Origin: Thermoplasmatota archaeon
GTDB lineage: Archaea; Thermoplasmatota; Thermoplasmata; Lutacidiplasmatales; UBA184
Direction of reading: 5' to 3'
DNA length: 64,000 nucleotides
NCBI GenBank assembly: GCA_036781185.1
Contig: DAIQBL010000001.1
Coordinates: forward strand, 23,369-87,368
Of the stretch, positions 1-64,000 are shown piece after piece (the stretch's first letter is position 1; each line of letters starts with the position of its first letter). A program made the translations under genes and the position numbers. The notes beneath the pieces are model-generated. The model was not told the DNA's origin and searched no databases. It saw only the letters and a list, made by a program, of their open reading frames with translations.

Positions 1-1684
1 ACGCCGCCAGGGCCACCACCGAGGGGACGACCGTCACGTTCGCCGCGCCGGAGACGACGGTGCCGAGGGCATCGATGACCGTCAAGGTCACGAGCTCGGA
101 GCCGGCCGTGCCGGGGAGAAACGTGAGGGAGGGGATCGCGTCCGAGCCGGCGACTCCGGTCGCCACCGTTCCGCGGGGGACGCTCGAGTTCCACCAGAAG
201 TGGAGGGGGAGCGACCCACCCGTCAGGGAGGCCGTCGCGGTGACCGCCACCCCGAGCCGCACGCTGTTGGAGTTCAGCTGGACGGTCGGTGGGGTCGGTC
301 GGTTCGCGACCTCGACGGCGACGGGGACCGTGCGATTGGTGCCGGCCGAGTCGGCGACCGTCACGATGGCCGAGTCGTTGCCGGTATGGGTGTAGGAAAC
401 GGGGATCGTCCACGAGGGGCCGGCGCTCCGGTCGCAGAGGAACCGACCGTCCCCGGTAAGCAGGCACGCGGGCCCAAACGGCCCTGTCCCCGTGTTCGCA
501 ACGACGTCGACGGAGACCGTCACGTTGGTTCCCGTGTAGGCGTTCACCGGGTTCGGTCCGACGGAGACGGCGAGCGCGTTCGCGACGGCGACCGCATCGA
601 ACGAGAGCGTCGCGGACGAGTAGCCGTTCGTGACCGTGACGCTCGGCAACGCCTCTCCCGGCGCGGTGTAGGCGACCGTGAAGCCGCAGGCGATCGCCAC
701 CGTGCCCCCCGAGGCCCCGCCCGACTGGCAGGTGGTGCTGAGCGCTCGGCCACCGAGACCAGGCGTGAGCTTCGCGGTGTACACGTACCCCTCGGCTCCC
801 GTGGCGTTCACGCTAACGGCGGCCGGAACGCCGACGTCGAGCGCGTTCGGAGCGATCGTCCCGCTTCCCACCGCCGTCGCCACCGCGGCGAGGTAGACGT
901 GGACGGGCGGGAGCGCGATCGGGGTGCCGTTGAACGAGCCGTTGACCCAGACGGTGGCGGTGCCGGGCGGGCCGGCCGACGTGCCGTTGACGGTGATCGT
1001 CGAGTCGTACGAAGGTCCGCTCGCGACCCACCCGGTGCCGGCGAGCGCCCAGGCGTACGACACGTTCGCCGTCGACGGCGTGCCCGCTCCCGTCGAGGCG
1101 AACGCCGAAAGGATCGTCGGGGCATCGACGCTGACCGTCCCGAACTGGGACGGGGAGGTCGAGGCCGAGCTGAGGGCGGCGACCCAGTCGAGCGCGACCG
1201 AGGAGCCGTTCCGGGCGCTCGACAGGAAGTACCCGGCGGCGTGGCCTCCCGCGACCCGGTAGGACGTCGGCGTGAACGGTCCGGTGTACGAGAGGCATCC
1301 GGTTGGGCCGCACGAGAGCCCCGGCAGGGTGAGGTTGAGCACGAACCCGCCGGAGGCGTTCGTCACCGCGCTCGCGTTCGACTCCTGGCACCGGAGGGTC
1401 GTCCCGTACTTCGTGGTCTGGTTCGATTCGACCTCGATGGAGATCGTCACCGTGGCATTCGCGACGGTCGGCCGCGGCACGAGGGTGCCTTCGTCGCCGA
1501 GCATGCCGTGGAGGATCGTCGGGACGCTCGCCCCGGGGCAGGAGGCGGACGGCAGCACCGAGACCGTCGGGGCCGATGGGTGGCTCCCAACGGAACTGGT
1601 CGGGGGCGGAGAGTGGAGGGCGACCAGGAGGAGCGCGGCCAGGCCGAGCACCCCGAGGACTCCGAAGGTACGGCGGGCCGGCAC
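1..1684 (-). CDS. Secreted/cell-surface glycoprotein rich in N-glycosylation sequons; partial, its 3-prime end lies beyond the window start
   Basis: I translated the minus strand by hand: it is open from about 1684 down to position 1. A GTG start gives MPARRTFGVLGVLGLAALLLVALHS (basic n-region plus hydrophobic h-region), followed by a Thr/Ser/Val/Gly-rich sequence with many N-x-S/T sequons. The plus-strand ORFs 60..395, 678..896 and 924..1262 are its antisense frames. Confidence 0.6.
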   Translation of the reverse strand, partial: MPARRTFGVLGVLGLAALLLVALHSPPPTSSVGSHPSAPTVSVLPSASCPGASVPTILHGMLGDEGTLVPRPTVANATVTISIEVESNQTTKYGTTLRCQESNASAVTNASGGFVLNLTLPGLSCGPTGCLSYTGPFTPTSYRVAGGHAAGYFLSSARNGSSVALDWVAALSSASTSPSQFGTVSVDAPTILSAFASTGAGTPSTANVSYAWALAGTGWVASGPSYDSTITVNGTSAGPPGTATVWVNGSFNGTPIALPPVHVYLAAVATAVGSGTIAPNALDVGVPAAVSVNATGAEGYVYTAKLTPGLGGRALSTTCQSGGASGGTVAIACGFTVAYTAPGEALPSVTVTNGYSSATLSFDAVAVANALAVSVGPNPVNAYTGTNVTVSVDVVANTGTGPFGPACLLTGDGRFLCDRSAGPSWTIPVSYTHTGNDSAIVTVADSAGTNRTVPVAVEVANRPTPPTVQLNSNSVRLGVAVTATASLTGGSLPLHFWWNSSVPRGTVATGVAGSDAIPSLTFLPGTAGSELVTLTVIDALGTVVSGAANVTVVPSVVALAA

Positions 1685-1745
1685 GGCCTCCCCGAGAGGC
1701 GACGGGCGGGGCTTAATCGTGTCGTTGTCGGTCCGGCCGCGGACG

Positions 1746-2708
1746 ATGAGACAAGCGGCTCCCTCGGTCCCCCCGTCGCGAGCGCGCCGGAATCCGCACC
1801 GCCCCACGGCCGTCGTCGAGATCGTGCCCCCCAAGCTCAGCTCGTTTCCCCAGGAGCGCGACCAGCTCGAGTACTCGAGCCGCTCGCTCGTGTTCGCCTC
1901 GGACGGCGGTCGGGTTCTCCGGGCGTGGGGTCCGCCGGAGCGGCCGTGGGTGCTCGCGGTGGAGGAGCTCGGGACCCGGTGGCGCGCGACCGCCTACGGC
2001 CCCGGCCCGGACGCGACCCGGCGGGCGGTACGGTCGCTCTTCTCGCTCGACCACCCGATCGAGCAGTTCTACCGGCAGGTTCGCAACGAGCCGGTCCTCG
2101 CGGGAACGGAGCGGACGTTTCGCGGCCTTCGGCTGCCGCGGGACGCCAGCGTCTACGAGGCGCTGTTCCACTCGATCCTCGGCCAGCAGGTCTCGGTCCG
2201 GGCGGCGAACGCCATCAAGCAACGGTTGATCGACGCCGCCGGCGCGCGGCTCGAGGCCGACGGGATCGGGGTCCCTCGGATCCCCTCCCCCGGTGAGCTC
2301 CTCGCGCTCGGGCCGGACGGCCTGCGCGCCCACGGCACCAGCGGCTCGAAGGCCCAGAGCCTGATCGCGCTCGCCCGCGACGAGCTCGCGGGACGGTGGA
2401 CGTCCGAAGCGCTCGAGCCACTGGCCACCCCGGACCTCATCGTCGCCCTCGACGCCGCCCGGGGCGTCGGCCGATGGACGGCGGAGAACGCGGCGCTGCG
2501 CGGGCTCGGACGGCCGGACGCCTTCGTCGCCGGCGACCTCGGCGTCCGCGTGGCGCTCGATGCGTACGGCGCGGTGGACCGCGCCGCGGGGGAGTCCGAA
2601 GCGCGTGCCTGGGGGGAACGACACTACCCGGGGTGGGGCAGCTACGCAACCCTGTACCTGTGGCGGAAGTGGGTGACCGAAGGGGCTCCGAAACGACCAC
2701 CCGGTTAG
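1746..2708 (+). CDS. alkA: DNA-3-methyladenine glycosylase II-like (AlkA, HhH-GPD superfamily)
   Basis: C-terminal 320 aa of track ORF 1272..2708, starting at an internal ATG (MRQAAPSV). Motifs YEALFHSILGQQVSVRAANAIKQRL and GVGRWTAENAALRGLGRPDAFVAGDLGV are typical of AlkA/HhH-GPD proteins. The N-terminal 158 aa of the track ORF is antisense to the upstream minus-strand gene. Confidence 0.7.
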   Translation: MRQAAPSVPPSRARRNPHRPTAVVEIVPPKLSSFPQERDQLEYSSRSLVFASDGGRVLRAWGPPERPWVLAVEELGTRWRATAYGPGPDATRRAVRSLFSLDHPIEQFYRQVRNEPVLAGTERTFRGLRLPRDASVYEALFHSILGQQVSVRAANAIKQRLIDAAGARLEADGIGVPRIPSPGELLALGPDGLRAHGTSGSKAQSLIALARDELAGRWTSEALEPLATPDLIVALDAARGVGRWTAENAALRGLGRPDAFVAGDLGVRVALDAYGAVDRAAGESEARAWGERHYPGWGSYATLYLWRKWVTEGAPKRPPG

Positions 2709-3226
2709 AGCTTCGGCCGTTCCGAGAGCGGGAACCGGTCGAGCTCGCGGTGGATCGCCCCTTCCCGGCGGAGCTCGCTCGAGTTCAGGACGACGTCCCG
2801 GATCTCGGTCCGGCCGAACACCCGGTCCGGACCACCCGACAGCCACGCGCGGGCTCGCTCGGCGTCGCGGGGTCCCCGGACGCGGAGGATCGTCACGTGG
2901 GCGAGAAACGGCCGGGGCTCCCGCGCGAGCCCCACGGCGGCGGCGGCGTCCTCGACGCGCCGGGCGAGTTCCGCGAGCTCGTCGGCCCCGTCCCCGATCC
3001 CCGCCCAGACGACACGGGGGCGCTCGGGGTCCGGGAACGCCCCGACGCCCCGCAGCTCCAGCGCGAACGCCGGCACGGGCGCGACGGCCGCGCGGACGGA
3101 GGCGGCGAGACGCTCCGCGGCGTCGACCGAGATCTCCCCGAGGAACTTGAGCGTCAGATGGGACGGGGAGCGGCCCGGTGGCGTCTCCCTCGGATCCGGG
3201 ACGTCGACGGAGAGGAACGCCCGCAT
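2705..3226 (-). CDS. thpR: RNA 2',3'-cyclic phosphodiesterase / 2'-5' RNA ligase (2H phosphoesterase, LigT/ThpR family)
   Basis: Two H-x-T-x motifs (HLTLKFLGE and HVTILR) with the spacing typical of 2H phosphoesterases. Length is 173 aa. Confidence 0.8.
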   Translation of the reverse strand: MRAFLSVDVPDPRETPPGRSPSHLTLKFLGEISVDAAERLAASVRAAVAPVPAFALELRGVGAFPDPERPRVVWAGIGDGADELAELARRVEDAAAAVGLAREPRPFLAHVTILRVRGPRDAERARAWLSGGPDRVFGRTEIRDVVLNSSELRREGAIHRELDRFPLSERPKL

Positions 3227-3230
3227 CGCC

Positions 3231-4037
3231 TTAGGTGCGAAGGGAGCCGGTTCGCTCCGCCGCCCCGACGCGAAGCGCGCCCGTCAGCTCGGGGTCGACC
3301 TCGACCCCGACCGAATCCCGACCGAGCTCGTGGGCGGCCCAGAGCGTCGTGCCGGTGCCGGCGAACGGGTCGAGGACGCAGTCCCCGGCGACGGAGAACA
3401 TCCGGATCAGGCGCCGAGGGATCTCCGGTGGGAACGCGCCCGTGCGGCGGCCGACCGGTCCCTGCCGTACCCCGCGGACATCGTCCCAGATCTGCGAGAA
3501 CCACCGATCCCGTTCGGCCTTCGTGTACCGGCTGTCGGATCGGCGAGGGTCGGCGCGTGGGAACGCGCGGAGCGCACCCCGTCGGAAGAGGAGGATGAAT
3601 TCGCAATCGAGCGTGACGTAGGCGTTCGGCGGAAGGAACCCCGAGCCGAGGAACGCGTTCGGCTTGTTGGTCGGCTTCTTCCACAGGATGTAGGGCAGCG
3701 GCCGGAAGCCGGCGGCCTCGCACGCCCGCTCGACGTCCACGTGGTTCGGCCACAGCCGGAATCCGTCGTCGCCGGTCCGAAGGGCGTCGCCGATGTTGAC
3801 GGCGAGGAGACCCCCCGGGACAAGGGCTCGGTGGCAGGCCGTCCACACCTCGGCGAGACGTTCGTGCATCTCCGGGTAGGTCCGAGCGCCCCAATGGCGG
3901 AACGACTCGTCCCACTGCGGGATCATCGGATACGGCGGGGAGGTGACCACGAGCTCCACCGATCCCGGAGCCACTCCGGGGAGGTCCCGCGCGTCCCCTT
4001 CCTCGATGCGGATCGTCGGAGCGGCCCGCGGCATCAC
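3231..4037 (-). CDS. DNA methyltransferase, beta-class amino-methyltransferase (N4-cytosine or N6-adenine); apparently orphan
   Basis: Motif IV TSPPY lies N-terminal and motif I DPFAGTGTT lies C-terminal; this permuted order defines beta-group MTases. No restriction endonuclease candidate lies adjacent. The gene is co-oriented with thpR and sits immediately upstream of it. Confidence 0.8.
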   Translation of the reverse strand: MMPRAAPTIRIEEGDARDLPGVAPGSVELVVTSPPYPMIPQWDESFRHWGARTYPEMHERLAEVWTACHRALVPGGLLAVNIGDALRTGDDGFRLWPNHVDVERACEAAGFRPLPYILWKKPTNKPNAFLGSGFLPPNAYVTLDCEFILLFRRGALRAFPRADPRRSDSRYTKAERDRWFSQIWDDVRGVRQGPVGRRTGAFPPEIPRRLIRMFSVAGDCVLDPFAGTGTTLWAAHELGRDSVGVEVDPELTGALRVGAAERTGSLRT

Positions 4038-4066
4038 CGGCGCGCGAGCCGGCCCGGGGGTTTATA

Positions 4067-5392
4067 GTGCGGCTCCCTCGACGGTCCATGCGGCTCGAGC
4101 GGCCGGTCCTCCAGGTCGCCCTCGACTTCGAGAACCTCTCGCGCGCCGTTCAGGCCGCGACGGAGGCGGTCGCCGGCGGCGCCGACTGGGTCGAGGCCGG
4201 GACGCCGCTCATCAAGAGCGAAGGGCTCGACGCGGTCCGGGCGCTGAAGAAGGCGTTTCCCGCGCACCGGATCGTCGCCGACATGAAGGTGATGGACACC
4301 GGCGCCTTCGAGGTCGAGATCGCCGCCAAGGCGGGGGCTGACCTCGTCACGGTGCTCGGCACCGCGGACGACGACACGATCGCGGAGGCCGTGCGGGGCG
4401 GGCATCTGTACGGCGCGGAGGTCGTGGTCGACCTGCTGAATGTGGCCGACCCGATCGCGCGCGCGAAGCGGGTCGCCGAGCTCGGCGCGGCCGCGGTCTG
4501 CTGGCACATCGGCATCGACATGCAGATGGCCGGACGGACTCCGTTCGAGCAGCTCGAGGGGCTCGCGAAGGCGTCCCCGATCCCGGTCGCCGTCGCCGGG
4601 GGGCTCACCTCGGAGACGGTCGCCGCCGCCACGCGCGCCGGCGCCGGGATCCTGATCGTCGGCGGGGCGATCACGAAGAGCCCGAACATCCAGGCCGCGA
4701 CCGAGGCGGTCCGCCGGGCGATCGACTCGAAGACGGAGGTCGCGAGCGAGCACTTCCGGCGGTTCGCCGAGGCCGACGTCCGGACCGCGTTCGCGAAGGT
4801 CTCCTCCCCGAACCTCTCCGACGCGATGCAGCGCCACGGGGCGATGCACGGCCTCCATGCGCACCTGCCGCTTCCGACGACGAAGGTGATCGGCCCGGCG
4901 GTGACGGTCGTCACGCGCGACGGGGATTGGGCGAAGCCGGTGGAGGCGATCGACCGCGCCGGCGCGGGCGATGTGATCGTCGTCGACGCCGGCGGCGGCA
5001 CCACCGCGGTTTGGGGCGAGCTCGCGAGCTGGAGCGCCCAAGGCCGAGGCGTCGCCGGGGTCGTCATCGATGGCGCGGCGCGGGACCTCGACGCGATCCT
5101 CGAGCTCGGTTTCCCGGTGTTCAGCCGGCACGTCTCGCCGAACGCGGGCGAGCCGAAGGGCCACGGCGAGATCGGCGTGGAGGTCGTGGTCGGGGGCGAG
5201 AAGGTCCGGCCCGGGGACTGGATCGTCGGCGACCTTTCTGGGGTCGTCGTCGTCCCGCGGGAGCGCGCGGCCGAGATCGCCAACCGGGCGCTCGACGTGC
5301 TCGAGCACGAGAACCGGGTTCGCGAGGAGATCCGGCGCGGTTCGACCCTGAGCGCGGTCCAGAAGTTGGAGCGGTGGGAACGTGTCGGCTGA
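4067..5392 (+). CDS. Fusion protein: 3-hexulose-6-phosphate synthase (HPS/KGPDC fold) N-terminal domain plus RraA/MenG-like C-terminal domain
   Basis: The N-terminal half has LQVALDF...VEAGTPLIK...IVADMKVMDTG (HPS). The C-terminal half has GDVIVVDAGGG...VVIDGAARD...GFPVF...PGDWIVGDLSGVVVVP (RraA/MenG-like fold). The true start may be the second Met at about 4088. Confidence 0.75.
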   Translation: MRLPRRSMRLERPVLQVALDFENLSRAVQAATEAVAGGADWVEAGTPLIKSEGLDAVRALKKAFPAHRIVADMKVMDTGAFEVEIAAKAGADLVTVLGTADDDTIAEAVRGGHLYGAEVVVDLLNVADPIARAKRVAELGAAAVCWHIGIDMQMAGRTPFEQLEGLAKASPIPVAVAGGLTSETVAAATRAGAGILIVGGAITKSPNIQAATEAVRRAIDSKTEVASEHFRRFAEADVRTAFAKVSSPNLSDAMQRHGAMHGLHAHLPLPTTKVIGPAVTVVTRDGDWAKPVEAIDRAGAGDVIVVDAGGGTTAVWGELASWSAQGRGVAGVVIDGAARDLDAILELGFPVFSRHVSPNAGEPKGHGEIGVEVVVGGEKVRPGDWIVGDLSGVVVVPRERAAEIANRALDVLEHENRVREEIRRGSTLSAVQKLERWERVG

Positions 5393-5444
5393 GGTCGGGG
5401 TCCCCGGCGAAACGCTTTACGAGAGGTCCCCTCGACGGGGCGGC

Positions 5445-5519
5445 GCTCCCGTAGTCTAGTCCGGTCAAGGATATCGGGCCTTCGACCCGACAACGCGGGT
5501 TCGAATCCCGCCGGGAGCA
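5445..5519 (+). tRNA. tRNA-Arg (anticodon TCG)
   Basis: Folded by hand. Acceptor GCTCCCG pairs with CGGGAGC. Anticodon stem TCGGG/CCCGA with loop CCTTCGA gives anticodon TCG. T-arm is GCGGG-TTCGAAT-CCCGC and the discriminator is A. CCA is not encoded. A weak TATA-like element lies about 28 bp upstream. Confidence 0.85.
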
Positions 5520-5825
5520 TCCGAACTCCCCCGGGCGCTTCCCCAAGCTCCGACGGCCTGGTCCGCCGATTCCCGCGCTCGGTGGGGCCGGCGGTCTCGT
5601 ACAACGTGGTTCGGCAGGACCCTACCTGGCCGTCCGAACGGTCACCGTGACCAACGGGGAGCACCGGCGACTCTGCGTCTCCCCCCGCGGGGTCGCTCGG
5701 GCTCGACCCCACCGGACGGTCGAGCTGCCCTCGCGCCCTCGGAGCCAGGTCTCGCCGTCGTACGGCCGAACCGGTGAGCCCGGGAAGAGGTTGTCGCGGC
5801 CCACCGGAGGGGGCCTCGTGGGTCC

Positions 5826-6230
5826 CTACGCCGCCACGACGGTGTGGGCCGCCCGCTTCATCGGCTCGAGGAGGTAGAGGACCCCCGCGAGCGCGACGAG
5901 CACCGCGCCCAAGACCGCCAGCACCCCCATCCCCGGCGCCAAGACCACCGCCGCCAGGAAGGCGACGACGATCAGGAGGACCGCGGCGGAGAGCGCCCGC
6001 TCTCGCCAGACGGTGTACCCGAGGTGGCTGAACAGGATCGCCAGCCCCCCGAGGACCGCGAGGACCAGGGCGTCCGACCACGCGTTGAACGCGCCATACG
6101 TCCGCCCGAGCACGAGGTCGACGGACCCGGTGAGCCACGTCACGGCCGCCGCGAGGAGGAACAGGACCCCTCCCACGAGACCGAGCGCGTACCCGACCTT
6201 CTCTTCGTTCCAGATTGTCATGATTTGCAA
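5826..6230 (-). CDS. Small integral membrane protein (about 4 TM), hypothetical
   Basis: The ORF has normal composition. Hydrophobic segments include GYALGLVGGVLFLLAAAV, LVLAVLGGLAILF and AAVLLIVVAFLAAVVL. Confidence 0.55.
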   Translation of the reverse strand: MQIMTIWNEEKVGYALGLVGGVLFLLAAAVTWLTGSVDLVLGRTYGAFNAWSDALVLAVLGGLAILFSHLGYTVWRERALSAAVLLIVVAFLAAVVLAPGMGVLAVLGAVLVALAGVLYLLEPMKRAAHTVVAA

Positions 6231-6392
6231 TCACCTCCCATCCCTACGCTCCCCGAGGAGCACACCGGCGTGCGCCGGGGTCGCCCTCGAGGGCCTCGCC
6301 ATCTCCGGTCGCGCCCGCGGGATCCACGGGTGCGCGGTCCGGTCGTCATCGTCCAGGTTGGACGTCCGGGGGCCGAACGGCCCGGGACCGCC

Positions 6393-6656
6393 CTAGCTCG
6401 TCGGCCTCGGCCCGAACCGCCGGGTCCGGCGGGCCGGCCGGAGGGCCGGATGCGGCCGGGACGTGTGCGCCGCCAGCGCCTCCGGCGTGGCGAAAGTCGT
6501 CCCGCAGAGGGAGCAGGTGACCCCCGGCGTCAGGTAGTACGGGTTCATCGCCAAGCTGGCGTTCGGGTCCCCGCCCCCGTGGACCTTCGCGACGTGATGG
6601 ACGAGATCGGCGGGTTCGGCAAAGACGGCACCGCAGTCGGGACACTCTTCGGACAT
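6393..6656 (-). CDS. Small protein with two C2H2-type zinc-finger motifs
   Basis: Starting from the internal Met (MSEECPDCG) the protein carries CPDCGAVFAEPADLVHHVAKVH and CSLCGTTFATPEALAAHTSRPH. Each is C-x2-C-x12-H-x3/4-H. Confidence 0.55.
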   Translation of the reverse strand: MSEECPDCGAVFAEPADLVHHVAKVHGGGDPNASLAMNPYYLTPGVTCSLCGTTFATPEALAAHTSRPHPALRPARRTRRFGPRPTS

Positions 6657-6930
6657 GGTTCCACCTCCAGGGACCTCGATTGGAGTCTCGAAAGCATCCG
6701 TAATGAACCCTTGTCCAACGGGGGCCACCACCGACGACGATTGCCGGACTCGGCGGGCCGAAAGTTCCTCGATTGTCGAACTTTCCCGTCCGCCGCGGAC
6801 CGGGGTGCACCGGCCTCTTCCCCGCGTCCGAGCCGCGAGGGTCCCAGGAATACCGCGGCGGCCCAGGCGCGGTTCCGGCGACCCCCGACGGGAGGCGCCG
6901 GTCCGGCCCCCCGTGTCCCGCCGGTCGAAC

Positions 6931-7437
6931 CTACCTTCGTCCGACGCGGGCCGTCCCGGCGGCGGCCGCTCGCGACGCCGTCGATTCGGCGGCGGTCCGC
7001 GCGTAGGCGGCGACCGGACCGAGCAGGAGCGGCGCGTCGCGGGGATAGATGTCCTGGAGGTCTCGGGGCCGGCCGTCGGCGAACACCGCCGCCGCGTGGT
7101 TCCGCGTCCCGTACTGGAACAGCGACGCGAGGATTGGCCACACCTCGAGACCTTTCGGCGTGAGCTCGTAGTAGGGCCGGCGCGGCTCGCCGGGCGGCGT
7201 CGCCTTCCGGATCAGGTCCTCCGACTGGAGCTGCCCGAGCCGGATCGACAGGGTCCGCTGCCGCAGTCCCGGGTTCCGCTTCCGGATCAGACCGAACGTC
7301 GCCTTCGGGAAGAACGCGATGTCCCGAAGGACCGTGAGCGTCCACTTCCGGCCGAGCGTCTGCAGCGTGGTGGCGATCGGGCACGCCTCGAGCGGGACCG
7401 CGGCTGGCGCGGGGTAGGAGACGTTCGGCGAGCCCAT
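6931..7437 (-). CDS. HxlR-family winged-helix transcriptional regulator
   Basis: CPIATTLQTLGRKWTLTVLRDI...LIRKRNPGLRQRTLSIRLGQLQSEDLI...YELTPKG matches the HxlR (DUF24) signature. The start was set at the internal Met (MGSPNV); the longer track ORF adds a low-complexity N-terminus. Confidence 0.75.
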   Translation of the reverse strand: MGSPNVSYPAPAAVPLEACPIATTLQTLGRKWTLTVLRDIAFFPKATFGLIRKRNPGLRQRTLSIRLGQLQSEDLIRKATPPGEPRRPYYELTPKGLEVWPILASLFQYGTRNHAAAVFADGRPRDLQDIYPRDAPLLLGPVAAYARTAAESTASRAAAAGTARVGRR

Positions 7438-7525
7438 CGATCCTCCCGAGGCGACCGGACTTGGTAAGGTATCGCCCGAAACTCCCGCGGCGACGAGGGG
7501 GGCGGAAAGGGTTCGGTCGGCGGAC

Positions 7526-7960
7526 CTACTTCTTGGCCGCGAAGTGCTTGATGGCCGCGTTGTCCTCATCGTAGGCGTGCGCCAGGTTGGCGAGGACCAT
7601 CTGCTCGAGCTGCGCGGCCGGGATCATCTTCGAGTGGAAGTCCCCGACGACGTTGACGGTCGTCTTCGCGCCGTTCGGGCGGTAGTACATCATGAACTTC
7701 GACCCGGCGAGGGGGCCTTCGAGCGAGTGGACCATCATCGCGAGCGGCGGGAAGTACGTCACGTGGTTGACGACCTTCACCCAGTTCCCCTCGACGTTCT
7801 GCTCCCAGGAGAGGCGCATGCCGCCCTCGGGGTGCGGGCCGCCCTCGACGTTCCGGCGGTCGCTGTGGGACTGGCCGTGGTCGACCGGCGAGTCGATGAA
7901 CTTCCAAACGGTCTCGATCGGCGCGTCAAAGTTGCTTCCGAGGTCTTCGATGTGGGCCAT
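7526..7960 (-). CDS. Hypothetical cytoplasmic protein (144 aa), possibly SRPBCC-like
   Basis: The C-terminal 144 aa of track ORF 7526..9271 has normal composition (MAHIEDLGSNFDAPIETVWKF...). The rest of that ORF is Arg/Glu/Asp-rich antisense to the membrane gene 8099..9427. Confidence 0.5.
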   Translation of the reverse strand: MAHIEDLGSNFDAPIETVWKFIDSPVDHGQSHSDRRNVEGGPHPEGGMRLSWEQNVEGNWVKVVNHVTYFPPLAMMVHSLEGPLAGSKFMMYYRPNGAKTTVNVVGDFHSKMIPAAQLEQMVLANLAHAYDEDNAAIKHFAAKK

Positions 7961-8098
7961 GGTTCGCAAGGCCCCCCGGGCTACTTGAATCGAAGCGGCC
8001 GGAAAGGATACCATCGGTGTCCGGACGACGACGCCGGCCGGGGGTTCGTACCCCGCCGCCTTAAGCGGGCCCCCTCGTAACCGACGACCGACGCCGAC

Positions 8099-9427
8099 AT
8101 GACGGACGAGCCTCCGACCGACGGAACCCTCGGCCGGCTCACGCTCGCCCGGAGCCGGGCGCTCCTGCGGACCCGCGTCGGCGTCCTGATGGTCGCGTTC
8201 GTCGCGATCCTGTACGGGTTCCTGTCGCTCCTGCTCGGCCAGATGCTGGTGCTGGGCCGGACGGACTTCCGATCCGTCCAGGTGACGGTCCTGAACGGTC
8301 AGGGCGCCGCGGCGTGGTGGAACTACCCGGCGCTGATCGTCACCGCCCCCGGGGGCGTCCTGGTCCTCCCGTTCCTCGCAACGATCACGATGGTCGTCGT
8401 CTCGCTCGGGGTCGGCATCGGGATGTCGGTCGGCCTCGTCCTCGCCTACCGATTGCTGCGCCGGAACCGGACCGGGTCGGCGCGCCCGGCCGCGGTCGGG
8501 TCGATCTCGGGGTTGACCCCGGCGATGATCGCGCTGGTCACGCTCGGGGCCTGCTGCTCGACCACGGCCGCTGCGACCGCGGGGATCGGCGTCGTCGCCC
8601 AGGCGAGCGGGGCGACCATCCCGGATCTGCTCGCCAACACCTGGTACCTGAACCTGTTCCAGGTCGGGGTCCTCTGGATCGCGCTCGTGGCCCAAGAGCA
8701 GCTCCTGAGCGTGTACGGCCGGGTGCTCGGCGGAGCCACGGCCGACGGGTCCGTGTCGGACCCGGTGCCGCTCGACGCGCGGTTCGCCGCCGGCGCGGCC
8801 CTCCGGGTGGCGCTCCTCGCGGGCGGGGTGACGTGGGGGCTCGCCACGATCGCCGAGTGGACGACCCCGAACCCGCCGATGGCGACCCCGGCGCTCGCGT
8901 TCCAGTGGCTCGCCCAACACGCCCTCCTGGGCGCGTTCGCGACCGGGGCCGGGCTGTTCGTGCTCGGCACGTATCGCCGCCTCCGGGACGCGGCGACGCC
9001 GGCGGCGAGCCGGATCCTCCGGGGGGCGTTGTTCGTCGGAGGGCTCTCGGTGTTGACCTGGACCCCACCCGTTCTCGCGTCCGCCGGGGTGTTCGGACTC
9101 GTCAACGAGATCCTCGGCGCGTTCGGACGACCCGCGTCGTGGGGGGCGGTCGTTCCGCCGTCCATCGGCCCGGTCGCCCTCGGCCTCCGGTGGCTCCTGC
9201 AGTTCGGATTGCTCGGGGCCTTCGCCGTGATCGCGGCGCTCTCGCCGGAGCTCGCGTTCCTGCCCCTCCAATGGACGACATCGGCCCGCCCGGCCCGGAC
9301 CCGCTCCGAGGACGGCGATGTCGGCGGGCGGTCGACCGCCCCGCCTTCGGTCCGTCCGAGCGGCCCAGGGACGTTCGCCGCGGCGACGATCGCGGCGGTG
9401 GAAGTCCAGACGACGCCGAAGAGCTGA
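8099..9427 (+). CDS. Polytopic integral membrane protein, hypothetical
   Basis: 442 aa with at least 10 hydrophobic helices and Cys/Thr-rich loops. Composition is consistent throughout. Confidence 0.6.
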   Translation: MTDEPPTDGTLGRLTLARSRALLRTRVGVLMVAFVAILYGFLSLLLGQMLVLGRTDFRSVQVTVLNGQGAAAWWNYPALIVTAPGGVLVLPFLATITMVVVSLGVGIGMSVGLVLAYRLLRRNRTGSARPAAVGSISGLTPAMIALVTLGACCSTTAAATAGIGVVAQASGATIPDLLANTWYLNLFQVGVLWIALVAQEQLLSVYGRVLGGATADGSVSDPVPLDARFAAGAALRVALLAGGVTWGLATIAEWTTPNPPMATPALAFQWLAQHALLGAFATGAGLFVLGTYRRLRDAATPAASRILRGALFVGGLSVLTWTPPVLASAGVFGLVNEILGAFGRPASWGAVVPPSIGPVALGLRWLLQFGLLGAFAVIAALSPELAFLPLQWTTSARPARTRSEDGDVGGRSTAPPSVRPSGPGTFAAATIAAVEVQTTPKS

Positions 9428-9437
9428 CGACCGGCCG

Positions 9438-10076
9438 TCAGTTCGGCCTCGGCTCGTCGTCCCGCGAGGGGCCCGAGGGGAAGTACGGGGTCCCGACGCG
9501 CCGGTCCCACCCGCGTTCGCCGCAGACGGAGCACGTGAGATAGCCCGAGCCGCCGACGTGAGGTCCGAGGACCCAACGTAGGGTCGGGGCCGAGAACGTC
9601 GCCCCGCACGAGGAGCACTCGAATTGGGGCGCGGAGTTCGGGGCGGGGGTCGGTCGCGGCCGTGAGCCGAAGACGGCCACGAGGACCATGAGCGGCACGA
9701 TCAGGAAGGCGACCCCGGCGATGAGCGCCGTTTCTCCGCCGGCGGAGACGAGGCCGGCGTCGGGGAGGAGGAGGAGGGTGGTCGGCCCCGAGACGACGAT
9801 AGCGACGGCCGACAGAACGAGGCCGACCGCGGGCCCGAACCCGGGGCCGTGCTGATGCTCGATCACCCCGTTCCGCAGCGTGAGAAGCAGAACGAGGGCC
9901 AGGACCGCGGTCGCCGCGACCTGGATCGCGAGGCCGGTGACGAGGAACGTGAGCGGCGGCAGGGAGGCGGTCACCTGGCCGAACGCCCCGTAATGGCTCG
10001 GGACCTCGGCGGGCAGGCGAGGCCGGACGGCCACGAAGGTGAGCGCTTCGAGGAGACCGCCGGGCGCCCCGGCCAT
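9438..10076 (-). CDS. Membrane protein with C-terminal zinc-ribbon (CxxC...CxxC)
   Basis: Real part starts MAGAPGGLLEALTF and includes several TM helices plus C-terminal CSSCGATF...CSVCGERGW. It lies downstream of, and co-oriented with, the PadR gene. Confidence 0.6.
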   Translation of the reverse strand: MAGAPGGLLEALTFVAVRPRLPAEVPSHYGAFGQVTASLPPLTFLVTGLAIQVAATAVLALVLLLTLRNGVIEHQHGPGFGPAVGLVLSAVAIVVSGPTTLLLLPDAGLVSAGGETALIAGVAFLIVPLMVLVAVFGSRPRPTPAPNSAPQFECSSCGATFSAPTLRWVLGPHVGGSGYLTCSVCGERGWDRRVGTPYFPSGPSRDDEPRPN

Positions 10077-10153
10077 CGCGACACGGAGCCAGGGACGCCC
10101 TCGGCCCCCCGGAAGGAGGGGCGCGATCCGGCTCGGAGCGCTCGGGATCGCGC

Positions 10154-10552
10154 TCACGGAACTCCGACTCCGGTCGGACCGGCCCGGGGTGTTCCGCTCG
10201 CCGCCGCGTTGACGTCGGAGAGCGCCCGGAGCGTCAACGCCAGGGCGCGGACCTCCGGCAACATCGCGCGGCCGCGCGGCGTGAGCTCGTAGTACTTTCG
10301 CACCGGGCCCCGGCTCTCGGTCCCGTGGTACGTGCGCACGAGGCCATGGGCCCGCAGGCGGGCCAGCACGGGGTACAGCCGCGACGGGGTGGCCGCGAAC
10401 TCCTCGCCGTGGCGCGCCCGCAATCGCTCCAGGAGCGCGTAACCGTAGGACGGTCCGTCTTCGAGCGACTCGAGGACCCAGACGGGGAGGATGCCGTGCC
10501 GGAGCTCCCGACGGAGGCCGGTGAGGAACGTCGACGGCCGGCTCGGCGCCAT
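10154..10552 (-). CDS. PadR-family transcriptional regulator
   Basis: ILPVWVLESLEDGPSYGYALLERL...LYPVLARLRAHGLV...YYELTPRG is a classic PadR winged-helix signature. Confidence 0.8.
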   Translation of the reverse strand: MAPSRPSTFLTGLRRELRHGILPVWVLESLEDGPSYGYALLERLRARHGEEFAATPSRLYPVLARLRAHGLVRTYHGTESRGPVRKYYELTPRGRAMLPEVRALALTLRALSDVNAAASGTPRAGPTGVGVP

Positions 10553-10618
10553 CGGCGTCTACTATGTCGCTAAGAGATATAGGGTACGCGGGCCCGCGCC
10601 CGGCGACCGATCGACGCC

Positions 10619-11554
10619 CTAGGGGCGAGCGGGGGCCGTGGGTCGGGCCGTCCCGGAAGCGACCCCGAGGGAGGTCGGGCTCACGGACTCGGTGGCCGGA
10701 TGCCCGTCGAGCCGGACCAATCCTTCCCGGACCAGGAAGAGGAATTCCCCCGTCATCGTGACCGCCATGACCCCTCCGAAGGCGAGCGTCGGGGCGAGGA
10801 GGTCCGGGGCCACGGCGAGGGCGACACCCGTGAGGCTCATCGCGAGGAACGCCCCGACGACGGGAGTCAGCACCCGGTCCAGCCCGGCGCCGCGGCCGGT
10901 CCGAAGCAGCTGGAGGGCCCCGATCACGGTCAGGGCCATCACGGCGCCCATCAGGCCCGCCCCCACCGGCGGGTCGACGGGGACGAACGGCGCCACGATG
11001 CCGGCGGCGGCGAGCCCGAGGAGCGGGTCGCGGACCCCGCGTGCCATCGGGATCCACAATAGGAGCGCGACCATCGCCGCGGCCATCGACCAGAGGAACC
11101 ACGCCGACGTCAGGGTCCCCGCCAGGACCGGCAGGAACCCCGGCGGGCTGCCGCCGGCGACGGTGAAGAACAGGCCCATCAGCACCTCGGCCGACGTCGC
11201 CATCGCGGTGATGGCGACCGGCCAGAACCAGCGGGTTCGACGGATCCGCCGGTCCTCGAAGACGATGAGCGAGATGAACCAGAGTCCCGGCGGGACGAGC
11301 ATCATCGAGTTGAACGTCATCAGGACGACGGTGTACGTATTCAGGTCCGGTTGCGCGAACGCCGCGAGGGCGGCCATCAGGACGCCGGAGCTGCCGAGCA
11401 GCGCGCTCGACCCGATCACCATCCGGGTGAGCGGGGGCAGCGGACCGGACCGCGGGACGATCTGGGTGAGGATGAACACCTCCGCGGCGACCATCCCGAG
11501 GGCGACGAACACGTACGCCGCGAGGTCGAGGTTGAGGACGAACAGCGCCGGCAC
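10619..11554 (-). CDS. Polytopic integral membrane protein, hypothetical
   Basis: 311 aa with about 9 predicted hydrophobic helices. Confidence 0.55.
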   Translation of the reverse strand: MPALFVLNLDLAAYVFVALGMVAAEVFILTQIVPRSGPLPPLTRMVIGSSALLGSSGVLMAALAAFAQPDLNTYTVVLMTFNSMMLVPPGLWFISLIVFEDRRIRRTRWFWPVAITAMATSAEVLMGLFFTVAGGSPPGFLPVLAGTLTSAWFLWSMAAAMVALLLWIPMARGVRDPLLGLAAAGIVAPFVPVDPPVGAGLMGAVMALTVIGALQLLRTGRGAGLDRVLTPVVGAFLAMSLTGVALAVAPDLLAPTLAFGGVMAVTMTGEFLFLVREGLVRLDGHPATESVSPTSLGVASGTARPTAPARP

Positions 11555-11662
11555 GGGACCGGCCGGCGGAGCGGGGCGCGGCTCAAGTCATGCGGGTACG
11601 AACGGGGCTCGCGCGCGGGGTCCACCGGCAAGGTTCTACTACCTCACCCGCATCGGGCCCTC

Positions 11663-12325
11663 GTGACGACCATCCGCGGGATCGACCGTCAGATTGCGCG
11701 CCGGCACCTGCTCCGCCACCCGTTCTACCAAGCGTGGTCGCACGGCGAGGTCCCGCTCGACACGTTGCGGTCGTACGCGGGCCAGTACTACCAGTTCGAG
11801 CGGAGCTTCCCGAAGTATGTCGCCGCCGCCTACGCGCGGGTCGACGACCCGGCGGGTCGACGCGCGCTCCTCGGCAACCTCCTCGACGAGGAGGGCCGCG
11901 ACCCCACCCATCCGGAGCTGTGGCGACGGTTCGCCGAGGGGCTCGGCGTTCCTCGGACCGAACTCGAGAAGGCCCCGACCCACCCGGCGACCCGCCGCCT
12001 GCTCGCGACGTATGAGCGGCACGCCGTGCGGGGCACGACGGGCTCGGCGCTTGGCGCGCTCTACGCCTACGAGTCGATCTTCCCGGAGGTCGCGGCGGAG
12101 AAGGCCCGCGGCCTCGCGAAGTTCTACGGCGTGACCGACGAGCGGTCCCTCGAGTTCTTCCGCGTCCACACGGTCGCCGACGTCGAGCACGCCGGGGCGG
12201 AGCGCCGGTTGATCGCGAAGGAGCTTACGAACGGTTCGGCCCCGCGCGTCGAGCGCGCCGTCACGGAGACGGTCGACGCTTGGTGGCGGTTCCTCGATCC
12301 CTTCGTCGGGCCGGGCGCCGGCTGA
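11663..12325 (+). CDS. Heme-oxygenase-like fold protein (TenA/PqqC/CADD-like iron-containing redox enzyme family)
   Basis: A GTG start gives MTTIRGIDRQIARRHLLRHPFYQAW...YAGQYYQFERSF...ALYAYESIFPE, which resembles the PqqC/TenA_C family. The upstream part of the track ORF is low-complexity. Confidence 0.55.
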   Translation: MTTIRGIDRQIARRHLLRHPFYQAWSHGEVPLDTLRSYAGQYYQFERSFPKYVAAAYARVDDPAGRRALLGNLLDEEGRDPTHPELWRRFAEGLGVPRTELEKAPTHPATRRLLATYERHAVRGTTGSALGALYAYESIFPEVAAEKARGLAKFYGVTDERSLEFFRVHTVADVEHAGAERRLIAKELTNGSAPRVERAVTETVDAWWRFLDPFVGPGAG

Positions 12326-12379
12326 ACCGCGCTAGCGCCGCGGCCTCGGGGGTTCCTCCCCGGGGCCCGTCTGGTCGCC

Positions 12380-13174
12380 TTAGGTCGCGTGCATCCAGGT
12401 GACGTTGAAGCTTGTCCCGTCCGGCGTCAGCGCGGACGTGGCCGCCTTGGTGTGAAGGGTGGTCGTCATGTTGATCCGCTGGATCGTCGACGAAGCGAAC
12501 CCGCCGATCACGTGGGTCGTGCCTCCGATCGTGGCTTCGTTGGTGTTCGCCACGTTCGTCTTGTCCTTGCCGAAGTGGGCCGTCCCGAAGTCGGAGAGCG
12601 GCAGCACCGAGCTGCTCGACGGAGCCTCGGCGATCCACTCGGCCGAGTGGTGCTTCGCCGTCGGGACCTTCTTCGAGTGGTGGGAGCTCACGCCGGTGGT
12701 CACGTCGGTGAGCGTGACGGTGAACCCGACGGTCGAGCTCACGTACTTCACGGACGCCTTCATCGTGTCCCCCGGGTGGACCGTGATGGGGAAGTTGAAC
12801 GGGAAGGCGGGGTAGAACTCGTACCAGGCCGAGTACACCGCGGTACCGCTGCTGCAGTCGGCCTCGGTCCCGGTCTGCTCGACCGTGTTGGAGCCGTCCC
12901 CATCGATCCCGACCCAGAACGAGGACCAGCGGTTCGCGGAGGTGCACGTCAGCGTCGGCTGGACCCACGACCCCTGCACGTACGTGACCTTGTTCGTCGA
13001 GCTGATCACGGCGTAGCCGGCCCAGTTCGAGCTGTGGGACGTCGGGTGGGGGCCGGAGAGGAAGAGCGCGTTCTCGGGGGTGACGACGGGTGTGACCACC
13101 ATGGTCGCCGCGACGGCGGCGGGTAGGACGACGATCGACACGAGGAGCATCAAGGCCGACAGATTGCGACGCAT
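12380..13174 (-). CDS. Secreted glutamic peptidase, G1/eqolisin (peptidase A4) family
   Basis: Signal/TM MRRNLSALMLLVSIVVL, then SNWAGYAV, FWVGIDGDG...VEQTG (Gln aligned to the catalytic Gln of scytalidoglutamic peptidase), YSAWYEFYP and SAEWIAE (catalytic Glu motif). Confidence 0.7.
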   Translation of the reverse strand: MRRNLSALMLLVSIVVLPAAVAATMVVTPVVTPENALFLSGPHPTSHSSNWAGYAVISSTNKVTYVQGSWVQPTLTCTSANRWSSFWVGIDGDGSNTVEQTGTEADCSSGTAVYSAWYEFYPAFPFNFPITVHPGDTMKASVKYVSSTVGFTVTLTDVTTGVSSHHSKKVPTAKHHSAEWIAEAPSSSSVLPLSDFGTAHFGKDKTNVANTNEATIGGTTHVIGGFASSTIQRINMTTTLHTKAATSALTPDGTSFNVTWMHAT

Positions 13175-13336
13175 ACCGTTCCTTCGCCTCGGGGGAGGCG
13201 GGCGAGCTACGGGCTCCTCGGTCATCAACCCTCTCCTTCCGGCGCGAAGCCGGGTCCGGACGAGACCGGTGGGGTCCGCGGACTCGGTCGTCCCCAGAAA
13301 GTCTCTTACGGGAGAGCCCGCGCACAGTAGTGTTCA

Positions 13337-14587
13337 ATGACGACCCGCGGCCGGCACGGGCTCGACGGACGTCCGCACGGCCTCCGAGGCAACCTTCTCG
13401 TGGCCCTCCTGATCGTACCCCTCCTGGTCGGGACGGCGGCGGCCGCCCCGGTCCGCGGAGCGAGCCTCCTCGTTCGGACGGACGCCGGTGCGATCTCGGG
13501 GGGTCACTGGTCGTCGACCCCTCCCCAGCGCGACGAGCAACCGGGCGCGCGGGCGTTCCCGGCCGTGACCTTCGACGTCACCGGCACGCTCGGGGTCGTC
13601 TACGGCGGCGAGGGACCGGGGGGCGCGGCGCTCAACGATACCTTCGCCAACGACGGCGACTTCCCGGGGGAATGGTCGGGTTTCTCCGACCACGTCGTCG
13701 GAACGCCGCCGCCCCTCATCGGCGCGACGATCGTGTACGACCGGCCCGACAGCGTGTTCGTGATGTTCGGGGGAGTCTTCGCCAACCACTCGGCGTCCGG
13801 CGAGACGTGGGAGCTCCGGAACCTGACGAACTGGGTCGAGGTCCCCTCGTCGAGCGGTGGCCCGCCCGCCCATGCCGGGGCGGTCCTCACGTACGACGCC
13901 GCCGATGGATACGTCGTCCTGTACGACCCGGCGGGGAACGGCTCGACGTGGAAGTTCCTCGGCGGCGCCTGGTCGCTCCTCCCGACTTCGACCTCCCCGC
14001 TCGCCCGGACCGGGCCCGTGTTCGCCTACGACCCGGCGGAGCGCGCGGTCCTCCTGTTTGGGGGGGCCTCCGCGACCGGCCCGCGCAACGACAGCTGGGA
14101 GTTCGCCGCGGGCCAATGGCGGGAGCTCCCCGGGGCGGAGCCGACCCCCCCGGCGAGCGCGGCCCCCGTCGGCACCTTCGATCCCCGGACCGCGGGCGTC
14201 GTCGTCTACGAGGGCGACGCCGGGGGGGTCACCTTCGAGTTCGCCGGCGGTCACTGGACGGCCCTTTCCGCAGGCGGTTCCGGAAGCCCTCCGGCCCGGA
14301 TCGGTGCGGGGTTCTACTTCGACTCGATCGTCGACTACGCCATTCTGTTCGGTGGAGAGGCGGTCGCCAATGCGACGGTCGTGTCGGACGTTTGGGGATG
14401 GAACGTTCCCCCACCCACGGTCGACCCGACCGTGACGCCCTCGGCGTTCCCCCCCGAGGAAGTGGGGCTGCTGGCCGCGGCCGTCGCGATCCCCGTGGTC
14501 GTCGCGTGGTGGCTCCGGCGTCGCCCGCCCCGCAAGCTCCCCGTCTCGGCGCCCCAGTCCGCCGCGTCGGCCGCGCCGGGCGGCTAG
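13337..14587 (+). CDS. Secreted Kelch-repeat (galactose-oxidase-like beta-propeller) protein with C-terminal membrane anchor
   Basis: N-terminal signal peptide, repeated VYGG/LFGG/MFGG plus W/Y-containing blades, N-x-S/T sequons, and a C-terminal LLAAAVAIPVVVAWWLRRR anchor. Confidence 0.65.
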   Translation: MTTRGRHGLDGRPHGLRGNLLVALLIVPLLVGTAAAAPVRGASLLVRTDAGAISGGHWSSTPPQRDEQPGARAFPAVTFDVTGTLGVVYGGEGPGGAALNDTFANDGDFPGEWSGFSDHVVGTPPPLIGATIVYDRPDSVFVMFGGVFANHSASGETWELRNLTNWVEVPSSSGGPPAHAGAVLTYDAADGYVVLYDPAGNGSTWKFLGGAWSLLPTSTSPLARTGPVFAYDPAERAVLLFGGASATGPRNDSWEFAAGQWRELPGAEPTPPASAAPVGTFDPRTAGVVVYEGDAGGVTFEFAGGHWTALSAGGSGSPPARIGAGFYFDSIVDYAILFGGEAVANATVVSDVWGWNVPPPTVDPTVTPSAFPPEEVGLLAAAVAIPVVVAWWLRRRPPRKLPVSAPQSAASAAPGG

Positions 14588-16212
14588 AGCCCGAGGACCC
14601 CGGCGGTCGGGAGCGCGACCGCGACGACCGCCAGCACGCCGATCGCGAGAGCGATCCCCGCTGCCGCGGCCCGCCATCCGGTTCCGGGGTCGAACGCCGC
14701 CGCGAGCGCGGTGCGGCTCGGGAACCCCGGCGACACCCCGACCTGGAGGGAGGCGGCGGCCTCGCGGGTCGCCGCCCAGAAGATCCCGAGGGGCAGGCCC
14801 GTCAGGGCGGCCCCGAGGACCAGCCCGACGAGGGCGGCCGGACCGAGCCCGAGCGCCGCAACGACGACGACCACCACCGACACGCCCGCGGCCGCCCAGC
14901 GACGGCCGGGGGCGAAGGGCCGGCGCGTGTCCGGGCGTCCCGGCACCGAGGCGAGGAGGAACGGCACGAGCGCCCCGAGGACGAGGCCACCGAGGGTCGC
15001 GGGCGACCCGAGGCCGAGGGCGGGCCCGAGGACCGCCGGGGAGATCCCCGCCACCCCCGGGATCACGTAGGGAAGCGCGAGGGCGGCGCCGAGCCCGGCC
15101 CACCCCGCCGCCGTGGCGTCGAGGATCTCCGGGACGCGACGAGGCCCCCCGGAGGGCCCGGAGCTGACCCGGAGCGTCGCCAGCACGGCCGCGGCCGACG
15201 TCGCCCCGACCCCGGCCAGGACGACGCCGAACGCGCCCTCTGGGGAGTAGGCGACGATCGCCTCGTACGCGACGAAGGTCGGGACGGCGACGACGAGCAC
15301 CCCTGCCCCCACCGAGCGCAGCCCCCGGGCGAGCGAGCCGATGACGCCGAGGGCGACGCCGGCGCGGACGGACGCTTCCGCCTCCGCCGGCTCGAACACC
15401 GCGAGCCGCAGGACGTACATCGAGCCGACCGAGGCGAGCCAGCCGGCGAACACGACGACCGTCACCTCGGCGTTCCCCGGCATCCAGAGCGCGACGGCTG
15501 CGGCCGAGAGCAGGACGGCGGTGAGGGCCGCCGCCGGGGCCCCGAGCCGGTACGGTCCCTCGATCCGGTCGAAGAGTAGGCCGACGAGTCCCGCCGCTGT
15601 CCCGAGGGCGGCGACGAGGAGCGGCAGGAGGAGCGCGTCGGGCACGATCGTCCGGAGCACGACCATGTCGGGGACCACGGCCGTGGCCGCGGCGAGGGCC
15701 GCGACCAGGGCGGCGAACCGGAGTCGCGGGTCGAGGCGCGACGCCGGCTCACCGAGGAGGAGCAAGAGGCCGGGACCGACGGCGACCCCGAGCAGGGCCG
15801 CCGGGCCCGTACCGCCGAGGAGGAGCACCGAGAGGACCGCGAGGATCGCGAGACCCGAAGCTCCGAGTCCGACAGCGACCGTCGAAACCGGAAGCGCCCG
15901 CTCGGCCGGCTCCGGCCCGTCGGGGACCTCGCCGGCGCCGTTCAGCCCGAGGAGGGCAAAGGCGGCGATCGCACCGACCACGAGCCCGAGGTCGAACGGC
16001 GAGCCGTTCGTGCTGCCGCCGAGGGCCCGGCCCACGAGGAGCAGGACGAACGTGGCGATGATCGCGGGCGAGGCCCGGAGGATGGCGGCCGTGGCCGTCC
16101 CCGACTCGGCTCCCTCGGAGAGCCGGAGGATCCGAAGCGCGAACGCGCCGCCCACGGCCAGGGTCCCGATCGCGGCGACGACCGTCTCGATTGGGGCGAA
16201 GTCGACGTTCAT
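14584..16212 (-). CDS. Large polytopic membrane protein (543 aa), hypothetical
   Basis: Starts MNVDFAPIETVVAAIGTLAV and has many Ala/Leu/Gly-rich TM helices. The track's N-terminal extension is Arg-rich junk. It overlaps the truA stop by 4 nt. Confidence 0.55.
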   Translation of the reverse strand: MNVDFAPIETVVAAIGTLAVGGAFALRILRLSEGAESGTATAAILRASPAIIATFVLLLVGRALGGSTNGSPFDLGLVVGAIAAFALLGLNGAGEVPDGPEPAERALPVSTVAVGLGASGLAILAVLSVLLLGGTGPAALLGVAVGPGLLLLLGEPASRLDPRLRFAALVAALAAATAVVPDMVVLRTIVPDALLLPLLVAALGTAAGLVGLLFDRIEGPYRLGAPAAALTAVLLSAAAVALWMPGNAEVTVVVFAGWLASVGSMYVLRLAVFEPAEAEASVRAGVALGVIGSLARGLRSVGAGVLVVAVPTFVAYEAIVAYSPEGAFGVVLAGVGATSAAAVLATLRVSSGPSGGPRRVPEILDATAAGWAGLGAALALPYVIPGVAGISPAVLGPALGLGSPATLGGLVLGALVPFLLASVPGRPDTRRPFAPGRRWAAAGVSVVVVVVAALGLGPAALVGLVLGAALTGLPLGIFWAATREAAASLQVGVSPGFPSRTALAAAFDPGTGWRAAAAGIALAIGVLAVVAVALPTAGVLGL

Positions 16213-16997
16213 CCGGATCCGGCCCGGGATGGCGGGCGCCGGGCGATAGACGCTTCGGCCGCGGGGTCCGGGGTCGCGCGAAGCGAATCGAGGAGGAGCG
16301 CGCGCTCCCGGGCCACCCGCCGCTCGCTTGCGAAGTACGCCGACCGCCGGACCCGGAACGGGTCGACCGTCACGGTCCAGGGCCGGTCGTACTCCACGCT
16401 CCAGAGCATCAGCGGCTCCGGTTCCGCCAGCGGGAGCGTGAGCCGGTGCTCCCCGGAGAGCGCCGCCTGGAACTCGTCGGTCCCGAGGGTTCCCCGGACG
16501 ACGTCTCGCGTCGCCGCGACGAGCTTGCGGACCATCCCCCAGACGAACGACGGCGCCTCGATCTCGAGGCTTAGGCCCGACTCGGCCGGACGGACGTCGA
16601 ACCTCCGGACGCTCCGGACGACCGGCCGGTCGGCGGAAAGACCTCGGCCGAACGACCGGACGTCGATGTCGCCGACGGCGAGCGCCGCGGCCCGCCGGTA
16701 CGCCGCGGCCGGCCCGACCGGTTCGGATTCGAGGTAGTGGTACTCCCGCGAGCGGGCCGCGCGCGGCCGGAACGAGTCGTCGACCTCGGCCGCGGCGGAG
16801 AAGAAGATCTCCGGGGTGATCCCGTTCAACGCGCCGAGGAGGGCCCGGCCGGCGAGGGCCGAGGTCAGCACGAGCGCGTTGCCCCGGGCGCTCACCCCGC
16901 GGTCGGTCCGGCTCGCCACGTCGACCGCGGCCCGGGAGCTCCCGAAGACGCCCGCCGCCGCGGCGCCGCGCAGGATCTCGCCCTCGACGGTGCGCAA
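16209..16997 (-). CDS. truA: tRNA pseudouridine synthase TruA (N-terminus probably extends upstream of the track start)
   Basis: SRTDRGVSARGNALV (catalytic Asp region) and EYHY motifs. The same frame stays open upstream of the TTG at 16997 and encodes RWLVRFGYDGRRFYGWARQPG, the canonical TruA N-terminal motif. I could find no ATG/GTG/TTG start before about 17170. Confidence 0.7.
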   Translation of the reverse strand: MRTVEGEILRGAAAAGVFGSSRAAVDVASRTDRGVSARGNALVLTSALAGRALLGALNGITPEIFFSAAAEVDDSFRPRAARSREYHYLESEPVGPAAAYRRAAALAVGDIDVRSFGRGLSADRPVVRSVRRFDVRPAESGLSLEIEAPSFVWGMVRKLVAATRDVVRGTLGTDEFQAALSGEHRLTLPLAEPEPLMLWSVEYDRPWTVTVDPFRVRRSAYFASERRVARERALLLDSLRATPDPAAEASIARRPPSRAGSG

Positions 16998-17088
16998 GCC
17001 CGGCTGGCGCGCCCAGCCGTAGAACCGGCGGCCGTCGTACCCGAACCGGACCAGCCAACGCGCCGTGGCCGGGGACGGGGCGCCCGGC

Positions 17089-17742
17089 CTAAGACGGCTT
17101 GGTTCGCGACTTCCGCTTCGGGGGAGTCGCGGCGGGAACCGGGTCCGGCGGAGTGGCGCTCGGGGGAGCGGGGGCTGGGCCGACGGCCGCCGCCGCCGGG
17201 GCCGCGGGACGCTCGAACAGCCGCCGGAACGTCTCGAAGTGGGGAATGAACCGGTCGGCCCGGCGCCGCTCCTCGAGCTCGCCCAGGGAGATCTCGAGCA
17301 GCGCCTTCGTTTTCGGGTCGCCGTCGCGCGCCTTCACGAGGTAGACGCAAAGGAGCTGGTACTGCGGCAGGACGTAGGCGTCGGTTCGCGGCGTGCTCAT
17401 GTCGCCCTTCCGAGGCCGGTACACCTTCTCGAGCGGGACCCGTTCGGCGACGGCCCGCCGGTGCGAGAAGCCGAAGTACCGTCCTGGGCCGACGACGCGG
17501 GTCACGTCGCGGACCGAACCGTTGAACGCGTTCTGCAGCCGGTCGGACTCGTGCCAGAGCCACAGGCCGAACCCGTAGTCCCCCTCCTGGTACGCCTCCC
17601 ACGCGCGGCCGTAGAGCGCGGCCTCCTTGGCCTCGTGCGGGAGCGCGGGGTCGAGCTCGCTCCGCCAGTCGGAGACGAGGACGTCCACGCGCATCGTCGG
17701 GGAGAACGTCTTGAACGTCGGCACCCCCTCCGGCTCGGCCAT
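17089..17742 (-). CDS. Hypothetical protein with Lys/Arg/Pro-rich C-terminal tail
   Basis: 217 aa of normal composition (YGFGLWLWHESDRLQNAF...PQYQLLCVYLVKARDGDPKTKALLEIS), ending PPKRKSRTKPS. I do not recognise a family. Confidence 0.5.
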   Translation of the reverse strand: MAEPEGVPTFKTFSPTMRVDVLVSDWRSELDPALPHEAKEAALYGRAWEAYQEGDYGFGLWLWHESDRLQNAFNGSVRDVTRVVGPGRYFGFSHRRAVAERVPLEKVYRPRKGDMSTPRTDAYVLPQYQLLCVYLVKARDGDPKTKALLEISLGELEERRRADRFIPHFETFRRLFERPAAPAAAAVGPAPAPPSATPPDPVPAATPPKRKSRTKPS

Positions 17743-17767
17743 CGGGCGATAGCACGTCGCGAGGCTC

Positions 17768-19306
17768 TTATCGTTCGCCGGCGCCGCGGCGGCGTCCGAC
17801 CCGCGCGCCCTCCCGCCAGACTCGGCGGACCCGGCTCGCCCCGGCGGACGCGACTCGGGTGAGGTCTAGGCCCCCGCATTCGACGAGGTCCGCGACCCCG
17901 CCGACCTCGAGGCTCCCGAGACCGGGCCAGCCGAGCACGGCGGCGGCGTTCTCCGAGTACATCCGGATCGCCGACGCGGCATCGACGGACTCGGGCGCCC
18001 CGGTCCGTCGCGGGGCCATCGCGGCCGCGATCCCCACCCACGGGTCGAGCGGTTCGACCGGCGCGTCGCTCGAGGCGACCGGGGCGTGGCCGTGGGCGAG
18101 GAGTGTCCGGAACGGGTACGTATAGCGCGCCCGCCGGGCCCCGAGCCGGTCGACGATCCACGCGTCGCTCGGGACGAATCCGGGTTGGACGACGAGGTGG
18201 GGGCGGACCCGGTCGAGCCGGGCGAGGAGGTCGGGGGGGATTAGCGAGGCGTGTTCGACGCGCGGTCGGATGGTCGGGCGGCTTCGGGCGAACACTCGCA
18301 GGGCGCCGAGGAGGGCCCGGTCGCCGATGGCGTGCACCGCGAGCCCGGCGCCCAGTCGTTCGGCTTCGACCGCGAGCTCGGTCAGGGCCTCCTCCGACAG
18401 GAGCCGGAAACCGGACTCCTTCGGCCGGTCGCGGTACGGGGTCCGCAGCCACGCCGTTCGCGGTCCGAACGCCCCGTCGGCGACGACCTTGAGGCCTACG
18501 AGCCTCGTCGAGCCGGTCGCGGCGCGCCTCCGGAGCGCGACGAACCTCCCGTGGGCCTCCGCCCGCAGGTAGATCGCGAGACGCGCCGGCAGCCGGCGGC
18601 GGCGGGCGATGCGGCCGAGCGCCTCGGCTTCCGAGGCGGAGGCGCTCATCGGAGCCAGCGTCGTCAGGCCGAACGACGCGGCGCGGTCGAGGAGCCGTTC
18701 GAGTTCGCGGGCGGTCGGGGGGAACGCCCGTTCGCTCCACGGTCTGAGCGACTCGAGGGCGTTGTCGAACAGGAGCCCGTTGGGTCGGCCGGTCGCGTCG
18801 CGTCCGATCCGTCCTCCCGGCGGGTCGGGGGTGTCGCCGTCGATTCCGACCTCGGCGAGCACGCCCTCGCTGACCAATGAGGCGTGCCGGCACACCCTCT
18901 CGAGAACGACCGGCCGGTCGGGCGCCCAGCGTTGCAGGTCGATGGCCGTCGGGTATCGGCGCTCTCGGAGCCGCTCCTGGTCCCAGCCGGCCCCGACGAC
19001 CGGTCCGTTCGGGTGGCGGACGGACCAAGCCCGGAGCTTCCGGCCCATCTCGACGATCGACCGGCATCCGGTCAGATCGAGCGTTACGGAGGCCCGCGCG
19101 AGCGCGGACAGGTGGAGGTGGGAGTCGGTCAGCCCGGGGACCGCGAGGCGACCACCCAGGTCGACCCGCTCGGCGCCCGTAGCAGTCGATCGCCGGACCG
19201 TCCGAAATCGCCCCGAGGCGACGACCCGACCGTCCTCGGCGGAGACCGCTTCGACGAGGCGCCGGCCCGTGAAGATCCGCCCGCGGACCCAGGTGATCGC
19301 CGGCAC
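17768..19306 (-). CDS. Metal-dependent amidohydrolase (amidohydrolase-3 / COG1574-like)
   Basis: N-terminal TDSHLHL metal-binding motif, VHAIGD, HASLIPPD and SDAPVEP (terminal Asp). Confidence 0.75.
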   Translation of the reverse strand: MPAITWVRGRIFTGRRLVEAVSAEDGRVVASGRFRTVRRSTATGAERVDLGGRLAVPGLTDSHLHLSALARASVTLDLTGCRSIVEMGRKLRAWSVRHPNGPVVGAGWDQERLRERRYPTAIDLQRWAPDRPVVLERVCRHASLVSEGVLAEVGIDGDTPDPPGGRIGRDATGRPNGLLFDNALESLRPWSERAFPPTARELERLLDRAASFGLTTLAPMSASASEAEALGRIARRRRLPARLAIYLRAEAHGRFVALRRRAATGSTRLVGLKVVADGAFGPRTAWLRTPYRDRPKESGFRLLSEEALTELAVEAERLGAGLAVHAIGDRALLGALRVFARSRPTIRPRVEHASLIPPDLLARLDRVRPHLVVQPGFVPSDAWIVDRLGARRARYTYPFRTLLAHGHAPVASSDAPVEPLDPWVGIAAAMAPRRTGAPESVDAASAIRMYSENAAAVLGWPGLGSLEVGGVADLVECGGLDLTRVASAGASRVRRVWREGARVGRRRGAGER

Positions 19307-19328
19307 CCGTCGCCTCCGGACGCCGGGG

Positions 19329-21770
19329 CTACGGACCCGCCGGAGGGGCGAGCGCCGGCGGGTCCGTCGGGCCGTCGGCCGGCGGCTCCGATGGTCCGCT
19401 CTCGGGCGGTCGCCGGCGACGCGACCGGGCGTACAGGGCGATGGCGGCCGCCGCGAGGATCAGGATCCCGCTCAGCACGAGCGGGTTCAGCAGGAACCCC
19501 GTGAGCGAGGAGACGAACGGCGCGACCGTGACGTTCACGGACCGGACCGCGGATCCCCCGGCGCTGTCGTTCCACCACGCGGTGGCGGTGAACGTGCCCG
19601 AGGATCCGTACGAGTGATTCGGGTCGAGCCCGGTGCCGACGTGCCCGTCGCCGAACGTCCAGTTCATCGTCCCGGGGGGTACGCCGCCCGCGACGGTGGC
19701 GGCGAACCCGACCGTACCTCCGGCCGTCGGGATTGCGGGGGAGGTGGAGATCGCCGATACGGTCGGGAACGACGCGACAGAGACCGTCGCGGCTCCGTTT
19801 GCCGAACCGCCGCCCGAGTCGGCGAGCGAGACCGAGACGGCCCGCACGGCCGGCGCCCCCCCGAACGAATGGCTGGGTCCGGGTCCGAACCCGTCGCTCC
19901 CGTCGCCGAACTCCCACGTGAAGTTGAACGGTCCCGTGCCTCCGGTGACCCGGGCGAGGAGCGAGGTGGACACCCCGGAGTCGGCGACCGCCCGTCCGTT
20001 CACGACATACTCCGGGACGATCGCCACCGCGGGGTCTGGGGCGACGGAGACGTTCACGGACCCTTCTGTCCGGAGCCCGAGCGCATCGACGACGCTCGCG
20101 ACGACGGTCTGGTTCCCCGCGGCCGGGAACGTATGGACGACCGACGCGCCGTACTCGACCGGCCCGGCGCCGAAGTTCCAGGTGATGTTGAACGGGGTCG
20201 TCCCGTTGCCGAGGACCGGCGCGGCGGTGAACGTGTCCGAAGCGCCCACGTCGACGCCGGGATAGAGGACGACGATCGTCACGGCCGGCCCGGCGTGGAC
20301 GATCAGCTGGAGGTCGTGGACGTTCGCCGAACCGTTCGGGTCGATGACGGCGACGGTGACGTTCTCCACCCCCGGCTGCAGGTAGGTGTGCGGGATCAGG
20401 CCCGGGGTCGACCGGACGGACGTGCCGTCCCCCCAGAGGACCCGGATGGTGGCGTTCACCGAGCCGACGGCGGAGACGTTGAGGTCGACGGGACGACCGA
20501 CCTCCGGCGTCGAGGGGACGACCCCGACGTTCAGGTCGGGCACGGCGGAGTACGTCCACGTCGCGTTCGTGACCAATCCCGACGCGGTCGCTCCGCCGAC
20601 GGAGATCGGGTTGAGACCGGAAGAGTTCGAGGCGAGGGCGGCTCCCGAGACACCGGTCCCGGCTCCCGGAACGGGTCCGGTCCAGTTGCACGGGGCGCTC
20701 GGCCCACGGCAGACGAGCGCGTAGGTCGAGTTCGACAGCGCGCCGGCGGGGGAGGTGGTGCCGCCGGTGAGAAGGAGCTCGCCGAGCGCCGGGTCCCACG
20801 TGAGGGAGCCTCCGACCCGGCCGGCCGGCACGACCCCTCCGAACGAGCTCGTGACGTTGGTCCAGGTTCCGGCGCCGTACGTCCAGCTGTCCGACTCCGT
20901 GCAGTTCGTTGAGCCGCACCGGGCATTTCCTCCGAACAGCACGAGCGCCTGCAGGGTCGGGTCGTACGCCATCGCCGCCCCCGCCCGGGCGGAGGGTGCG
21001 CCGAACGGAGGAAAGCCGGACTCGAGGAGCCAATGGCCCGACGTGCCGTTGAACCACCACGTCTCGTTGTCGAACGCCGTGCACCCGAGGAACGCGAAGC
21101 AGCCGCCGAACAACACCGAGGCGTTGACGGACCGATTGGCGTCGAAGGCGAAGCTCGACTCGCTTTGGGGATTGAGGCAGGCGGCGGCGTTCGTCGCACA
21201 GGGGGACCCGATCGGGCTCCACCGTCCGTGGGCGAACTCCCAGGTGTCGTTCGAGAACCGGTTCCCGACGCCGCCCCCGTTCCCGTCCACGTGTCCGCCG
21301 AACAGCACGATCGCGCCGGCGAGCGGGTCGTAGTCGATCATCGCCTCGGAACGGGAGGCCGGAGACCGAAATCCGAGGCCGGTCAGATTGCTCGTATCGT
21401 CGACCCAGCTCGAGTTGCGGTACAGCCACGTCTGATTGGACGCGCAGCCCGACGCGAGGCAACCGCCGAACCAGACCGCCTCCTGGTCGGCGAAGTCGTA
21501 GGCCATCGACGCCCCCGTGCTCGCCGGGGGCAGGTCTCCGAACTGCTCGGTCGTCACGTTCTGCCAACCGACCGCCGCGCCGGCGCCCCGAACCACGGTG
21601 CGGTCTTGACCCAGGCAGCCCCGGCAGCTCGTCGGGGTCACGCGCCCATTCGCCGCGGAGGTGGGGGACGATGGGGCGAAGGTGCTCAGCAGGCCCGGCG
21701 CCACGAGGAGGAGGAAGACGATCCCGGCGGCGACAAGCCCGGCGAGAGCGGAGCGGCGGGCCGCGGCCAT
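19329..21770 (-). CDS. Large cell-surface glycoprotein: Kelch beta-propeller plus PKD domains, C-terminal TM anchor
   Basis: Starts MAAARRSALAGLVAAGIVFLLLVAPG (signal). Kelch-like LFGG/WFGG blades, PKD-like motifs NITWNFGAG, NFTWEFGDGS and NWTFGDGHVG, very many N-x-S/T sequons, and a C-terminal LVLSGILILAAAAIALYARSRRRR anchor. The track's N-terminal 367 aa is out-of-frame junk. Confidence 0.65.
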   Translation of the reverse strand: MAAARRSALAGLVAAGIVFLLLVAPGLLSTFAPSSPTSAANGRVTPTSCRGCLGQDRTVVRGAGAAVGWQNVTTEQFGDLPPASTGASMAYDFADQEAVWFGGCLASGCASNQTWLYRNSSWVDDTSNLTGLGFRSPASRSEAMIDYDPLAGAIVLFGGHVDGNGGGVGNRFSNDTWEFAHGRWSPIGSPCATNAAACLNPQSESSFAFDANRSVNASVLFGGCFAFLGCTAFDNETWWFNGTSGHWLLESGFPPFGAPSARAGAAMAYDPTLQALVLFGGNARCGSTNCTESDSWTYGAGTWTNVTSSFGGVVPAGRVGGSLTWDPALGELLLTGGTTSPAGALSNSTYALVCRGPSAPCNWTGPVPGAGTGVSGAALASNSSGLNPISVGGATASGLVTNATWTYSAVPDLNVGVVPSTPEVGRPVDLNVSAVGSVNATIRVLWGDGTSVRSTPGLIPHTYLQPGVENVTVAVIDPNGSANVHDLQLIVHAGPAVTIVVLYPGVDVGASDTFTAAPVLGNGTTPFNITWNFGAGPVEYGASVVHTFPAAGNQTVVASVVDALGLRTEGSVNVSVAPDPAVAIVPEYVVNGRAVADSGVSTSLLARVTGGTGPFNFTWEFGDGSDGFGPGPSHSFGGAPAVRAVSVSLADSGGGSANGAATVSVASFPTVSAISTSPAIPTAGGTVGFAATVAGGVPPGTMNWTFGDGHVGTGLDPNHSYGSSGTFTATAWWNDSAGGSAVRSVNVTVAPFVSSLTGFLLNPLVLSGILILAAAAIALYARSRRRRPPESGPSEPPADGPTDPPALAPPAGP

Positions 21771-21823
21771 CCGCCGGTCGAGCGGGTGGCCGCCCTTAAG
21801 GGGTTTCGCGACCGGATTCTTCC

Positions 21824-23350
21824 CTAGACGTCGAGGTACCGGTAGAACTCGTACGGGTGGGGCCGCAGGTTGAGCTGCAGCTGCTCGTCGCGCTTGATCT
21901 CCCGGAACGAATCGAGCACTTCCGAGTCGATCACCGGCTTCAGGAAGGCGTCGTCCGAGCTCAAGCACTCGAGCGCCTCGCCGAGCGAACCCGGCAGCTC
22001 CCGGATCCCGAGCTCCTTCCGGCGACCCGGGGACAGCTTGTAGATGTCGGCGTCGACGGGCGGCGGGGGCTCGATCTTCCGCCGGATCCCGTCGAGGCCG
22101 GCCATCGAAAGCGCCGCCTCGGTGAGGTAGATGTTCGCGGCGGAGTCCGGCGTCCGGTATTCGACGCGCTTCGCCGCCATCCGTCCCTTGTGGTAGAACG
22201 GGATCCGGACGTTCGCCGACCGGTTCGACCGGCTCCACGCGATGAACACCGGGGCCTCGTACCCCGGAACCAGGCGCCGGTAGGAGTTCGTGGTCGGGTT
22301 CGTGATCGCGCAGAGCGCGCGGGCGTGGGTCAGGAGCCCGCCGACGTAGTACCGGCACGTCTGGCTGACCTCGGCGTAGGAGTCGTTCGGGTCGTAGAAC
22401 GTGTTCGACCCGCCACTCCACAGCGACTGGTTCATGTGCATCCCGATGCCGTTGTCGCCGAACACCGGCTTCGGCATGAACGAGGCGACCTTGCCGTGCT
22501 GGGCGGCGACGTTCTTGATCACGAACCGGACGTCCTGGACGTGGTCGGCCGCCGGGACGAGCTCGTCGAACCGGATGTTGATCTCGCCCTGACCGGCCGT
22601 CGCCACCTCGTGGTGGTGCGCGTCCATCCGGATGTGGAAGTCGTCGGCGAGGATGTTGCACACCTCGCTCCGCATCCCCTCGAGGATGTCGTGCGGCGCG
22701 GCGCGGTGATATCCTTCCTTGAACCGGATCGACCCGTGGCCGTCCGCCGCGGCCCACGGAGCTTCCGCGCTCTCGATCAGGTATCCCGAGCCGCCCCAGG
22801 CGTCGCGGACCGAGTCCGCCGAGGGGAGGAGCTTGACCGAGTCGAAGACGAAGAACTCGATCTCGGGCCCCCAATAGGACAGGTCGTATCCCGCGTCGGC
22901 GAGGACGGTGTTGGTCCGCCGCGCGATGCCGCGGGGGTCGTGGCTGTACGCCTCCTTCGACGCACCGGTGAGGATGTCGCAGATGAACCGGGCCGTCCCG
23001 CCGTGCTCCGCGCCCCAGGGGACGACGCCGAAGGTCGAGGGGTCGGGCAGAAGGATCATGTCGGATTCAAAGATCTCCCGGAACCCGCGGACCGACGAAC
23101 CGTCGAGCTTCGGGATCCCGCCGACGAACGAGTCCTCGTCGAGCGTGTCCGTGGGGAGGTGGATGTGGTTGAACCCGCCGAGGAGGTCGGTGTAGAACAG
23201 CTCGACCCAGCGGAGCTTCCGCGCCCGGATCTCCTCCAGCACGCGCACGCCGTGTTCGGCCCTCGATACTCCCGGCACGCCCGCTACCGCCGACCGTTCC
23301 GCGACCGCCATCCGACGCCCCTCGGCGCTCGGGACGAAGCCCCGGTACAT
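21824..23350 (-). CDS. glnA: Glutamine synthetase, type I
   Basis: KPVFGDNGIGMHMNQSLW, NPTTNSYRRLVPGYEAP and SRSNRSANVRIP are unambiguous GS-I signatures. Confidence 0.9.
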   Translation of the reverse strand: MYRGFVPSAEGRRMAVAERSAVAGVPGVSRAEHGVRVLEEIRARKLRWVELFYTDLLGGFNHIHLPTDTLDEDSFVGGIPKLDGSSVRGFREIFESDMILLPDPSTFGVVPWGAEHGGTARFICDILTGASKEAYSHDPRGIARRTNTVLADAGYDLSYWGPEIEFFVFDSVKLLPSADSVRDAWGGSGYLIESAEAPWAAADGHGSIRFKEGYHRAAPHDILEGMRSEVCNILADDFHIRMDAHHHEVATAGQGEINIRFDELVPAADHVQDVRFVIKNVAAQHGKVASFMPKPVFGDNGIGMHMNQSLWSGGSNTFYDPNDSYAEVSQTCRYYVGGLLTHARALCAITNPTTNSYRRLVPGYEAPVFIAWSRSNRSANVRIPFYHKGRMAAKRVEYRTPDSAANIYLTEAALSMAGLDGIRRKIEPPPPVDADIYKLSPGRRKELGIRELPGSLGEALECLSSDDAFLKPVIDSEVLDSFREIKRDEQLQLNLRPHPYEFYRYLDV

Positions 23351-23430
23351 GAACTCTTGGCCGCCAAAATTGGACGTGCGTCCAGAAATAATCGATAGGC
23401 TAATTAGTTCGTGCGCAATTACCGATATTC
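23351..23430. promoter_or_regulatory. Divergent glnA/lrp control region with AT-rich TATA-like elements and a GGACG-TG-CGTCC inverted repeat
   Basis: The only AT-rich stretch locally (aaataatcgataggctaattagttcgtgcgcaattaccgatattc). A 5-2-5 palindrome ggacgtgcgtcc sits about 60 bp upstream of the lrp ATG. Confidence 0.4.
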
Positions 23431-23925
23431 ATGGGACGGACGTCCAGCCTCGACGGGCTCGACCGCGGCATCCTCGAGGAGCTCAACGTCGACGCGCGCC
23501 GCAGCCACCGCGAGATCGCGGAGCACCTGAAGGTCTCCCCGACGACCGTCGGGCTGCGGATCGAGCGGATGGAGCGCGACGGCATCATCCGCGGCTACGT
23601 GCCGCTGCTCGACGATGAGGCGCTCGGCTGGGAGCTCTCGGCCACCATCGGCATCCGGATCTCGAAGGGGAAGCTCCGGGAGGTCGAGGAGCGTCTCGGC
23701 AAGGACCCGCGGGCGTACGCGATCTACGACGTCACCGGCGACTTCGACGCGCTCCTCATCGGCCGGTTCCGCGACCGCCGGGACCTCGACCGGTTCGTCA
23801 AGCACGCCCTCCAGGACCCCCAGGTGGAGCGGACCAATACTCAGGTCGTGCTCAACCGGGTGAAGGAGGACCGCCGAGTGCCCATTCTCGGCCGCTCATC
23901 GGACCGCCCGGCGGGAAACGCATAA
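23431..23925 (+). CDS. lrp: Lrp/AsnC-family transcriptional regulator
   Basis: LDGLDRGILEELNVDARRSHREIAEHLKVSPTTVGLRIERMERDGII (HTH) plus a C-terminal RAM domain. It is divergent from glnA. Confidence 0.85.
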   Translation: MGRTSSLDGLDRGILEELNVDARRSHREIAEHLKVSPTTVGLRIERMERDGIIRGYVPLLDDEALGWELSATIGIRISKGKLREVEERLGKDPRAYAIYDVTGDFDALLIGRFRDRRDLDRFVKHALQDPQVERTNTQVVLNRVKEDRRVPILGRSSDRPAGNA

Positions 23926-23959
23926 GAGGCGCCGCCCGGGTGGCCGGCCGAGGACGCCG

Positions 23960-24781
23960 ATGGACTGGGGACTGCGGAACCGGATCGCCCGGATGTTCCC
24001 GGCCGCGTCCGGGAACTCCGTGATGCTCGCCGTCGACCACGGCTACTTCATGGGCCCGACCCGGAACCTCGAGAACGCGGGCGCCACGATCCGCCCGCTC
24101 CTCGCTCACGCGGACGCCATCGCGCTCACCCGCGGCATCCTGCGGACGTCGGTGCCCCCGGACTCGATGACCCCGATCATCCTCCGTGTCTCCGGCGGCG
24201 CGACCATCCTGAAGGAGGACCTCTCCGACGAGAGGATCACCACCTCGATGGAGGAGGCCCTGCGCCTCAACGTCTCCGCGGTCGCGCTCTCCGTCTTTGT
24301 GGGGGCCCCGCACGAGCACCAGTCGCTCGCCAACCTCGCCGAGCTCGTCGACGACGGGGAATCGTGCGGGATGCCGGTACTCGCGATCACCGCGGTGGGG
24401 AAGGAGCTCGAGAAGCGGGACGCGCGGTACCTGGCGCTCGCCTGCCGGGTCTCGGCCGAGCTCGGGGCTCACCTCGTCAAGACGTACTACTGCGACGGGT
24501 TCTCGAAGGTCGTCGACGCCTGCCCGGTCCCGGTCGTCGTGGCCGGGGGGCCGAAGCTCGACACGGTCGAGGCGGCGTTCGCTCTCGCCCACGGCGCGAT
24601 CGCCGATGGGGCCCGGGGGATCGACATGGGCCGGAACATCTGGCAGTCCGAGCACCCGGTGGCGATGCTGAAGGCGCTCCGGGCGATCGTGCACGACGGG
24701 GCGACGGTGCGCGAGGCGATGCAGACGTTCACCGACGCGTCCACCCTACGGGCCCCCGTCGTGCCGACCGCCCCGGCGTGA
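23960..24781 (+). CDS. DhnA-type class I aldolase (archaeal fructose-bisphosphate aldolase FbaB / ADH synthase AroA'-like)
   Basis: SVMLAVDHGYFMG...RGIDMGRNIWQ and the Schiff-base Lys region LVKTYYCDG are typical of the archaeal class IA aldolase family. Sequence alone cannot separate FBP aldolase from AroA'. Confidence 0.7.
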   Translation: MDWGLRNRIARMFPAASGNSVMLAVDHGYFMGPTRNLENAGATIRPLLAHADAIALTRGILRTSVPPDSMTPIILRVSGGATILKEDLSDERITTSMEEALRLNVSAVALSVFVGAPHEHQSLANLAELVDDGESCGMPVLAITAVGKELEKRDARYLALACRVSAELGAHLVKTYYCDGFSKVVDACPVPVVVAGGPKLDTVEAAFALAHGAIADGARGIDMGRNIWQSEHPVAMLKALRAIVHDGATVREAMQTFTDASTLRAPVVPTAPA

Positions 24782-24833
24782 GCGCGGCGCGGGCGCAAGG
24801 TTTCATATCTCGCGGCCGGTAGAACCGGCCCGC

Positions 24834-24918
24834 GCGGGGATCGCCCAGCTTGGTCAAAGGCGCCAGATTCAGGGTCTGGTCTCGTAGGAGTTCGTGGGTT
24901 CAAATCCCTCTCCCCGCA
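24834..24918 (+). tRNA. tRNA-Leu (anticodon CAG), long variable arm
   Basis: Folded by hand. Acceptor GCGGGGA pairs with TCCCCGC. D-stem CGCC/GGCG. Anticodon stem CCAGA/TCTGG with loop TTCAGGG gives anticodon CAG. A 14-nt variable arm with a CTC/GAG stem. T-arm GTGGG-TTCAAAT-CCCTC with one U-U mismatch. Discriminator A; CCA is not encoded. TATA-like tttcatat lies about 28 bp upstream. Confidence 0.8.
24897..24918 (+). repeat. 22-nt direct repeat, copy 1 (3-prime end of tRNA-Leu): ggttcaaatccctctccccgca
   Basis: Copy 2 at 25601..25622 is an exact match. Confidence 0.8.
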
Positions 24919-25050
24919 GTTTCCTATTATTTCTAGCTGTGTCAATCGGTGAATGCTGAACCGAGCTTGCTACGGAGGCTACCCAGCTCGCAACGCGCTC
25001 CATTCATGCATATAGCAAGCTATATGGATGCCATAGACCATGGATCGGCC

Positions 25051-25287
25051 ATGATCACGACCATCCAGCTAACCCCGCAGACCCGCTCCCGCCTCGCCGA
25101 ACTGAAGCAGAGTCCTCGTGAGTCCTACGACGAAGTCCTCACCAAGCTTCTTGCCCTTATCCCGGAGGGGGATGAGGAGGGGGCGTACACTCAGCCGTTC
25201 CGCGTCGCCCTACTTCGCTCCCGATTGGAAATTCGCGACGGCCGGACACTCCCCCACGCTCAGCTCAAGCGACGGCTAGGCCTCTGA
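25051..25287 (+). CDS. Antitoxin, ribbon-helix-helix/CopG-like DNA-binding protein (78 aa)
   Basis: MITTIQLTPQTRSRLAELKQSPRESYDEVLTKLLALIPEGDEEG. Its stop overlaps the start of the downstream RelE-like ORF. The start was placed at the internal ATG; the track ORF begins at an upstream GTG. Confidence 0.55.
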   Translation: MITTIQLTPQTRSRLAELKQSPRESYDEVLTKLLALIPEGDEEGAYTQPFRVALLRSRLEIRDGRTLPHAQLKRRLGL

Positions 25288-25538
25288 AGGCTTGGTCCAT
25301 CGTCTGGTCGGAGACGGCGGCGCGCGATCTCTCGGGTCTCGACCTCCCGGTCGCGAGACGGGTGGTCCGGAAACTCGAAGAAGCCGCCACTGACCCCGAG
25401 CGGTACTTCGAACGACTGGTCGCCACCGAGGACTCGAAGCTTCGGATCGGGGATTATCGACTCTTGGCTCTGCTCGACCGTTCGACCCGCACGATCCTGA
25501 TTGAGCGAGTAGACCACCGATCCCGGGTGTACCGGTGA
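25284..25538 (+). CDS. RelE/ParE-family toxin (mRNA interferase); no canonical start codon, possibly CTG-initiated or a pseudogene
   Basis: Hand translation of the frame overlapping the antitoxin stop gives (L)KAWSIVWSETAARDLSGLDLPVARRVVRKLEEAATDPERYFERLVATEDSKLRIGDYRLLALLDRSTRTILIERVDHRSRVYR. This is the classic RelE/ParE pattern (W-x-I-x-W...RIGDYR...HR). There is no ATG/GTG/TTG in frame between the upstream stop (25173) and codon 60, which is why the ORF track omits it. Confidence 0.6.
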   Translation: MKAWSIVWSETAARDLSGLDLPVARRVVRKLEEAATDPERYFERLVATEDSKLRIGDYRLLALLDRSTRTILIERVDHRSRVYR

Positions 25539-25600
25539 CCAGTGGCGGAACCCTGGGTCGGGACACGAAGGCTCCGTGCCATGGAGTCAAGTTCGGGATT

Positions 25601-25622
25601 CGAACCGCCGGGCGGTTCAAAT
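25601..25622 (+). repeat. 22-nt direct repeat, copy 2 (putative attR), embedded in an inverted repeat
   Basis: Exact match to the tRNA-Leu 3-prime end. The upstream flank ggattcgaacc is the near-reverse-complement of ggttcaaatcc. Confidence 0.75.
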
Positions 25623-25754
25623 CCCTCTCCCCGCATCGTCCTGGTATTCCGGCTCTTCCAATTGGTACGCCCTGAACCGGGCCGGCCCTCGGAGCCGCCG
25701 ATCCGTCTCGAATGAGGGGTCGGGGCCTCGCGGAACGTCCTCGGCGGTCCGCGA

Positions 25755-26543
25755 TCAGGGCCCCGCGGACTTCCAGGTCACCTTGAACGTCTTGCCGCCG
25801 TTCGACAACGCGCTCGGCACCGCCATCTTCGTCGTGGTCGATGCTTTCAGCATCGTGAGGGCCTGGTTCGAGAAGCCGCTGATGGAGTGGCTGTGACCGT
25901 GGATCGTCGCGGAGGCGTTGGTGAACGTCACCGACCCGAAATCCGTGAGGCGCGTGCTCGTGCTCGAGATCTCCGTGATCCACTCGGCGGAGACCCGCAG
26001 CGCCCCGGGGTCGGCCACGTACTGGGTGACGTGTTTTCCGCTCGTGGTGTCCTTGAGGGAGAGCGTGAACAACTTGCTGGCCTTGCTGAACTGGATTTCC
26101 GCGTGGATGGCGTCGCCCGCCTTGATGGAGAGAGAGAACGTACCGGCCCGGACCGGAGCGACCTCGTACCAGGCGTAGTACTGCGGCGAGCCCGATTGGC
26201 AGTTCGTCGCCGTGCCGATCTCCTCGAGGGTCGTCGAAGAGGTCGCTCCGTCAATGCCGACAAAGAACCCCGCGTTCCGGGCGGAACTCGGGCAGGCGGC
26301 GGCGACCCCCGGCGCGTGCCAGCTGCCCTGGACGTCGGTCACGCCTCCGCCGGTCGTCGTGATGACGTAACCCGACCAGTAGAACGACGGGTGGTGGGTC
26401 GTTCCGAACACGGCGGCGGGAACCATCGGTGCTACCGAGGTGGTCGCGGCGGACGAGGAGGCGACCGCAAGGCCCGAAAGCCCCACGCCGAGAAGCGCGA
26501 ACGTGGCGGTCACGACCATCAGTCGGTGGCGGGTTCGGCCCAT
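25755..26543 (-). CDS. Secreted G1/eqolisin-family glutamic peptidase paralog with Glu in place of the catalytic Gln
   Basis: Signal MGRTRHRLMVVTATFALLGVGLSGLAVASS, then YWSGYVI, FFVGIDGATS...LEEIGT (Glu where paralog 12380..13174 has Gln), YYAWYEVAP and VSAEWITE (catalytic Glu motif). The start was set at the internal Met. Confidence 0.65.
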   Translation of the reverse strand: MGRTRHRLMVVTATFALLGVGLSGLAVASSSAATTSVAPMVPAAVFGTTHHPSFYWSGYVITTTGGGVTDVQGSWHAPGVAAACPSSARNAGFFVGIDGATSSTTLEEIGTATNCQSGSPQYYAWYEVAPVRAGTFSLSIKAGDAIHAEIQFSKASKLFTLSLKDTTSGKHVTQYVADPGALRVSAEWITEISSTSTRLTDFGSVTFTNASATIHGHSHSISGFSNQALTMLKASTTTKMAVPSALSNGGKTFKVTWKSAGP

Positions 26544-26985
26544 GGACACTCCCGCGGGGCCAACGGAGAAGCCCCGTTTAAATCCGCGTTCGACCCGGGC
26601 CCATTCTCCGGGCCGACGGAATCCGAGTCCTCGCGCCGGGTTGGGAACCGGCGCCCGGCCGGTGAGACCACCCGGAGCCGCGGACCGGAACTCCGCGTCG
26701 AGTCGGCCCATTAATCCTGGTCCGTCGGGCCACGCTCCGGAGCTTCGGCTGACGGGGGATCAGGCCGCCCGCGCAGGATCGGACAGGGTCCGCCGCCGAG
26801 CAATGACCGTCGGTGCCGGCCGGCGGGTCCCGGACCGTCGCCCGCGGCCGGTCGGTCGCAGCGACTCCTCCCCCGACGAGACCGAACGTGCGGGGGTTAT
26901 ACAGCAGCCGGGAGAATATCCGCAACAAGCGAGGTGACGCGGACGGACACCCGGCTCCTGAGCCGGCCCGGTTCGCCCCGCTCTC

Positions 26986-28032
26986 ATGGGGAACAAGCTA
27001 GCGAGCGCCCGTCGGCCGCGGTGGAAGCGGTCCGGTCCTGGGGGACACCTCGTCTCCGCCCTGTCTCCGGCCCTGCTCGTCGGGTTGCTGGGCCTCGCCG
27101 GGGTGACCACCGGGTATCCGACCCCACTGCCAGCGCAATCCTCGCCCGCCCTCCCCGCTCAATCCGCGGGCAACTTCTCGCTCGCCGCCGTGACCTACCC
27201 GACGGCGATTCGGCACGTGATCGTCGTGATGGAGGAGAATCACGACCTCGTGTGGACCCTGACGAACCCGGCCTTCCTCTCGCTCTACTCGCATAGTGCC
27301 CACGCCACCCGGGCATACGCGATCTGCCACCCGTCGGCGCCGAACTACATCGCGATCAGCAGCGCGGTCGACCAACGGTGCGGCTCGGACCGGGTCACGT
27401 ACCTCAAGGCGACCAACCTCGCGAGCGACGCGGCGAGCCACTCGGTCTCCTGGCAGGGGCTGTTCGAGTCGATGCCGTCCGCGTGCGACCGTACCGACGC
27501 CTACCCGTACATCGCCCACCACAATCCGTGGGTCTACTATTCCGACCTGAAGTCGACATGCGCGGCCCACGACCTGTCGTTCTTCACGCCGACCGGGGCG
27601 TCACGGCTGCAACTCGAGCTGAACGGCTCCACGCTGCCCGCCCTGACGTACATCTCCCCGAACATGCTGCACGACGCCCACGACGGTTCGCTTGCCGCCG
27701 CCTACAGCTGGCTCGCGAAGTACGTCCTGCATCCGGTGCACGCCTCCTCAACGTACGCTCCGACGACGGCAGTGATCGTGCTGTTCGACGAGGCGTACAA
27801 GCAGAGCTGCCGATGCTCGGAAGGCGGGGGGTACACCGCCGGCACCATCACCGTCTCGGGCGGACCGATCTACCTCGTGGTCCGGTCGCCCGTGTCAAAC
27901 GGGACGGACGTGGTCACGGTGCACGTGACCGAGTTCAACGTGGTCTCGACCATCGAGTGGCTCCTCCGGCTTCCGTCCCTCGGACACCAGGACAACACCA
28001 AGTTCCCGGCGATGAAGTCGCTCTTCACCTAG
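26986..28032 (+). CDS. Secreted phosphoesterase-family protein (acid phosphatase/phospholipase C-like)
   Basis: Signal/TM LVSALSPALLVGLLGLAGV. HVIVVMEENHD, CHPSAPNYIAISS and AHHNPW are hallmarks of the phosphoesterase family. Confidence 0.7.
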   Translation: MGNKLASARRPRWKRSGPGGHLVSALSPALLVGLLGLAGVTTGYPTPLPAQSSPALPAQSAGNFSLAAVTYPTAIRHVIVVMEENHDLVWTLTNPAFLSLYSHSAHATRAYAICHPSAPNYIAISSAVDQRCGSDRVTYLKATNLASDAASHSVSWQGLFESMPSACDRTDAYPYIAHHNPWVYYSDLKSTCAAHDLSFFTPTGASRLQLELNGSTLPALTYISPNMLHDAHDGSLAAAYSWLAKYVLHPVHASSTYAPTTAVIVLFDEAYKQSCRCSEGGGYTAGTITVSGGPIYLVVRSPVSNGTDVVTVHVTEFNVVSTIEWLLRLPSLGHQDNTKFPAMKSLFT

Positions 28033-28189
28033 TCCGTTCCGGACCCATCCAGGTCAGCCGACCACCTACGGGTCCCATCCGGGTGGGGCGGTCGCCCGAG
28101 CCGGGGGCGAAACTCGGGCAGGATTCGGGCCGGACTGGGGGACGATTGCGGGCTTTCGATATCCCCTACCTGGCCGCTCCGCGGGCACC

Positions 28190-29344
28190 ATGCCGAGACC
28201 GAGTGCCCTTTGGCTGATGCCCGTAGCGGCCGTGCTGCTGCTGCTGGTACCCGCCGCCGCCGCGTCTTCGCCCACGACGATCTCGCCTCCGACTCACGGA
28301 CTGCCCGCCGGTTCGGGAGGGCTCGTGTTCACGATGTCGAACGCCGTCTCCGGGAACGTCGTCTGGGCGTACCACATCGCGGCCGGCGGCTCGCTCGTGC
28401 CCGTCGGGCACTTCGCGACCGGCGGAAAGGGGACCGGCGCGAGCCTGGCCGACGCCAACTCGGTCGTACTCTCGACCGATCACCGATACCTCTTGGTGGT
28501 GAACGCCGGCAGCAACACCGTCACGGTGTTCGGCGTGCACGCGCCGGCCCCCGGGTCGGCGGTCCTCTCCGTCCTCGACCGCGCGAACTCTCGGGGCGTC
28601 GGGCCGGTGAGCCTCGCCGTCCACGGCCCGTTCGTGGAAGTGCTCAACGCGGGGAACTCGACGGTCGCGGGCAACATCGCCGGCTTCCTGCTCGCCGACC
28701 ACGGGCTCCTGCTTCCCCTGCCCCACTCCCGCCAGCCGCTGAGCACGAGCGCTCCGGCGGGCCCGGCCCAGATCGGGTTCAACCCCTCCGGAACGGTGCT
28801 CGTCGTCACCGAGAAGGCCACGAACCAGATCGACACCTACCCGGTCTCGAGCCAGGGGATCGCGGGGAGTCCGACGTTCACGACCTCGAACGGCACGACG
28901 CCGTACGGCTTCGCGTTCGACCCGAACGGCGCCCTGATCGTCAGCGACGCCGCCTCGGGAGCGCTGTCGTCGTACACGGTCGCGGTCTCCGGTGCCCTCA
29001 CCCTGGTCAGCGGGACGGTCGTCGACAACCAGCTCGCCCCGTGCTGGGTCGCGGTCGCCCACGGAGGGAAGATCGCCTACACCACGAACGCCCACAGCAA
29101 CAGCATCTCGTCGTACACCGTCGGGCGAGGCGGCGCGCTTACGCTCCTCACCTCGGTCGCGGCCACGACGGGGACGGCGGACACGGACCTCGCGGTGGCG
29201 GGGACCCACGGGCAGTACCTGGTCGTCCTCGACGCGGGCGCCGCGGAGGTCCAGGAGTTCCGGATCGGCGCGAGCGGGGGGCTGACGCTCCTCTACACCG
29301 TCTCCGCCCTGCCGAGCGCCTCGGAGGGGCTGGCGGCGTTCTGA
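28190..29344 (+). CDS. Secreted 7-bladed beta-propeller lactonase-family protein (6-phosphogluconolactonase-like, COG2706)
   Basis: Signal peptide LWLMPVAAVLLLLVPAAAASS, then repeated blade-like segments (VWAYHIAAGGSLVPV, YLLVVNAGSNTVTVF, FVEVLNAGNSTVAG, VLVVTEKATNQIDTY, ALIVSDAASGALSSY, IAYTTNAHSNSISSY, YLVVLDAGAAEVQEF). Confidence 0.65.
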   Translation: MPRPSALWLMPVAAVLLLLVPAAAASSPTTISPPTHGLPAGSGGLVFTMSNAVSGNVVWAYHIAAGGSLVPVGHFATGGKGTGASLADANSVVLSTDHRYLLVVNAGSNTVTVFGVHAPAPGSAVLSVLDRANSRGVGPVSLAVHGPFVEVLNAGNSTVAGNIAGFLLADHGLLLPLPHSRQPLSTSAPAGPAQIGFNPSGTVLVVTEKATNQIDTYPVSSQGIAGSPTFTTSNGTTPYGFAFDPNGALIVSDAASGALSSYTVAVSGALTLVSGTVVDNQLAPCWVAVAHGGKIAYTTNAHSNSISSYTVGRGGALTLLTSVAATTGTADTDLAVAGTHGQYLVVLDAGAAEVQEFRIGASGGLTLLYTVSALPSASEGLAAF

Positions 29345-29431
29345 GCGGGGACGACCGACGGGCCGCCGACGGGCCGACGTGGGCGAAGAGGAACCCCTGA
29401 TAAGGAGCGGGCCGCTCGGCCCGGGCACGCC

Positions 29432-29788
29432 ATGAGCCCGGGCTTCCGCTCCCTGATGTGGTACGTCCTGTTCGGCACCCGCGGCGGCCCGAACCGACGC
29501 CGGATCCTCGACGAACTCCTTCGCTCCCCCGCCAACGCCCACCAGTTGGCGGGGACGCTCGGCCTCGACTACCGTACGGTCCGGCACCACCTCCGCCTCC
29601 TCGAGCGGAGCGGCGCGGTCACCCGGCCGGTCGGCGACGCCTACGCCACGCCGTACGAGATCGCCGCTTCCACCGCCGCGTACCTGGAGACCGTGACCGA
29701 ACCGGCCGCGCGCCCCGACCGGCCGCCCGTCCCCGCCCGCCGTCGGACCCCGACGCGGCCGGGCGGGGCCGGAGGCGTCGTCCGATGA
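29432..29788 (+). CDS. Winged-helix (ArsR-like) DNA-binding protein
   Basis: RRRILDELLRSPANAHQLAGTLGLDYRTVRHHLRLLERSGAV is an ArsR/SmtB-type HTH. It overlaps the downstream small membrane protein gene by 4 nt. Confidence 0.6.
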   Translation: MSPGFRSLMWYVLFGTRGGPNRRRILDELLRSPANAHQLAGTLGLDYRTVRHHLRLLERSGAVTRPVGDAYATPYEIAASTAAYLETVTEPAARPDRPPVPARRRTPTRPGGAGGVVR

Positions 29789-30072
29789 CAAACCTCCTCA
29801 TGGAGGCGAGCGTCGCGCTCGGCCTCGTCAGCATCGTCCTCGCCGGGGGCCTGTTCCTGCTCTACCGCCGAATTTACACCCAGACGAGAACCGGGTTCGG
29901 CCTCGCGCTCCTCGTCTTCGCCGGCGCCTTCGTCGTCCAGAGCGCCCTGACCGTGTACTCCTACCTCGCCGCGATGCCGATCATCCCCGACTCGTTCGCT
30001 CCGTTCCTGTTCGGGATCGGCCTCTGCGAAGCGACCGGTCTGGGGGCGGTCGTCTGGACCGCCTCGCGCTGA
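29785..30072 (+). CDS. Small membrane protein (3 TM), partner of the upstream HTH protein
   Basis: MTNLLMEASVALGLVSIVLAGGLFLLY...LALLVFAGAFVVQSAL...FLFGIGLCEATGLGAVVW. The start overlaps the stop of 29432..29788. Confidence 0.5.
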   Translation: MTNLLMEASVALGLVSIVLAGGLFLLYRRIYTQTRTGFGLALLVFAGAFVVQSALTVYSYLAAMPIIPDSFAPFLFGIGLCEATGLGAVVWTASR

Positions 30073-30170
30073 GCGCGGCGACGGAACCCGCTTCCGCGGG
30101 TCGGGGGATCGCTCGACCGACCGGCGTCCGGGCGAAAGACGATTAGAGGCGCCGGCCGCTGGCGGCCCCG

Positions 30171-30674
30171 ATGGAACTCCTAGGCCCCGGCCTCCGCGTC
30201 CGAAACCTCGCTCGCTCCCTCCAGTTCTACACGAGTGCGCTCGGGCTTCGGGAGGTCCGCCGCGGGGATACCCGGTCGTGGGGCGGGGGCCTCTGGGTAC
30301 TTCTCGAAGACCGGAAGTCGCGCCAGCGGGTGGAGTTGAACTGGTACCCTCGAGGTTCGATCTTCCACGGACCGTTCCGGGCCGGCGATGCCCTCGACCA
30401 TCTCGATTTCGACCTCGGAGCGGTACCGGTGGCGGAGCTCGAGCGGGCGTACCGGCGGGTGGTCCGCGGCGGTGCGCGCGGTACCCGATACACGCCGTCC
30501 AGAACGGCCGGGTGGATGGCGAGCGCGATCGACCCGAACGGGGTTTGGATCGTGCTCACCCGGCGACCGACCCCCGCCGAACATCGCGCGATGCAGCGGG
30601 TCGACGCAGGGGTGCCGGCGACGAAGAGGTCCGGAGCGAAACGCCCGCGACCCCGCCCGCGCGCCCGGTCGTAG
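30171..30674 (+). CDS. VOC/glyoxalase-bleomycin-resistance-fold protein
   Basis: MELLGPGLRVRNLARSLQFYTSALGL...DHLDF...IDPNGVWIVL is typical of VOC-domain proteins. Confidence 0.6.
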   Translation: MELLGPGLRVRNLARSLQFYTSALGLREVRRGDTRSWGGGLWVLLEDRKSRQRVELNWYPRGSIFHGPFRAGDALDHLDFDLGAVPVAELERAYRRVVRGGARGTRYTPSRTAGWMASAIDPNGVWIVLTRRPTPAEHRAMQRVDAGVPATKRSGAKRPRPRPRARS

Positions 30675-30716
30675 CCGAGGTCGGCGGAGCGTGCCGGGGC
30701 GGCCGAGGAGGATTCC

Positions 30717-31472
30717 GTGAAACCGAGGAACGGCCGGCGACCCGAGGGCCCTCCCGTCCGAATCGCCCCGCTCACGACCAAGCGATGGACCGACCTCCAG
30801 AGCCTCTTCTCCGAGAGTGCGACCACCGACGGGTGCCAGTGCACCTGGTTCTTCCGGACCGGACCGGAGTTCCGGGACGGCTACGGGCCGGGCAACCGGA
30901 ACGCGCTATACGACCGGGTCTTGGCCGGCGGGCCCCCGGGCGTGCTGGCGTATGTCGGCGGGGCACCGGCCGCGTGGTGCGCCTTCGGGCCCCGGGAGTG
31001 GTATCCCCGCGTGGACCGTTCCCGACTGTTCCGCGGGGTGGGCCGGCCCGGAACGTGGGCGATCGTCTGCTTCTTCGTGCCAAACCGGTTCCGGGGGTCG
31101 CGCCTGATGGATCGGCTCATCGAGGCGGCCGTGGAACGGGCGAGCGAAGCGGGTGCGTCGGCCGTCGAGGCGTACCCGGTCGTCGTCGAGCCGGGCGGCC
31201 GCACCGACCCGGGGAGCGGGTACCACGGCTTCGTCGGGCCGTTCCTCCGGTCCGGCTTCCGCGTGGTCGGCCGGCCGTCCCCGGCGCGGGCCGTCGTCCG
31301 GAAGGAACTTCCCGGCGCGTCCCTCAGGGGCGGCCGGCGGCGAGAAGGCGGCCCGGGTCCGCGAGCAGCCGCTCCCACATCGCGCGGGTCACGGCCGTCG
31401 GCGACCCGCGTTCGGCGACCAGGATCGCGTCGACCCGGCCGTCGTCCCACTCGAGGAACAGCTGCGGAATGA
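30717..31472 (+). CDS. GNAT-family N-acetyltransferase with low-complexity C-terminal tail
   Basis: WAIVCFFVPNRFRGSRLMDRLIEAAVERASEAGASAVEAYP is a GNAT motif A/B region. The last 60 aa or so are Arg/Pro/Gly-rich and overlap the convergent thioredoxin-like gene. Confidence 0.6.
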   Translation: MKPRNGRRPEGPPVRIAPLTTKRWTDLQSLFSESATTDGCQCTWFFRTGPEFRDGYGPGNRNALYDRVLAGGPPGVLAYVGGAPAAWCAFGPREWYPRVDRSRLFRGVGRPGTWAIVCFFVPNRFRGSRLMDRLIEAAVERASEAGASAVEAYPVVVEPGGRTDPGSGYHGFVGPFLRSGFRVVGRPSPARAVVRKELPGASLRGGRRREGGPGPRAAAPTSRGSRPSATRVRRPGSRRPGRRPTRGTAAE

Positions 31473-31668
31473 CGTAGTCGTCGTCCCAGAGGCCCTGAGC
31501 TTCGACGATCCGGTCGGCCTCCTTCGCCGTCGCGGGACTGTCGATATCGAGCATCCGGAGAGCGACCCCGAGACGCTTCGCGAGGAGCGGGGCGCGCTCG
31601 GTCGACACCGGGTCGCAGTGCGGGCACCAGACCGCGTAGACTAGGGAAAGTCGGGTCGGTTTCGCCAC
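31324..31668 (-). CDS. Thioredoxin/glutaredoxin-fold protein (WCPHC active site)
   Basis: LVYAVWCPHCDP...YVIPQLFLEW. The start was set at the GTG (VAKPTR) to give about 114 aa; the track ORF extends to 31710. Confidence 0.6.
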   Translation of the reverse strand: MAKPTRLSLVYAVWCPHCDPVSTERAPLLAKRLGVALRMLDIDSPATAKEADRIVEAQGLWDDDYVIPQLFLEWDDGRVDAILVAERGSPTAVTRAMWERLLADPGRLLAAGRP

Positions 31669-31714
31669 GAGCCCTCGCCCTCCGGCCGCGTCGACCGCCG
31701 GGCCCCGCATATCG

Positions 31715-32074
31715 ATGTCGCGGGGTGTCGTGCCCGGACCACCAAATAGGGGGCCGGAGTGGACCCCGAAGATGCCAACGAAGCGGCGCGCCCCGCGTCA
31801 CCGAAGCTCCGGACCCGCCGTCCGACGGTCGCAATCTCCGCTCGCCTCCACGCCGGCCTCACCGGCGCCGCTCCACATCGAATCCCCCCCGACGGGCCAC
31901 GAGGTGTGCCGGAGCTGCGGCCGGATCGTCCGGCTCGAACTGTCCGAGGGGGATTCGGCGAATCTCGTCGCCTTCGCCGACCGCCGCCCCGACGGGTGGT
32001 CCGCCGACGGCGTCAGCTTGACCGTCACGGGCGTCTGCCCCCGTTGCCGCGAGGGCTTGGCCGCCCGGCCGTAG
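31715..32074 (+). CDS. Possible small zinc-ribbon protein
   Basis: CRSCGRI...GVCPRCREG pair of CxxC motifs. The composition is partly low-complexity, so it may be spurious. Confidence 0.3.
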   Translation: MSRGVVPGPPNRGPEWTPKMPTKRRAPRHRSSGPAVRRSQSPLASTPASPAPLHIESPPTGHEVCRSCGRIVRLELSEGDSANLVAFADRRPDGWSADGVSLTVTGVCPRCREGLAARP

Positions 32075-32093
32075 GGAGCCATCGGGCCGGCCG

Positions 32094-33251
32094 ATGCAGG
32101 GCGTCTTCTCGGCCCCGCGGATCGTCACCGGCCCGGGCGCGATCGAGGCGCTCAGCGGGTTCGGCGCCCGGCGGCCGCTCGTCGTCGTCGACCCGGCCAT
32201 CGCGACCTCGACCGGGGCGCGGCGGGTCGTCGAGGAGCTCGAAAAGCCGGACGGCGTCGTCGTCACGACGTTCTCCGACGTGACGATCGAGCCGACGATC
32301 GACGACGTGGAACGGGGCGTCGCCGCCGTCCGGTCGGCGGGTCCCGACCTGATCGTGGCGCTCGGAGGGGGCAGCACGATCGACACCGCGAAGGCGCTCT
32401 GGATCCGGTTCGTCCGGCCGGACGTCGCCCTCGAGACGATCACCCCGCTCGTCGAGCTGGGACTCCGTCCGGGCGCCACGTTCGTGGCGATTCCCACGAC
32501 CAGCGGCAGCGGCGCCGAGGCGACCTGGACGGCGGAGCTGCGGGCGGACGACGGCCGCCCGGTCGACGTCGCGACCCGCGAGTTGGTCCCCGACTGGGCG
32601 CTCCTCGACGCTTCCCTCGCCCGTTCCGCCCCGTCCTCGGTCCGGGCGGACGCCGCCGCGGACCTGCTGGGCCACGCGCTGGAGGCGCTCGGCTCCGAGT
32701 GGGCGAACCCGTTCTCCGATGCCGCCGGCCACGACGCCCTCGCCACGGCGCTCACCACGCTCCCGAAGATCGCCAAGCACCCAGACGATGAGGAGGCGCG
32801 CGCGACCCTGCACCACGCCGCCACGCTCGCCGGGATCGCCGCCTCGAACGCCCAGGTCGGCGTGGCCCACGCGCTCGCCCGGGCGCTCCGACCGTCCACC
32901 TCTCTCTCGCACGGCCGGCTCGTCGGGATCCTGCTCCCGTACGCGACCGAGTTCAATTATCCGAGCGCGCGGGACCGGTACGCCCGACTGACCGGCCCGC
33001 TCGGCCCGCCGATCGCCGCGAACCGGAGCGCCCTCGCCGAGCGGCTCCGCGCGGTCCTCGGGCCCCTCGGCATTCCCCGGACGCTCGCGGAGGCCGGCGT
33101 CGACCGGCTCCGAGCGGACGGGGGCCGGGCCGCCGCCATCGCGCACGCGGCCCGGACCCCGGCGGCGATCGCGAACCCGCGGGTACCGTCCGAGGAGGAG
33201 CTCGGCCGGCTCCTCGACGCCGCGTGGTCCGGCGCCCCCGTGACGTTCTGA
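32094..33251 (+). CDS. Iron-containing alcohol dehydrogenase family protein
   Basis: LIVALGGGSTIDTAKAL (GGGS NAD site) and His-rich metal site LHHAATLAGIAASNAQVGVAHAL. Length 385 aa. Confidence 0.8.
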   Translation: MQGVFSAPRIVTGPGAIEALSGFGARRPLVVVDPAIATSTGARRVVEELEKPDGVVVTTFSDVTIEPTIDDVERGVAAVRSAGPDLIVALGGGSTIDTAKALWIRFVRPDVALETITPLVELGLRPGATFVAIPTTSGSGAEATWTAELRADDGRPVDVATRELVPDWALLDASLARSAPSSVRADAAADLLGHALEALGSEWANPFSDAAGHDALATALTTLPKIAKHPDDEEARATLHHAATLAGIAASNAQVGVAHALARALRPSTSLSHGRLVGILLPYATEFNYPSARDRYARLTGPLGPPIAANRSALAERLRAVLGPLGIPRTLAEAGVDRLRADGGRAAAIAHAARTPAAIANPRVPSEEELGRLLDAAWSGAPVTF

Positions 33252-33448
33252 CCGACGAAGCTCGCCCTCGGTCGGCGAGAGGCCACAGATTCGACCGGGC
33301 GGGTCGCGAACCGGGCGCGGATGGGGAGCGCCACGACGTCGGACGGCCGGGAGTCCCGGCTCCCCGACCGCCCAGTCGCGTGGAGCCGGCTCGACCGAGC
33401 ATTTATCCCCGAAATTCCGCTATCGCGCGCTCAGGGAGATGCTCGGGT

Positions 33449-34180
33449 ATGGCGTTCGTTGATGATTTGGGGTTCGTAGTTGCGTTGATCCTCGCCGGCG
33501 CGGCGGTCCTTTCGTGGACGTCCGTCAAGGTGTTCCTCGCGATGTATCAGAACAACCCGACGAAGCTTCGGGCGAGCCTCCGGGGCTCCGCGGTGCCCGT
33601 GGGGGTCATTGGCGTCATCGCCGGGGCCATGGGGTTGGACATCGAGTTCACCTGGCCGTTCCCGGCCTCGTTCAACCTCGGGTCGTACAACATTTTCTTC
33701 GGCGACGTTCTGATGCTGTTCGCGATGGTCACGGTCGTCTACGCGGTCGTCGCGTTCTACGGCCTCAAGCTCGAGTACGCCGGGGTCTTCGGATTCGTCG
33801 CCGGCGTGATGACCGCCTGGTACGGCTACTGGGGCTACACGACGCTCGTCAAGCCCGGGGTTCTTGGGCTGACGAAGGACCCGCTGGAGACGTTCCTGCT
33901 CTACGGGGCGTTCGCGGCCGCGGGCGTGTTCTCCCTGCCGGCGGCGTTGGCCGTGGACTGGTTCCTCGACCACCCGGGGCCGACCTGGACGCCGATCTCC
34001 CTGAGCGGGCGGCCCACGCCCGCGCCAACGGCGGACGAGACGAAGGAGGCCCGGTTCCGGCTGCCGGCCTACGTCTACCTGCTGGTCGTCTGGTTCCCGA
34101 TCTTCGTGACGCTGGCGGCCATCGCGGCGTGGTTCTACATGGGCGACATCCTGCCCGGCCACCTCACCAGTGCCCCCTGA
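33449..34180 (+). CDS. Integral membrane protein (about 7 TM), hypothetical
   Basis: Starts MAFVDDLGFVVALILAGAAVL, rich in aromatic TM helices. The track ORF begins 75 codons upstream with Arg-rich junk. Confidence 0.55.
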   Translation: MAFVDDLGFVVALILAGAAVLSWTSVKVFLAMYQNNPTKLRASLRGSAVPVGVIGVIAGAMGLDIEFTWPFPASFNLGSYNIFFGDVLMLFAMVTVVYAVVAFYGLKLEYAGVFGFVAGVMTAWYGYWGYTTLVKPGVLGLTKDPLETFLLYGAFAAAGVFSLPAALAVDWFLDHPGPTWTPISLSGRPTPAPTADETKEARFRLPAYVYLLVVWFPIFVTLAAIAAWFYMGDILPGHLTSAP

Positions 34181-34239
34181 GTCCGGGCGCCGAGGGCCGG
34201 CCGGGCTCCGGGGGGTCTCCCCCCGGGTTCGGACGACGT

Positions 34240-35300
34240 CTACGCCGGCGCCGCGGCCTTGCCGGCCGGGTTCTCGGCGTCGCGCTGGGCGACGGCGTGG
34301 TTGATGGCGATCTCGGCGAGGTCGGCCGCGTACGAGGCGGAGCGCTCGACGCTCTCGAGGACGTAGGCGAGCGAGACGGCGACGCGCCCGCGCTTCGTCG
34401 CGAGCTCGTGGAGGATCTTCTGGCGTTCCCGGGAGACCCGGTGGGCGGAATCGACGACCGCGTTCGCGCGGGCGATGTCCGAGGTGTCGAGCGCGTCGAG
34501 CGCCTCGGCGAGCCCGTTCGCGGCGATGGCGTGGAGCTTGTCGAGCGAATCGACCACCGACGACGGAGGCTCCTCCTTGCCGAGCATGTCGAGCGTTTCC
34601 GCGATCTTCACCGCGTGGTCGGCGATCCGCTCGAGGACGCGGGAGGCGAGAAGGAACGTCGCGCAGTCCGGGAGCGTGAGCCCGAGGCTCGTCAGGGTGC
34701 GGGCGTCCCGGAGCGCCGTCGTCACCTGCTTCTCCACGAACCAGTGGAGCCGGTCGACCTCCCAGTCCCGCTCGACGACGTCCTTCGCGATCAGCGGGTC
34801 GCGCGCGTGGAAGGCGGCCATGGCGTCGACCTGCATCGACCGGACCATCTGGTGCATCCGGCGGATCACCGACGGGATCGGGAGCGGGTTCGCCCCCACG
34901 ACGTCCTGGAGGACGACCGCGTCGGCCGTCTCCTCGAGGATCTCCGGGCCGATCATCCGCTGGGCGAATCCCCGGACGATGTTCCGCGTCCTCGGGCTCA
35001 TCCGGCCCGGCGTCCGGACCTCGAGGAGCGGGGCGCCGGCGATGTACTCCGCGATGAGCCGGCGGAACAGGTGGTCCTCGTCCATGTCGTTCGAGACCTC
35101 GACCGACCGCTTCACGCCCTCCGAGCGCGGTCCCTCGTCGGCGTAGAGCGTCAGCGACCCGTCGGAGCGCGGGGAGAACAGCAACACGTCCCCCTCGTGA
35201 AGGCCGCGGCTCGTCACCCAGTTCTTCGGGAGCGAGACGATGTAGGTCGAGCCACCGGTCTTCTGGATCCGGCGACCGTGGAACCCGCCGGTGCTCCGCA
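34240..35300 (-). CDS. Phosphate-uptake-regulator-like protein: N-terminal AbrB/SpoVT swapped-hairpin domain plus tandem PhoU domains
   Basis: GGSTYIVSLPKNWVTSRGLHEGDVLLF (AbrB-like) followed by PhoU-like helical repeats (ERIADHAVKIAE, ASYAADLAEIAINHAV). The start is at the internal Met; a TATA-like tctataaagtataga lies about 30 bp upstream. Confidence 0.7.
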
Positions 35301-35447
35301 TAGGAGGAGTCGACCACCCATCTCTATACTTTATAGATTTGCGCGGGCGGACGCTCCCGGGCGAGGGAAACGGGACGCCGGAGGCGTCCGGCGGAGCGCC
35401 CGGAGTACCGCCTAAATAGCTACGCGGACGCTGGCGACTCCGGACCC

Positions 35448-37067
35448 ATGGACCCCGTGCCAGCTCCGCGGCCCGGGGGCGGATCCCCCGTCCCCGACCT
35501 GCGCGCGCTCCGGACCCGCTCGACCCGCTACCACCGCCCGCGCGCCCCGTTCTGCGGCGTCGGCTACTGCACGAACTGCCTCGTCCGGGTGAACGGCGTC
35601 CCGAACGTCCGCGCCTGCCGGACCGAGTTCGCCCCCGGTGACGCGGTCTCGGTCGAGAACGCGTGGCCGTCCGCCCGGTTCGACCTCCTCGCCGCCTTTG
35701 ACCTTCTGTTCCCCAAGGGGATCGATACCCTCCGGGGGTTCCGGAGGCCGGCGTTCGCGCGCGGTCTCTACCAGACGGTCGTGCGTCGCCTCGCCGGCAC
35801 CGGCTCGCTCCCGACGCCGTCCCGACCGGTCCCAATGGCCCCGGCCCGGAGCGTGGCGACCGACGTCGTCATCGTCGGAGCGGGGGCCGCCGGCCGGACG
35901 TGCGCGTCCGCCCTCATCGCGGCCGGGGTCACCGCGGTGGTCCTCGAGCGGGAGCCGGGCGTCCCCGCGGTCGAGGGATGCGAAACCCTCGTCGGTACCA
36001 CGGCCGTCTTCCTGCCGCCCCCGGACCTCGCTCGGCCCCATCCGTTCCAGCTGATCGCCAGCGCGCTCGGCGGGACGGCCGTCGACGTACGGGCCCGGCG
36101 GGTCGTCGTCGCCACCGGCGGCTACGACGCGGGTCTCTGGTTCGCGGGAAGCGACCGGCCCGGCGTTCTGACGGCGGAGGGGGCCGAGCGGATGCATCCG
36201 GTGAACGCGCCGGGGTTCCGGCACGCCGTCGTCTTCGGGGGAGGGCCGAGGGCCCTCGAGATCCTCGACCGGTTTCCCGAGCAGGCCGAGGCGGTCGTTG
36301 CCCCCGGCGCGATCGACCCCGACGTCAGCCGTCGCGGCTCGGAGCTCGACATTCCGCTCTACCCTCGGACGCTCCTTCTCTCGGCCATCGGACGCGGCGG
36401 GGTCCGGAAGGTGCGGCTCGCCCGTCGGGGCGGGAACTCCCCCACGTTCGACGTCGCGGCGGACGCGGTGATCCTCGCCCACCGGCGCCTCCCCCATGCC
36501 CAGCTGTTCTTCCAGGCGGGGGCCGCGATGACGTGGCATCCCGAGGTCGGGGCGTACGGGCCGGTGCTGGGGGCCGGCGGGGAGACGACCGTCCCGGGCC
36601 TGTACGCGGTCGGCGAACCCGCGGGGGCGCGGGACCGCGACGGCGCCCACCGAAGTGGGGCGACCACCGGAACCGCCGTGCTCGCCAACGGATCCTGGCC
36701 GACCCCGTCAACGCCACCGGTCGACGCGGCGCACCACGAGCTCGAGGGGTACTATCAGGAACTGCTGACGGCCGGTCCGGGCCCCGGGAAGGTCGTCGCC
36801 TGCCCGTGCGAGGACGTGCTCCTCGGCGAGCTCCTCGAGGCGACCGAGCGGGGGTACCGGGGAATCGAGGTCGCCAAGCGCTACACCGGCCTCGGCACCG
36901 GCCTCTGCCAGGGCCGCTACTGTCTTCCGGAAGCGCTGCTCGTGCTGGCGGTCCGGGAGCATCGACCGGTCCAAGAGGTCGGGTACATCACCCAGCGACC
37001 CCCGGTCGTGCCGACGTCGCTCGGCGCATTGGCCGGCCTCCCCGACCCGGGAGCCCCGAGCCCATGA
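35448..37067 (+). CDS. Sarcosine-oxidase-alpha/opine-oxidase-A/archaeal proline-dehydrogenase-like FAD/NAD oxidoreductase with N-terminal and C-terminal [2Fe-2S] motifs
   Basis: N-terminal CGVGYCTNCLVRVNGVPNVRAC, a DVVIVGAGAAG dinucleotide fold, and a C-terminal BFD-like CPCEDV...GLCQGRYC. Confidence 0.65.
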   Translation: MDPVPAPRPGGGSPVPDLRALRTRSTRYHRPRAPFCGVGYCTNCLVRVNGVPNVRACRTEFAPGDAVSVENAWPSARFDLLAAFDLLFPKGIDTLRGFRRPAFARGLYQTVVRRLAGTGSLPTPSRPVPMAPARSVATDVVIVGAGAAGRTCASALIAAGVTAVVLEREPGVPAVEGCETLVGTTAVFLPPPDLARPHPFQLIASALGGTAVDVRARRVVVATGGYDAGLWFAGSDRPGVLTAEGAERMHPVNAPGFRHAVVFGGGPRALEILDRFPEQAEAVVAPGAIDPDVSRRGSELDIPLYPRTLLLSAIGRGGVRKVRLARRGGNSPTFDVAADAVILAHRRLPHAQLFFQAGAAMTWHPEVGAYGPVLGAGGETTVPGLYAVGEPAGARDRDGAHRSGATTGTAVLANGSWPTPSTPPVDAAHHELEGYYQELLTAGPGPGKVVACPCEDVLLGELLEATERGYRGIEVAKRYTGLGTGLCQGRYCLPEALLVLAVREHRPVQEVGYITQRPPVVPTSLGALAGLPDPGAPSP

Positions 37068-38230
37068 CCGCGCCGGAGCGACGGAGCTACCGGACCGCGA
37101 TCATCGGCGGCGGCATCGTCGGACTGTTCACCGCCTACCACCTGCTGCGGGCCGGCGCCGGTCCGGTCCTCGTGCTCGAGCGGGGGTTCCTCTCCTCCGG
37201 CGCGTCCGGGCGCAACGGCGGCGGCGTGCGCCAGCAGTGGGAGACCCGACCGACGGTCCGGTTGATGCGCGAGGCGGTGGGCGCCTGGAAGCGGTTCGGC
37301 GCCGAGTTCGGCACGAACGTCTGGTTCCGCCAGGGGGGCTACCTGTTCTTGGCGAACACCGCCGCGGAGGTCGAACGCCTCCGGCAGGTCACCGAGAGCG
37401 TGCGCGCCGAGGGGCTCAATGGGCGGCTCCTCGACCCGGCCTCGGCCGGGCGGCACGCCCCCGCCCTCTCGCTCGACGGAGTCCTCGCCGCGACGTTCCT
37501 CGAGACCGATGGCACGCTCTACCCGTTCCCCGGGGTCTGGGGCGTGTACGAGGCGGTCCGCGCCCTCGGGGGCGAGGTCGCCCTCGGCGTCGCGGTCACC
37601 GGGATCCGGACCGAGGGCGGCCGGGTGGTCGGCGTGTCCACGACGGCCGGCCCGGTCGATGCCCCCGTCGTCGTGAACGCCGCCGGCGGGTGGTCGGCCG
37701 ACGTCTCGCGCCTCGCGGGCCTCGAGGTCCCGAACGTCGCGAGCCGGCACGAGATCCTCGCGACCGAGCCGCTAAAGCCGTTCCTCGACCCGATGGTGAT
37801 CCGCCTCTCGGATGGCCTGTACTTCAGCCAGACGATGCGCGGGGAGGTCGTCGGCGGACTCTCGATTCCGCATCCCCCCGGAACCCGGGCCGGCGTGCCG
37901 ACGTCGCCCGCCTTCCTGCGGGCGATGGCGCGCTCGCTCGTCGCGATCGTCCCGGCGCTCGCGCCGGTCGGGGTGCTGAGGGCCTGGTCCGGCTACTACG
38001 ACGACACGCCCGACGGGTTCCCCGTGATCGGCGAAGACCCGCGACTGCCGGGGTTCGTCCACGCGAACGGCTTCGGCGGCCACGGGTTCATGCTCTCGCC
38101 CGTCTCCTCGAAGCGCGTCGCGCAGGCGGTGCTCGGCGAACGGACCGACCTCGACCCCGCGCTGTTCTCGCCCGGGCGGTTCCTCGACCCGAACCGGCCG
38201 ACGCGGGCCGAAGGGCTCCAGCCGGGCTAG
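37064..38230 (+). CDS. FAD-dependent oxidoreductase (DAO family; sarcosine oxidase beta / proline dehydrogenase beta-like)
   Basis: TAIIGGGIVGLFTAYHLLRAG...SGASGRNGG...GFGGHGFMLSP. Its start overlaps the stop of the upstream gene (ATGA). Confidence 0.75.
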   Translation: MTAPERRSYRTAIIGGGIVGLFTAYHLLRAGAGPVLVLERGFLSSGASGRNGGGVRQQWETRPTVRLMREAVGAWKRFGAEFGTNVWFRQGGYLFLANTAAEVERLRQVTESVRAEGLNGRLLDPASAGRHAPALSLDGVLAATFLETDGTLYPFPGVWGVYEAVRALGGEVALGVAVTGIRTEGGRVVGVSTTAGPVDAPVVVNAAGGWSADVSRLAGLEVPNVASRHEILATEPLKPFLDPMVIRLSDGLYFSQTMRGEVVGGLSIPHPPGTRAGVPTSPAFLRAMARSLVAIVPALAPVGVLRAWSGYYDDTPDGFPVIGEDPRLPGFVHANGFGGHGFMLSPVSSKRVAQAVLGERTDLDPALFSPGRFLDPNRPTRAEGLQPG

Positions 38231-38288
38231 GCCGGCGGGGCGACGGGCGGCGCGGCAAACCTTTCCTCCCGGTCCCGGTCGGGACGAC

Positions 38289-39596
38289 GTGTTCGACCGC
38301 TCCCCGGCGAATCCGTTCCCCGGTCCCCCGTCGGACGGGAAGGGGAGGGACGCGATGCACGCCGTCGCGTTCCGGGCGGCCGTCGAGGGGGCCGACGCCT
38401 ACCATGGGGTCCGCTCCGCCCTCCGACGGGACGGCCCGACGGTCCGGCTCGGGAACCGGTTCGCCCCGATCGCGCGGTTCCGCGAGGTCGCGTTCGTCGC
38501 GCTCGGCCACGCCGCCGTCTCCGCCGCGTTCGGGGCGCACGACGCGCTCGGGAGCGCCCTCACGCAAGGGTACATCGCCGGCCCGAACGCGGTCCCGCCG
38601 GAGATCCCGTTCCGCGGAACCGTGGTGGCGCCGGGCCGGCCCGGATCGCCGGGGGCCGCCGCGGCGCTCGCGGACGTCCTCGAGCTGGCGAGCGGTCTCA
38701 CGGAGAAGGACCTGCTCGTGCTCCTCATCACCCCGGGCGCTTCGGTGACGCTCGCCGCCCCGCCGCCCGGGTTCGACGGCGCCTCCTGGGGCGCGTGGCT
38801 GGCGGACGTGCGGAGCGTGGGCGCCACCGCGATGGAGGTCGCCGGACTGGTCCGGGTCCTCGGCCAGGGCGGCGTCGGCGGACGGCTGGCGCACGCCGCC
38901 GGATCGGCCGAGGTGCTCCCGTTGATCGTCGACCGGGGCGAGGGGGGGGTGACGGTCGGCGGCGGACCGACCGTCCCGGTCCTCCCCACCGAACGGGCCG
39001 GCGCCCGGGCCACGCTCGAGCGCCTCGGGCGATTCGCGTCCCTCCCCGCCCCGGCCCGGGCGGCGTTGTCGGCCGACGTCTCGCTCCCCCTCGGGTCGTC
39101 CCGGAAGCTCCACCGCCCGGTCGCCGTCGCCGGACCCGCGGACGCGCTCCGCGCGGCGGGCGACGCGATCACGAACCGGGGGTACACTTCGCGCCTTGCC
39201 GCGATGACAATCCCGGGGGACGCCGCCACGGCCGCCACCTCGTTCGTCGACCTCGCCGACGTGGTCGTCTCGGCCGCCTTCGCCGGCGGGGCGCCGAGGT
39301 CGAAGGGCGTGGTCGCGTTCGCGCCCTCGACCCTCGAAGTCCCGGAGGGCGACGACGAGCGGAGGTCGTTCGCCGAGTTCGCGCGAGCCGCCTCGCTCCG
39401 GATCCGCCGCCGCGGGATGACGGTCGGAGTCTACCAGACGAGCGCGCTCCCCGACCCAAAAGGCGCCGCCGGGATCGTCGTTGACGCGGCGGGAAGCACG
39501 GGCCCGTCGACCCCGCGTCCCCTCGCGATGCGGCCCGGGATCACCGACGTCGGCTGCCTGCTCGTCGCCTTCGCCCCCTCGGAGCCTCCGTCGTGA
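38289..39596 (+). CDS. Glycerate kinase (MOFRL / glycerate-2-kinase GckA family)
   Basis: N-terminal DUF4147-like region (FVALGHAAVSAAFGA) and a C-terminal MOFRL region. Family-level call only. Confidence 0.55.
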   Translation: MFDRSPANPFPGPPSDGKGRDAMHAVAFRAAVEGADAYHGVRSALRRDGPTVRLGNRFAPIARFREVAFVALGHAAVSAAFGAHDALGSALTQGYIAGPNAVPPEIPFRGTVVAPGRPGSPGAAAALADVLELASGLTEKDLLVLLITPGASVTLAAPPPGFDGASWGAWLADVRSVGATAMEVAGLVRVLGQGGVGGRLAHAAGSAEVLPLIVDRGEGGVTVGGGPTVPVLPTERAGARATLERLGRFASLPAPARAALSADVSLPLGSSRKLHRPVAVAGPADALRAAGDAITNRGYTSRLAAMTIPGDAATAATSFVDLADVVVSAAFAGGAPRSKGVVAFAPSTLEVPEGDDERRSFAEFARAASLRIRRRGMTVGVYQTSALPDPKGAAGIVVDAAGSTGPSTPRPLAMRPGITDVGCLLVAFAPSEPPS

Positions 39597-40852
39597 GCGT
39601 CGCCGGTCCGGCGATCGCCTCGCCGGTCCCGGCGGCCGGGCTCGCCGGGTACCGCCGCCTCTTCCGGCAGCGGCGGTTCACGTGGTTCTTCCTCTCGCAG
39701 GCGACCGGCGACGCGGGGTACGCGATCTACACGATCGCGATCCCGTACCTCGCGTTCCGGATCTCGGGCAGCTTCGCCGTCGCGGGGCTCGTCCTCGGCG
39801 TCGAATTCGGCGTGTACGCCCTCTCGTTCCTCGCCGGCCCCGTCATCGACAAGGTCGCGGACCTCCGCACGATCCTCCTCGTCGGCTACCCGATCCAGGG
39901 GGCCGTCGCCCTCCTCCTTGGCTACCTCGCGGCGACCGGGGCGCTGACCGTTCCGGTCCTGCTCGTGCTCGTCGTCGCGCTCTCGTTCCCGTGGAACTTC
40001 ACCTGGACGGCCACGAACGCGATCCCCCCGAAGATCGTCGGCGCCGACGAGCTGTTCCCGGCGAGCGCGCTCATGTCGGCGACCTCGGATGCCACCCAGG
40101 TCGCGGGGTACGCCGCCGGCGCGGCGCTCATCCTCCTCCTGAGCCCGGCCGCCGGCCCGATCCTGTACGGGATCGCGAACTTCGTGGCCGCCGCGCTCGC
40201 TGTCCCGGTCCTCGTCCCGCAGGCGAGCGCCGCCCGAGCCTGGTGGACGGACCTCGTCGAAGGCTGGCGGGCCTTCCGGGACGGCGGGGGGCGTCCGCTG
40301 ATCGCGCTCAGCACGTTCTCGGCGGCCGAGGCGTTCTTCAGCGCCGGCCCGCCGCTCCTGATCCTCGCCGCGGCGAACCTGCGCGGCCCGAACGCGGCGC
40401 TGACGTACGGGGTGCTCTTCACGTCGTTCGCCGTCGGCGGCGTCGTCGGGTCGCTCGTTCTCGGCGTGGCCAACCCCCGCTCCCGACTCGGACTCGCGCT
40501 CATCGGGTCCACGGTGTCGGAGGGGGTCCTGATCGTCCTCGCCGTGCTCCTCGCACCGCTCGGGCTCGTCGCCGCCCCCGTCTGGTTCGCCGCCGGTGCA
40601 GTGGACGTCGTGTTCTATCAATCGGTCATCGTCTTCCTCCAGGCGACCTCGCCACCCGACCTCGTCGGCCGGACGCTGACCAACCACTACCTGTTCCGGG
40701 GGACCGGACGGGCGGCGGGGGCGACGGGGATCGGGTTCGTGCTCGCCGCGGCCCCGTTCCTTCTCGTCGGGCTGGCGAGCGGGCTCGCGTTCCTCGTGGT
40801 CGCGGGGCTCGCCGTCGCCCTCGTGCCGACGGTCCGACGGCTTGCGTTCTAG
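39593..40852 (+). CDS. MFS transporter
   Basis: 12 predicted TM helices with a two-halves architecture. The start overlaps the upstream stop. Confidence 0.7.
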   Translation: MSVAGPAIASPVPAAGLAGYRRLFRQRRFTWFFLSQATGDAGYAIYTIAIPYLAFRISGSFAVAGLVLGVEFGVYALSFLAGPVIDKVADLRTILLVGYPIQGAVALLLGYLAATGALTVPVLLVLVVALSFPWNFTWTATNAIPPKIVGADELFPASALMSATSDATQVAGYAAGAALILLLSPAAGPILYGIANFVAAALAVPVLVPQASAARAWWTDLVEGWRAFRDGGGRPLIALSTFSAAEAFFSAGPPLLILAAANLRGPNAALTYGVLFTSFAVGGVVGSLVLGVANPRSRLGLALIGSTVSEGVLIVLAVLLAPLGLVAAPVWFAAGAVDVVFYQSVIVFLQATSPPDLVGRTLTNHYLFRGTGRAAGATGIGFVLAAAPFLLVGLASGLAFLVVAGLAVALVPTVRRLAF

Positions 40853-41448
40853 GGCGGTGGGGTCGGCGCCTCGGCGGGGCCGAAGTGGCGCTTCAGCGCC
40901 ATGTACTCCTCGAACGAGATCTGCCGGCGGGCCCGGACGGCCCCGGCCTGACGGAGCGATTCGATGTGGTACTGCGCGATCAGGTCGGACACGGGCCGCG
41001 CGCGGCTCGGTGTCCGGTCGCTCTCCAGGGGGGCGGCCGCGATCGGCCGGTCGGTGATCGGCACCTCGTCCCGCGGTCGGGCGGGCGCCGCCGCGATTCC
41101 CGCCGGGCCGGCGAGGTAGTTCCGGAGAGCCTCCGCCTCTCCGACCGTCACCTCCCCCTCGGCGAGCAGGAGCTCCACGAGCTCCGCTTGCCGCGGGCGG
41201 TACGTCTCCACGAGCTCCGTCAGGGGCCGGTCCGGCCGGGGGGGTGAGGTCGGCGTGAATCCGGCGAGCCGGGCCGCCTCGGTGAGGTCTCGGTCGAGCG
41301 ACGCGATCGCTTCCCCAAGCTCCGCCGGGGTCGGGCGCTGGCCGGAGACCCGGAACCGGGCCTCCAGGCGGATCCGCCGGGGCGGATTCCCGGGCCGGGC
41401 CGCCTCGCCCTCGACACTGAGGACGACCTCGCTGGGATCGAGCGTCAT
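40849..41448 (-). CDS. Hypothetical protein
   Basis: 199 aa of normal composition (TELVETYRPRQAELVELLLAEGEVTVGEAEALRNYLAG...ISFEEYMALKRHF). I do not recognise a family. Confidence 0.45.
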   Translation of the reverse strand: MTLDPSEVVLSVEGEAARPGNPPRRIRLEARFRVSGQRPTPAELGEAIASLDRDLTEAARLAGFTPTSPPRPDRPLTELVETYRPRQAELVELLLAEGEVTVGEAEALRNYLAGPAGIAAAPARPRDEVPITDRPIAAAPLESDRTPSRARPVSDLIAQYHIESLRQAGAVRARRQISFEEYMALKRHFGPAEAPTPPP

Positions 41449-41520
41449 CGACGGCCGGAGGCGGGGCGGGGGAAAAGGAGTTCGCGCCGATCGGGGGCAT
41501 CGACCACGAATCGGTTACCT

Positions 41521-41569
41521 TGCTTTATCAGATATTTTGGGATGACGAGATATAGCACAGTAACTATTT
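41521..41569 (+). promoter_or_regulatory. AT-rich promoter-like region upstream of the HxlR gene
   Basis: ttgctttatcagatattttgggatgacgagatatagcacagtaactatttatgg is the only AT-rich island in a high-GC context. Confidence 0.4.
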
Positions 41570-42082
41570 ATGGCGCGCCGGCCTCCTAGTGGCGAGAGGT
41601 CCCCCATGTCCTACCGTGATCCCAGCCGCCGTGTCCCGCCCTCCGGGGCGCCGGACGGTATGTGCGCCCCGGGCGAAGCGTCGCTCTGCCCCGTGCTCGC
41701 GGCCGTCGGCGTCATCGGCACCGAATGGCGCCTCGCGATCGTCCACCGGCTTTTGAACGGGCCGCAGCGATTCAGCGAGCTCCTCCGCTCGAACTCGAGA
41801 CTCAACGCGAAGACGCTCAGCGCGACCCTGAAGTTCCTCGAGAGCTCCGGCGTCGTCCAGCGGACCGTCGTCAGTACGCGGCCGTTCTCGGTCGTGTACT
41901 CGCTCACGGAGATGGGCCTCGGGCTCGCGCCCGCCGCCCGTGAGCTCCGCGCCTGGGGCGAACGCTGGCTCCTCCCGCGCGTCGCCGCCGGGCAGCGCCC
42001 GCCGGTCCCGAGGACGCCCGCCATCCAGGGCGAGCTCCCGCGGATCGTCGTCTCCGAGGGCCCGATCCGCCGGGGCTCCTAG
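41570..42082 (+). CDS. HxlR-family transcriptional regulator
   Basis: CPVLAAVGVIGTEWRLAIVHRLLNGPQRFSELLRSNSRLNAKTLSATLKFLESSGVV...VYSLTEMG. The true start may be the second ATG (MSYRD, about 41606). Confidence 0.75.
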   Translation: MARRPPSGERSPMSYRDPSRRVPPSGAPDGMCAPGEASLCPVLAAVGVIGTEWRLAIVHRLLNGPQRFSELLRSNSRLNAKTLSATLKFLESSGVVQRTVVSTRPFSVVYSLTEMGLGLAPAARELRAWGERWLLPRVAAGQRPPVPRTPAIQGELPRIVVSEGPIRRGS

Positions 42083-42187
42083 GGCGACGGCCGGGCGCCG
42101 GGGGGCAACGGTCCTACGGGGACCGTTTCGCCCCCTCCCGTCCCCGGTTCAAATACCCCGGGAACGGACTTCGTCGTGCAACCACCC

Positions 42188-42250
42188 GGAAGGACCCCCT
42201 TACATCCCCAAGGAGACGGCACCGCGTCTCGGGAGTGCGGGGGGTCCTTC
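42188..42250. terminator. Nested stem-loop (12-bp outer stem ggaaggaccccc/gggggtccttcc enclosing the hairpin gagacg-gcaccg-cgtctc) between convergent genes
   Basis: Seen directly in the sequence. It sits in the 200-bp gap between the 3-prime ends of 41570..42082 (+) and 42282..42710 (-). Confidence 0.4.
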
Positions 42251-42281
42251 CAACCCTTCTTCCCTTCGATTCCTTCCACGA

Positions 42282-42710
42282 TCAGACCGGCGCGCGCAGG
42301 TGGTACCCCGCGGCGCGGTCGGCCGTGATGTGCCCGGCCCAGGCGAGCATCGGCCACGGGACCTCCCGGGTCAGCAGTGCCCAAACCGAGAACACCGCTC
42401 CCCAGACCAGGAGGTTGTGGAACGTGTTGTACAGCGTCGGCCCCCAGCTGGGCCAGTCCCGGGATCCCCGGGACCCAAGGCCGATCGGCACGAACGCCGC
42501 GATGTCCGGCCAGAGCGCCCAGAAGATCGTCAGGAGAACGCTCGTCAGCGGAAAGTCGTGCAGCACCCCCCATCGCCAGCCGAACAACGCGAGTAGGATC
42601 GCGATCGTCGCGGCCGCGTACTCGGCCCGGTAGAGCGTCGAGTTCAGGCGCAGGAATGCCGGACCCCACGGGGGGGCCGGCGCGTCGGAGCTCCGGATTT
42701 CCACGGCCAC
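42282..42710 (-). CDS. Small membrane protein (about 4 TM), hypothetical
   Basis: A GTG start gives MAVEIRSSDAPAPPWGPAFLRLNSTLYRAEYAAATIAILLALFGW...; the rest of the 394-aa track ORF is Arg-rich junk. Confidence 0.5.
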   Translation of the reverse strand: MAVEIRSSDAPAPPWGPAFLRLNSTLYRAEYAAATIAILLALFGWRWGVLHDFPLTSVLLTIFWALWPDIAAFVPIGLGSRGSRDWPSWGPTLYNTFHNLLVWGAVFSVWALLTREVPWPMLAWAGHITADRAAGYHLRAPV

Positions 42711-43304
42711 GTGAGACCTCCGGATTAGAGAAGCTTGGCCGAACTTCGTCGGGGCATCGGGGCCGGCCCAGTGATTCGACGGTCCCGTGTCCGTGGGAGC
42801 CCTACGGGGAGGGTTCGACCGTTGGCGCGGACCCCCTCCACCGTTCACCGTCCGTCCGCCCGCGAGGGAACGTGACCCCTCGCCCGGTCCCTCGCTCAAC
42901 ACACCCAACGAGCATCGGCCGGACCCCCGTCGCGCGGCTCCCACACCAGGGATCCCTCGCCACCGATCCGCCCGATCCTCCGAACCTCCCCCGTCGTCCG
43001 ACCGGCGCGACCGTCCGTCGCCCCGAGAAGGCCGACCGAACGACCGGACCCCGAGGCGGGCCGGAGCGCGGGGACGCTCCGACCACCGCCGGGCGCTGAG
43101 CGGGCACGCTGCCGGAAGTCGGCCGCCTAGCCGCTCCTCGGCGCGCCTCGGGGTCCGGGATCTTCCCGGTGCCCGCACCGGACCGGGTCGCTCCCAGATT
43201 CTGCTCCCCGACTCCGAGGAGCGGGCGGACAACGGGCGCGGCCCTCGAGCGAACGACCGACCGAGCGGGACGCCCCCCGCGTCCCGACCGTAGCCCGCCC
43301 ACCG

Positions 43305-43670
43305 GTGGTCCGCCGGCGGGAGGGAGGATGGTCCCGAATGTTGACATCGCGAAGCGCCGTACGGCGCCCCCCGGAACCGGTTCGCGCTCCCACACCCGAA
43401 CTCCCTGCGTCCCTTCCCCGCATCCGCCGCCTGGGCCGCGTTCGACTGCCGGTCACCCTCGGCCACCGACCGTGGGCGACCGCCTACCGGATGCCGAACG
43501 GCCGGGTCGTCTGGTGCGTCCGCCTCTGGCAGGACGGCTCCGTCGTCCGCGCCGTGGTCAGCACGGCGGTCGTCCGCTCGTACGCCGAACGATCCGGACT
43601 CGCGCGACTTCTCGCCGAGGTCGAAGCGCTGGCGGAGCCGGAGGGAGGAGCGTGCCCGACGGTCGCGTGA
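43305..43670 (+). CDS. Hypothetical small protein upstream of the VirD4/HerA-like ATPase
   Basis: 121 aa (RVVWCVRLWQDGSVVRAVVSTAVVRSYAERSGLARLLAEVEALAE). It overlaps the next gene start. Confidence 0.4.
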   Translation: MVRRREGGWSRMLTSRSAVRRPPEPVRAPTPELPASLPRIRRLGRVRLPVTLGHRPWATAYRMPNGRVVWCVRLWQDGSVVRAVVSTAVVRSYAERSGLARLLAEVEALAEPEGGACPTVA

Positions 43671-46267
43671 CCTCCGCCGCGTGGTTCGAGCCGCGCAGCG
43701 ACCACTGGTCGGGCCCGTTCCTCGACCGTCTTGCCTCGCTCGCCGCCGCCACTCGGTTCGGGACCGCCTGGCTGGTGGTCCGCCGGACCGGCCTCGCCGG
43801 GGCCGTGGTCCTGGGAAGCGACCCGGTGGCCCGGGACCTGATCGAGTCGGCCGCCAGCCCGTGGCCGGCTCGGGTCACCCCGGTCGGCCCGGCGGCGTTC
43901 GGGTCGCCCTCTCCGCTCGACGGCCTGGCGGCGTTGGCTCGCCCAGGATGGGGCTGGCGAACGACCGAGGCCGGCGTCCCCGCGCCGGACCGAGCAGCCC
44001 CGGACCGCGATCGCGTCCCTCCCGAACTCTCGGTTCCGCCCGGCGGGCGACAGTGCCACTGGTTCTCGACGGGCACCGGCCGGCTCGCGGTTCGTGTCCG
44101 AGTCTGGGCGCGGGCCCAACCGACCGCCGCCCCAGGGTCGCTCGCCCGGCTCGCCCTCGACGGGATCGAGACGTTCCGTCACGCGGGCGTCCCGGCCGAG
44201 CTCCGCGAGCTCCGGAACACGACCGGGCGACGGGAGGCGTGGCGGACCGGGCGGGTCGGCTCGTTCGCCTCAGGCCCGCTCGAACGCCTTCTGCCGGCCG
44301 TCGCGGCGCGGCTCGCCCTCGGCTCGTCCCCGCCGGTGCGGCTCGACGATTCGGCCGTCGGGCGCCACATCGTGGCGGTCGGCGCGTCGGGCGCCGGGAA
44401 GACGTCGTTCCTCGCCGACCTGGCCGCCGCCCGGATCGGGCGCGGCGGCGCGGTCCTCGCCATCGACCTGCACGGCGACCTCGCCCCCGCGATCGTGGCG
44501 CGACTGGCGCCGGCGATCCGGACATCGGTCGTCGCGGTCGACGCCGCCGGTCCGCTCGACCAAGTGCAGGGCGTGCGCCTCCTGGGAGGTCGGAATCAGA
44601 CGGCGGAGGATCCGGGGCCCGCGCACCTCGTGGCGGCCCTGAAGCGCCTCACCTCGGATTCCGGCGACGTCTACTGGGGGTTCCGACTGGAACGGACGCT
44701 CGAGGCGTTCGTGCGGCTCGCCCACGAGGAGGGCGGGGGACTGCTCGACGTGTACGAGCTCCTCACGGACGCCCGTCGGAGGGACGCCGCCCGTCTCACG
44801 ACGCGGGACCGAGCGCTGGCCAACTTTCTGGATGAGATCCCGACCCTGTTGCGGCGCAACCCCGAGTACCTCGCGCCCGCGACCGCGCGCGTCGCGAAGG
44901 TCGCTCTCGCGCCCCGAATCGCGCGGCTGCTCGACCCGGCCGGCCCCGGTCTGCCGGTCGAATCTCTTGTCGGGCGCGGACGGTCGATCCTCTGGCGGAT
45001 CCCGTTCGCGCAGCTCGGACCGGAGGCGGCCAGCTTCGCGGCGACGCTGCTCGTGGCCCACGCGTACTTCGGTCTCGCCGCGCTGGGCCCCGGCCGACCC
45101 GACGAGCTTCGGGTCGCGCTCATCGTCGACGAGGCCTCCGCGCTCTCCCCGCGCCTCCTCGCCGAGATCCTGTCGGAGGGCCGGAAATTCGGCGTCGGGG
45201 CGGTCGTGGCCACGCAGTATCCCGGGCGCCTCGCCCCGGAGGCCCGGGCCGCCGCGGAGGGCGCCGCGGGCACGCACGTCGTGTTCCGCGTCCCCCCGCC
45301 GGTGGCCGCGGCGACGGCGGCCTGGGCCGGCCTCGACCGGTCCGCCGAGGCCTGGCTGCCGGCCCTACCGGACGGCACGGCGGTCGCGGTCCGTTCCGGG
45401 GACTCCGGCTCCCGCGGCGCGATCCAAGTGGCGCGGGGACCGCCCGACGACCCGGCGGCCTGGGAGGAGGTGTGCGAAGCGAGCGCTCTCGCGGCGGCGG
45501 AGTCCGACGGGGAACCCGGCGACGTTCCCCGCACGGTCTCGGACGCCGTCATGTTCTCGCTCGCCGCGGGACTCGGCGACGCGGGCACCCTCGCCGCCCG
45601 GGTCGTCGGGGTTCTCGGAGAACCGGTGGAGCCGGCGGTCGTGAACGAGAGCCTCGTCCGTCTCGGGCGACGTGGCTGGGTGACGAACATCGACGGCCGG
45701 TTCGACCTCACGGACGCCGGCGCGCGGTATCTGGGGGTCGGGGCGCCCACCGGGGCGATCCGCGAAGGCGCGGAGCATCGAGCGCTCCTGTACCACGCGT
45801 TCGGGATCCTCGCCCGCCGGGGCGCCCGGCTGGAGCTGGTCCGGCAGGGGCGGTTCGACCGTCGGCTCCCGGACGCGGTCGTCCGGCTCCTCCCCCCCGG
45901 GGTCGGTCACCGAGGTCCGGCGGAGCTGGCCCGCGCGGTGGATGCGGCGCGCTCGACGTGGGCGTGGCGCTACTTTGGCGGACGAGACGTGGACGTCGAA
46001 GCCGAGGTGAGCGGGGCGCTGCGCCCCGACCGGGTCCGGCGCAATCTGGCGAAGGCATCGGACCAGGGTCATTTTGCCCTGTTCCTCGTCGCGGACCCCG
46101 CGCGGGCGCGACGGATCCGGACCGTCCTCGCCGAAGCGGCGGCGGGAATCGGGACCGCTCAGGTCTGGACGCTCGTCCGGGCCCGGGCGGCGTCGCCGTC
46201 GGCCGGCGAGGGGACGGACGGGAGCGGTGGGGCGGTCCGTGGCGGCAGCCCCCCGCCCTCACCGTAG
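43652..46267 (+). CDS. FtsK/HerA-superfamily P-loop ATPase (VirD4/TraG-coupling-protein-like or DUF87) with a C-terminal winged-helix and extra domain
   Basis: Walker A HIVAVGASGAGKTSF followed by AIDLHGD; Walker B RVALIVDEASAL; and GVGAVVATQYPGRL (TQ-P motif). GTG start at MPDGRVTSAAWFEP. No TM helix. The roughly 350-aa C-terminal extension includes MFSLAAGLGDAGTLAARVVGVLG (wHTH-like). Confidence 0.6.
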   Translation: MPDGRVTSAAWFEPRSDHWSGPFLDRLASLAAATRFGTAWLVVRRTGLAGAVVLGSDPVARDLIESAASPWPARVTPVGPAAFGSPSPLDGLAALARPGWGWRTTEAGVPAPDRAAPDRDRVPPELSVPPGGRQCHWFSTGTGRLAVRVRVWARAQPTAAPGSLARLALDGIETFRHAGVPAELRELRNTTGRREAWRTGRVGSFASGPLERLLPAVAARLALGSSPPVRLDDSAVGRHIVAVGASGAGKTSFLADLAAARIGRGGAVLAIDLHGDLAPAIVARLAPAIRTSVVAVDAAGPLDQVQGVRLLGGRNQTAEDPGPAHLVAALKRLTSDSGDVYWGFRLERTLEAFVRLAHEEGGGLLDVYELLTDARRRDAARLTTRDRALANFLDEIPTLLRRNPEYLAPATARVAKVALAPRIARLLDPAGPGLPVESLVGRGRSILWRIPFAQLGPEAASFAATLLVAHAYFGLAALGPGRPDELRVALIVDEASALSPRLLAEILSEGRKFGVGAVVATQYPGRLAPEARAAAEGAAGTHVVFRVPPPVAAATAAWAGLDRSAEAWLPALPDGTAVAVRSGDSGSRGAIQVARGPPDDPAAWEEVCEASALAAAESDGEPGDVPRTVSDAVMFSLAAGLGDAGTLAARVVGVLGEPVEPAVVNESLVRLGRRGWVTNIDGRFDLTDAGARYLGVGAPTGAIREGAEHRALLYHAFGILARRGARLELVRQGRFDRRLPDAVVRLLPPGVGHRGPAELARAVDAARSTWAWRYFGGRDVDVEAEVSGALRPDRVRRNLAKASDQGHFALFLVADPARARRIRTVLAEAAAGIGTAQVWTLVRARAASPSAGEGTDGSGGAVRGGSPPPSP

Positions 46268-46791
46268 GCGCGGTGGTGCATCTCCTCGAGGACCGCCTGG
46301 CTGAGATAGGTCAGCGCCGCGTCGTTGAGCCGGTCGAGGTGAAGGAGGAGGTAGTGCAGGTAGATCCGCTCGGGACGATGGGACGGTCCGGGCGGGCGTT
46401 CCGGATGCCCCAGGGAGGGGACAGAGTCCGAGGCGACGGTCGCCAACGTCTCGGCATGGTGCTCGGCGTTCTTGCCGTGCAGCGACCGCCCCGTCGGACC
46501 CACGAGCGGCGGGTAAACGCGCGAGATCGGGTCGTCGGGCCCGTCCGAGGCGATCGACGCCGCGCGCGCGCTCTCGGCCGCGGCGTCCGTCTCGAGCCGC
46601 CACTTCGTGTACGGGTGCGCGGGCCGGTTCGGATCCTGGAACTCGGCGATCGGTCGTCCCCCGACGTCCTCGACGATCGACTTCAGGCTCCAGCTGTCGC
46701 GACGCCGGCCGGGCCCATCCATCGAGGGAGCGGGCTCGGCGGACACGAAGTCCGCGAGCCCCGACCCCCGCTCATAAACGTGCGGTTCCAT
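46159..46791 (-). CDS. Hypothetical protein, last gene of the minus-strand T4SS-like operon
   Basis: 210 aa of normal composition. It overlaps the VirB4-like gene by 20 nt, and its 3-prime end overlaps the convergent ATPase gene. Confidence 0.45.
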   Translation of the reverse strand: MEPHVYERGSGLADFVSAEPAPSMDGPGRRRDSWSLKSIVEDVGGRPIAEFQDPNRPAHPYTKWRLETDAAAESARAASIASDGPDDPISRVYPPLVGPTGRSLHGKNAEHHAETLATVASDSVPSLGHPERPPGPSHRPERIYLHYLLLHLDRLNDAALTYLSQAVLEEMHHRAYGEGGGLPPRTAPPLPSVPSPADGDAARARTSVQT

Positions 46792-48439
46792 CGGCCCGCG
46801 CCTCGGCGTCGGTCGGGGAACGGAGCGAGCGGGCGAGGAGCTCGAACTCCGGCGTCGAGGCGACGACCGCGACCGGGAGGTGCGACGGGCCGAACCGCAG
46901 GAGTCCCTCGGAGTACCCCGCCTCCCGGGGGAGCCGGCATTGGGGAAGCCAGCCGGCCTCCGCGTCGGTGAGCGCGAAGAACCGACGGGTCGCCTCGGAG
47001 ACCTCGGCCAGGTGGAGGAGGAGCGTGGCCCGGAGATTCCGCAGGAGCGACCGCCCTCCGTCGGTCCCCAGAAAGTCGTCCGGGTTCTGGCTGAGCAACA
47101 CGACGCCGGTCCGGTAATGCCGGACGTGCCGGACGATCCGGTCGAGGAACTCGGCGGTGGCGGGGTCCCGAGCGAGGAGGTGCGCCTCGTCGATGACGAG
47201 GAGCTTCGGTCGGTCGTCGCGCCGGATCCGTCCGTACAGGGCGTCGAGGACCACCGCGAGGTGGAACGCCCGCTGACCCGCCGGGACCTCGTGCAGGTCG
47301 ACCACGAGCGAGCCGGTCGGCGGGGGCTCGACGGCCACGCGGTCGAGGTGCGCGAGCGATCCGGAGACGAAGACGTCGAGGAGCCCGGCGAGTCGCCCGG
47401 GTCGGTCCGCGGCGAGGACGATCTCCCGGAGTCGGGCGAGCGTCGGCCGCTCGACTCCCGCGTACAGCCGGGCCACCGAGGCGTCGAGAAGCGCGACCTC
47501 CTCGTCCGCGAGCGAGGGGAACGCGGCCCGCAGCGCCGTCACCACCCGGGCCGCCTTCTCCGGTAGGTCGCCGCCGGTCGTGGCGGCGTCGAGCGGGTGA
47601 AAGCGCGCCGGGGCATTTCGTCCGACGCCGACCACGGTCGCCCCGAGCGGGCCGGCGAGGCCGGCGAACTCCCCGAGCGGGTCGACGATGTACACCTCGA
47701 GGCCCGGCGTCATCCAGCGGGTCCGGAGCGCGAGCAGCGCGGCGGCGAACGACTTCCCGGACCCCGTCGCCCCGAACACCCCCCAGGAGTAGCTCGCATG
47801 CCGCCACCGGTCGAGGAACACCGGGGCCGCGTCGTCGAGGAGGAGGCCGACGAGGACCCCGTGCGGCTCGACGATGGCCTCGTCGACGAAGGGGAAGAAC
47901 GCCGCGACCGCGTCGGTCGGGAGGGTCTGCCAGTAGCCGGGCGGCCGCGGCTCGCTTCCGTCGAGCGCCGGAGCGGCGGACGCGGCGGCGGCCTCGTACG
48001 GCGCGGTCGACATCCCGAACCCGAGGGCAGCGAGACGGCGGGCCAGCTCGGCTCGCTCCCGCTCCAAGCTCGCGGGCGATGTCGCGAGGGCGTGGAACGA
48101 GAGGCCGACGCGGAACAGCTGCTGGTCGTTCGCGGCGAGCCGGCGCTCCAGGTCGTGCGCGCTCTCCGCCTCGAGCTCGAGTTCCGGCAGGTCCCGGGCG
48201 CCCCCCGATTCGATCTCTGCCTCAGCAACCACGGCCGCGCTCCGGACCATCGATAGGGCGCGGTCGCGGCCGATTCGGTGCAGCTGGAGGCGGAACTCGA
48301 ACGTTCGGCTCGTGGGGAGGACGCGGGACAGGAACCCGAACGGGACGGCCTTCGGGAGGGTCCGCGCGAGGAGGGTTCCGTCCAGCCGACCCCGTCGGAT
48401 CACGAACCGCGGGGCCTCGTGCTCCGGTCGCCCCGTCAT
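46772..48439 (-). CDS. VirB4/TrbE/CedB-like type-IV-secretion ATPase
   Basis: Walker A VFGATGSGKSF followed by YIVDPLGEF; Walker B KLLVIDEAHLL; and GVVLLSQNPDDF. This is the CagE/TrbE/VirB (AAA_10) pattern. The start is at the internal Met (MTGRPEHEAPRF). Confidence 0.75.
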   Translation of the reverse strand: MTGRPEHEAPRFVIRRGRLDGTLLARTLPKAVPFGFLSRVLPTSRTFEFRLQLHRIGRDRALSMVRSAAVVAEAEIESGGARDLPELELEAESAHDLERRLAANDQQLFRVGLSFHALATSPASLERERAELARRLAALGFGMSTAPYEAAAASAAPALDGSEPRPPGYWQTLPTDAVAAFFPFVDEAIVEPHGVLVGLLLDDAAPVFLDRWRHASYSWGVFGATGSGKSFAAALLALRTRWMTPGLEVYIVDPLGEFAGLAGPLGATVVGVGRNAPARFHPLDAATTGGDLPEKAARVVTALRAAFPSLADEEVALLDASVARLYAGVERPTLARLREIVLAADRPGRLAGLLDVFVSGSLAHLDRVAVEPPPTGSLVVDLHEVPAGQRAFHLAVVLDALYGRIRRDDRPKLLVIDEAHLLARDPATAEFLDRIVRHVRHYRTGVVLLSQNPDDFLGTDGGRSLLRNLRATLLLHLAEVSEATRRFFALTDAEAGWLPQCRLPREAGYSEGLLRFGPSHLPVAVVASTPEFELLARSLRSPTDAEARADGTARL

Positions 48440-48792
48440 CGCTCGACCTCCGGACCGGCCAGCGTGCGCTCCGTCGTAACGGCGAGCGCGGCCGTGGCGA
48501 GTCCGAGGAGGCTCCCGCGGAGTATCGCCCAGGGGGGGACGGCGAAGAGCGCGAACGCCAAGGCCCCCGATACCCCGACCACGACCCAACGGTCGCGTGC
48601 AGGGGACGTCCGAAGCCGGCGGGTCCGCACCCGGACCGCCCAGGCCAGTAGGCCGATCGCCGCGAGCGCCTCGGTCAGTCCGAGGAGGTACGGCTCGAGG
48701 AGGGAGCCGACCCCGGCCAAGGCCCCGAACGCTCCGGCGGCGCGGAGCGGGTCGATCTCGAGCGGCGCGCGGAGCAACCCGCCAATCTTCAC
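48436..48792 (-). CDS. Small membrane protein (3 TM) in T4SS-like operon (CedA2/VirB3-like position)
   Basis: A GTG start overlaps the upstream stop (GTGA). VKIGGLLRAPLEIDPLRAAGAFGALAGVGSLLEPYLLGLTEALAAIGLLAWAVRV. Confidence 0.5.
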   Translation of the reverse strand: MKIGGLLRAPLEIDPLRAAGAFGALAGVGSLLEPYLLGLTEALAAIGLLAWAVRVRTRRLRTSPARDRWVVVGVSGALAFALFAVPPWAILRGSLLGLATAALAVTTERTLAGPEVER

Positions 48793-49565
48793 GGCCGCCG
48801 CTCCGGCAGAAGCGCGAGACGGTCGAGCTCCGCCCTCAGGGCGCGGCCGGTCAATCGCTCCGCGTCGACGCCGAGGACCCTGAGCGAGGCCGACGCGGCG
48901 TTCAGCCGGACCTCCAGCCGGGCCGCGCCGGCGCGGTCGGCGGGCTCCCAGAGGACCAACGCCACGCTCCGGGTGCGCCGGCGACGGACGAGAAGCTCGA
49001 CGACGTCGCGGTAGCCGTCCTGGGCCGTGCCTTCGGCCGATCCGGCGGCGGCCGGAGCGGGTGGCCGGAGCGTCGCGGGGGAGAGCGGTTCCGAGCGGGC
49101 GACCAGGTAGACCGGCCCGTCGAGCGAGGCCAGCCACTGCCGCGTCGCCTCGAACAGGGCCCGGGCATCGGCGGGCGGCAGGTACGCGACCGGCACCCCG
49201 CCGGACCGGAGTACGGCGGCGATCCGGCCGGACCCAACCCGCATCGTCCTAAGCCGGGCCGACGCGGGGGAGGCCGACCCCGACCCGCCCCGGGTCCGGG
49301 TCCGTCGGCGCCATTGCCAGCCGAGGTAGCCGGTGACCCGCTCGTCGAGGGACCGCCCGTCGCGGCGATGGACCGCGACGAGGAATCCCAGGGCGGCGAA
49401 CGGCAGCACCGCGAGCGGTCCCGCGAGCGGGACCGCGACGAGCCCGGCGCACGCGAACCCGGCGAACTTGAGCGCGTCCCGGGCGGAGGGGAACGGTCCG
49501 AGGTGGAGCCGCCGGTCGACCGGCCTCGGGAGAGCGACTTGGCCCGGGGGTGCCTCCTCGATCAT
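48789..49565 (-). CDS. Membrane-anchored hypothetical protein in T4SS-like operon
   Basis: N-terminal two hydrophobic helices (FAGFACAGLVAVPLAGPLAVLPFAALGFLVAV), then a soluble domain. Confidence 0.5.
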   Translation of the reverse strand: MIEEAPPGQVALPRPVDRRLHLGPFPSARDALKFAGFACAGLVAVPLAGPLAVLPFAALGFLVAVHRRDGRSLDERVTGYLGWQWRRRTRTRGGSGSASPASARLRTMRVGSGRIAAVLRSGGVPVAYLPPADARALFEATRQWLASLDGPVYLVARSEPLSPATLRPPAPAAAGSAEGTAQDGYRDVVELLVRRRRTRSVALVLWEPADRAGAARLEVRLNAASASLRVLGVDAERLTGRALRAELDRLALLPERRP

Positions 49566-49569
49566 CGGG

Positions 49570-50712
49570 TCACCGTAGGTCGCGCAGCCGCTCCGGGTGG
49601 TCGCGGTCGAGACCGCCGAACCGCCGCGAGGCGGCCGCGAGTCGGGCGCCTTTCAGATGGCCGAACAGCGCCTCGGCGCCCCGCCCGATCCCTTCGGCGG
49701 CGAGGAGCGGAGCCGCGAACGGGAGCGGGGCCCGGACGGCGGCCACGACCCCTCCGGCGGCGGGGCGAACCTTGGACGTCCCCCGAGCGGCCGACGCCAG
49801 AGGGCGACCGATCGACGCGAGCCCGGCGGAGGCCGACGATAGGCCGCGCTCGACCCCACCCGTCAGCGCGCCGCCGGCCGAGGGAAAGCCGATCCGCCCG
49901 AGCTGCACCCCGGCGACGTTGAGGAGCGACGGAGCCCCGAGCGCGATCGCCAGGTAGGCGACGAGGAGGAGGGCCGAGGGCGCGCCGACGGCCAGCTCGA
50001 GCGGGATGACGACCGCGACCGGGAGGAACGCGAGCTCGCCGAACAGGAGCCACGACCGCCGGGCGAGCGGGGCGAGCGCCGGGATGGGCCAGACGAGGCT
50101 GAACGCCGGAAGGAGGACGAGCAGCACCGCCAGCATCGCATCCCGGGCGGCGACGGCGATCGCGAGCAGCAGGACGAGCGAGAACAGCGTGAACGAGAGG
50201 ACGAAGGCGAGAAGTCCGTTGTCCCACGAGAACTTCAGCCCGCCGATCCCGGTGAGGTTGGTCCAGGACTGCCACGCCCCGCCATCGAATCCGGCGACGA
50301 CCGGGTACACCGACCCGGCGACGTCGAGGATCGCGGCCGCCACCGGAACGGTGACGTTCGCCAGCACGACCGACACGACGAGCCGCGGGAGGAGAGACTC
50401 GAGGCGGGTCCGCGTGGGGGAGGTCACGGCCCGGGCCAGGTACACCGCGCCGACCGCGAGCACGACGAGGACGACCGCCGGGTCGACCACGTTCGCGACC
50501 AGGTAGTCGGAGAACTGCGCCGCGAGAGTCAGGAACGACGACGACCCGCCCGAACCCGGACCGAGCAGGGGCGGATACGCCGAAGCGGGGGCGAGCTCCG
50601 GAACGAGGAGGTCGTCGTACGTCGGGAGCGTGACCGCCCACAGGATCCCGGTCAGCGAGGCGAACAGCGCGAACAGGAGGGCCTGGACCGCGTCCGACAG
50701 CGAGGCGCCCAT
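49570..50712 (-). CDS. Polytopic membrane protein, VirB6/TrbL/CedA-like candidate
   Basis: 381 aa from the internal Met (MGASLSDAVQALLFALFASL), with about 8 TM helices and a hydrophilic C-terminus. Confidence 0.55.
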   Translation of the reverse strand: MGASLSDAVQALLFALFASLTGILWAVTLPTYDDLLVPELAPASAYPPLLGPGSGGSSSFLTLAAQFSDYLVANVVDPAVVLVVLAVGAVYLARAVTSPTRTRLESLLPRLVVSVVLANVTVPVAAAILDVAGSVYPVVAGFDGGAWQSWTNLTGIGGLKFSWDNGLLAFVLSFTLFSLVLLLAIAVAARDAMLAVLLVLLPAFSLVWPIPALAPLARRSWLLFGELAFLPVAVVIPLELAVGAPSALLLVAYLAIALGAPSLLNVAGVQLGRIGFPSAGGALTGGVERGLSSASAGLASIGRPLASAARGTSKVRPAAGGVVAAVRAPLPFAAPLLAAEGIGRGAEALFGHLKGARLAAASRRFGGLDRDHPERLRDLR

Positions 50713-50720
50713 CCGGCCCC

Positions 50721-51092
50721 CTAGGCACCGGTCAGGACCCACTGGGCGAGTCCCCAGATCAGGCCGGAGAGCGCGGCCGCGAAGATCAGGGTACCGACGA
50801 GCGCGTCCCGGGCCCGGTCCTTCGCCTGGATCTTCTTCGTCACGTCGTTCGAGAACCAGGAGAGGGCGACCCGGGCCCACACGATGGCGAGCAACCCACC
50901 ACCGGAGAGTCCGAGAAGGACCACGATCCGGTTCACCACCTCCGAGAAGTTTGCGACCGCGGAGCCGTTCGCGCCGGCCGATGTGGCCGGATGGAGCGGA
51001 GCGAGCGGCGGGACGCCGAGCGACGTCCCTCCGACGAATCCGAGGAGCACCAGCGTCAGGGCAGCGAAGGCCGCGGGGAGCGCGGCGGTCAC
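50721..51092 (-). CDS. VirB2/TrbC/TedC-like conjugative-pilin candidate (signal peptide plus two hydrophobic helices joined by a basic loop)
   Basis: MTAALPAAFAALTLVLLGFVGG (signal), helix 1 VVNRIVVLLGLSGGGLLAIVWARVALSWF, basic loop SNDVTKKIQAKDRARDA, helix 2 LVGTLIFAAALSGLIWGLAQWVL. Length 123 aa. Confidence 0.5.
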   Translation of the reverse strand: MTAALPAAFAALTLVLLGFVGGTSLGVPPLAPLHPATSAGANGSAVANFSEVVNRIVVLLGLSGGGLLAIVWARVALSWFSNDVTKKIQAKDRARDALVGTLIFAAALSGLIWGLAQWVLTGA

Positions 51093-52903
51093 GGCGCCCC
51101 CGCGCTCTCATCGGTCGAAGTCGGGACCGAGGTCGGTTCCGGCGTGGGGGGGGCTGCGACCCACCGCACCAGTTCTCGCCCGTCCCCGTCGTCCCCGATC
51201 CGCACGCGCCCGGCTCGACGCCAATAGTCGAGCGCCGAGCCCAGTTGCTCGGAGGTCATGCGACGCTCCTCGGCGAGCAGTTCCAGCGTGGCCCGGTCGA
51301 CGCCGTCCTCGGCGTCTTCGAGGAGCTCTCGGACCGTCGTCCGTCCGGGTCCTTCCGGCGCGGACGGCTTCGGGGTCCGGCGAAGCCTCCGGCCCCATCG
51401 CCGGATCGAGTACCCTCCGACGAGGGCGAAGAGGGCTCCCCCGAGCGCTCCTGCCAGGAGCCATCCGGACGCCGACGGATTTCCGGCGAGCGGCGGGGCC
51501 GGAGCGGCCCCACTCGAGGCGACGTAGAAGGTGAAGGTCACGTTCGCGGAGCGCCCGGTCGCATCCGTCACCGACCCCCGGAGCGTGACGTAGCCCGACG
51601 CCACCGGCTCGATGGTCCAGGGAACGACGCCGGACGCGGAGGTGTTGCCGGCACTCGACTCCCCATCCGATAGGGACAGTCGGTAAGCGTAGGGGGCCAG
51701 CCCCCCGGCGATCGCGGCGCGCACGGCCACTCCCGCGTCGACGCTCGGGTCGGTCGTTCCGAGGGCGACCGTCAGGTTGAGGCCGGCGGCGACGTCGACG
51801 GTCACGTTGGCCGTCACCCGGACGCCCGAGCCGTCGACGAGCGACAGGGGGAACGCGACCGGTCCGACCTCGGCAAACGTGACCGAGAGGCCGATGGGGC
51901 CGTCGTTCGGGAGCATGCCGTCCGAAGGTGATTCGGCGCTGACTCCGCCGGTCGGTTGGGCTTCCCAGGCGAAGGGGGGCGTCCCCCCGGCGACCTCGAC
52001 CGACAGCGGGGTCGGGTATCCGACCTCGGCGAACGGCACGCTCGGTCCGCTGAGCGATGGGCCGGGCGTCGCCCGCCCGACCGGCGTCAGGCCATCGAAG
52101 CTCCGATTCCAGACGTCGACGACGGAGGCGAGGACCCAGACCGGACCGGGGCTCGACGGGACGACCGCGAGCTCGTACGTCCCGTCGGACGGGACGACGG
52201 TCGTGCCGTTCGAGCGACCGTCCACGACGGACCAGTCGACGGTGAACGGGCCGGATCCGGCGGTGAGATTGGCGGAGAAGACGAACGGCACGCCGACGTC
52301 GCCCAGCCCACTCGCGCTCGCCACCTCGAGGAACGGAGCCCCGACGACGTCGATCGTCGTGGTCGCGTACGCGTACGCCCCGGCGTGGTCGCGGACCTCG
52401 AACAGGACTTCAACGGAGCGTACGGCATCGGGGGCGGTCCAGTCGAGGGACCATCCGGAGGTGACGTTCCCCGTTTCGAGGCTCCAGAACGGATCGTACG
52501 GTTCGGCACCCCCCGAGGCCGTCCCGGCCAGCCTCACGGTGACGCCGACGTCGACCCGCGACGGGGCCGAAACGATCGTCGCCACGAGCGCTCCGGTGCT
52601 GGGTCGACTCCCGATGGTCCGGCTCGGGTGCGATTCCGGGGGGGCGGCGTCGAGCGCCGAGCCGAGGGTGGGGTTCCCGGCGCGCGGCGGAGTCGTCGGG
52701 AGTCGCGACTCCGTCGCCGAGGGAACGAGAACGGGTGTCGCCGTTCGGTGGGTCGGGAGACCGACCAAGGGCGGGAGGTCGGGCCGAGTCGGTGGGATCC
52801 CCGGCACTCCGCCGGGGAGGGCGCTCAGGATCAGCAGGGCGGCGACGGGTCCAACCAGCCACGGGTCCACGGTTCGCGTCGAGGGCGTTCGCACAGCAAC
52901 CAC
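51089..52903 (-). CDS. Secreted surface protein with PKD/Ig-like repeats and a C-terminal TM anchor plus a cytoplasmic tail; first gene of the T4SS-like operon
   Basis: Signal peptide, repeated beta-rich segments with N-x-S/T sequons, a C-terminal TM (GWLLAGALGGALFALVGGYSI) and a tail containing ELLAEERRMTSEQLGSALDYWRRAGRV. Confidence 0.55.
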   Translation of the reverse strand: MVAVRTPSTRTVDPWLVGPVAALLILSALPGGVPGIPPTRPDLPPLVGLPTHRTATPVLVPSATESRLPTTPPRAGNPTLGSALDAAPPESHPSRTIGSRPSTGALVATIVSAPSRVDVGVTVRLAGTASGGAEPYDPFWSLETGNVTSGWSLDWTAPDAVRSVEVLFEVRDHAGAYAYATTTIDVVGAPFLEVASASGLGDVGVPFVFSANLTAGSGPFTVDWSVVDGRSNGTTVVPSDGTYELAVVPSSPGPVWVLASVVDVWNRSFDGLTPVGRATPGPSLSGPSVPFAEVGYPTPLSVEVAGGTPPFAWEAQPTGGVSAESPSDGMLPNDGPIGLSVTFAEVGPVAFPLSLVDGSGVRVTANVTVDVAAGLNLTVALGTTDPSVDAGVAVRAAIAGGLAPYAYRLSLSDGESSAGNTSASGVVPWTIEPVASGYVTLRGSVTDATGRSANVTFTFYVASSGAAPAPPLAGNPSASGWLLAGALGGALFALVGGYSIRRWGRRLRRTPKPSAPEGPGRTTVRELLEDAEDGVDRATLELLAEERRMTSEQLGSALDYWRRAGRVRIGDDGDGRELVRWVAAPPTPEPTSVPTSTDESAGAP

Positions 52904-52968
52904 CGTCGGACGGAGCGGGAGCCCAAGTACATGGGCCGGCCCCGCCGGCCGAACGATGAACGGAGGAC

Positions 52969-53619
52969 TCAGAGGTCGATCGGGAGCGCCACGTGCTCCC
53001 GGGAGAACGGCCCGAGGTCCACGCCGGCCCCGACCCGATGGCCGGCGTCCGTCAGCTCGCGACGGGCCAGCCGCGCCACCTCGCCAGGCGCCCTACGCTG
53101 CGTGACCGAGCGGATCTTCAGCATGAGAAGTCCGGTCCGCGCCCGGCACGTCACCGCGTTCTCGCGGTAGATCCTCGGCTGATCCCGCTGCGCCACGTCC
53201 TGGTAGAGGAGGTCCACCGGGCCGACGTCGGCGGCGTATCGCTCCGGGAGCTGGGCGTCCGCGAGGATCGGGAGCACGTTCGAGCGACGCCGGGCGAGTG
53301 CGAGCAGGGGCGCGAACGAGGGCGGGCTCTTCTCGATCGCGAAGATCGTGGCATCCGGAAGAGCGTCAGAGAGATGGCTCACCGTCGTCCCGTGGGCGGC
53401 GCCGAGATAGAGAACGGTCCGAACGCCCTGGAACAGGGGAAACGGTTCGGCCTTGCCGAGGTACGCGGCGAGCTTCGACCGCCAGGGGTCCCATCGGCGG
53501 AACTCGGAACCGGACTCCGAGCGGAGGTCTTCGCCGTACACCGCCTCGCCGGGGACGGCGTTCCGTGTGTACAGGTCGCGCCCGATCCGGTACACCCCGG
53601 GCCAGCCGGTCGGCTCCAC
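52969..53619 (-). CDS. flpA: Fibrillarin-like rRNA/tRNA 2'-O-methyltransferase
   Basis: GVYRIG...AVYGE...RRWDPWRSKLAA...VLYLGAAHGTTVSHLSD...IFAIEKSP is the canonical fibrillarin pattern. No Nop5 or L7Ae gene lies adjacent. Confidence 0.8.
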   Translation of the reverse strand: MEPTGWPGVYRIGRDLYTRNAVPGEAVYGEDLRSESGSEFRRWDPWRSKLAAYLGKAEPFPLFQGVRTVLYLGAAHGTTVSHLSDALPDATIFAIEKSPPSFAPLLALARRRSNVLPILADAQLPERYAADVGPVDLLYQDVAQRDQPRIYRENAVTCRARTGLLMLKIRSVTQRRAPGEVARLARRELTDAGHRVGAGVDLGPFSREHVALPIDL

Positions 53620-53629
53620 GATCGCCCCG

Positions 53630-54094
53630 CTACCTCAGCCGGACGAGCAGTTCGACCTCGACCGAGGCCCCGAGCGGGAGCGACGCGACGCCCATCGAGA
53701 CCCGCGCCGGCCGACCGTCCTCGCCGAAGACGCGGATGAGCAACTCGGTCGCGCCGTTGGCGACGTCGGCGTGCTGGGTGAACTCCGGTGTGGACGCGAC
53801 GTACACGGCCACTCGCACGACGCGGGCGACCCGGTCGAGCGTCCCGAGCTCGGCCGAGAGCGCGCTCAGCGCCTGCAAGGCGGCCTGCTCGGCGGCCAGC
53901 TTCGCCTGGGCCAGCTCCACCGTGCGGCCCACGATCCCCGGGTGGACCGGGCGGCCGTCGACGTGGGGGATTTGGCCGGCGACGTACGCATGGTCCCCGT
54001 CGACGACGACCGGGCGGTACGTACCCGCCGGCCTCGGCGGTGGAGGGAGCGTGACCCCGAGCGCGCGCAGCCGCTCCGCGACGTCGGGAGCCAT
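53630..54094 (-). CDS. RidA/YjgF/L-PSP-family protein
   Basis: 154 aa with DRVARVVRVAVYVAS...ARVSMGVASLPLGASVEVE, characteristic of the Rid family C-terminus. Confidence 0.7.
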   Translation of the reverse strand: MAPDVAERLRALGVTLPPPPRPAGTYRPVVVDGDHAYVAGQIPHVDGRPVHPGIVGRTVELAQAKLAAEQAALQALSALSAELGTLDRVARVVRVAVYVASTPEFTQHADVANGATELLIRVFGEDGRPARVSMGVASLPLGASVEVELLVRLR

Positions 54095-54185
54095 CGCCGT
54101 CGGACCGATGGCGGCGAGAAAAGCGTGTTGGGGCGCGGAGAGGCGGCCGGTCCGCGCGGGATATCGCTATAGTCCGAACGCCGTA

Positions 54186-54677
54186 GCCGAGCCGATGTCC
54201 GGCATCTTCCGCCGGTTCCGCCGCCCGAAACCGAAGGAGGAGGACGACGAGCCGTCCGACGCCCCGGAGGGCGAGGCCGGCGAAGAGTCCGACATCTACC
54301 CGAACCGGCCGTTCGAGCGACCGGGAGACCCGGACATCGAAGGCGAACCGAAGGCAGATACCTCGGACGACGACGAGGACGACGCCGTGGCGGGACCGCC
54401 CGTGATCCCGGAGGAGATCGGACCCGCGGCGCCCGAGCCCTCCCTAGCCACCCGCCCCGAAGTTCCGTCCCCTCCGACGCCTTCGACCCCGGAGTCGGCC
54501 CCGGATGTGGCGGCCCGCGAGGCTCCGACCGGCCCACGGCCGCCACTTCCCGAAGCCGATGCGGGGGCGGGCCGGTCGGTCCACCGTCCGCTCAACCCGC
54601 CGACGCGCTGCTTCCTGTGCGGCACCGAAATGACGGGCTCGTTCTGCCCGACGTGCCGGATGACCTGGAACGATTGA
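54186..54677 (+). CDS. Acidic, low-complexity protein with C-terminal zinc-ribbon
   Basis: MSGIFRRFRRPKPKEEDDEPSD... acidic/Pro-rich, ending CFLCGTEMTGSFCPTCRMTW. Confidence 0.45.
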   Translation, partial: AEPMSGIFRRFRRPKPKEEDDEPSDAPEGEAGEESDIYPNRPFERPGDPDIEGEPKADTSDDDEDDAVAGPPVIPEEIGPAAPEPSLATRPEVPSPPTPSTPESAPDVAAREAPTGPRPPLPEADAGAGRSVHRPLNPPTRCFLCGTEMTGSFCPTCRMTWND

Positions 54678-54736
54678 TACGGAGTCCGTAGGACTCCGCC
54701 GTCGGCGCGGGGGCTCGCCCTGATAAGTAGCCGTTT

Positions 54737-56389
54737 GTGACTCGGCCGAACACCATGCCGAGCCCATCGCCCGCGGCGGCCGAGTTCGACCGGCTCGAGC
54801 GCGACGTCGTCGACCACTTCTTCCTCCTCCAGCCCGGCTACGCCGTGTTCCTCGGCCTCCACGAGTACGACGGGCGAGTGCCCGACCTCTCCCGGTCGGG
54901 GACCGACGCCTGGGTGACGAAGGCCGACGGGCTCCTCGCCCGGGTCCGGGCGACGGCGCCCTCGGAGCTCACCAAGGCCCGCGCGATCGACCGCTCGCTC
55001 CTCGAGCTCTTGCTCGAGTCGCCTCGGTTCGACCTCGTCGACAGCCGGGACCTCGAACGGAACCCGATGTCGTACGTGGGCGCGATCTCGCTCACCCAGT
55101 ACATGGTCCGGGATTACGCCCCGGTCGCGGCTCGGGCCCAGGCGATCGTCCAGACCCTCGAGGCGGCCCCGAAGCTGCTTCACGACGGCGCGAGCCGCCT
55201 CGACAAGACGCTCGCGAAACCGTTCCTGACGCTCTCGCTCGCCATCGGCGGCGGACTTCCGTCCCATTTCGCCGAGGCGGAGGCGTTCGCCCGGAAGGAG
55301 TCGGCCGCGCTCGGCGACCGGGTGAAGGGCGCCCGCGAGGCCGCCGAGGCGGCCGTCGAAGCGTTCCTCGGTCGGATCCGGACGGAATGGATGCCGACCG
55401 CGCACGACGACTTCGCGCTCGGCGGCGCGCGGTACCAGAAGCTCCTGTGGGTGCGCGAGGGGATCCGCACGCCCTTCGAGGAGATCCGGAGATCCGGCGA
55501 AGCCGACCTCGCCCAGAACCAGGCGCGGCTCGAGGCGATCGCGGGCCCGTCCCGCCGGCCTTCGGAGCTGTTCGAGGCGTTGTTCCAGGACCACTCGACC
55601 GCCCCCGACCTCATCCCCACCGCCCAACGGCTCGTCGACGAGACGAAGCGGTTCGTTCTCGAGAAGGACCTCGTGACAATCCCCGAACCGTCGGTGTGCC
55701 GGGTCGAGGAGACCCCATCGTACGGGCGGGCGCTCTCGACGGCGAGCATGAACCCGCCGGGACCGTTCGACGTCGGCGGCGACGAGGGGATCTACTACGT
55801 CACGCCGGTCGACTCCACCTGGCCGGCCCCTCGGCAGGAAGAGTGGCTGCGCTCGCTCAACCGGGTGATGCTGAAGAACATCACCGTCCACGAGGTCTGG
55901 CCCGGCCACTACCTTCAGTTCCTCCACTTCCGCCACTCGGCGGGTTCGCTCACCCGGAAGGTGTACCTCTCCCCGTCGTTCACCGAGGGGTGGGCCCACT
56001 ACTGCGAGCAGCTCGCCATCGAGGCGGGGATTGGCGGGACCGACTGGAAGGCGGAGGTCGCCCAGATCCACGACGCGCTGCTGCGCGATTGCCGGCTGAT
56101 CGCCTCGGTCGGGCTCCATACCGGCGGAATGACGCTCGCGGAGGCGACGAAGCTGTTCGTCGAGAAGGCCCACTTCGAGCAGCTGCCGGCGGAACGCGAG
56201 GCGATCCGCGGCACGTTCAACCCGGAGTACTTCTGTTACACGCTCGGCAAGCTCCGGATCCTGGAGGCCCGTCGGAAGTTGCTCGACCCCGTGTTCCACG
56301 GGTCCCGCAAGGCGTTCCACGACCGGCTCCTGTCGACGGGCGCGCCGCCGGTCGGGCTCCTCGAGACGCTGCTGCAAACCCCCGGCTGA
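54737..56389 (+). CDS. DUF885-family protein (putative metallopeptidase-like)
   Basis: 550 aa with HEVWPGHYLQ (H-E-x-x-x-G-H) and a conserved C-terminal helical region; the family was assigned from memory of the DUF885 signature. Confidence 0.6.
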   Translation: MTRPNTMPSPSPAAAEFDRLERDVVDHFFLLQPGYAVFLGLHEYDGRVPDLSRSGTDAWVTKADGLLARVRATAPSELTKARAIDRSLLELLLESPRFDLVDSRDLERNPMSYVGAISLTQYMVRDYAPVAARAQAIVQTLEAAPKLLHDGASRLDKTLAKPFLTLSLAIGGGLPSHFAEAEAFARKESAALGDRVKGAREAAEAAVEAFLGRIRTEWMPTAHDDFALGGARYQKLLWVREGIRTPFEEIRRSGEADLAQNQARLEAIAGPSRRPSELFEALFQDHSTAPDLIPTAQRLVDETKRFVLEKDLVTIPEPSVCRVEETPSYGRALSTASMNPPGPFDVGGDEGIYYVTPVDSTWPAPRQEEWLRSLNRVMLKNITVHEVWPGHYLQFLHFRHSAGSLTRKVYLSPSFTEGWAHYCEQLAIEAGIGGTDWKAEVAQIHDALLRDCRLIASVGLHTGGMTLAEATKLFVEKAHFEQLPAEREAIRGTFNPEYFCYTLGKLRILEARRKLLDPVFHGSRKAFHDRLLSTGAPPVGLLETLLQTPG

Positions 56390-56454
56390 AACGGGCCATC
56401 CGCCGGGGCCGGCCTCCATTCTCTACGGCCGACTCTGTGGGCCTATAGAAGCAA

Positions 56455-56503
56455 CTATAGTCTAAATCATAATTCTATATATCCCCACGTGCGGGTCGCC
56501 CAT
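56455..56503 (+). promoter_or_regulatory. AT-rich promoter (TATA-like ttctatatat) immediately upstream of the pst regulon; probably a leaderless transcript
   Basis: ctatagaagcaactatagtctaaatcataattctatatatcc is exceptional for a 68% GC context. It ends about 20 bp before the ATG at 56506. Confidence 0.5.
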
Positions 56504-56505
56504 CG

Positions 56506-57642
56506 ATGCCGCGCGCCGAGACCGTGAAGAGCCCCCCGCGCCCCCCGGCGCCGGAGCTCGACCCGGGCGTCGAGGAGCGTCGGCTCCATCGCCTCGGGTC
56601 GGTCAGCATCGGAATCGCGCTCCCGCGTCGATGGGTCGCTCGGCACGGCTTGGCGAGCGGCGGTGCCGTGTACGTTTCGACTCGCCCGGATGGCACGATC
56701 CTCGTCCGCGACGGCCGGGACCTTCCCGCATCGGCGACGGCGCAGCTCCACGTCGCGCCCGGCGGGACGCCGGAGCATCTGTTCCGTCAACTTCTCCGGG
56801 CGTACCTTTCCGGCGCCCAGAGGTTCGAGGTCGTAGAGGCGGGCGGCCTTTCGCCCGCGACGCGCACCGCGGTGGTCGACTTCGTCCGCCGCACGATCCG
56901 GCCCGAGGTCGTGAACGACGACGGCCGCCAGATCGTGGTGGCCGACGTGAGCCGGGGCGCCGACCTGGCGGTGGGACCCGTCTTGCGACGGATGTCCCAG
57001 GTGGTCCTTGAGCGGATCCGCAACGCCGGACGCTCCTGGGTCGACCCGAACGCCGCCCGCAAGGACGACTGGCGCGCGCGTGACGACGAGGTCGACCGGC
57101 ACGCGTGGCTAATCGAGCGGATCCTCGTGCTCCGCCCGTGGCCGGAGGCCGGTCCGGGTGGATTCCCTTCGGCGCTCTCCGAGACGTTCGCGCCGTTATT
57201 CCTGGCCCGCTCGCTCGAGCGCGCGGCCGACCACGCGGTCCTGATCGCCGAACGCGGCGCCCGGCTCCGGGAGGCGAACCTTCCCGAGGCGACGTACCGG
57301 GCCCTCACCGCCTATCACAAGCAGGTCGTCGACCACCTCGAGCTCGCGTGCCGGGTGGCCGAGGCGCGCGACCCGACCGACGCGAACCTCGTCGTGGACG
57401 CCGGCGAGGCGCTCCACGAGACCGCGGCCGCGCTGCGCGAGCGGTTCTGGACGCGCGGGCTCACGAGCTCGATCCCCCCGAGCGTCATCGCGAACCTGGG
57501 ACTTCTGATCGAGTCGCTCGACCGGATCACGGCCTACGCCCAGGACATCGCGCAGCTCGCCGTGCCGCCGTCCGACCGGGTCACCGTCCGGCCGACGCTG
57601 GCCTCCGACAGCCGCGCCTCCGACCTACCTCTCCCCAAATAG
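56506..57642 (+). CDS. AbrB-domain/PhoU-domain phosphate uptake regulator (paralog of 34240..35300)
   Basis: LGSVSIGIALPRRWVARHGLASGGAVYV (AbrB/SpoVT-like) plus PhoU-like helical repeats (SLERAADHAVLIAE, ITAYAQDIAQLAV). It sits directly upstream of pstS. Confidence 0.7.
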   Translation: MPRAETVKSPPRPPAPELDPGVEERRLHRLGSVSIGIALPRRWVARHGLASGGAVYVSTRPDGTILVRDGRDLPASATAQLHVAPGGTPEHLFRQLLRAYLSGAQRFEVVEAGGLSPATRTAVVDFVRRTIRPEVVNDDGRQIVVADVSRGADLAVGPVLRRMSQVVLERIRNAGRSWVDPNAARKDDWRARDDEVDRHAWLIERILVLRPWPEAGPGGFPSALSETFAPLFLARSLERAADHAVLIAERGARLREANLPEATYRALTAYHKQVVDHLELACRVAEARDPTDANLVVDAGEALHETAAALRERFWTRGLTSSIPPSVIANLGLLIESLDRITAYAQDIAQLAVPPSDRVTVRPTLASDSRASDLPLPK

Positions 57643-57670
57643 GGAAACGAACCGGGAGGAACAAACCGAA

Positions 57671-58897
57671 ATGAGTGCGAACAACGCAAGCGGAACGAAC
57701 GCCAGCGCGTCGGCCGGCCCGAGCGCCTCCGACAAGAGCATGCTGCCGAAATCGTCGTCGTCGAGCCACATGGCCCTCTACGCGGCCGTCGTAATCGTGG
57801 TCATCGTGATCGCGGTCGTCGGCTACGGTGCCTACGCCGGATGGTTCACGAAGAAGACCGCCGCGACCTCGGCCTGCCCGGCCGGGACCGGCCAGACAAT
57901 TGCCGGCGCCGGCTCGAGCCTCGCCGCCCCGCTGATGACTCTCTGGGCGAGCCAATACTCCTGCGGCCAGCTGAACTACAACAGCGTCGGTAGCGGTGCC
58001 GGGGTCACGAGTCTCACGCAGAAGACGGTCGACCTCGGTGCCTCCGATGCTCCGCTCTCGTCCACACAGGTGAGTGCGCTCCCCGCGGGCTCCACCGTGC
58101 TGACGATCCCCGAACTCGTTGCCGGGGTCGCCATCATCTACGACATCTCGGGCGTCTCGAAGGGCCTCAACCTCTCCGGGTCGGTGCTGGCCGGGATCTA
58201 CCTCGGCACGATCACCACCTGGAATAACGCGGCGATCACCTCGCTGAACCCGGGCGTCAAGCTCCCGAGCGCCAATATCACGGTCGTGGAGCGAGCGGAT
58301 TCGAGCGGGACCACCTACGTCTACACGAGCTGGCTCTCGCTGGAGAACTCGACCTGGAAGACCAAGGTCGGCGCGGCGACGACGGTCAACTGGCCGGTCG
58401 GCATCAAGGAGAGCGGCTCGCTCGGCGTCGCTGGGACCGTCAAGTCCGACCCCAACTCGATCGGGTACGCCGACCTGGCGTACGCGATCACGAACGGGCT
58501 CGCGTACGCCGCGGTCCAGAACCCCGCGAACACCTACGTTCTGCCAAACGTGACCAACGTGGCGGAGGCCGCCGCGCAGGCCCCGAGCCTGCCGGCACCG
58601 AATGCCGAGGCGGGATGGGATTCGTTCTCGATCCTGAACGAGGCGGGGACCTCCACCTACCCGATCGCGACGTTCTCCTACGTGATGGTCTACTCGGACC
58701 TCGGGGCGGTGTACGGCTCCAGCGAGTCGCACGCCCACGCGCAGGGGGTCGTGGCGTTCCTCTGGTGGGCCGTGACGACCGGTCAGACGTACTCGACGGG
58801 GTTGTCGTACGTGCCGCTCTCGTCGAACGTCGTGATCGCGGACGAGGCGGCGATCAACAGCGTCCTGTACAACGGACAGACGCTGCAGTCCCACTAG
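57671..58897 (+). CDS. pstS: Phosphate ABC transporter substrate-binding protein PstS (membrane-anchored, glycosylation-sequon-rich)
   Basis: N-terminal TM anchor, then AGSSLAAPLMTLWASQY...NSVGSGAGV...SSGTTYVYT, typical of PstS. Confidence 0.85.
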   Translation: MSANNASGTNASASAGPSASDKSMLPKSSSSSHMALYAAVVIVVIVIAVVGYGAYAGWFTKKTAATSACPAGTGQTIAGAGSSLAAPLMTLWASQYSCGQLNYNSVGSGAGVTSLTQKTVDLGASDAPLSSTQVSALPAGSTVLTIPELVAGVAIIYDISGVSKGLNLSGSVLAGIYLGTITTWNNAAITSLNPGVKLPSANITVVERADSSGTTYVYTSWLSLENSTWKTKVGAATTVNWPVGIKESGSLGVAGTVKSDPNSIGYADLAYAITNGLAYAAVQNPANTYVLPNVTNVAEAAAQAPSLPAPNAEAGWDSFSILNEAGTSTYPIATFSYVMVYSDLGAVYGSSESHAHAQGVVAFLWWAVTTGQTYSTGLSYVPLSSNVVIADEAAINSVLYNGQTLQSH

Positions 58898-58924
58898 CGG
58901 AGACTCGGTCGGGACGGTCGCCGC

Positions 58925-59965
58925 ATGGGGGAGGCTCCGGTCGGATCGGGCGCGGGCGCCGACGCGCGGCCCGGGCCGCCCGGGGTCCCCCCCGCAACCA
59001 CTTCCCCCCTCGCCCGAGGAGCAGCCCGGCGGCTCCGGGCACGCGCTGCGGACCTCGCCTTCGGCTGGGTCGCCCTCGCCGCCGCTGGGGCGCTGGTCGT
59101 CCTTCCGGTGTTGCTCGTCATCGTCCTCGCCCAGAACTCCTGGATGTCGCTCGTCCGGTTCGGTCCCGGGTTCCTATTCGGCCGGACGTGGGACCCGAAC
59201 CTCGCCCCGATCACCTTCGGGGCGGTCCCGTTCGTTGCGGGAACGATCGAGACGAGCGTGATCGCGCTCCTCATCGGAGTTCCCCTCTCGCTCGGCGCCG
59301 CGGTGTTCCTCGCGGAACTCGCGCCGGACTGGCTGCGGGCCCCCGTCGCCTCAGTGGTCGACCTCCTGGCCGCGGTCCCGTCGGTGGTGTTCGGCCTCTG
59401 GGGCCTCTACGTACTGGTCCCGTTCATGCGGACCTCCGTCGACCCGTTCCTCGTCAAGTACTTCGGCTGGTCGCCGATCTTTGCGGGACACGCGGGGAGC
59501 CAGAGCGGCCAGAGCATCCTCACCGCGAGCATCATCCTCGCGGTCATGATCCTCCCGACGATCTCGTCGGTCAGCCGGGAGGCGCTCCGGGCGACCCCGG
59601 ATAGCCAGCGGGAGGCGGCCCTGAGCCTCGGCGCAACCCGCTGGGAAGCGACCCGGCTCGGCCCGCTCGCGTACGCTCGGTCGGGGATCTTTGGTGCGGC
59701 CGTCCTCGGCTTGGGCCGGGCGATGGGCGAGACCATGGCCGTGACGATGACGATTGGCAATTCCAACCGGGTCGCCACCTCCCTTCTCGACCCGGGTCAG
59801 ACGCTCTCGAGCCTAATCGCGATCAACTTCGGCAACGCCCTCCCGCTCGAGCTGTCGGCGCTCGTGGAGCTCGGCCTGATCCTGATGGCGCTCTCGCTCC
59901 TGGTCAACGTCGTCGCACGGCTGATGCTGCGGTCGATTACCCGGCTCGGGGGGTCGACCGCATGA
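58925..59965 (+). CDS. pstC: Phosphate ABC transporter permease PstC
   Basis: 6 TM helices with the EAA-like permease loop (REAALSLGATRWE). The stop overlaps the pstA start. Confidence 0.85.
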   Translation: MGEAPVGSGAGADARPGPPGVPPATTSPLARGAARRLRARAADLAFGWVALAAAGALVVLPVLLVIVLAQNSWMSLVRFGPGFLFGRTWDPNLAPITFGAVPFVAGTIETSVIALLIGVPLSLGAAVFLAELAPDWLRAPVASVVDLLAAVPSVVFGLWGLYVLVPFMRTSVDPFLVKYFGWSPIFAGHAGSQSGQSILTASIILAVMILPTISSVSREALRATPDSQREAALSLGATRWEATRLGPLAYARSGIFGAAVLGLGRAMGETMAVTMTIGNSNRVATSLLDPGQTLSSLIAINFGNALPLELSALVELGLILMALSLLVNVVARLMLRSITRLGGSTA

Positions 59966-60861
59966 GGCCCCCGAAGCGCCTACGCCGGCGGCTGAAGAGC
60001 GCCGTCTTGCTCGGCCTCTGTGGCATCGCCGTTCTGCTCATGCTGGTGCCGCTGGCCAGCATCCTGTACGCCTGCTTCGTGAACGGCGCGGGCGCGATCA
60101 CCCCGGACTTCTTCCTGAAGAACCCTCCGCCCCCCTGCAACCCTGCGGCGGGCGCGCCGTGTCCGGTCGGAGGGGTCCAGGATGCGATCCTCGGTACGTT
60201 ACTGCTCGTCGGGCTGGCGTCGCTCATCGCGCTTCCGGTGGGCATTCTTGCCGGGATCTACCTTTCCGAGTTCGAGGATCGTCCGCTCGCGCGACCCGCC
60301 CGCTTCCTGGCCGACGTCATGACCGGGATCCCGTCGATCGTGATTGGGGTCTTCGTCTTCGGGATTTTCTACTCGTTCGCCGAAGCCGGGTGGATCAGCC
60401 CGTTCAGCGTCATCTCGGGGTACACCGGAGCGGTCGCCCTCGCCGTGATCATGATCCCGGTCGTGGCGCGGACCTGCGAGGAAGCGCTCCGCCTCGTCCC
60501 GACCTCCATCCGCGAGGCGTCGCTGGCCCTCGGGATTCCGCGCCACCGGACAATCCTCCGCATCGTGCTGTCGGCCGCCCGCGGAGGGGTCATCACCGGG
60601 TCGCTCCTCGCGGTCGCGCGGGCCGGGGGCGAAACGGCGCCGCTCCTCCTCACCGCCGGATTCACGACGGGATCGATCTTCGGCCTTTCCGGCTGGACGC
60701 CGTCGCTCCCGGTGATGATCTACGAGTTCGCGTCGGCGAACTACCCGAACACGACCCAGCTCGCGTGGGGAGCGGCGCTGGTGCTCGTCCTTATGATGCT
60801 CCTGATTAGCGTGGGAGCGCGGCTCGCGCTGCGGAACCGGTTCGGAGGGAGAGTCGCATGA
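59962..60861 (+). CDS. pstA: Phosphate ABC transporter permease PstA
   Basis: 6 TM helices with permease loop [12 protein letters not shown]. It overlaps pstC and pstB. Confidence 0.85.
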
Positions 60862-61613
60862 CCGACAACAAGCTCGTCGTCCAGAACCTGCACGCCTGGT
60901 ACGGCAAGACCCACGCCGTGCAGGACATCTCGCTCTCGTTCCCCGACAAGCAGGCGACGGCGATCATCGGCCCGTCCGGGTGCGGGAAGTCGACGTTCAT
61001 CCGCTGCCTCAACCGGATCCACGAGACCCAGCCGAAGGCGCGCGCGGAGGGGAAGGTCCTCCTCGACGGGCAGGACGTCTACCAGGAGGACCCGACGGAG
61101 ATTCGGCGGAAGATCGGGATGGTGTTCCAGCGCCCGAACGTCTTCCCCACGATGTCGATCTACGGGAACGTCGCGGCCGGCCTGAAGCTCCATGGCGGCT
61201 ATTCGCAGGACGAGATCGACTCCGCCGTCATCGAGAGCCTGAAGAAGTCCGCCCTCTGGGAGGAGGTCAAGGAGAAGCTCGACGAGAGCGCGCTCCAGCT
61301 CTCCGGGGGCCAGCAGCAGCGCCTCTGCATCGCCCGGGCGCTCGCCGTCCAACCAGAAGTCCTCCTGATGGACGAGCCCGCGAGCGCGCTCGACCCGATC
61401 TCGACGGCGCGGATCGAGGACCTGATCTTCGACTTGAAGAACCAGGTGCCCGTCGTCATCGTCACACACAACATGCAGCAGGCCGCCCGGGTCGCGGACC
61501 GGACGGCGTTCCTCTATCTCGGGAAGCTCATCGAGGTCGCGCCGACGCGCGATCTCTTCGAGCGGCCCTCGGAAAAGCTCACCGAGAGCTACATCACGGG
61601 ACGGTTCGGGTAG
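60858..61613 (+). CDS. pstB: Phosphate ABC transporter ATP-binding protein PstB
   Basis: Walker [13 protein letters not shown] signature LSGGQQQRL, Walker [12 protein letters not shown], and an H-loop VTHN. Confidence 0.9.
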
Positions 61614-61618
61614 GAACG

Positions 61619-62320
61619 ATGGCGGGAACGGTCGAGCGGAAGGCGCTCTCCGAGGAGCTGCACCAGCTCCAGGAGAACATGCAGACGATCGCGACGCTGA
61701 GCGTGCAGGCGATCGAGCGCGCCGTCGCCGGCCTCGACTCGCCGGACACCGGCGTCGTCGGGGACGTGAGCGCCCTCGACCGGGAGGTGTACGGCCTCAA
61801 GGAACGGATCGTCCGCAACTGCGTCGAGACGATCGCCCTCCACGCACCGGTCGCGAAGGACCTTCGGACGATCACCGTCGCCCTCGAGGTGACGACCGAC
61901 CTCGACCGGATCGGCCGGTACGCGAAGGACATCGCCGAGGCCGCGCACGAGCTCCACCGGGAGGGGGACGGGCGCGAGAGCCTCCCGAAGCTCCGGACGA
62001 TGGGGAACCTCACGGTCGGTATGATCCGGACGGCCGTGAACGCCTACTTGGCCCGCGACGCGGCGCCGGTCGCCCACATCCACGATGACGACGACGCGGT
62101 CGACGACTTCCACGACGAGTTGTTCCAGGCGATCATCGACGGGATGGCCCGCCGGTCGGTCACGCCCAGGACCGGCGCGGAGTGCATCCTGATCAACCGG
62201 TATCTCGAACGGCTCAGCGACCACGCCGTCAACATCGGGGAATGGGTTGTCTACCTGGTCTCGGGGGAGCGGCCGGTCCGGCTCCCCCGGCACAACGCCG
62301 AGGGGCCCGGGCGGCCGTAG
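61619..62320 (+). CDS. phoU: Phosphate transport system regulator PhoU
   Basis: Two PhoU repeats (DLDRIGRYAKDIAE and ERLSDHAVNIGEWV). The start is at the internal ATG of track ORF 60980..62320. Confidence 0.8.
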   Translation: MAGTVERKALSEELHQLQENMQTIATLSVQAIERAVAGLDSPDTGVVGDVSALDREVYGLKERIVRNCVETIALHAPVAKDLRTITVALEVTTDLDRIGRYAKDIAEAAHELHREGDGRESLPKLRTMGNLTVGMIRTAVNAYLARDAAPVAHIHDDDDAVDDFHDELFQAIIDGMARRSVTPRTGAECILINRYLERLSDHAVNIGEWVVYLVSGERPVRLPRHNAEGPGRP

Positions 62321-62330
62321 GACCGACGAC

Positions 62331-62927
62331 CTAGGCGGCCACCGGGGGGGCCGCCGGCGCGGCGGTCGGGACGACCGCCGGCCGGTAGGGCTTGAGCTCC
62401 GCAATCTTCGCCCACCAGGGGAACCGCTTCTCAATCCAGTAGTCGAGGCTCCACTTGCTGGGTCCGTAGGTCGCGTTGATCAGAATCAACGCGAGGAACA
62501 GGAGCGCATACATCGCGCCCGTGCCGATGTCGGTCGAGCCGGGGCCGTACGGGCCGCCGAACCCCTCAGGGACCGCCCAGATGAACAGGCTCAGGATCGC
62601 GCCGCCGGCGTAGGCGACCTTCCGCATGAACCCGAAGATCAGCGCGAGGCCGAGGGCAACCTCCATCGTTCCGACCATGTACACCCAGAACGCGGTGTTC
62701 GAGCTCACCGTGTTCGCCCAGAACGTGAACCAGCCCCCGAGCCACCCGGGCTGGCCGTCGCCCGAGATCGAGCCCGCGAACTGGTCGACGAAGCCCGCCG
62801 CGAACTTGAGCGCCCCATCGATCAGCCAAATCACGCCGAACAAGATCCGGAAGGCGCTCTTCAGGGAATGCGCGTTCCGGGCCCACCATCCGCCAGCGGC
62901 GTACGCCGCCGGTTCCGTCTCCGTCAT
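62331..62927 (-). CDS. DoxX-family membrane protein
   Basis: FRILFGVIWLIDGALKF...WANTV... has the DoxX-like 4-TM pattern. Confidence 0.6.
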   Translation of the reverse strand: MTETEPAAYAAGGWWARNAHSLKSAFRILFGVIWLIDGALKFAAGFVDQFAGSISGDGQPGWLGGWFTFWANTVSSNTAFWVYMVGTMEVALGLALIFGFMRKVAYAGGAILSLFIWAVPEGFGGPYGPGSTDIGTGAMYALLFLALILINATYGPSKWSLDYWIEKRFPWWAKIAELKPYRPAVVPTAAPAAPPVAA

Positions 62928-63384
62928 GGGATTCCTCGACCGCTCAGGGGCCGCCGAGGGGGTTAAGGGTGCGGTAAAACGCCCTTGACGTTCCGAGCGC
63001 GAAACCGCTCACGAGGGGGAGGCCGCGTCGCGACCGGGGGGAGTGTTCGCTCGGCCATCGGCCCAAGCCTCGGCGCGGGATTTGCGGCCGCCGACGAGTT
63101 CCCGGGGGAGGCGAAGCCGCGGCTCACGACCACGGGGGACGGAATCTGCTCCGGACTCGCGTTCTCGACCCGGTGGCTCGTCGTGTTGTCGAGCAGCGAG
63201 CAGTTGAACCACCATTCCGCGGCGAGGGACGAGGTCGCCTCGCGTGGGCCAATGGGGTCCGTGCGATCCGCCCTTGCCGGACCCGGAAGAACGGCCCGGG
63301 CACGGTGCCGTTGTACGTCGAGTGCTGGTAATCCCGCGCCGGGGGGCCGTACGGCAGGGCAGGCCGAATCGCCGCGGTCCCGGT

Positions 63385-63747
63385 TCAGGGCGAGGGACGC
63401 GGAAGGGTCGTCCGCGCCTTGCGAAGCAGGGACCAGTTGATCGCCGTGAAGATCGCCCCGACGAGTATGAGGACCCCGGCCGTCCCTTGAAGGGCGTTCA
63501 GGACGAGCACCTGGGTCGCGAAATTGCCGCTGCCGTTCGTGGTAAACCATCCAATTTGCCACACGGCGAACACCACGGCATAGAGCGCCATCCCGGCCAC
63601 AAGCAGCCCCTCGCTGAGGCGCAGATCCCGCTCGACCTTTCGCCGCTCGAGGGTCACCACGGGGGCCGACGGGTGGATTGCGGCGGACATCGAACTCGCC
63701 GGCGTCAGCCGCTCCGAGCCCTTGAGGCCGAGGTCAACCCGGCTCAA
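63385..63747 (-). CDS. Small membrane protein, hypothetical
   Basis: LVAGMALYAVVFAVWQIGWF...VLVLNALQGTAGVLILVGAIFTAINW. Confidence 0.45.
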   Translation of the reverse strand: MSRVDLGLKGSERLTPASSMSAAIHPSAPVVTLERRKVERDLRLSEGLLVAGMALYAVVFAVWQIGWFTTNGSGNFATQVLVLNALQGTAGVLILVGAIFTAINWSLLRKARTTLPRPSP

Positions 63748-63780
63748 CGGGCGGAGCTCGGCCCGCGATGCCGGTCGACG

Positions 63781-64000
63781 CTAGCTCGAGCGGGACGAGG
63801 CCGAGTTCGATCCGGACGGTACCGGACCGGTGGCCGGAGCGCCCGACCGTCGGACGATTTGGGGTTGATTCGCGAACTTCTCGTGCCGACGGGGTCCGAG
63901 GACCTCCTGGCCGAGCACGACCGCGACGCCCCCGACCAGCGTGATCACGGCCGCGATCCAGAACGCGTACTGGAATCCGAGCAGCGCGGGGAGCGCGAGG
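63781..64000 (-). CDS. Membrane protein, partial (5-prime end beyond window end)
   Basis: Hand translation of the minus strand is open from the window end to a TAG at 63781: LALPALLGFQYAFWIAAVITLVGGVAVVLGQEVLGPRRHEKFANQPQIV... Confidence 0.4.
   Translation of the reverse strand, partial: LALPALLGFQYAFWIAAVITLVGGVAVVLGQEVLGPRRHEKFANQPQIVRRSGAPATGPVPSGSNSASSRSS

Follow-up and report, generated by a model that had tools for sequence, protein, structure and literature searches.

A soluble VirD4/TraG-like ATPase with a winged helix and a putative nuclease domain in Thermoplasmata

The window, a 64,000-nucleotide stretch of the genome of a Thermoplasmatota archaeon, contains the gene of an 871-residue ATPase which, with a probability of about one half, serves a chromosomal T4SS resembling Ced/Ted as its motor for DNA processing and coupling. 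It would then be the Thermoplasmata version of the membrane-anchor-less VirD4/TraG/TrwB-type ATPases, and we infer that its family probably corresponds to arCOG04816. Counting for the T4SS reading are the T4CP identity of the protein, the relatives of its C-terminal domain, matches on plasmids, a set of invariant residues, contigs shared with a VirB4 cluster and the literature. The gene, its parts and a small gene upstream are located as follows.

43338..43670, plus strand: small basic protein of 110 aa, its ATG preceded by GGAGGGAGG
43652..46267, plus strand: 871-aa ATPase gene, soluble, T4CP/HerA class; winged helix and nuclease-like domain in the C-terminal part
43652..44326, plus strand: N-terminal alpha/beta domain, residues 1–225 (AF2 model)
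44327..45436, plus strand: P-loop ATPase core, residues 226–595 (motifs, Pfam, Foldseek)
44381..44404, plus strand: Walker A, GASGAGKT (residues 244–251)
44615..44974, plus strand: all-alpha insertion between Walker A and B, residues 322–441 (predicted model only)
45116..45133, plus strand: Walker B, ALIVDE (residues 489–494), followed by EGRKFG and ATQYPGR
45530..45730, plus strand: winged helix-turn-helix (wHTH), residues ~627–693 (AF2, Foldseek, weak Pfam)
45740..46195, plus strand: C-terminal alpha/beta domain of about 150 residues (697–848), a putative Mg-dependent nuclease

The ATPase gene starts with a GTG codon that has GGAGG 8–12 nt 5' of it, and the GC content at third codon positions stays between 0.84 and 0.94 from about position 43650 through to the stop. 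Its ends and length are the same as those of an independent public gene call, P0001 (871 aa, 100% identity). A tRNA-Pro called by ARAGORN at 43770..43860, inside the gene, was rejected as a false positive because it has no Rfam tRNA match and is located in coding sequence.

A preliminary description of this DNA had assigned the protein to the VirD4/TraG/HerA branch of the FtsK/HerA superfamily. This assignment holds, as Walker A, Walker B, EGRKFG and the TQ residues are intact and unchanged across 59 homologues. The commonest Pfam match across the family is TrwB_AAD_bind, which scores 25.4 bits on the window ATPase against a cut-off of 20.5 with only residues 233–278 aligned, and which spans residues 230–552 in the homologue P0011. 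The top Foldseek match of the model is TrwB (1e9r; E 2e-9, TM 0.61 on the target, about 416 columns). The HerA equivalog models stay far below their cut-offs (NF040937, 23.7 bits versus 800; NF040819, 20.6 versus 970), and so do the NCBIfam models of CedB and CedD (about 20 bits versus 600–700). In these searches, the family was found in metagenome genomes of Thermoplasmata only.

The protein was also described as lacking TM helices, and hydropathy agrees: among all 19-residue windows, none reaches the level of a membrane helix, and the maximum of 1.64 belongs to a buried core helix. Nor was the protein matched over its whole length by any canonical TraG/VirD4 carrying cryptic TM segments. The N-terminal domain evolves fast and is predicted by AF2 to be a soluble, mixed alpha/beta domain (pLDDT mostly above 85, except for the loop 102–124). 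On the question of a HAS-barrel, it has no family match, as searches of Pfam, PHROGs and the PDB found no relatives. It does not align with the N-terminal domain of VirB4 either, since the hhalign alignment to the window VirB4 covers the ATPase core only.

Like the bacterial T4CPs (TrwB of R388, VirD4, TraD/TraG), the window ATPase has an FtsK/HerA P-loop motor, a predicted all-alpha insertion and a fold match to TrwB. Unlike them, it has no N-terminal TM anchor and instead an unrelated soluble domain of 225 residues; it carries an extra wHTH and D-E-E domain; and its gene is chromosomal and shares no operon with genes of a T4SS or a relaxase. With a winged helix C-terminal to its motor, the protein also mirrors both FtsK, with its alpha-beta-gamma layout, and Streptomyces TraB. 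It could on this basis be a translocase of double-stranded DNA that acts in the segregation of chromosomes or the resolution of dimers, its winged helix taking the guiding role of the gamma domain in FtsK, and the gene is indeed a conserved, single-copy chromosomal one. Such a role is nevertheless highly improbable: the Pfam model FtsK_SpoIIIE does not match the window ATPase and gives only weak, local P-loop matches in homologues (E ~1e-3), an anchor to the membrane or the divisome is lacking, the relatives occur in T4SS contexts, and the model leaves the extra, catalytic-looking domain without a role.

The last ~275 residues of the ATPase consist of the winged helix and the alpha/beta domain, in which both of the previously highlighted strings, DVDVEAEV and HFALFLVAD, are found. 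The AF2 models and the alignment thus support the earlier proposal that the C-terminal extension comprises a winged helix and a further domain, the latter with a catalytic-looking signature. In both AF2 models, the winged helix has three helices and a beta-hairpin wing; Foldseek matches it to MarR/IclR regulators and to the wHTH domains of O-methyltransferases, and Pfam weakly to HVO_A0261_N. The domain that follows carries a PD...ExE (D-E-E) signature. Across 19 sequences with 21–28% identity, H709, Q732, D741, E783 and E785 are invariant and K801 is nearly so. These positions are all polar or charged while those of the hydrophobic core vary, a pattern of an active site and not of an interface. 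The order of elements in the predicted models is alpha-beta-beta-(insert)-beta-alpha-beta-alpha-beta; read as alpha-beta-beta-beta-alpha-beta, the D preceding strand 2 and E-x-E lying within strand 3, it matches the PD-(D/E)xK topology. It is probable that this is a DNA-cutting domain, with a fold that Foldseek does not confirm.

Sequence searches with this domain gave it no name. No sequence match was found in Pfam (31 family members, eight remote relatives) or, using profiles, in the PDB, and neither PADLOC nor PHROGs names it. Regarding a nuclease fold, Foldseek searches of the PDB and BFVD returned only matches that were insignificant or driven by the wHTH. No MOB_C/Replic_Relax or nuclease profile of Pfam matched the window domain, the 31 members or the eight relatives at E values up to 1–5. 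A comparison with CloDF13 yielded HMM scores at the level of noise, as the mob region used has no clean MobC ORF. That the Foldseek and HMM searches give no nuclease or MOB_C match counts against the T4SS reading. It would fit a T4CP-like motor whose C-terminal domain serves for docking, oligomerisation or substrate recognition, comparable to the TraM-recognition tails of TraD, while other proteins process the DNA. The C-terminal extensions of bacterial T4CPs are typically substrate-recognition modules, and the Pfam name TraG-D_C points the same way. However, a tail without nuclease activity is rather unlikely given that H, Q, D, E, E and K persist at such low identity around a varying core, and that the predicted strand and helix order corresponds to PD-(D/E)xK.

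A close parallel to this module is found in the MOB_C relaxases, which consist of a wHTH and a restriction-endonuclease-like domain with a BamHI-like, metal-binding D-E-E motif (PMC12857230, PMC6736028). As in TraX of pAD1 and MobC of CloDF13, the winged helix of the module at residues ~627–848 stands directly N-terminal to the D-E-E domain, with D741, E783 and E785 as the counterpart of the motif; the likeness is one of layout and residues, the fold being unconfirmed. Unlike the MOB_C relaxases, with which it has no sequence-detectable homology, the module is fused to a coupling ATPase and is not a separate protein.

In an HMM search of 1.84 billion representatives, the C-terminal domain turned up outside the family solely in TraG/VirD4-like ATPases, on their C-terminal side; these ATPases match TraG-D_C, TrwB_AAD_bind or T4SS-DNA_transf. 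One of these relatives is encoded in a cluster of haloarchaea together with PrgI_like/TraC-like and AAA_10 proteins; another comes after DUF8128, as is the case in that cluster. A further link through DUF8128 was discarded, as the DUF8128 protein matches neither the N-terminal domain of the ATPase nor the small upstream ORF. Using tblastn, T4CP-annotated genes on at least 29 haloarchaeal plasmids were matched, all of which are typed as 'non-mobilizable', meaning that they have no recognised relaxase.

Haloarchaeal VirD4 homologues without TM segments have been described (PMC13532300), as has a TraG/VirD4-family ATPase of the Thermoplasmatales that is encoded away from the VirB4 cluster (PMC5155288). 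Such archaeal proteins (arCOG04816 of Thermoplasmatales, VirD4 homologues of haloarchaeal plasmids, Thermococcus pT33-3) are soluble VirD4-like ATPases, as the window ATPase is, and are encoded with or near VirB4 (PMC5155288, PMC13532300, PMC12857230). The haloarchaeal plasmid homologues have the C-terminal domain in common with it, and the VirD4-like gene of Cuniculiplasma is likewise at a locus apart from the VirB4 cluster. Unlike these proteins, which have 950–2400 aa, the window protein has 871, and its gene has a fixed chromosomal position, an N-terminal domain of its own and a small partner. The C-terminal domain is not mentioned in the cited literature on archaeal VirD4 (PMC5155288, PMC13532300, PMC12857230).

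The small ORF upstream was proposed to be a translationally coupled, conserved partner, and it is: it overlaps the start of the ATPase gene by 19 nt, and 62 of the 76 related loci have it 5' of the ATPase. Its extent needs correction. The 121-aa version, starting at GTG 43305, is less likely than a start at ATG 43338, which is preferred because of the GGAGGGAGG upstream and because the homologues have 104–111 aa. The protein has a net charge of +9 and belongs to a family of 315 members, all of about this length and all from Thermoplasmata; homologues in distant loci have 34–45% identity and the motif P(D/N)GR..W..RLW. Pfam, NCBIfam, PADLOC and PHROGs gave no match. When the 14 loci that lack the ORF were scanned upstream with HMMs, no substitute was found, and a 218-aa HTH protein considered for this part (locus L097) occurs in just one of them. 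The absence of the small partner from 14 of 76 loci counts against the T4SS reading, and so does the fact that neither a membrane anchor nor a docking partner was found for the ATPase. The upstream spacer contains weak, oriT-like repeats (CGACCG eight times versus 1.7 expected); short CGACCGG repeats are found in the spacers of the window and of locus L001, not in those of distant loci.

Downstream, the ATPase gene runs into a cluster on the opposite strand.

46159..46791, minus strand: 210-aa gene, last of the VirB4 cluster, with coding periodicity, at an inversion junction
46772..48439, minus strand: VirB4-like ATPase of 555 aa (NCBIfam conju_CD1110 VirB4-like, E 3e-36)
48789..52903, minus strand: rest of the T4SS-like cluster (tblastn to genes of locus L096; hydrophobic segments)
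within 48789..52903, minus strand: 258-aa membrane protein of this cluster
~49603..50688, minus strand: TrbL/VirB6-like protein; in the L096 counterpart cluster, a 373-aa product matches Pfam TrbL_3
50721..51092, minus strand: pilin-like protein with two TM segments, same cluster
within 48789..52903, minus strand: 604-aa surface protein of this cluster

The convergence of the ATPase with the VirB4 operon had been reported earlier, and the 3' ends of the ATPase gene and the 210-aa gene do overlap by 109 nt. The link that this seemed to imply does not stand. VirB4 is downstream of the ATPase in just three of 49 related loci, and in the window lineage a ~43-kb inversion brought the two together. 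A functional tie drawn from adjacency was rejected because the inversion created that adjacency. The 210-aa gene is outside the ATPase module; in loci L094 and L096 its homologue comes after VirB4 with no ATPase nearby. The VirB4 cluster, whose VirB4 has more than 362 homologues in Thermoplasmata, is treated as context only, possibly as the functional partner machinery of the ATPase. The two loci share a contig in two distant genomes, 41–62 kb apart, as well as in the window lineage. No relaxase gene was found. The lack of an operonic VirB4 link in most genomes (three of 49 have one) counts against the T4SS reading.

The neighbourhood that is conserved is of a different kind. In nearly all of about 90 loci, the ATPase has a fixed position between HxlR (58 of 61) and LigT (66 of 71), in a vertically inherited, housekeeping setting; a LigT-type 2H phosphoesterase lies 20–25 nt 3' of it and an HhH-GPD glycosylase nearby in most genomes (66 of 71 loci). 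These neighbours could equally point to nucleic-acid repair, which counts against the T4SS reading, and a DNA-repair role is its main rival. The protein would then be a stand-alone repair or recombination helicase-nuclease, a fused analogue of HerA-NurA that resects or processes chromosomal DNA ends without a T4SS. The EGRKFG and TQ motifs and the weak HerA model matches fit such a role, and a ring ATPase fused to or paired with a nuclease follows the logic of HerA-NurA and HerA-DUF4297, which appear among the PDB matches. A repair role is nonetheless the less probable of the two. All detectable relatives of the C-terminal domain belong to ATPases of the T4CP type that are encoded in T4SS-like clusters and on plasmids; the top fold match is TrwB and not HerA, and the helical insertion is TrwB-like; the HerA equivalog scores are low; and no NurA, Mre11 or Rad50 gene was found in the window neighbourhood or in loci L005, L007, L009, L010, L095 and L097.

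The resemblance to HerA systems does extend further. HerA-NurA, the HerA-nuclease defence complexes and TdtA with its NurA-like protein from Thermus ICETh1 all combine a ring ATPase of the same superfamily with a nuclease (here putative) acting on DNA. In the case of TdtA, a HerA-like pump associated with the membrane, DNA donation requires the co-encoded nucleases (PMC5365140). Unlike the window ATPase, the HerA systems use a separate NurA or DUF4297 nuclease of a different fold, and HerA has a HAS-barrel as its N-terminal domain. The defence alternative raised at the outset, a HerA-type NTPase that acts against phages with a nuclease effector fused to it and a small protein as regulator, would resemble HerA-DUF4297 and HerA-SIR2 in having an ATPase, a nuclease and a small partner, and PADLOC does match the ATPase to mad8 (E 2e-13) and HerA models. 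However, mad8 scores the neighbouring VirB4 higher (E 8.5e-18), so that its match is a generic ATPase match; the PADLOC matches (mad8, HerA) are all of this generic kind, and VirB4 receives them as well. The fixed HxlR-LigT position is the reverse of what marks a variable defence island, and no defence-specific domain was found. A defence role is thus unlikely, and was given very little weight.

Returning to the T4SS reading, the ATPase would assemble into a hexameric ring and translocate DNA, with the winged helix placing the protein on its substrate. The D-E-E domain, as a PD-(D/E)xK-like centre of the BamHI/MOB_C type, would nick or cut the DNA, and the small basic protein may have a role similar to that of accessory factors in relaxosomes. 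Such a complex would pass DNA to, or take it from, the VirB4/VirB6(TrbL)/pilin apparatus, which has a conserved chromosomal locus of its own. The two could make up a domesticated system of DNA exchange, comparable to Ced/Ted (CedA/A1/A2/B/D; TedB/C), which is likewise a chromosomally fixed, T4SS-derived archaeal machinery (PMC9905601, PMC11868833). In Ced/Ted, ATPases of the VirB4 class are combined with a channel like VirB6 and a pilin like VirB2, and further ATPase genes (cedD) have loci of their own (PMC9905601, PMC11868833). Unlike the window ATPase, CedB and CedD, which are HerA/VirB4-like, have a TM anchor and possess neither a wHTH nor a nuclease-like domain.

Archaeal conjugative plasmids and Ced/Ted have VirB4- and VirD4-like ATPases and no recognised relaxase (PMC9905601, PMC12857230), which raises the question of how the DNA is nicked and handed over to the channel. 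The family described here singles out a domain with six testable residues that forms part of the coupling ATPase itself; it is common to chromosomal genes of Thermoplasmata and to the T4CP-like genes of at least 29 'non-mobilizable' haloarchaeal plasmids. A bolder and more tentative proposal is that archaeal VirD4-like ATPases carry, in their fused wHTH and D-E-E module, the long-sought equivalent of a relaxase, a MOB_C-like nickase of restriction-endonuclease fold within the coupling motor, both here and on haloarchaeal plasmids of the conjugative type; in soil and peat Thermoplasmata, it might have been domesticated with the small basic accessory protein and VirB4/VirB6/pilin for the export or import of chromosomal DNA. 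If the domain does not nick DNA, the gene is a well-defined yet uncharacterised VirD4-like ATPase. If it does, the missing relaxase would be explained, the domain would become a marker for archaeal conjugative elements, and many uncultured soil Thermoplasmata would hold a complete, vertically inherited DNA-exchange system.

The window has a G+C content of ~73% and long ORFs in all frames, so codon-position G+C was used to decide which of them are coding. In the frame of the ATPase gene (43652..46267 (+), 871 aa), the third-position G+C is 0.84-0.94 from ~43650 to the stop, and codon periodicity is weak or absent 5' of 43650. The GTG start at 43652 is preceded by GGAGG, and the public gene call P0001 is identical in sequence and has the same 871-aa length, which confirms that the ORF is real. 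ARAGORN calls a 91-nt tRNA-Pro(GGG) inside this coding sequence (43770..43860 (+)); since Rfam finds no tRNA there, the call was rejected as a false positive in G+C-rich coding DNA. The protein carries a Walker A motif (GASGAGKT, residues 244-251), a Walker B motif (ALIVDE, residues 489-494) and the motifs EGRKFG and ATQYPGR. All four are conserved without exception in 59 aligned homologues (39-69% identity), in agreement with the Walker and TQ motifs that the preliminary description had read from the sequence.

The same 59-sequence alignment served as input for an AlphaFold2 model, which is confident (mean pLDDT 86.7, pTM 0.80) and has the winged helix and further C-terminal domain that had been proposed.

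Domains of the ATPase in the AlphaFold2 model
residues 1-225: N-terminal soluble alpha/beta domain
residues 226-595: P-loop core
residues 322-441: helical bundle inserted between Walker A and B
residues ~627-693: three-helix winged helix with beta-hairpin wing, preceded by a linker helix
residues 697-848: alpha/beta domain, then disordered tail

When the whole model was compared with the PDB using Foldseek, TrwB was the top match (E 2e-9, target TM 0.61, ~416 columns), followed by HerA and VirB4. The Pfam model TrwB_AAD_bind exceeds its curated cut-off in a match that is local only; in the homologue P0011 it is aligned across residues 230-552. The equivalog models of HerA, CedB, CedD and TraD reach ~20 bits against cut-offs of 500-970. 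Therefore, the motor is placed in the VirD4/TraG/TrwB-HerA-VirB4 branch, closest to the coupling proteins, in line with the suggested FtsK/HerA clade. That it is a segregation motor like FtsK is considered very improbable. Coupling proteins have a membrane anchor, whereas a hydropathy scan of the ATPase revealed no segment with the hydropathy of a membrane helix, as had been noted for its N-terminus. VirD4-like ATPases without transmembrane helices are on record in archaea (PMC5155288, PMC13532300), and the gene therefore belongs to a known kind. More than 230 homologues were found, nearly all of 830-900 aa with the same architecture. The named ones all come from 'Thermoplasmata archaeon' metagenome genomes. 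Candidatus Lutacidiplasma silvani is the nearest genome with a name (68% identity), and the source annotations of the homologues are 'DUF87', 'DUF853' and 'type IV secretion system DNA-binding domain-containing protein'.

The last domain (residues 697-848) has no sequence match in Pfam, PDB, PADLOC or PHROG. A profile of it, searched against 1.84 billion representative proteins, retrieved 104 proteins, ~90 of which are the same ATPase family. Among the remote matches (P0318 to P0334, 740-2060 aa), every protein is an ATPase with a match to TraG-D_C, TrwB_AAD_bind, T4SS-DNA_transf, DUF87 or AAA_10. One of them, acidic and of haloarchaeal type, is encoded in a T4SS-like cluster alongside PrgI_like/TraC-like, AAA_10 (VirB4-like) and DUF8128 proteins, and another likewise has DUF8128 ahead. 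Using tblastn with a domain of this kind, genes annotated as type IV coupling proteins (T4CPs) were matched on 29 haloarchaeal plasmids, e.g., pNG600 of Haloarcula marismortui, all of which MOB-suite types as 'non-mobilizable'. As judged from these matches, the domain associates exclusively with T4CP-type ATPases.

H709, Q732, D741, E783 and E785 are invariant across the window domain and its remote relatives, which are 21-28% identical to it, and K801 is nearly so. The predicted order is alpha(E705, H709)-beta-beta(P740-D741 ahead)-two inserted helices-beta(E783-A-E785)-alpha(K801)-beta-alpha-beta, which is compatible with a PD-(D/E)xK core in its D...ExE form. This form is known from BamHI. 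A non-catalytic role for this D-E-E domain is judged unlikely. The motor class, the domain order and the conserved polar residues of the ATPase are regarded as shown.

The gene directly upstream had been described as a 121-aa ORF at 43305..43670. The ORF is real and shares 19 nt with the beginning of the ATPase gene, but its start is most likely the ATG at 43338 (110 aa, GGAGGGAGG upstream) rather than the GTG at 43305. The product is basic (net +9), with a disordered N-terminus and a conserved core P(D/N)GR..W..RLW. Its family has 315 members, all from Thermoplasmata and of 100-111 aa except for a few miscalled ones. The related loci come from GTDB genomes, from look-ups and from a metagenome scan of 80 loci, and they bear on its suggested role as a conserved partner. 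Among the 76 loci with enough upstream sequence, the small ORF lies directly 5' of the ATPase in 62, overlapping its start by 4-22 nt, and consecutive NCBI locus tags were found in three further genomes (L3J68_04575/04580, ACRECT_08935/08940, WB873_10105/10110). It is missing from the other 14 even by HMM search, so the linkage, though conserved, is not universal, and the partner is dispensable or replaced in some lineages. The loci without it include L035, L037, L038, L040, L065, L073, L082 and seven others. By analogy of position, size and charge, the small protein may be likened to relaxosome accessory proteins.

The chromosomal position of the ATPase is fixed. Of 61 loci, 58 have an HxlR regulator 5' of it, and in 66 of 71 a LigT-type 2H phosphoesterase follows at 20-25 nt; this short gap suggests that small ORF, ATPase and LigT form a three-gene operon in most genomes. 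The farther neighbours are constant housekeeping genes (Fe-ADH, PhoU, sarcosine-oxidase-like, DAO, DUF4147, MFS, HhH-GPD, SHMT). A repair helicase-nuclease independent of any T4SS, which the LigT and HhH-GPD neighbours favour, is a possible but doubtful reading. A HerA-type defence NTPase, raised as an equal option in the preliminary description, is contradicted by the fixed synteny and by PADLOC matches that are generic only; there is very little chance of a defence system here.

Elements flanking the ATPase (window positions unless a related locus is named)
42148..42155 (+): TATA-like TTCAAATA, ahead of the RNA
~42177..42262 (+): structured non-coding RNA element, ~85 nt, just 3' of the HxlR gene
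42282..42701 (-): DUF4260 membrane-protein gene, in the gap between RNA and small ORF
42740..43337 (+): non-coding spacer, ~600 nt, 5' of the small ORF
L010 7900..8690: nucleotidyltransferase/HepT toxin-antitoxin pair, in the gap
L097 1825..2481: 218-aa HTH protein, in the gap; also in L065
L005 12615..13154, L007 12574..13098, L095 12703..13242: LigT-type 2',5' RNA ligase / 2H phosphoesterase gene after the ATPase

Related loci, 69 in all, share the RNA element, in every case on the same strand. In the structure predicted by RNAalifold, compensatory changes occur in 14 of the 18 base pairs. It comprises an outer stem and an inner hairpin, whose GCACCG loop is conserved, as are the internal-loop strands ACAUCGCC and GGCGUGCG. 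Rfam has no match to the element, a candidate for a new small RNA in these Thermoplasmata. The gap between it and the small ORF is prone to insertion, and its distance to the ATPase ranges from 0.5 to 4.3 kb; in a subgroup without the small ORF it is only ~0.5 kb. The spacer (42% C, no codon periodicity) is 70-74% conserved in close relatives. It holds CGACCG eight times against ~1.7 expected, and short CGACCGG-type repeats occur both here and in locus L001. The spacer could serve as a promoter or leader, or as a region bound by a protein.

The convergence with the VirB4 operon stands as an arrangement of the window, but not as a conserved pairing.

Features bearing on the arrangement in the window
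2726..3226 (-): LigT, parted from the ATPase by inversion
3285..4016 (-): methyltransferase
4088..5380 (+): OMP decarboxylase
46159..52903 (-): T4SS-like cluster, six or seven genes
52969..53634: fibrillarin, flank of the cluster
~3226..3285 and ~46159..46267: inversion breakpoints, relative to other Thermoplasmata genomes

Of 49 loci, just 3 have VirB4 3' of the ATPase, and these 3 are closely related to the window. Two distant genomes carry the ATPase locus and the VirB4 cluster on a single contig and on the same strand, separated by 62 kb (GCA_022750155.1) and 41-43 kb (GCA_049280295.1). In both genomes, the neighbours of the VirB4 cluster are fibrillarin/RidA/DUF885 at one end and an N6_N4 methyltransferase with OMP decarboxylase at the other end. 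A single inversion of the ~43-kb block that separates the two loci accounts exactly for the window order; it shifted LigT/HhH-GPD to the far end and set the ATPase (+) tail-to-tail with the last gene of the VirB4 cluster (-), their 3' ends overlapping by 109 nt at the junction. The convergent arrangement is therefore a product of rearrangement.

The cluster encodes VirB4-like, TrbL/VirB6-like, pilin-like 2-TM, surface and small proteins. In distant genomes it keeps the same position by fibrillarin/RidA/DUF885. It therefore has the look of a Ced/Ted-like system that soil and peat Thermoplasmata inherit vertically, and not that of a mobile element. The ATPase and VirB4 families are both widely distributed across one shared group of metagenome genomes, and they co-occur in the genomes that could be checked. 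In Cuniculiplasma, a TraG/TraD/VirD4-family ATPase (arCOG04816) is likewise encoded apart from the VirB4 cluster (PMC5155288).

The main reading, with a probability of roughly 0.5, is that the ATPase is a coupling motor for this chromosomal VirB4/TrbL/pilin apparatus. It would act as a hexameric DNA translocase that the winged helix positions on DNA, the D-E-E domain would nick or cut the DNA, the small basic protein would assist, and the complex would serve the T4SS.

In MOB_C relaxases (TraX of pAD1, MobC of CloDF13), a winged helix at the N-terminus is joined to a restriction-endonuclease-like domain, whose D-E-E metal motif has been likened to BamHI (PMC12857230, PMC6736028). The C-terminal module of the ATPase has the same layout, although profile searches gave no match linking the two in sequence. 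The searchable literature appears to contain no description of the conserved winged-helix and D-E-E module on VirD4-like ATPases, of its MOB_C-like layout or of the small partner dedicated to the ATPase. That the module is a built-in equivalent of a relaxase is proposed tentatively. Because no relaxase has been identified for archaeal conjugative plasmids or the Ced/Ted systems (PMC9905601, PMC12857230), it offers a concrete candidate for the missing archaeal relaxase activity.
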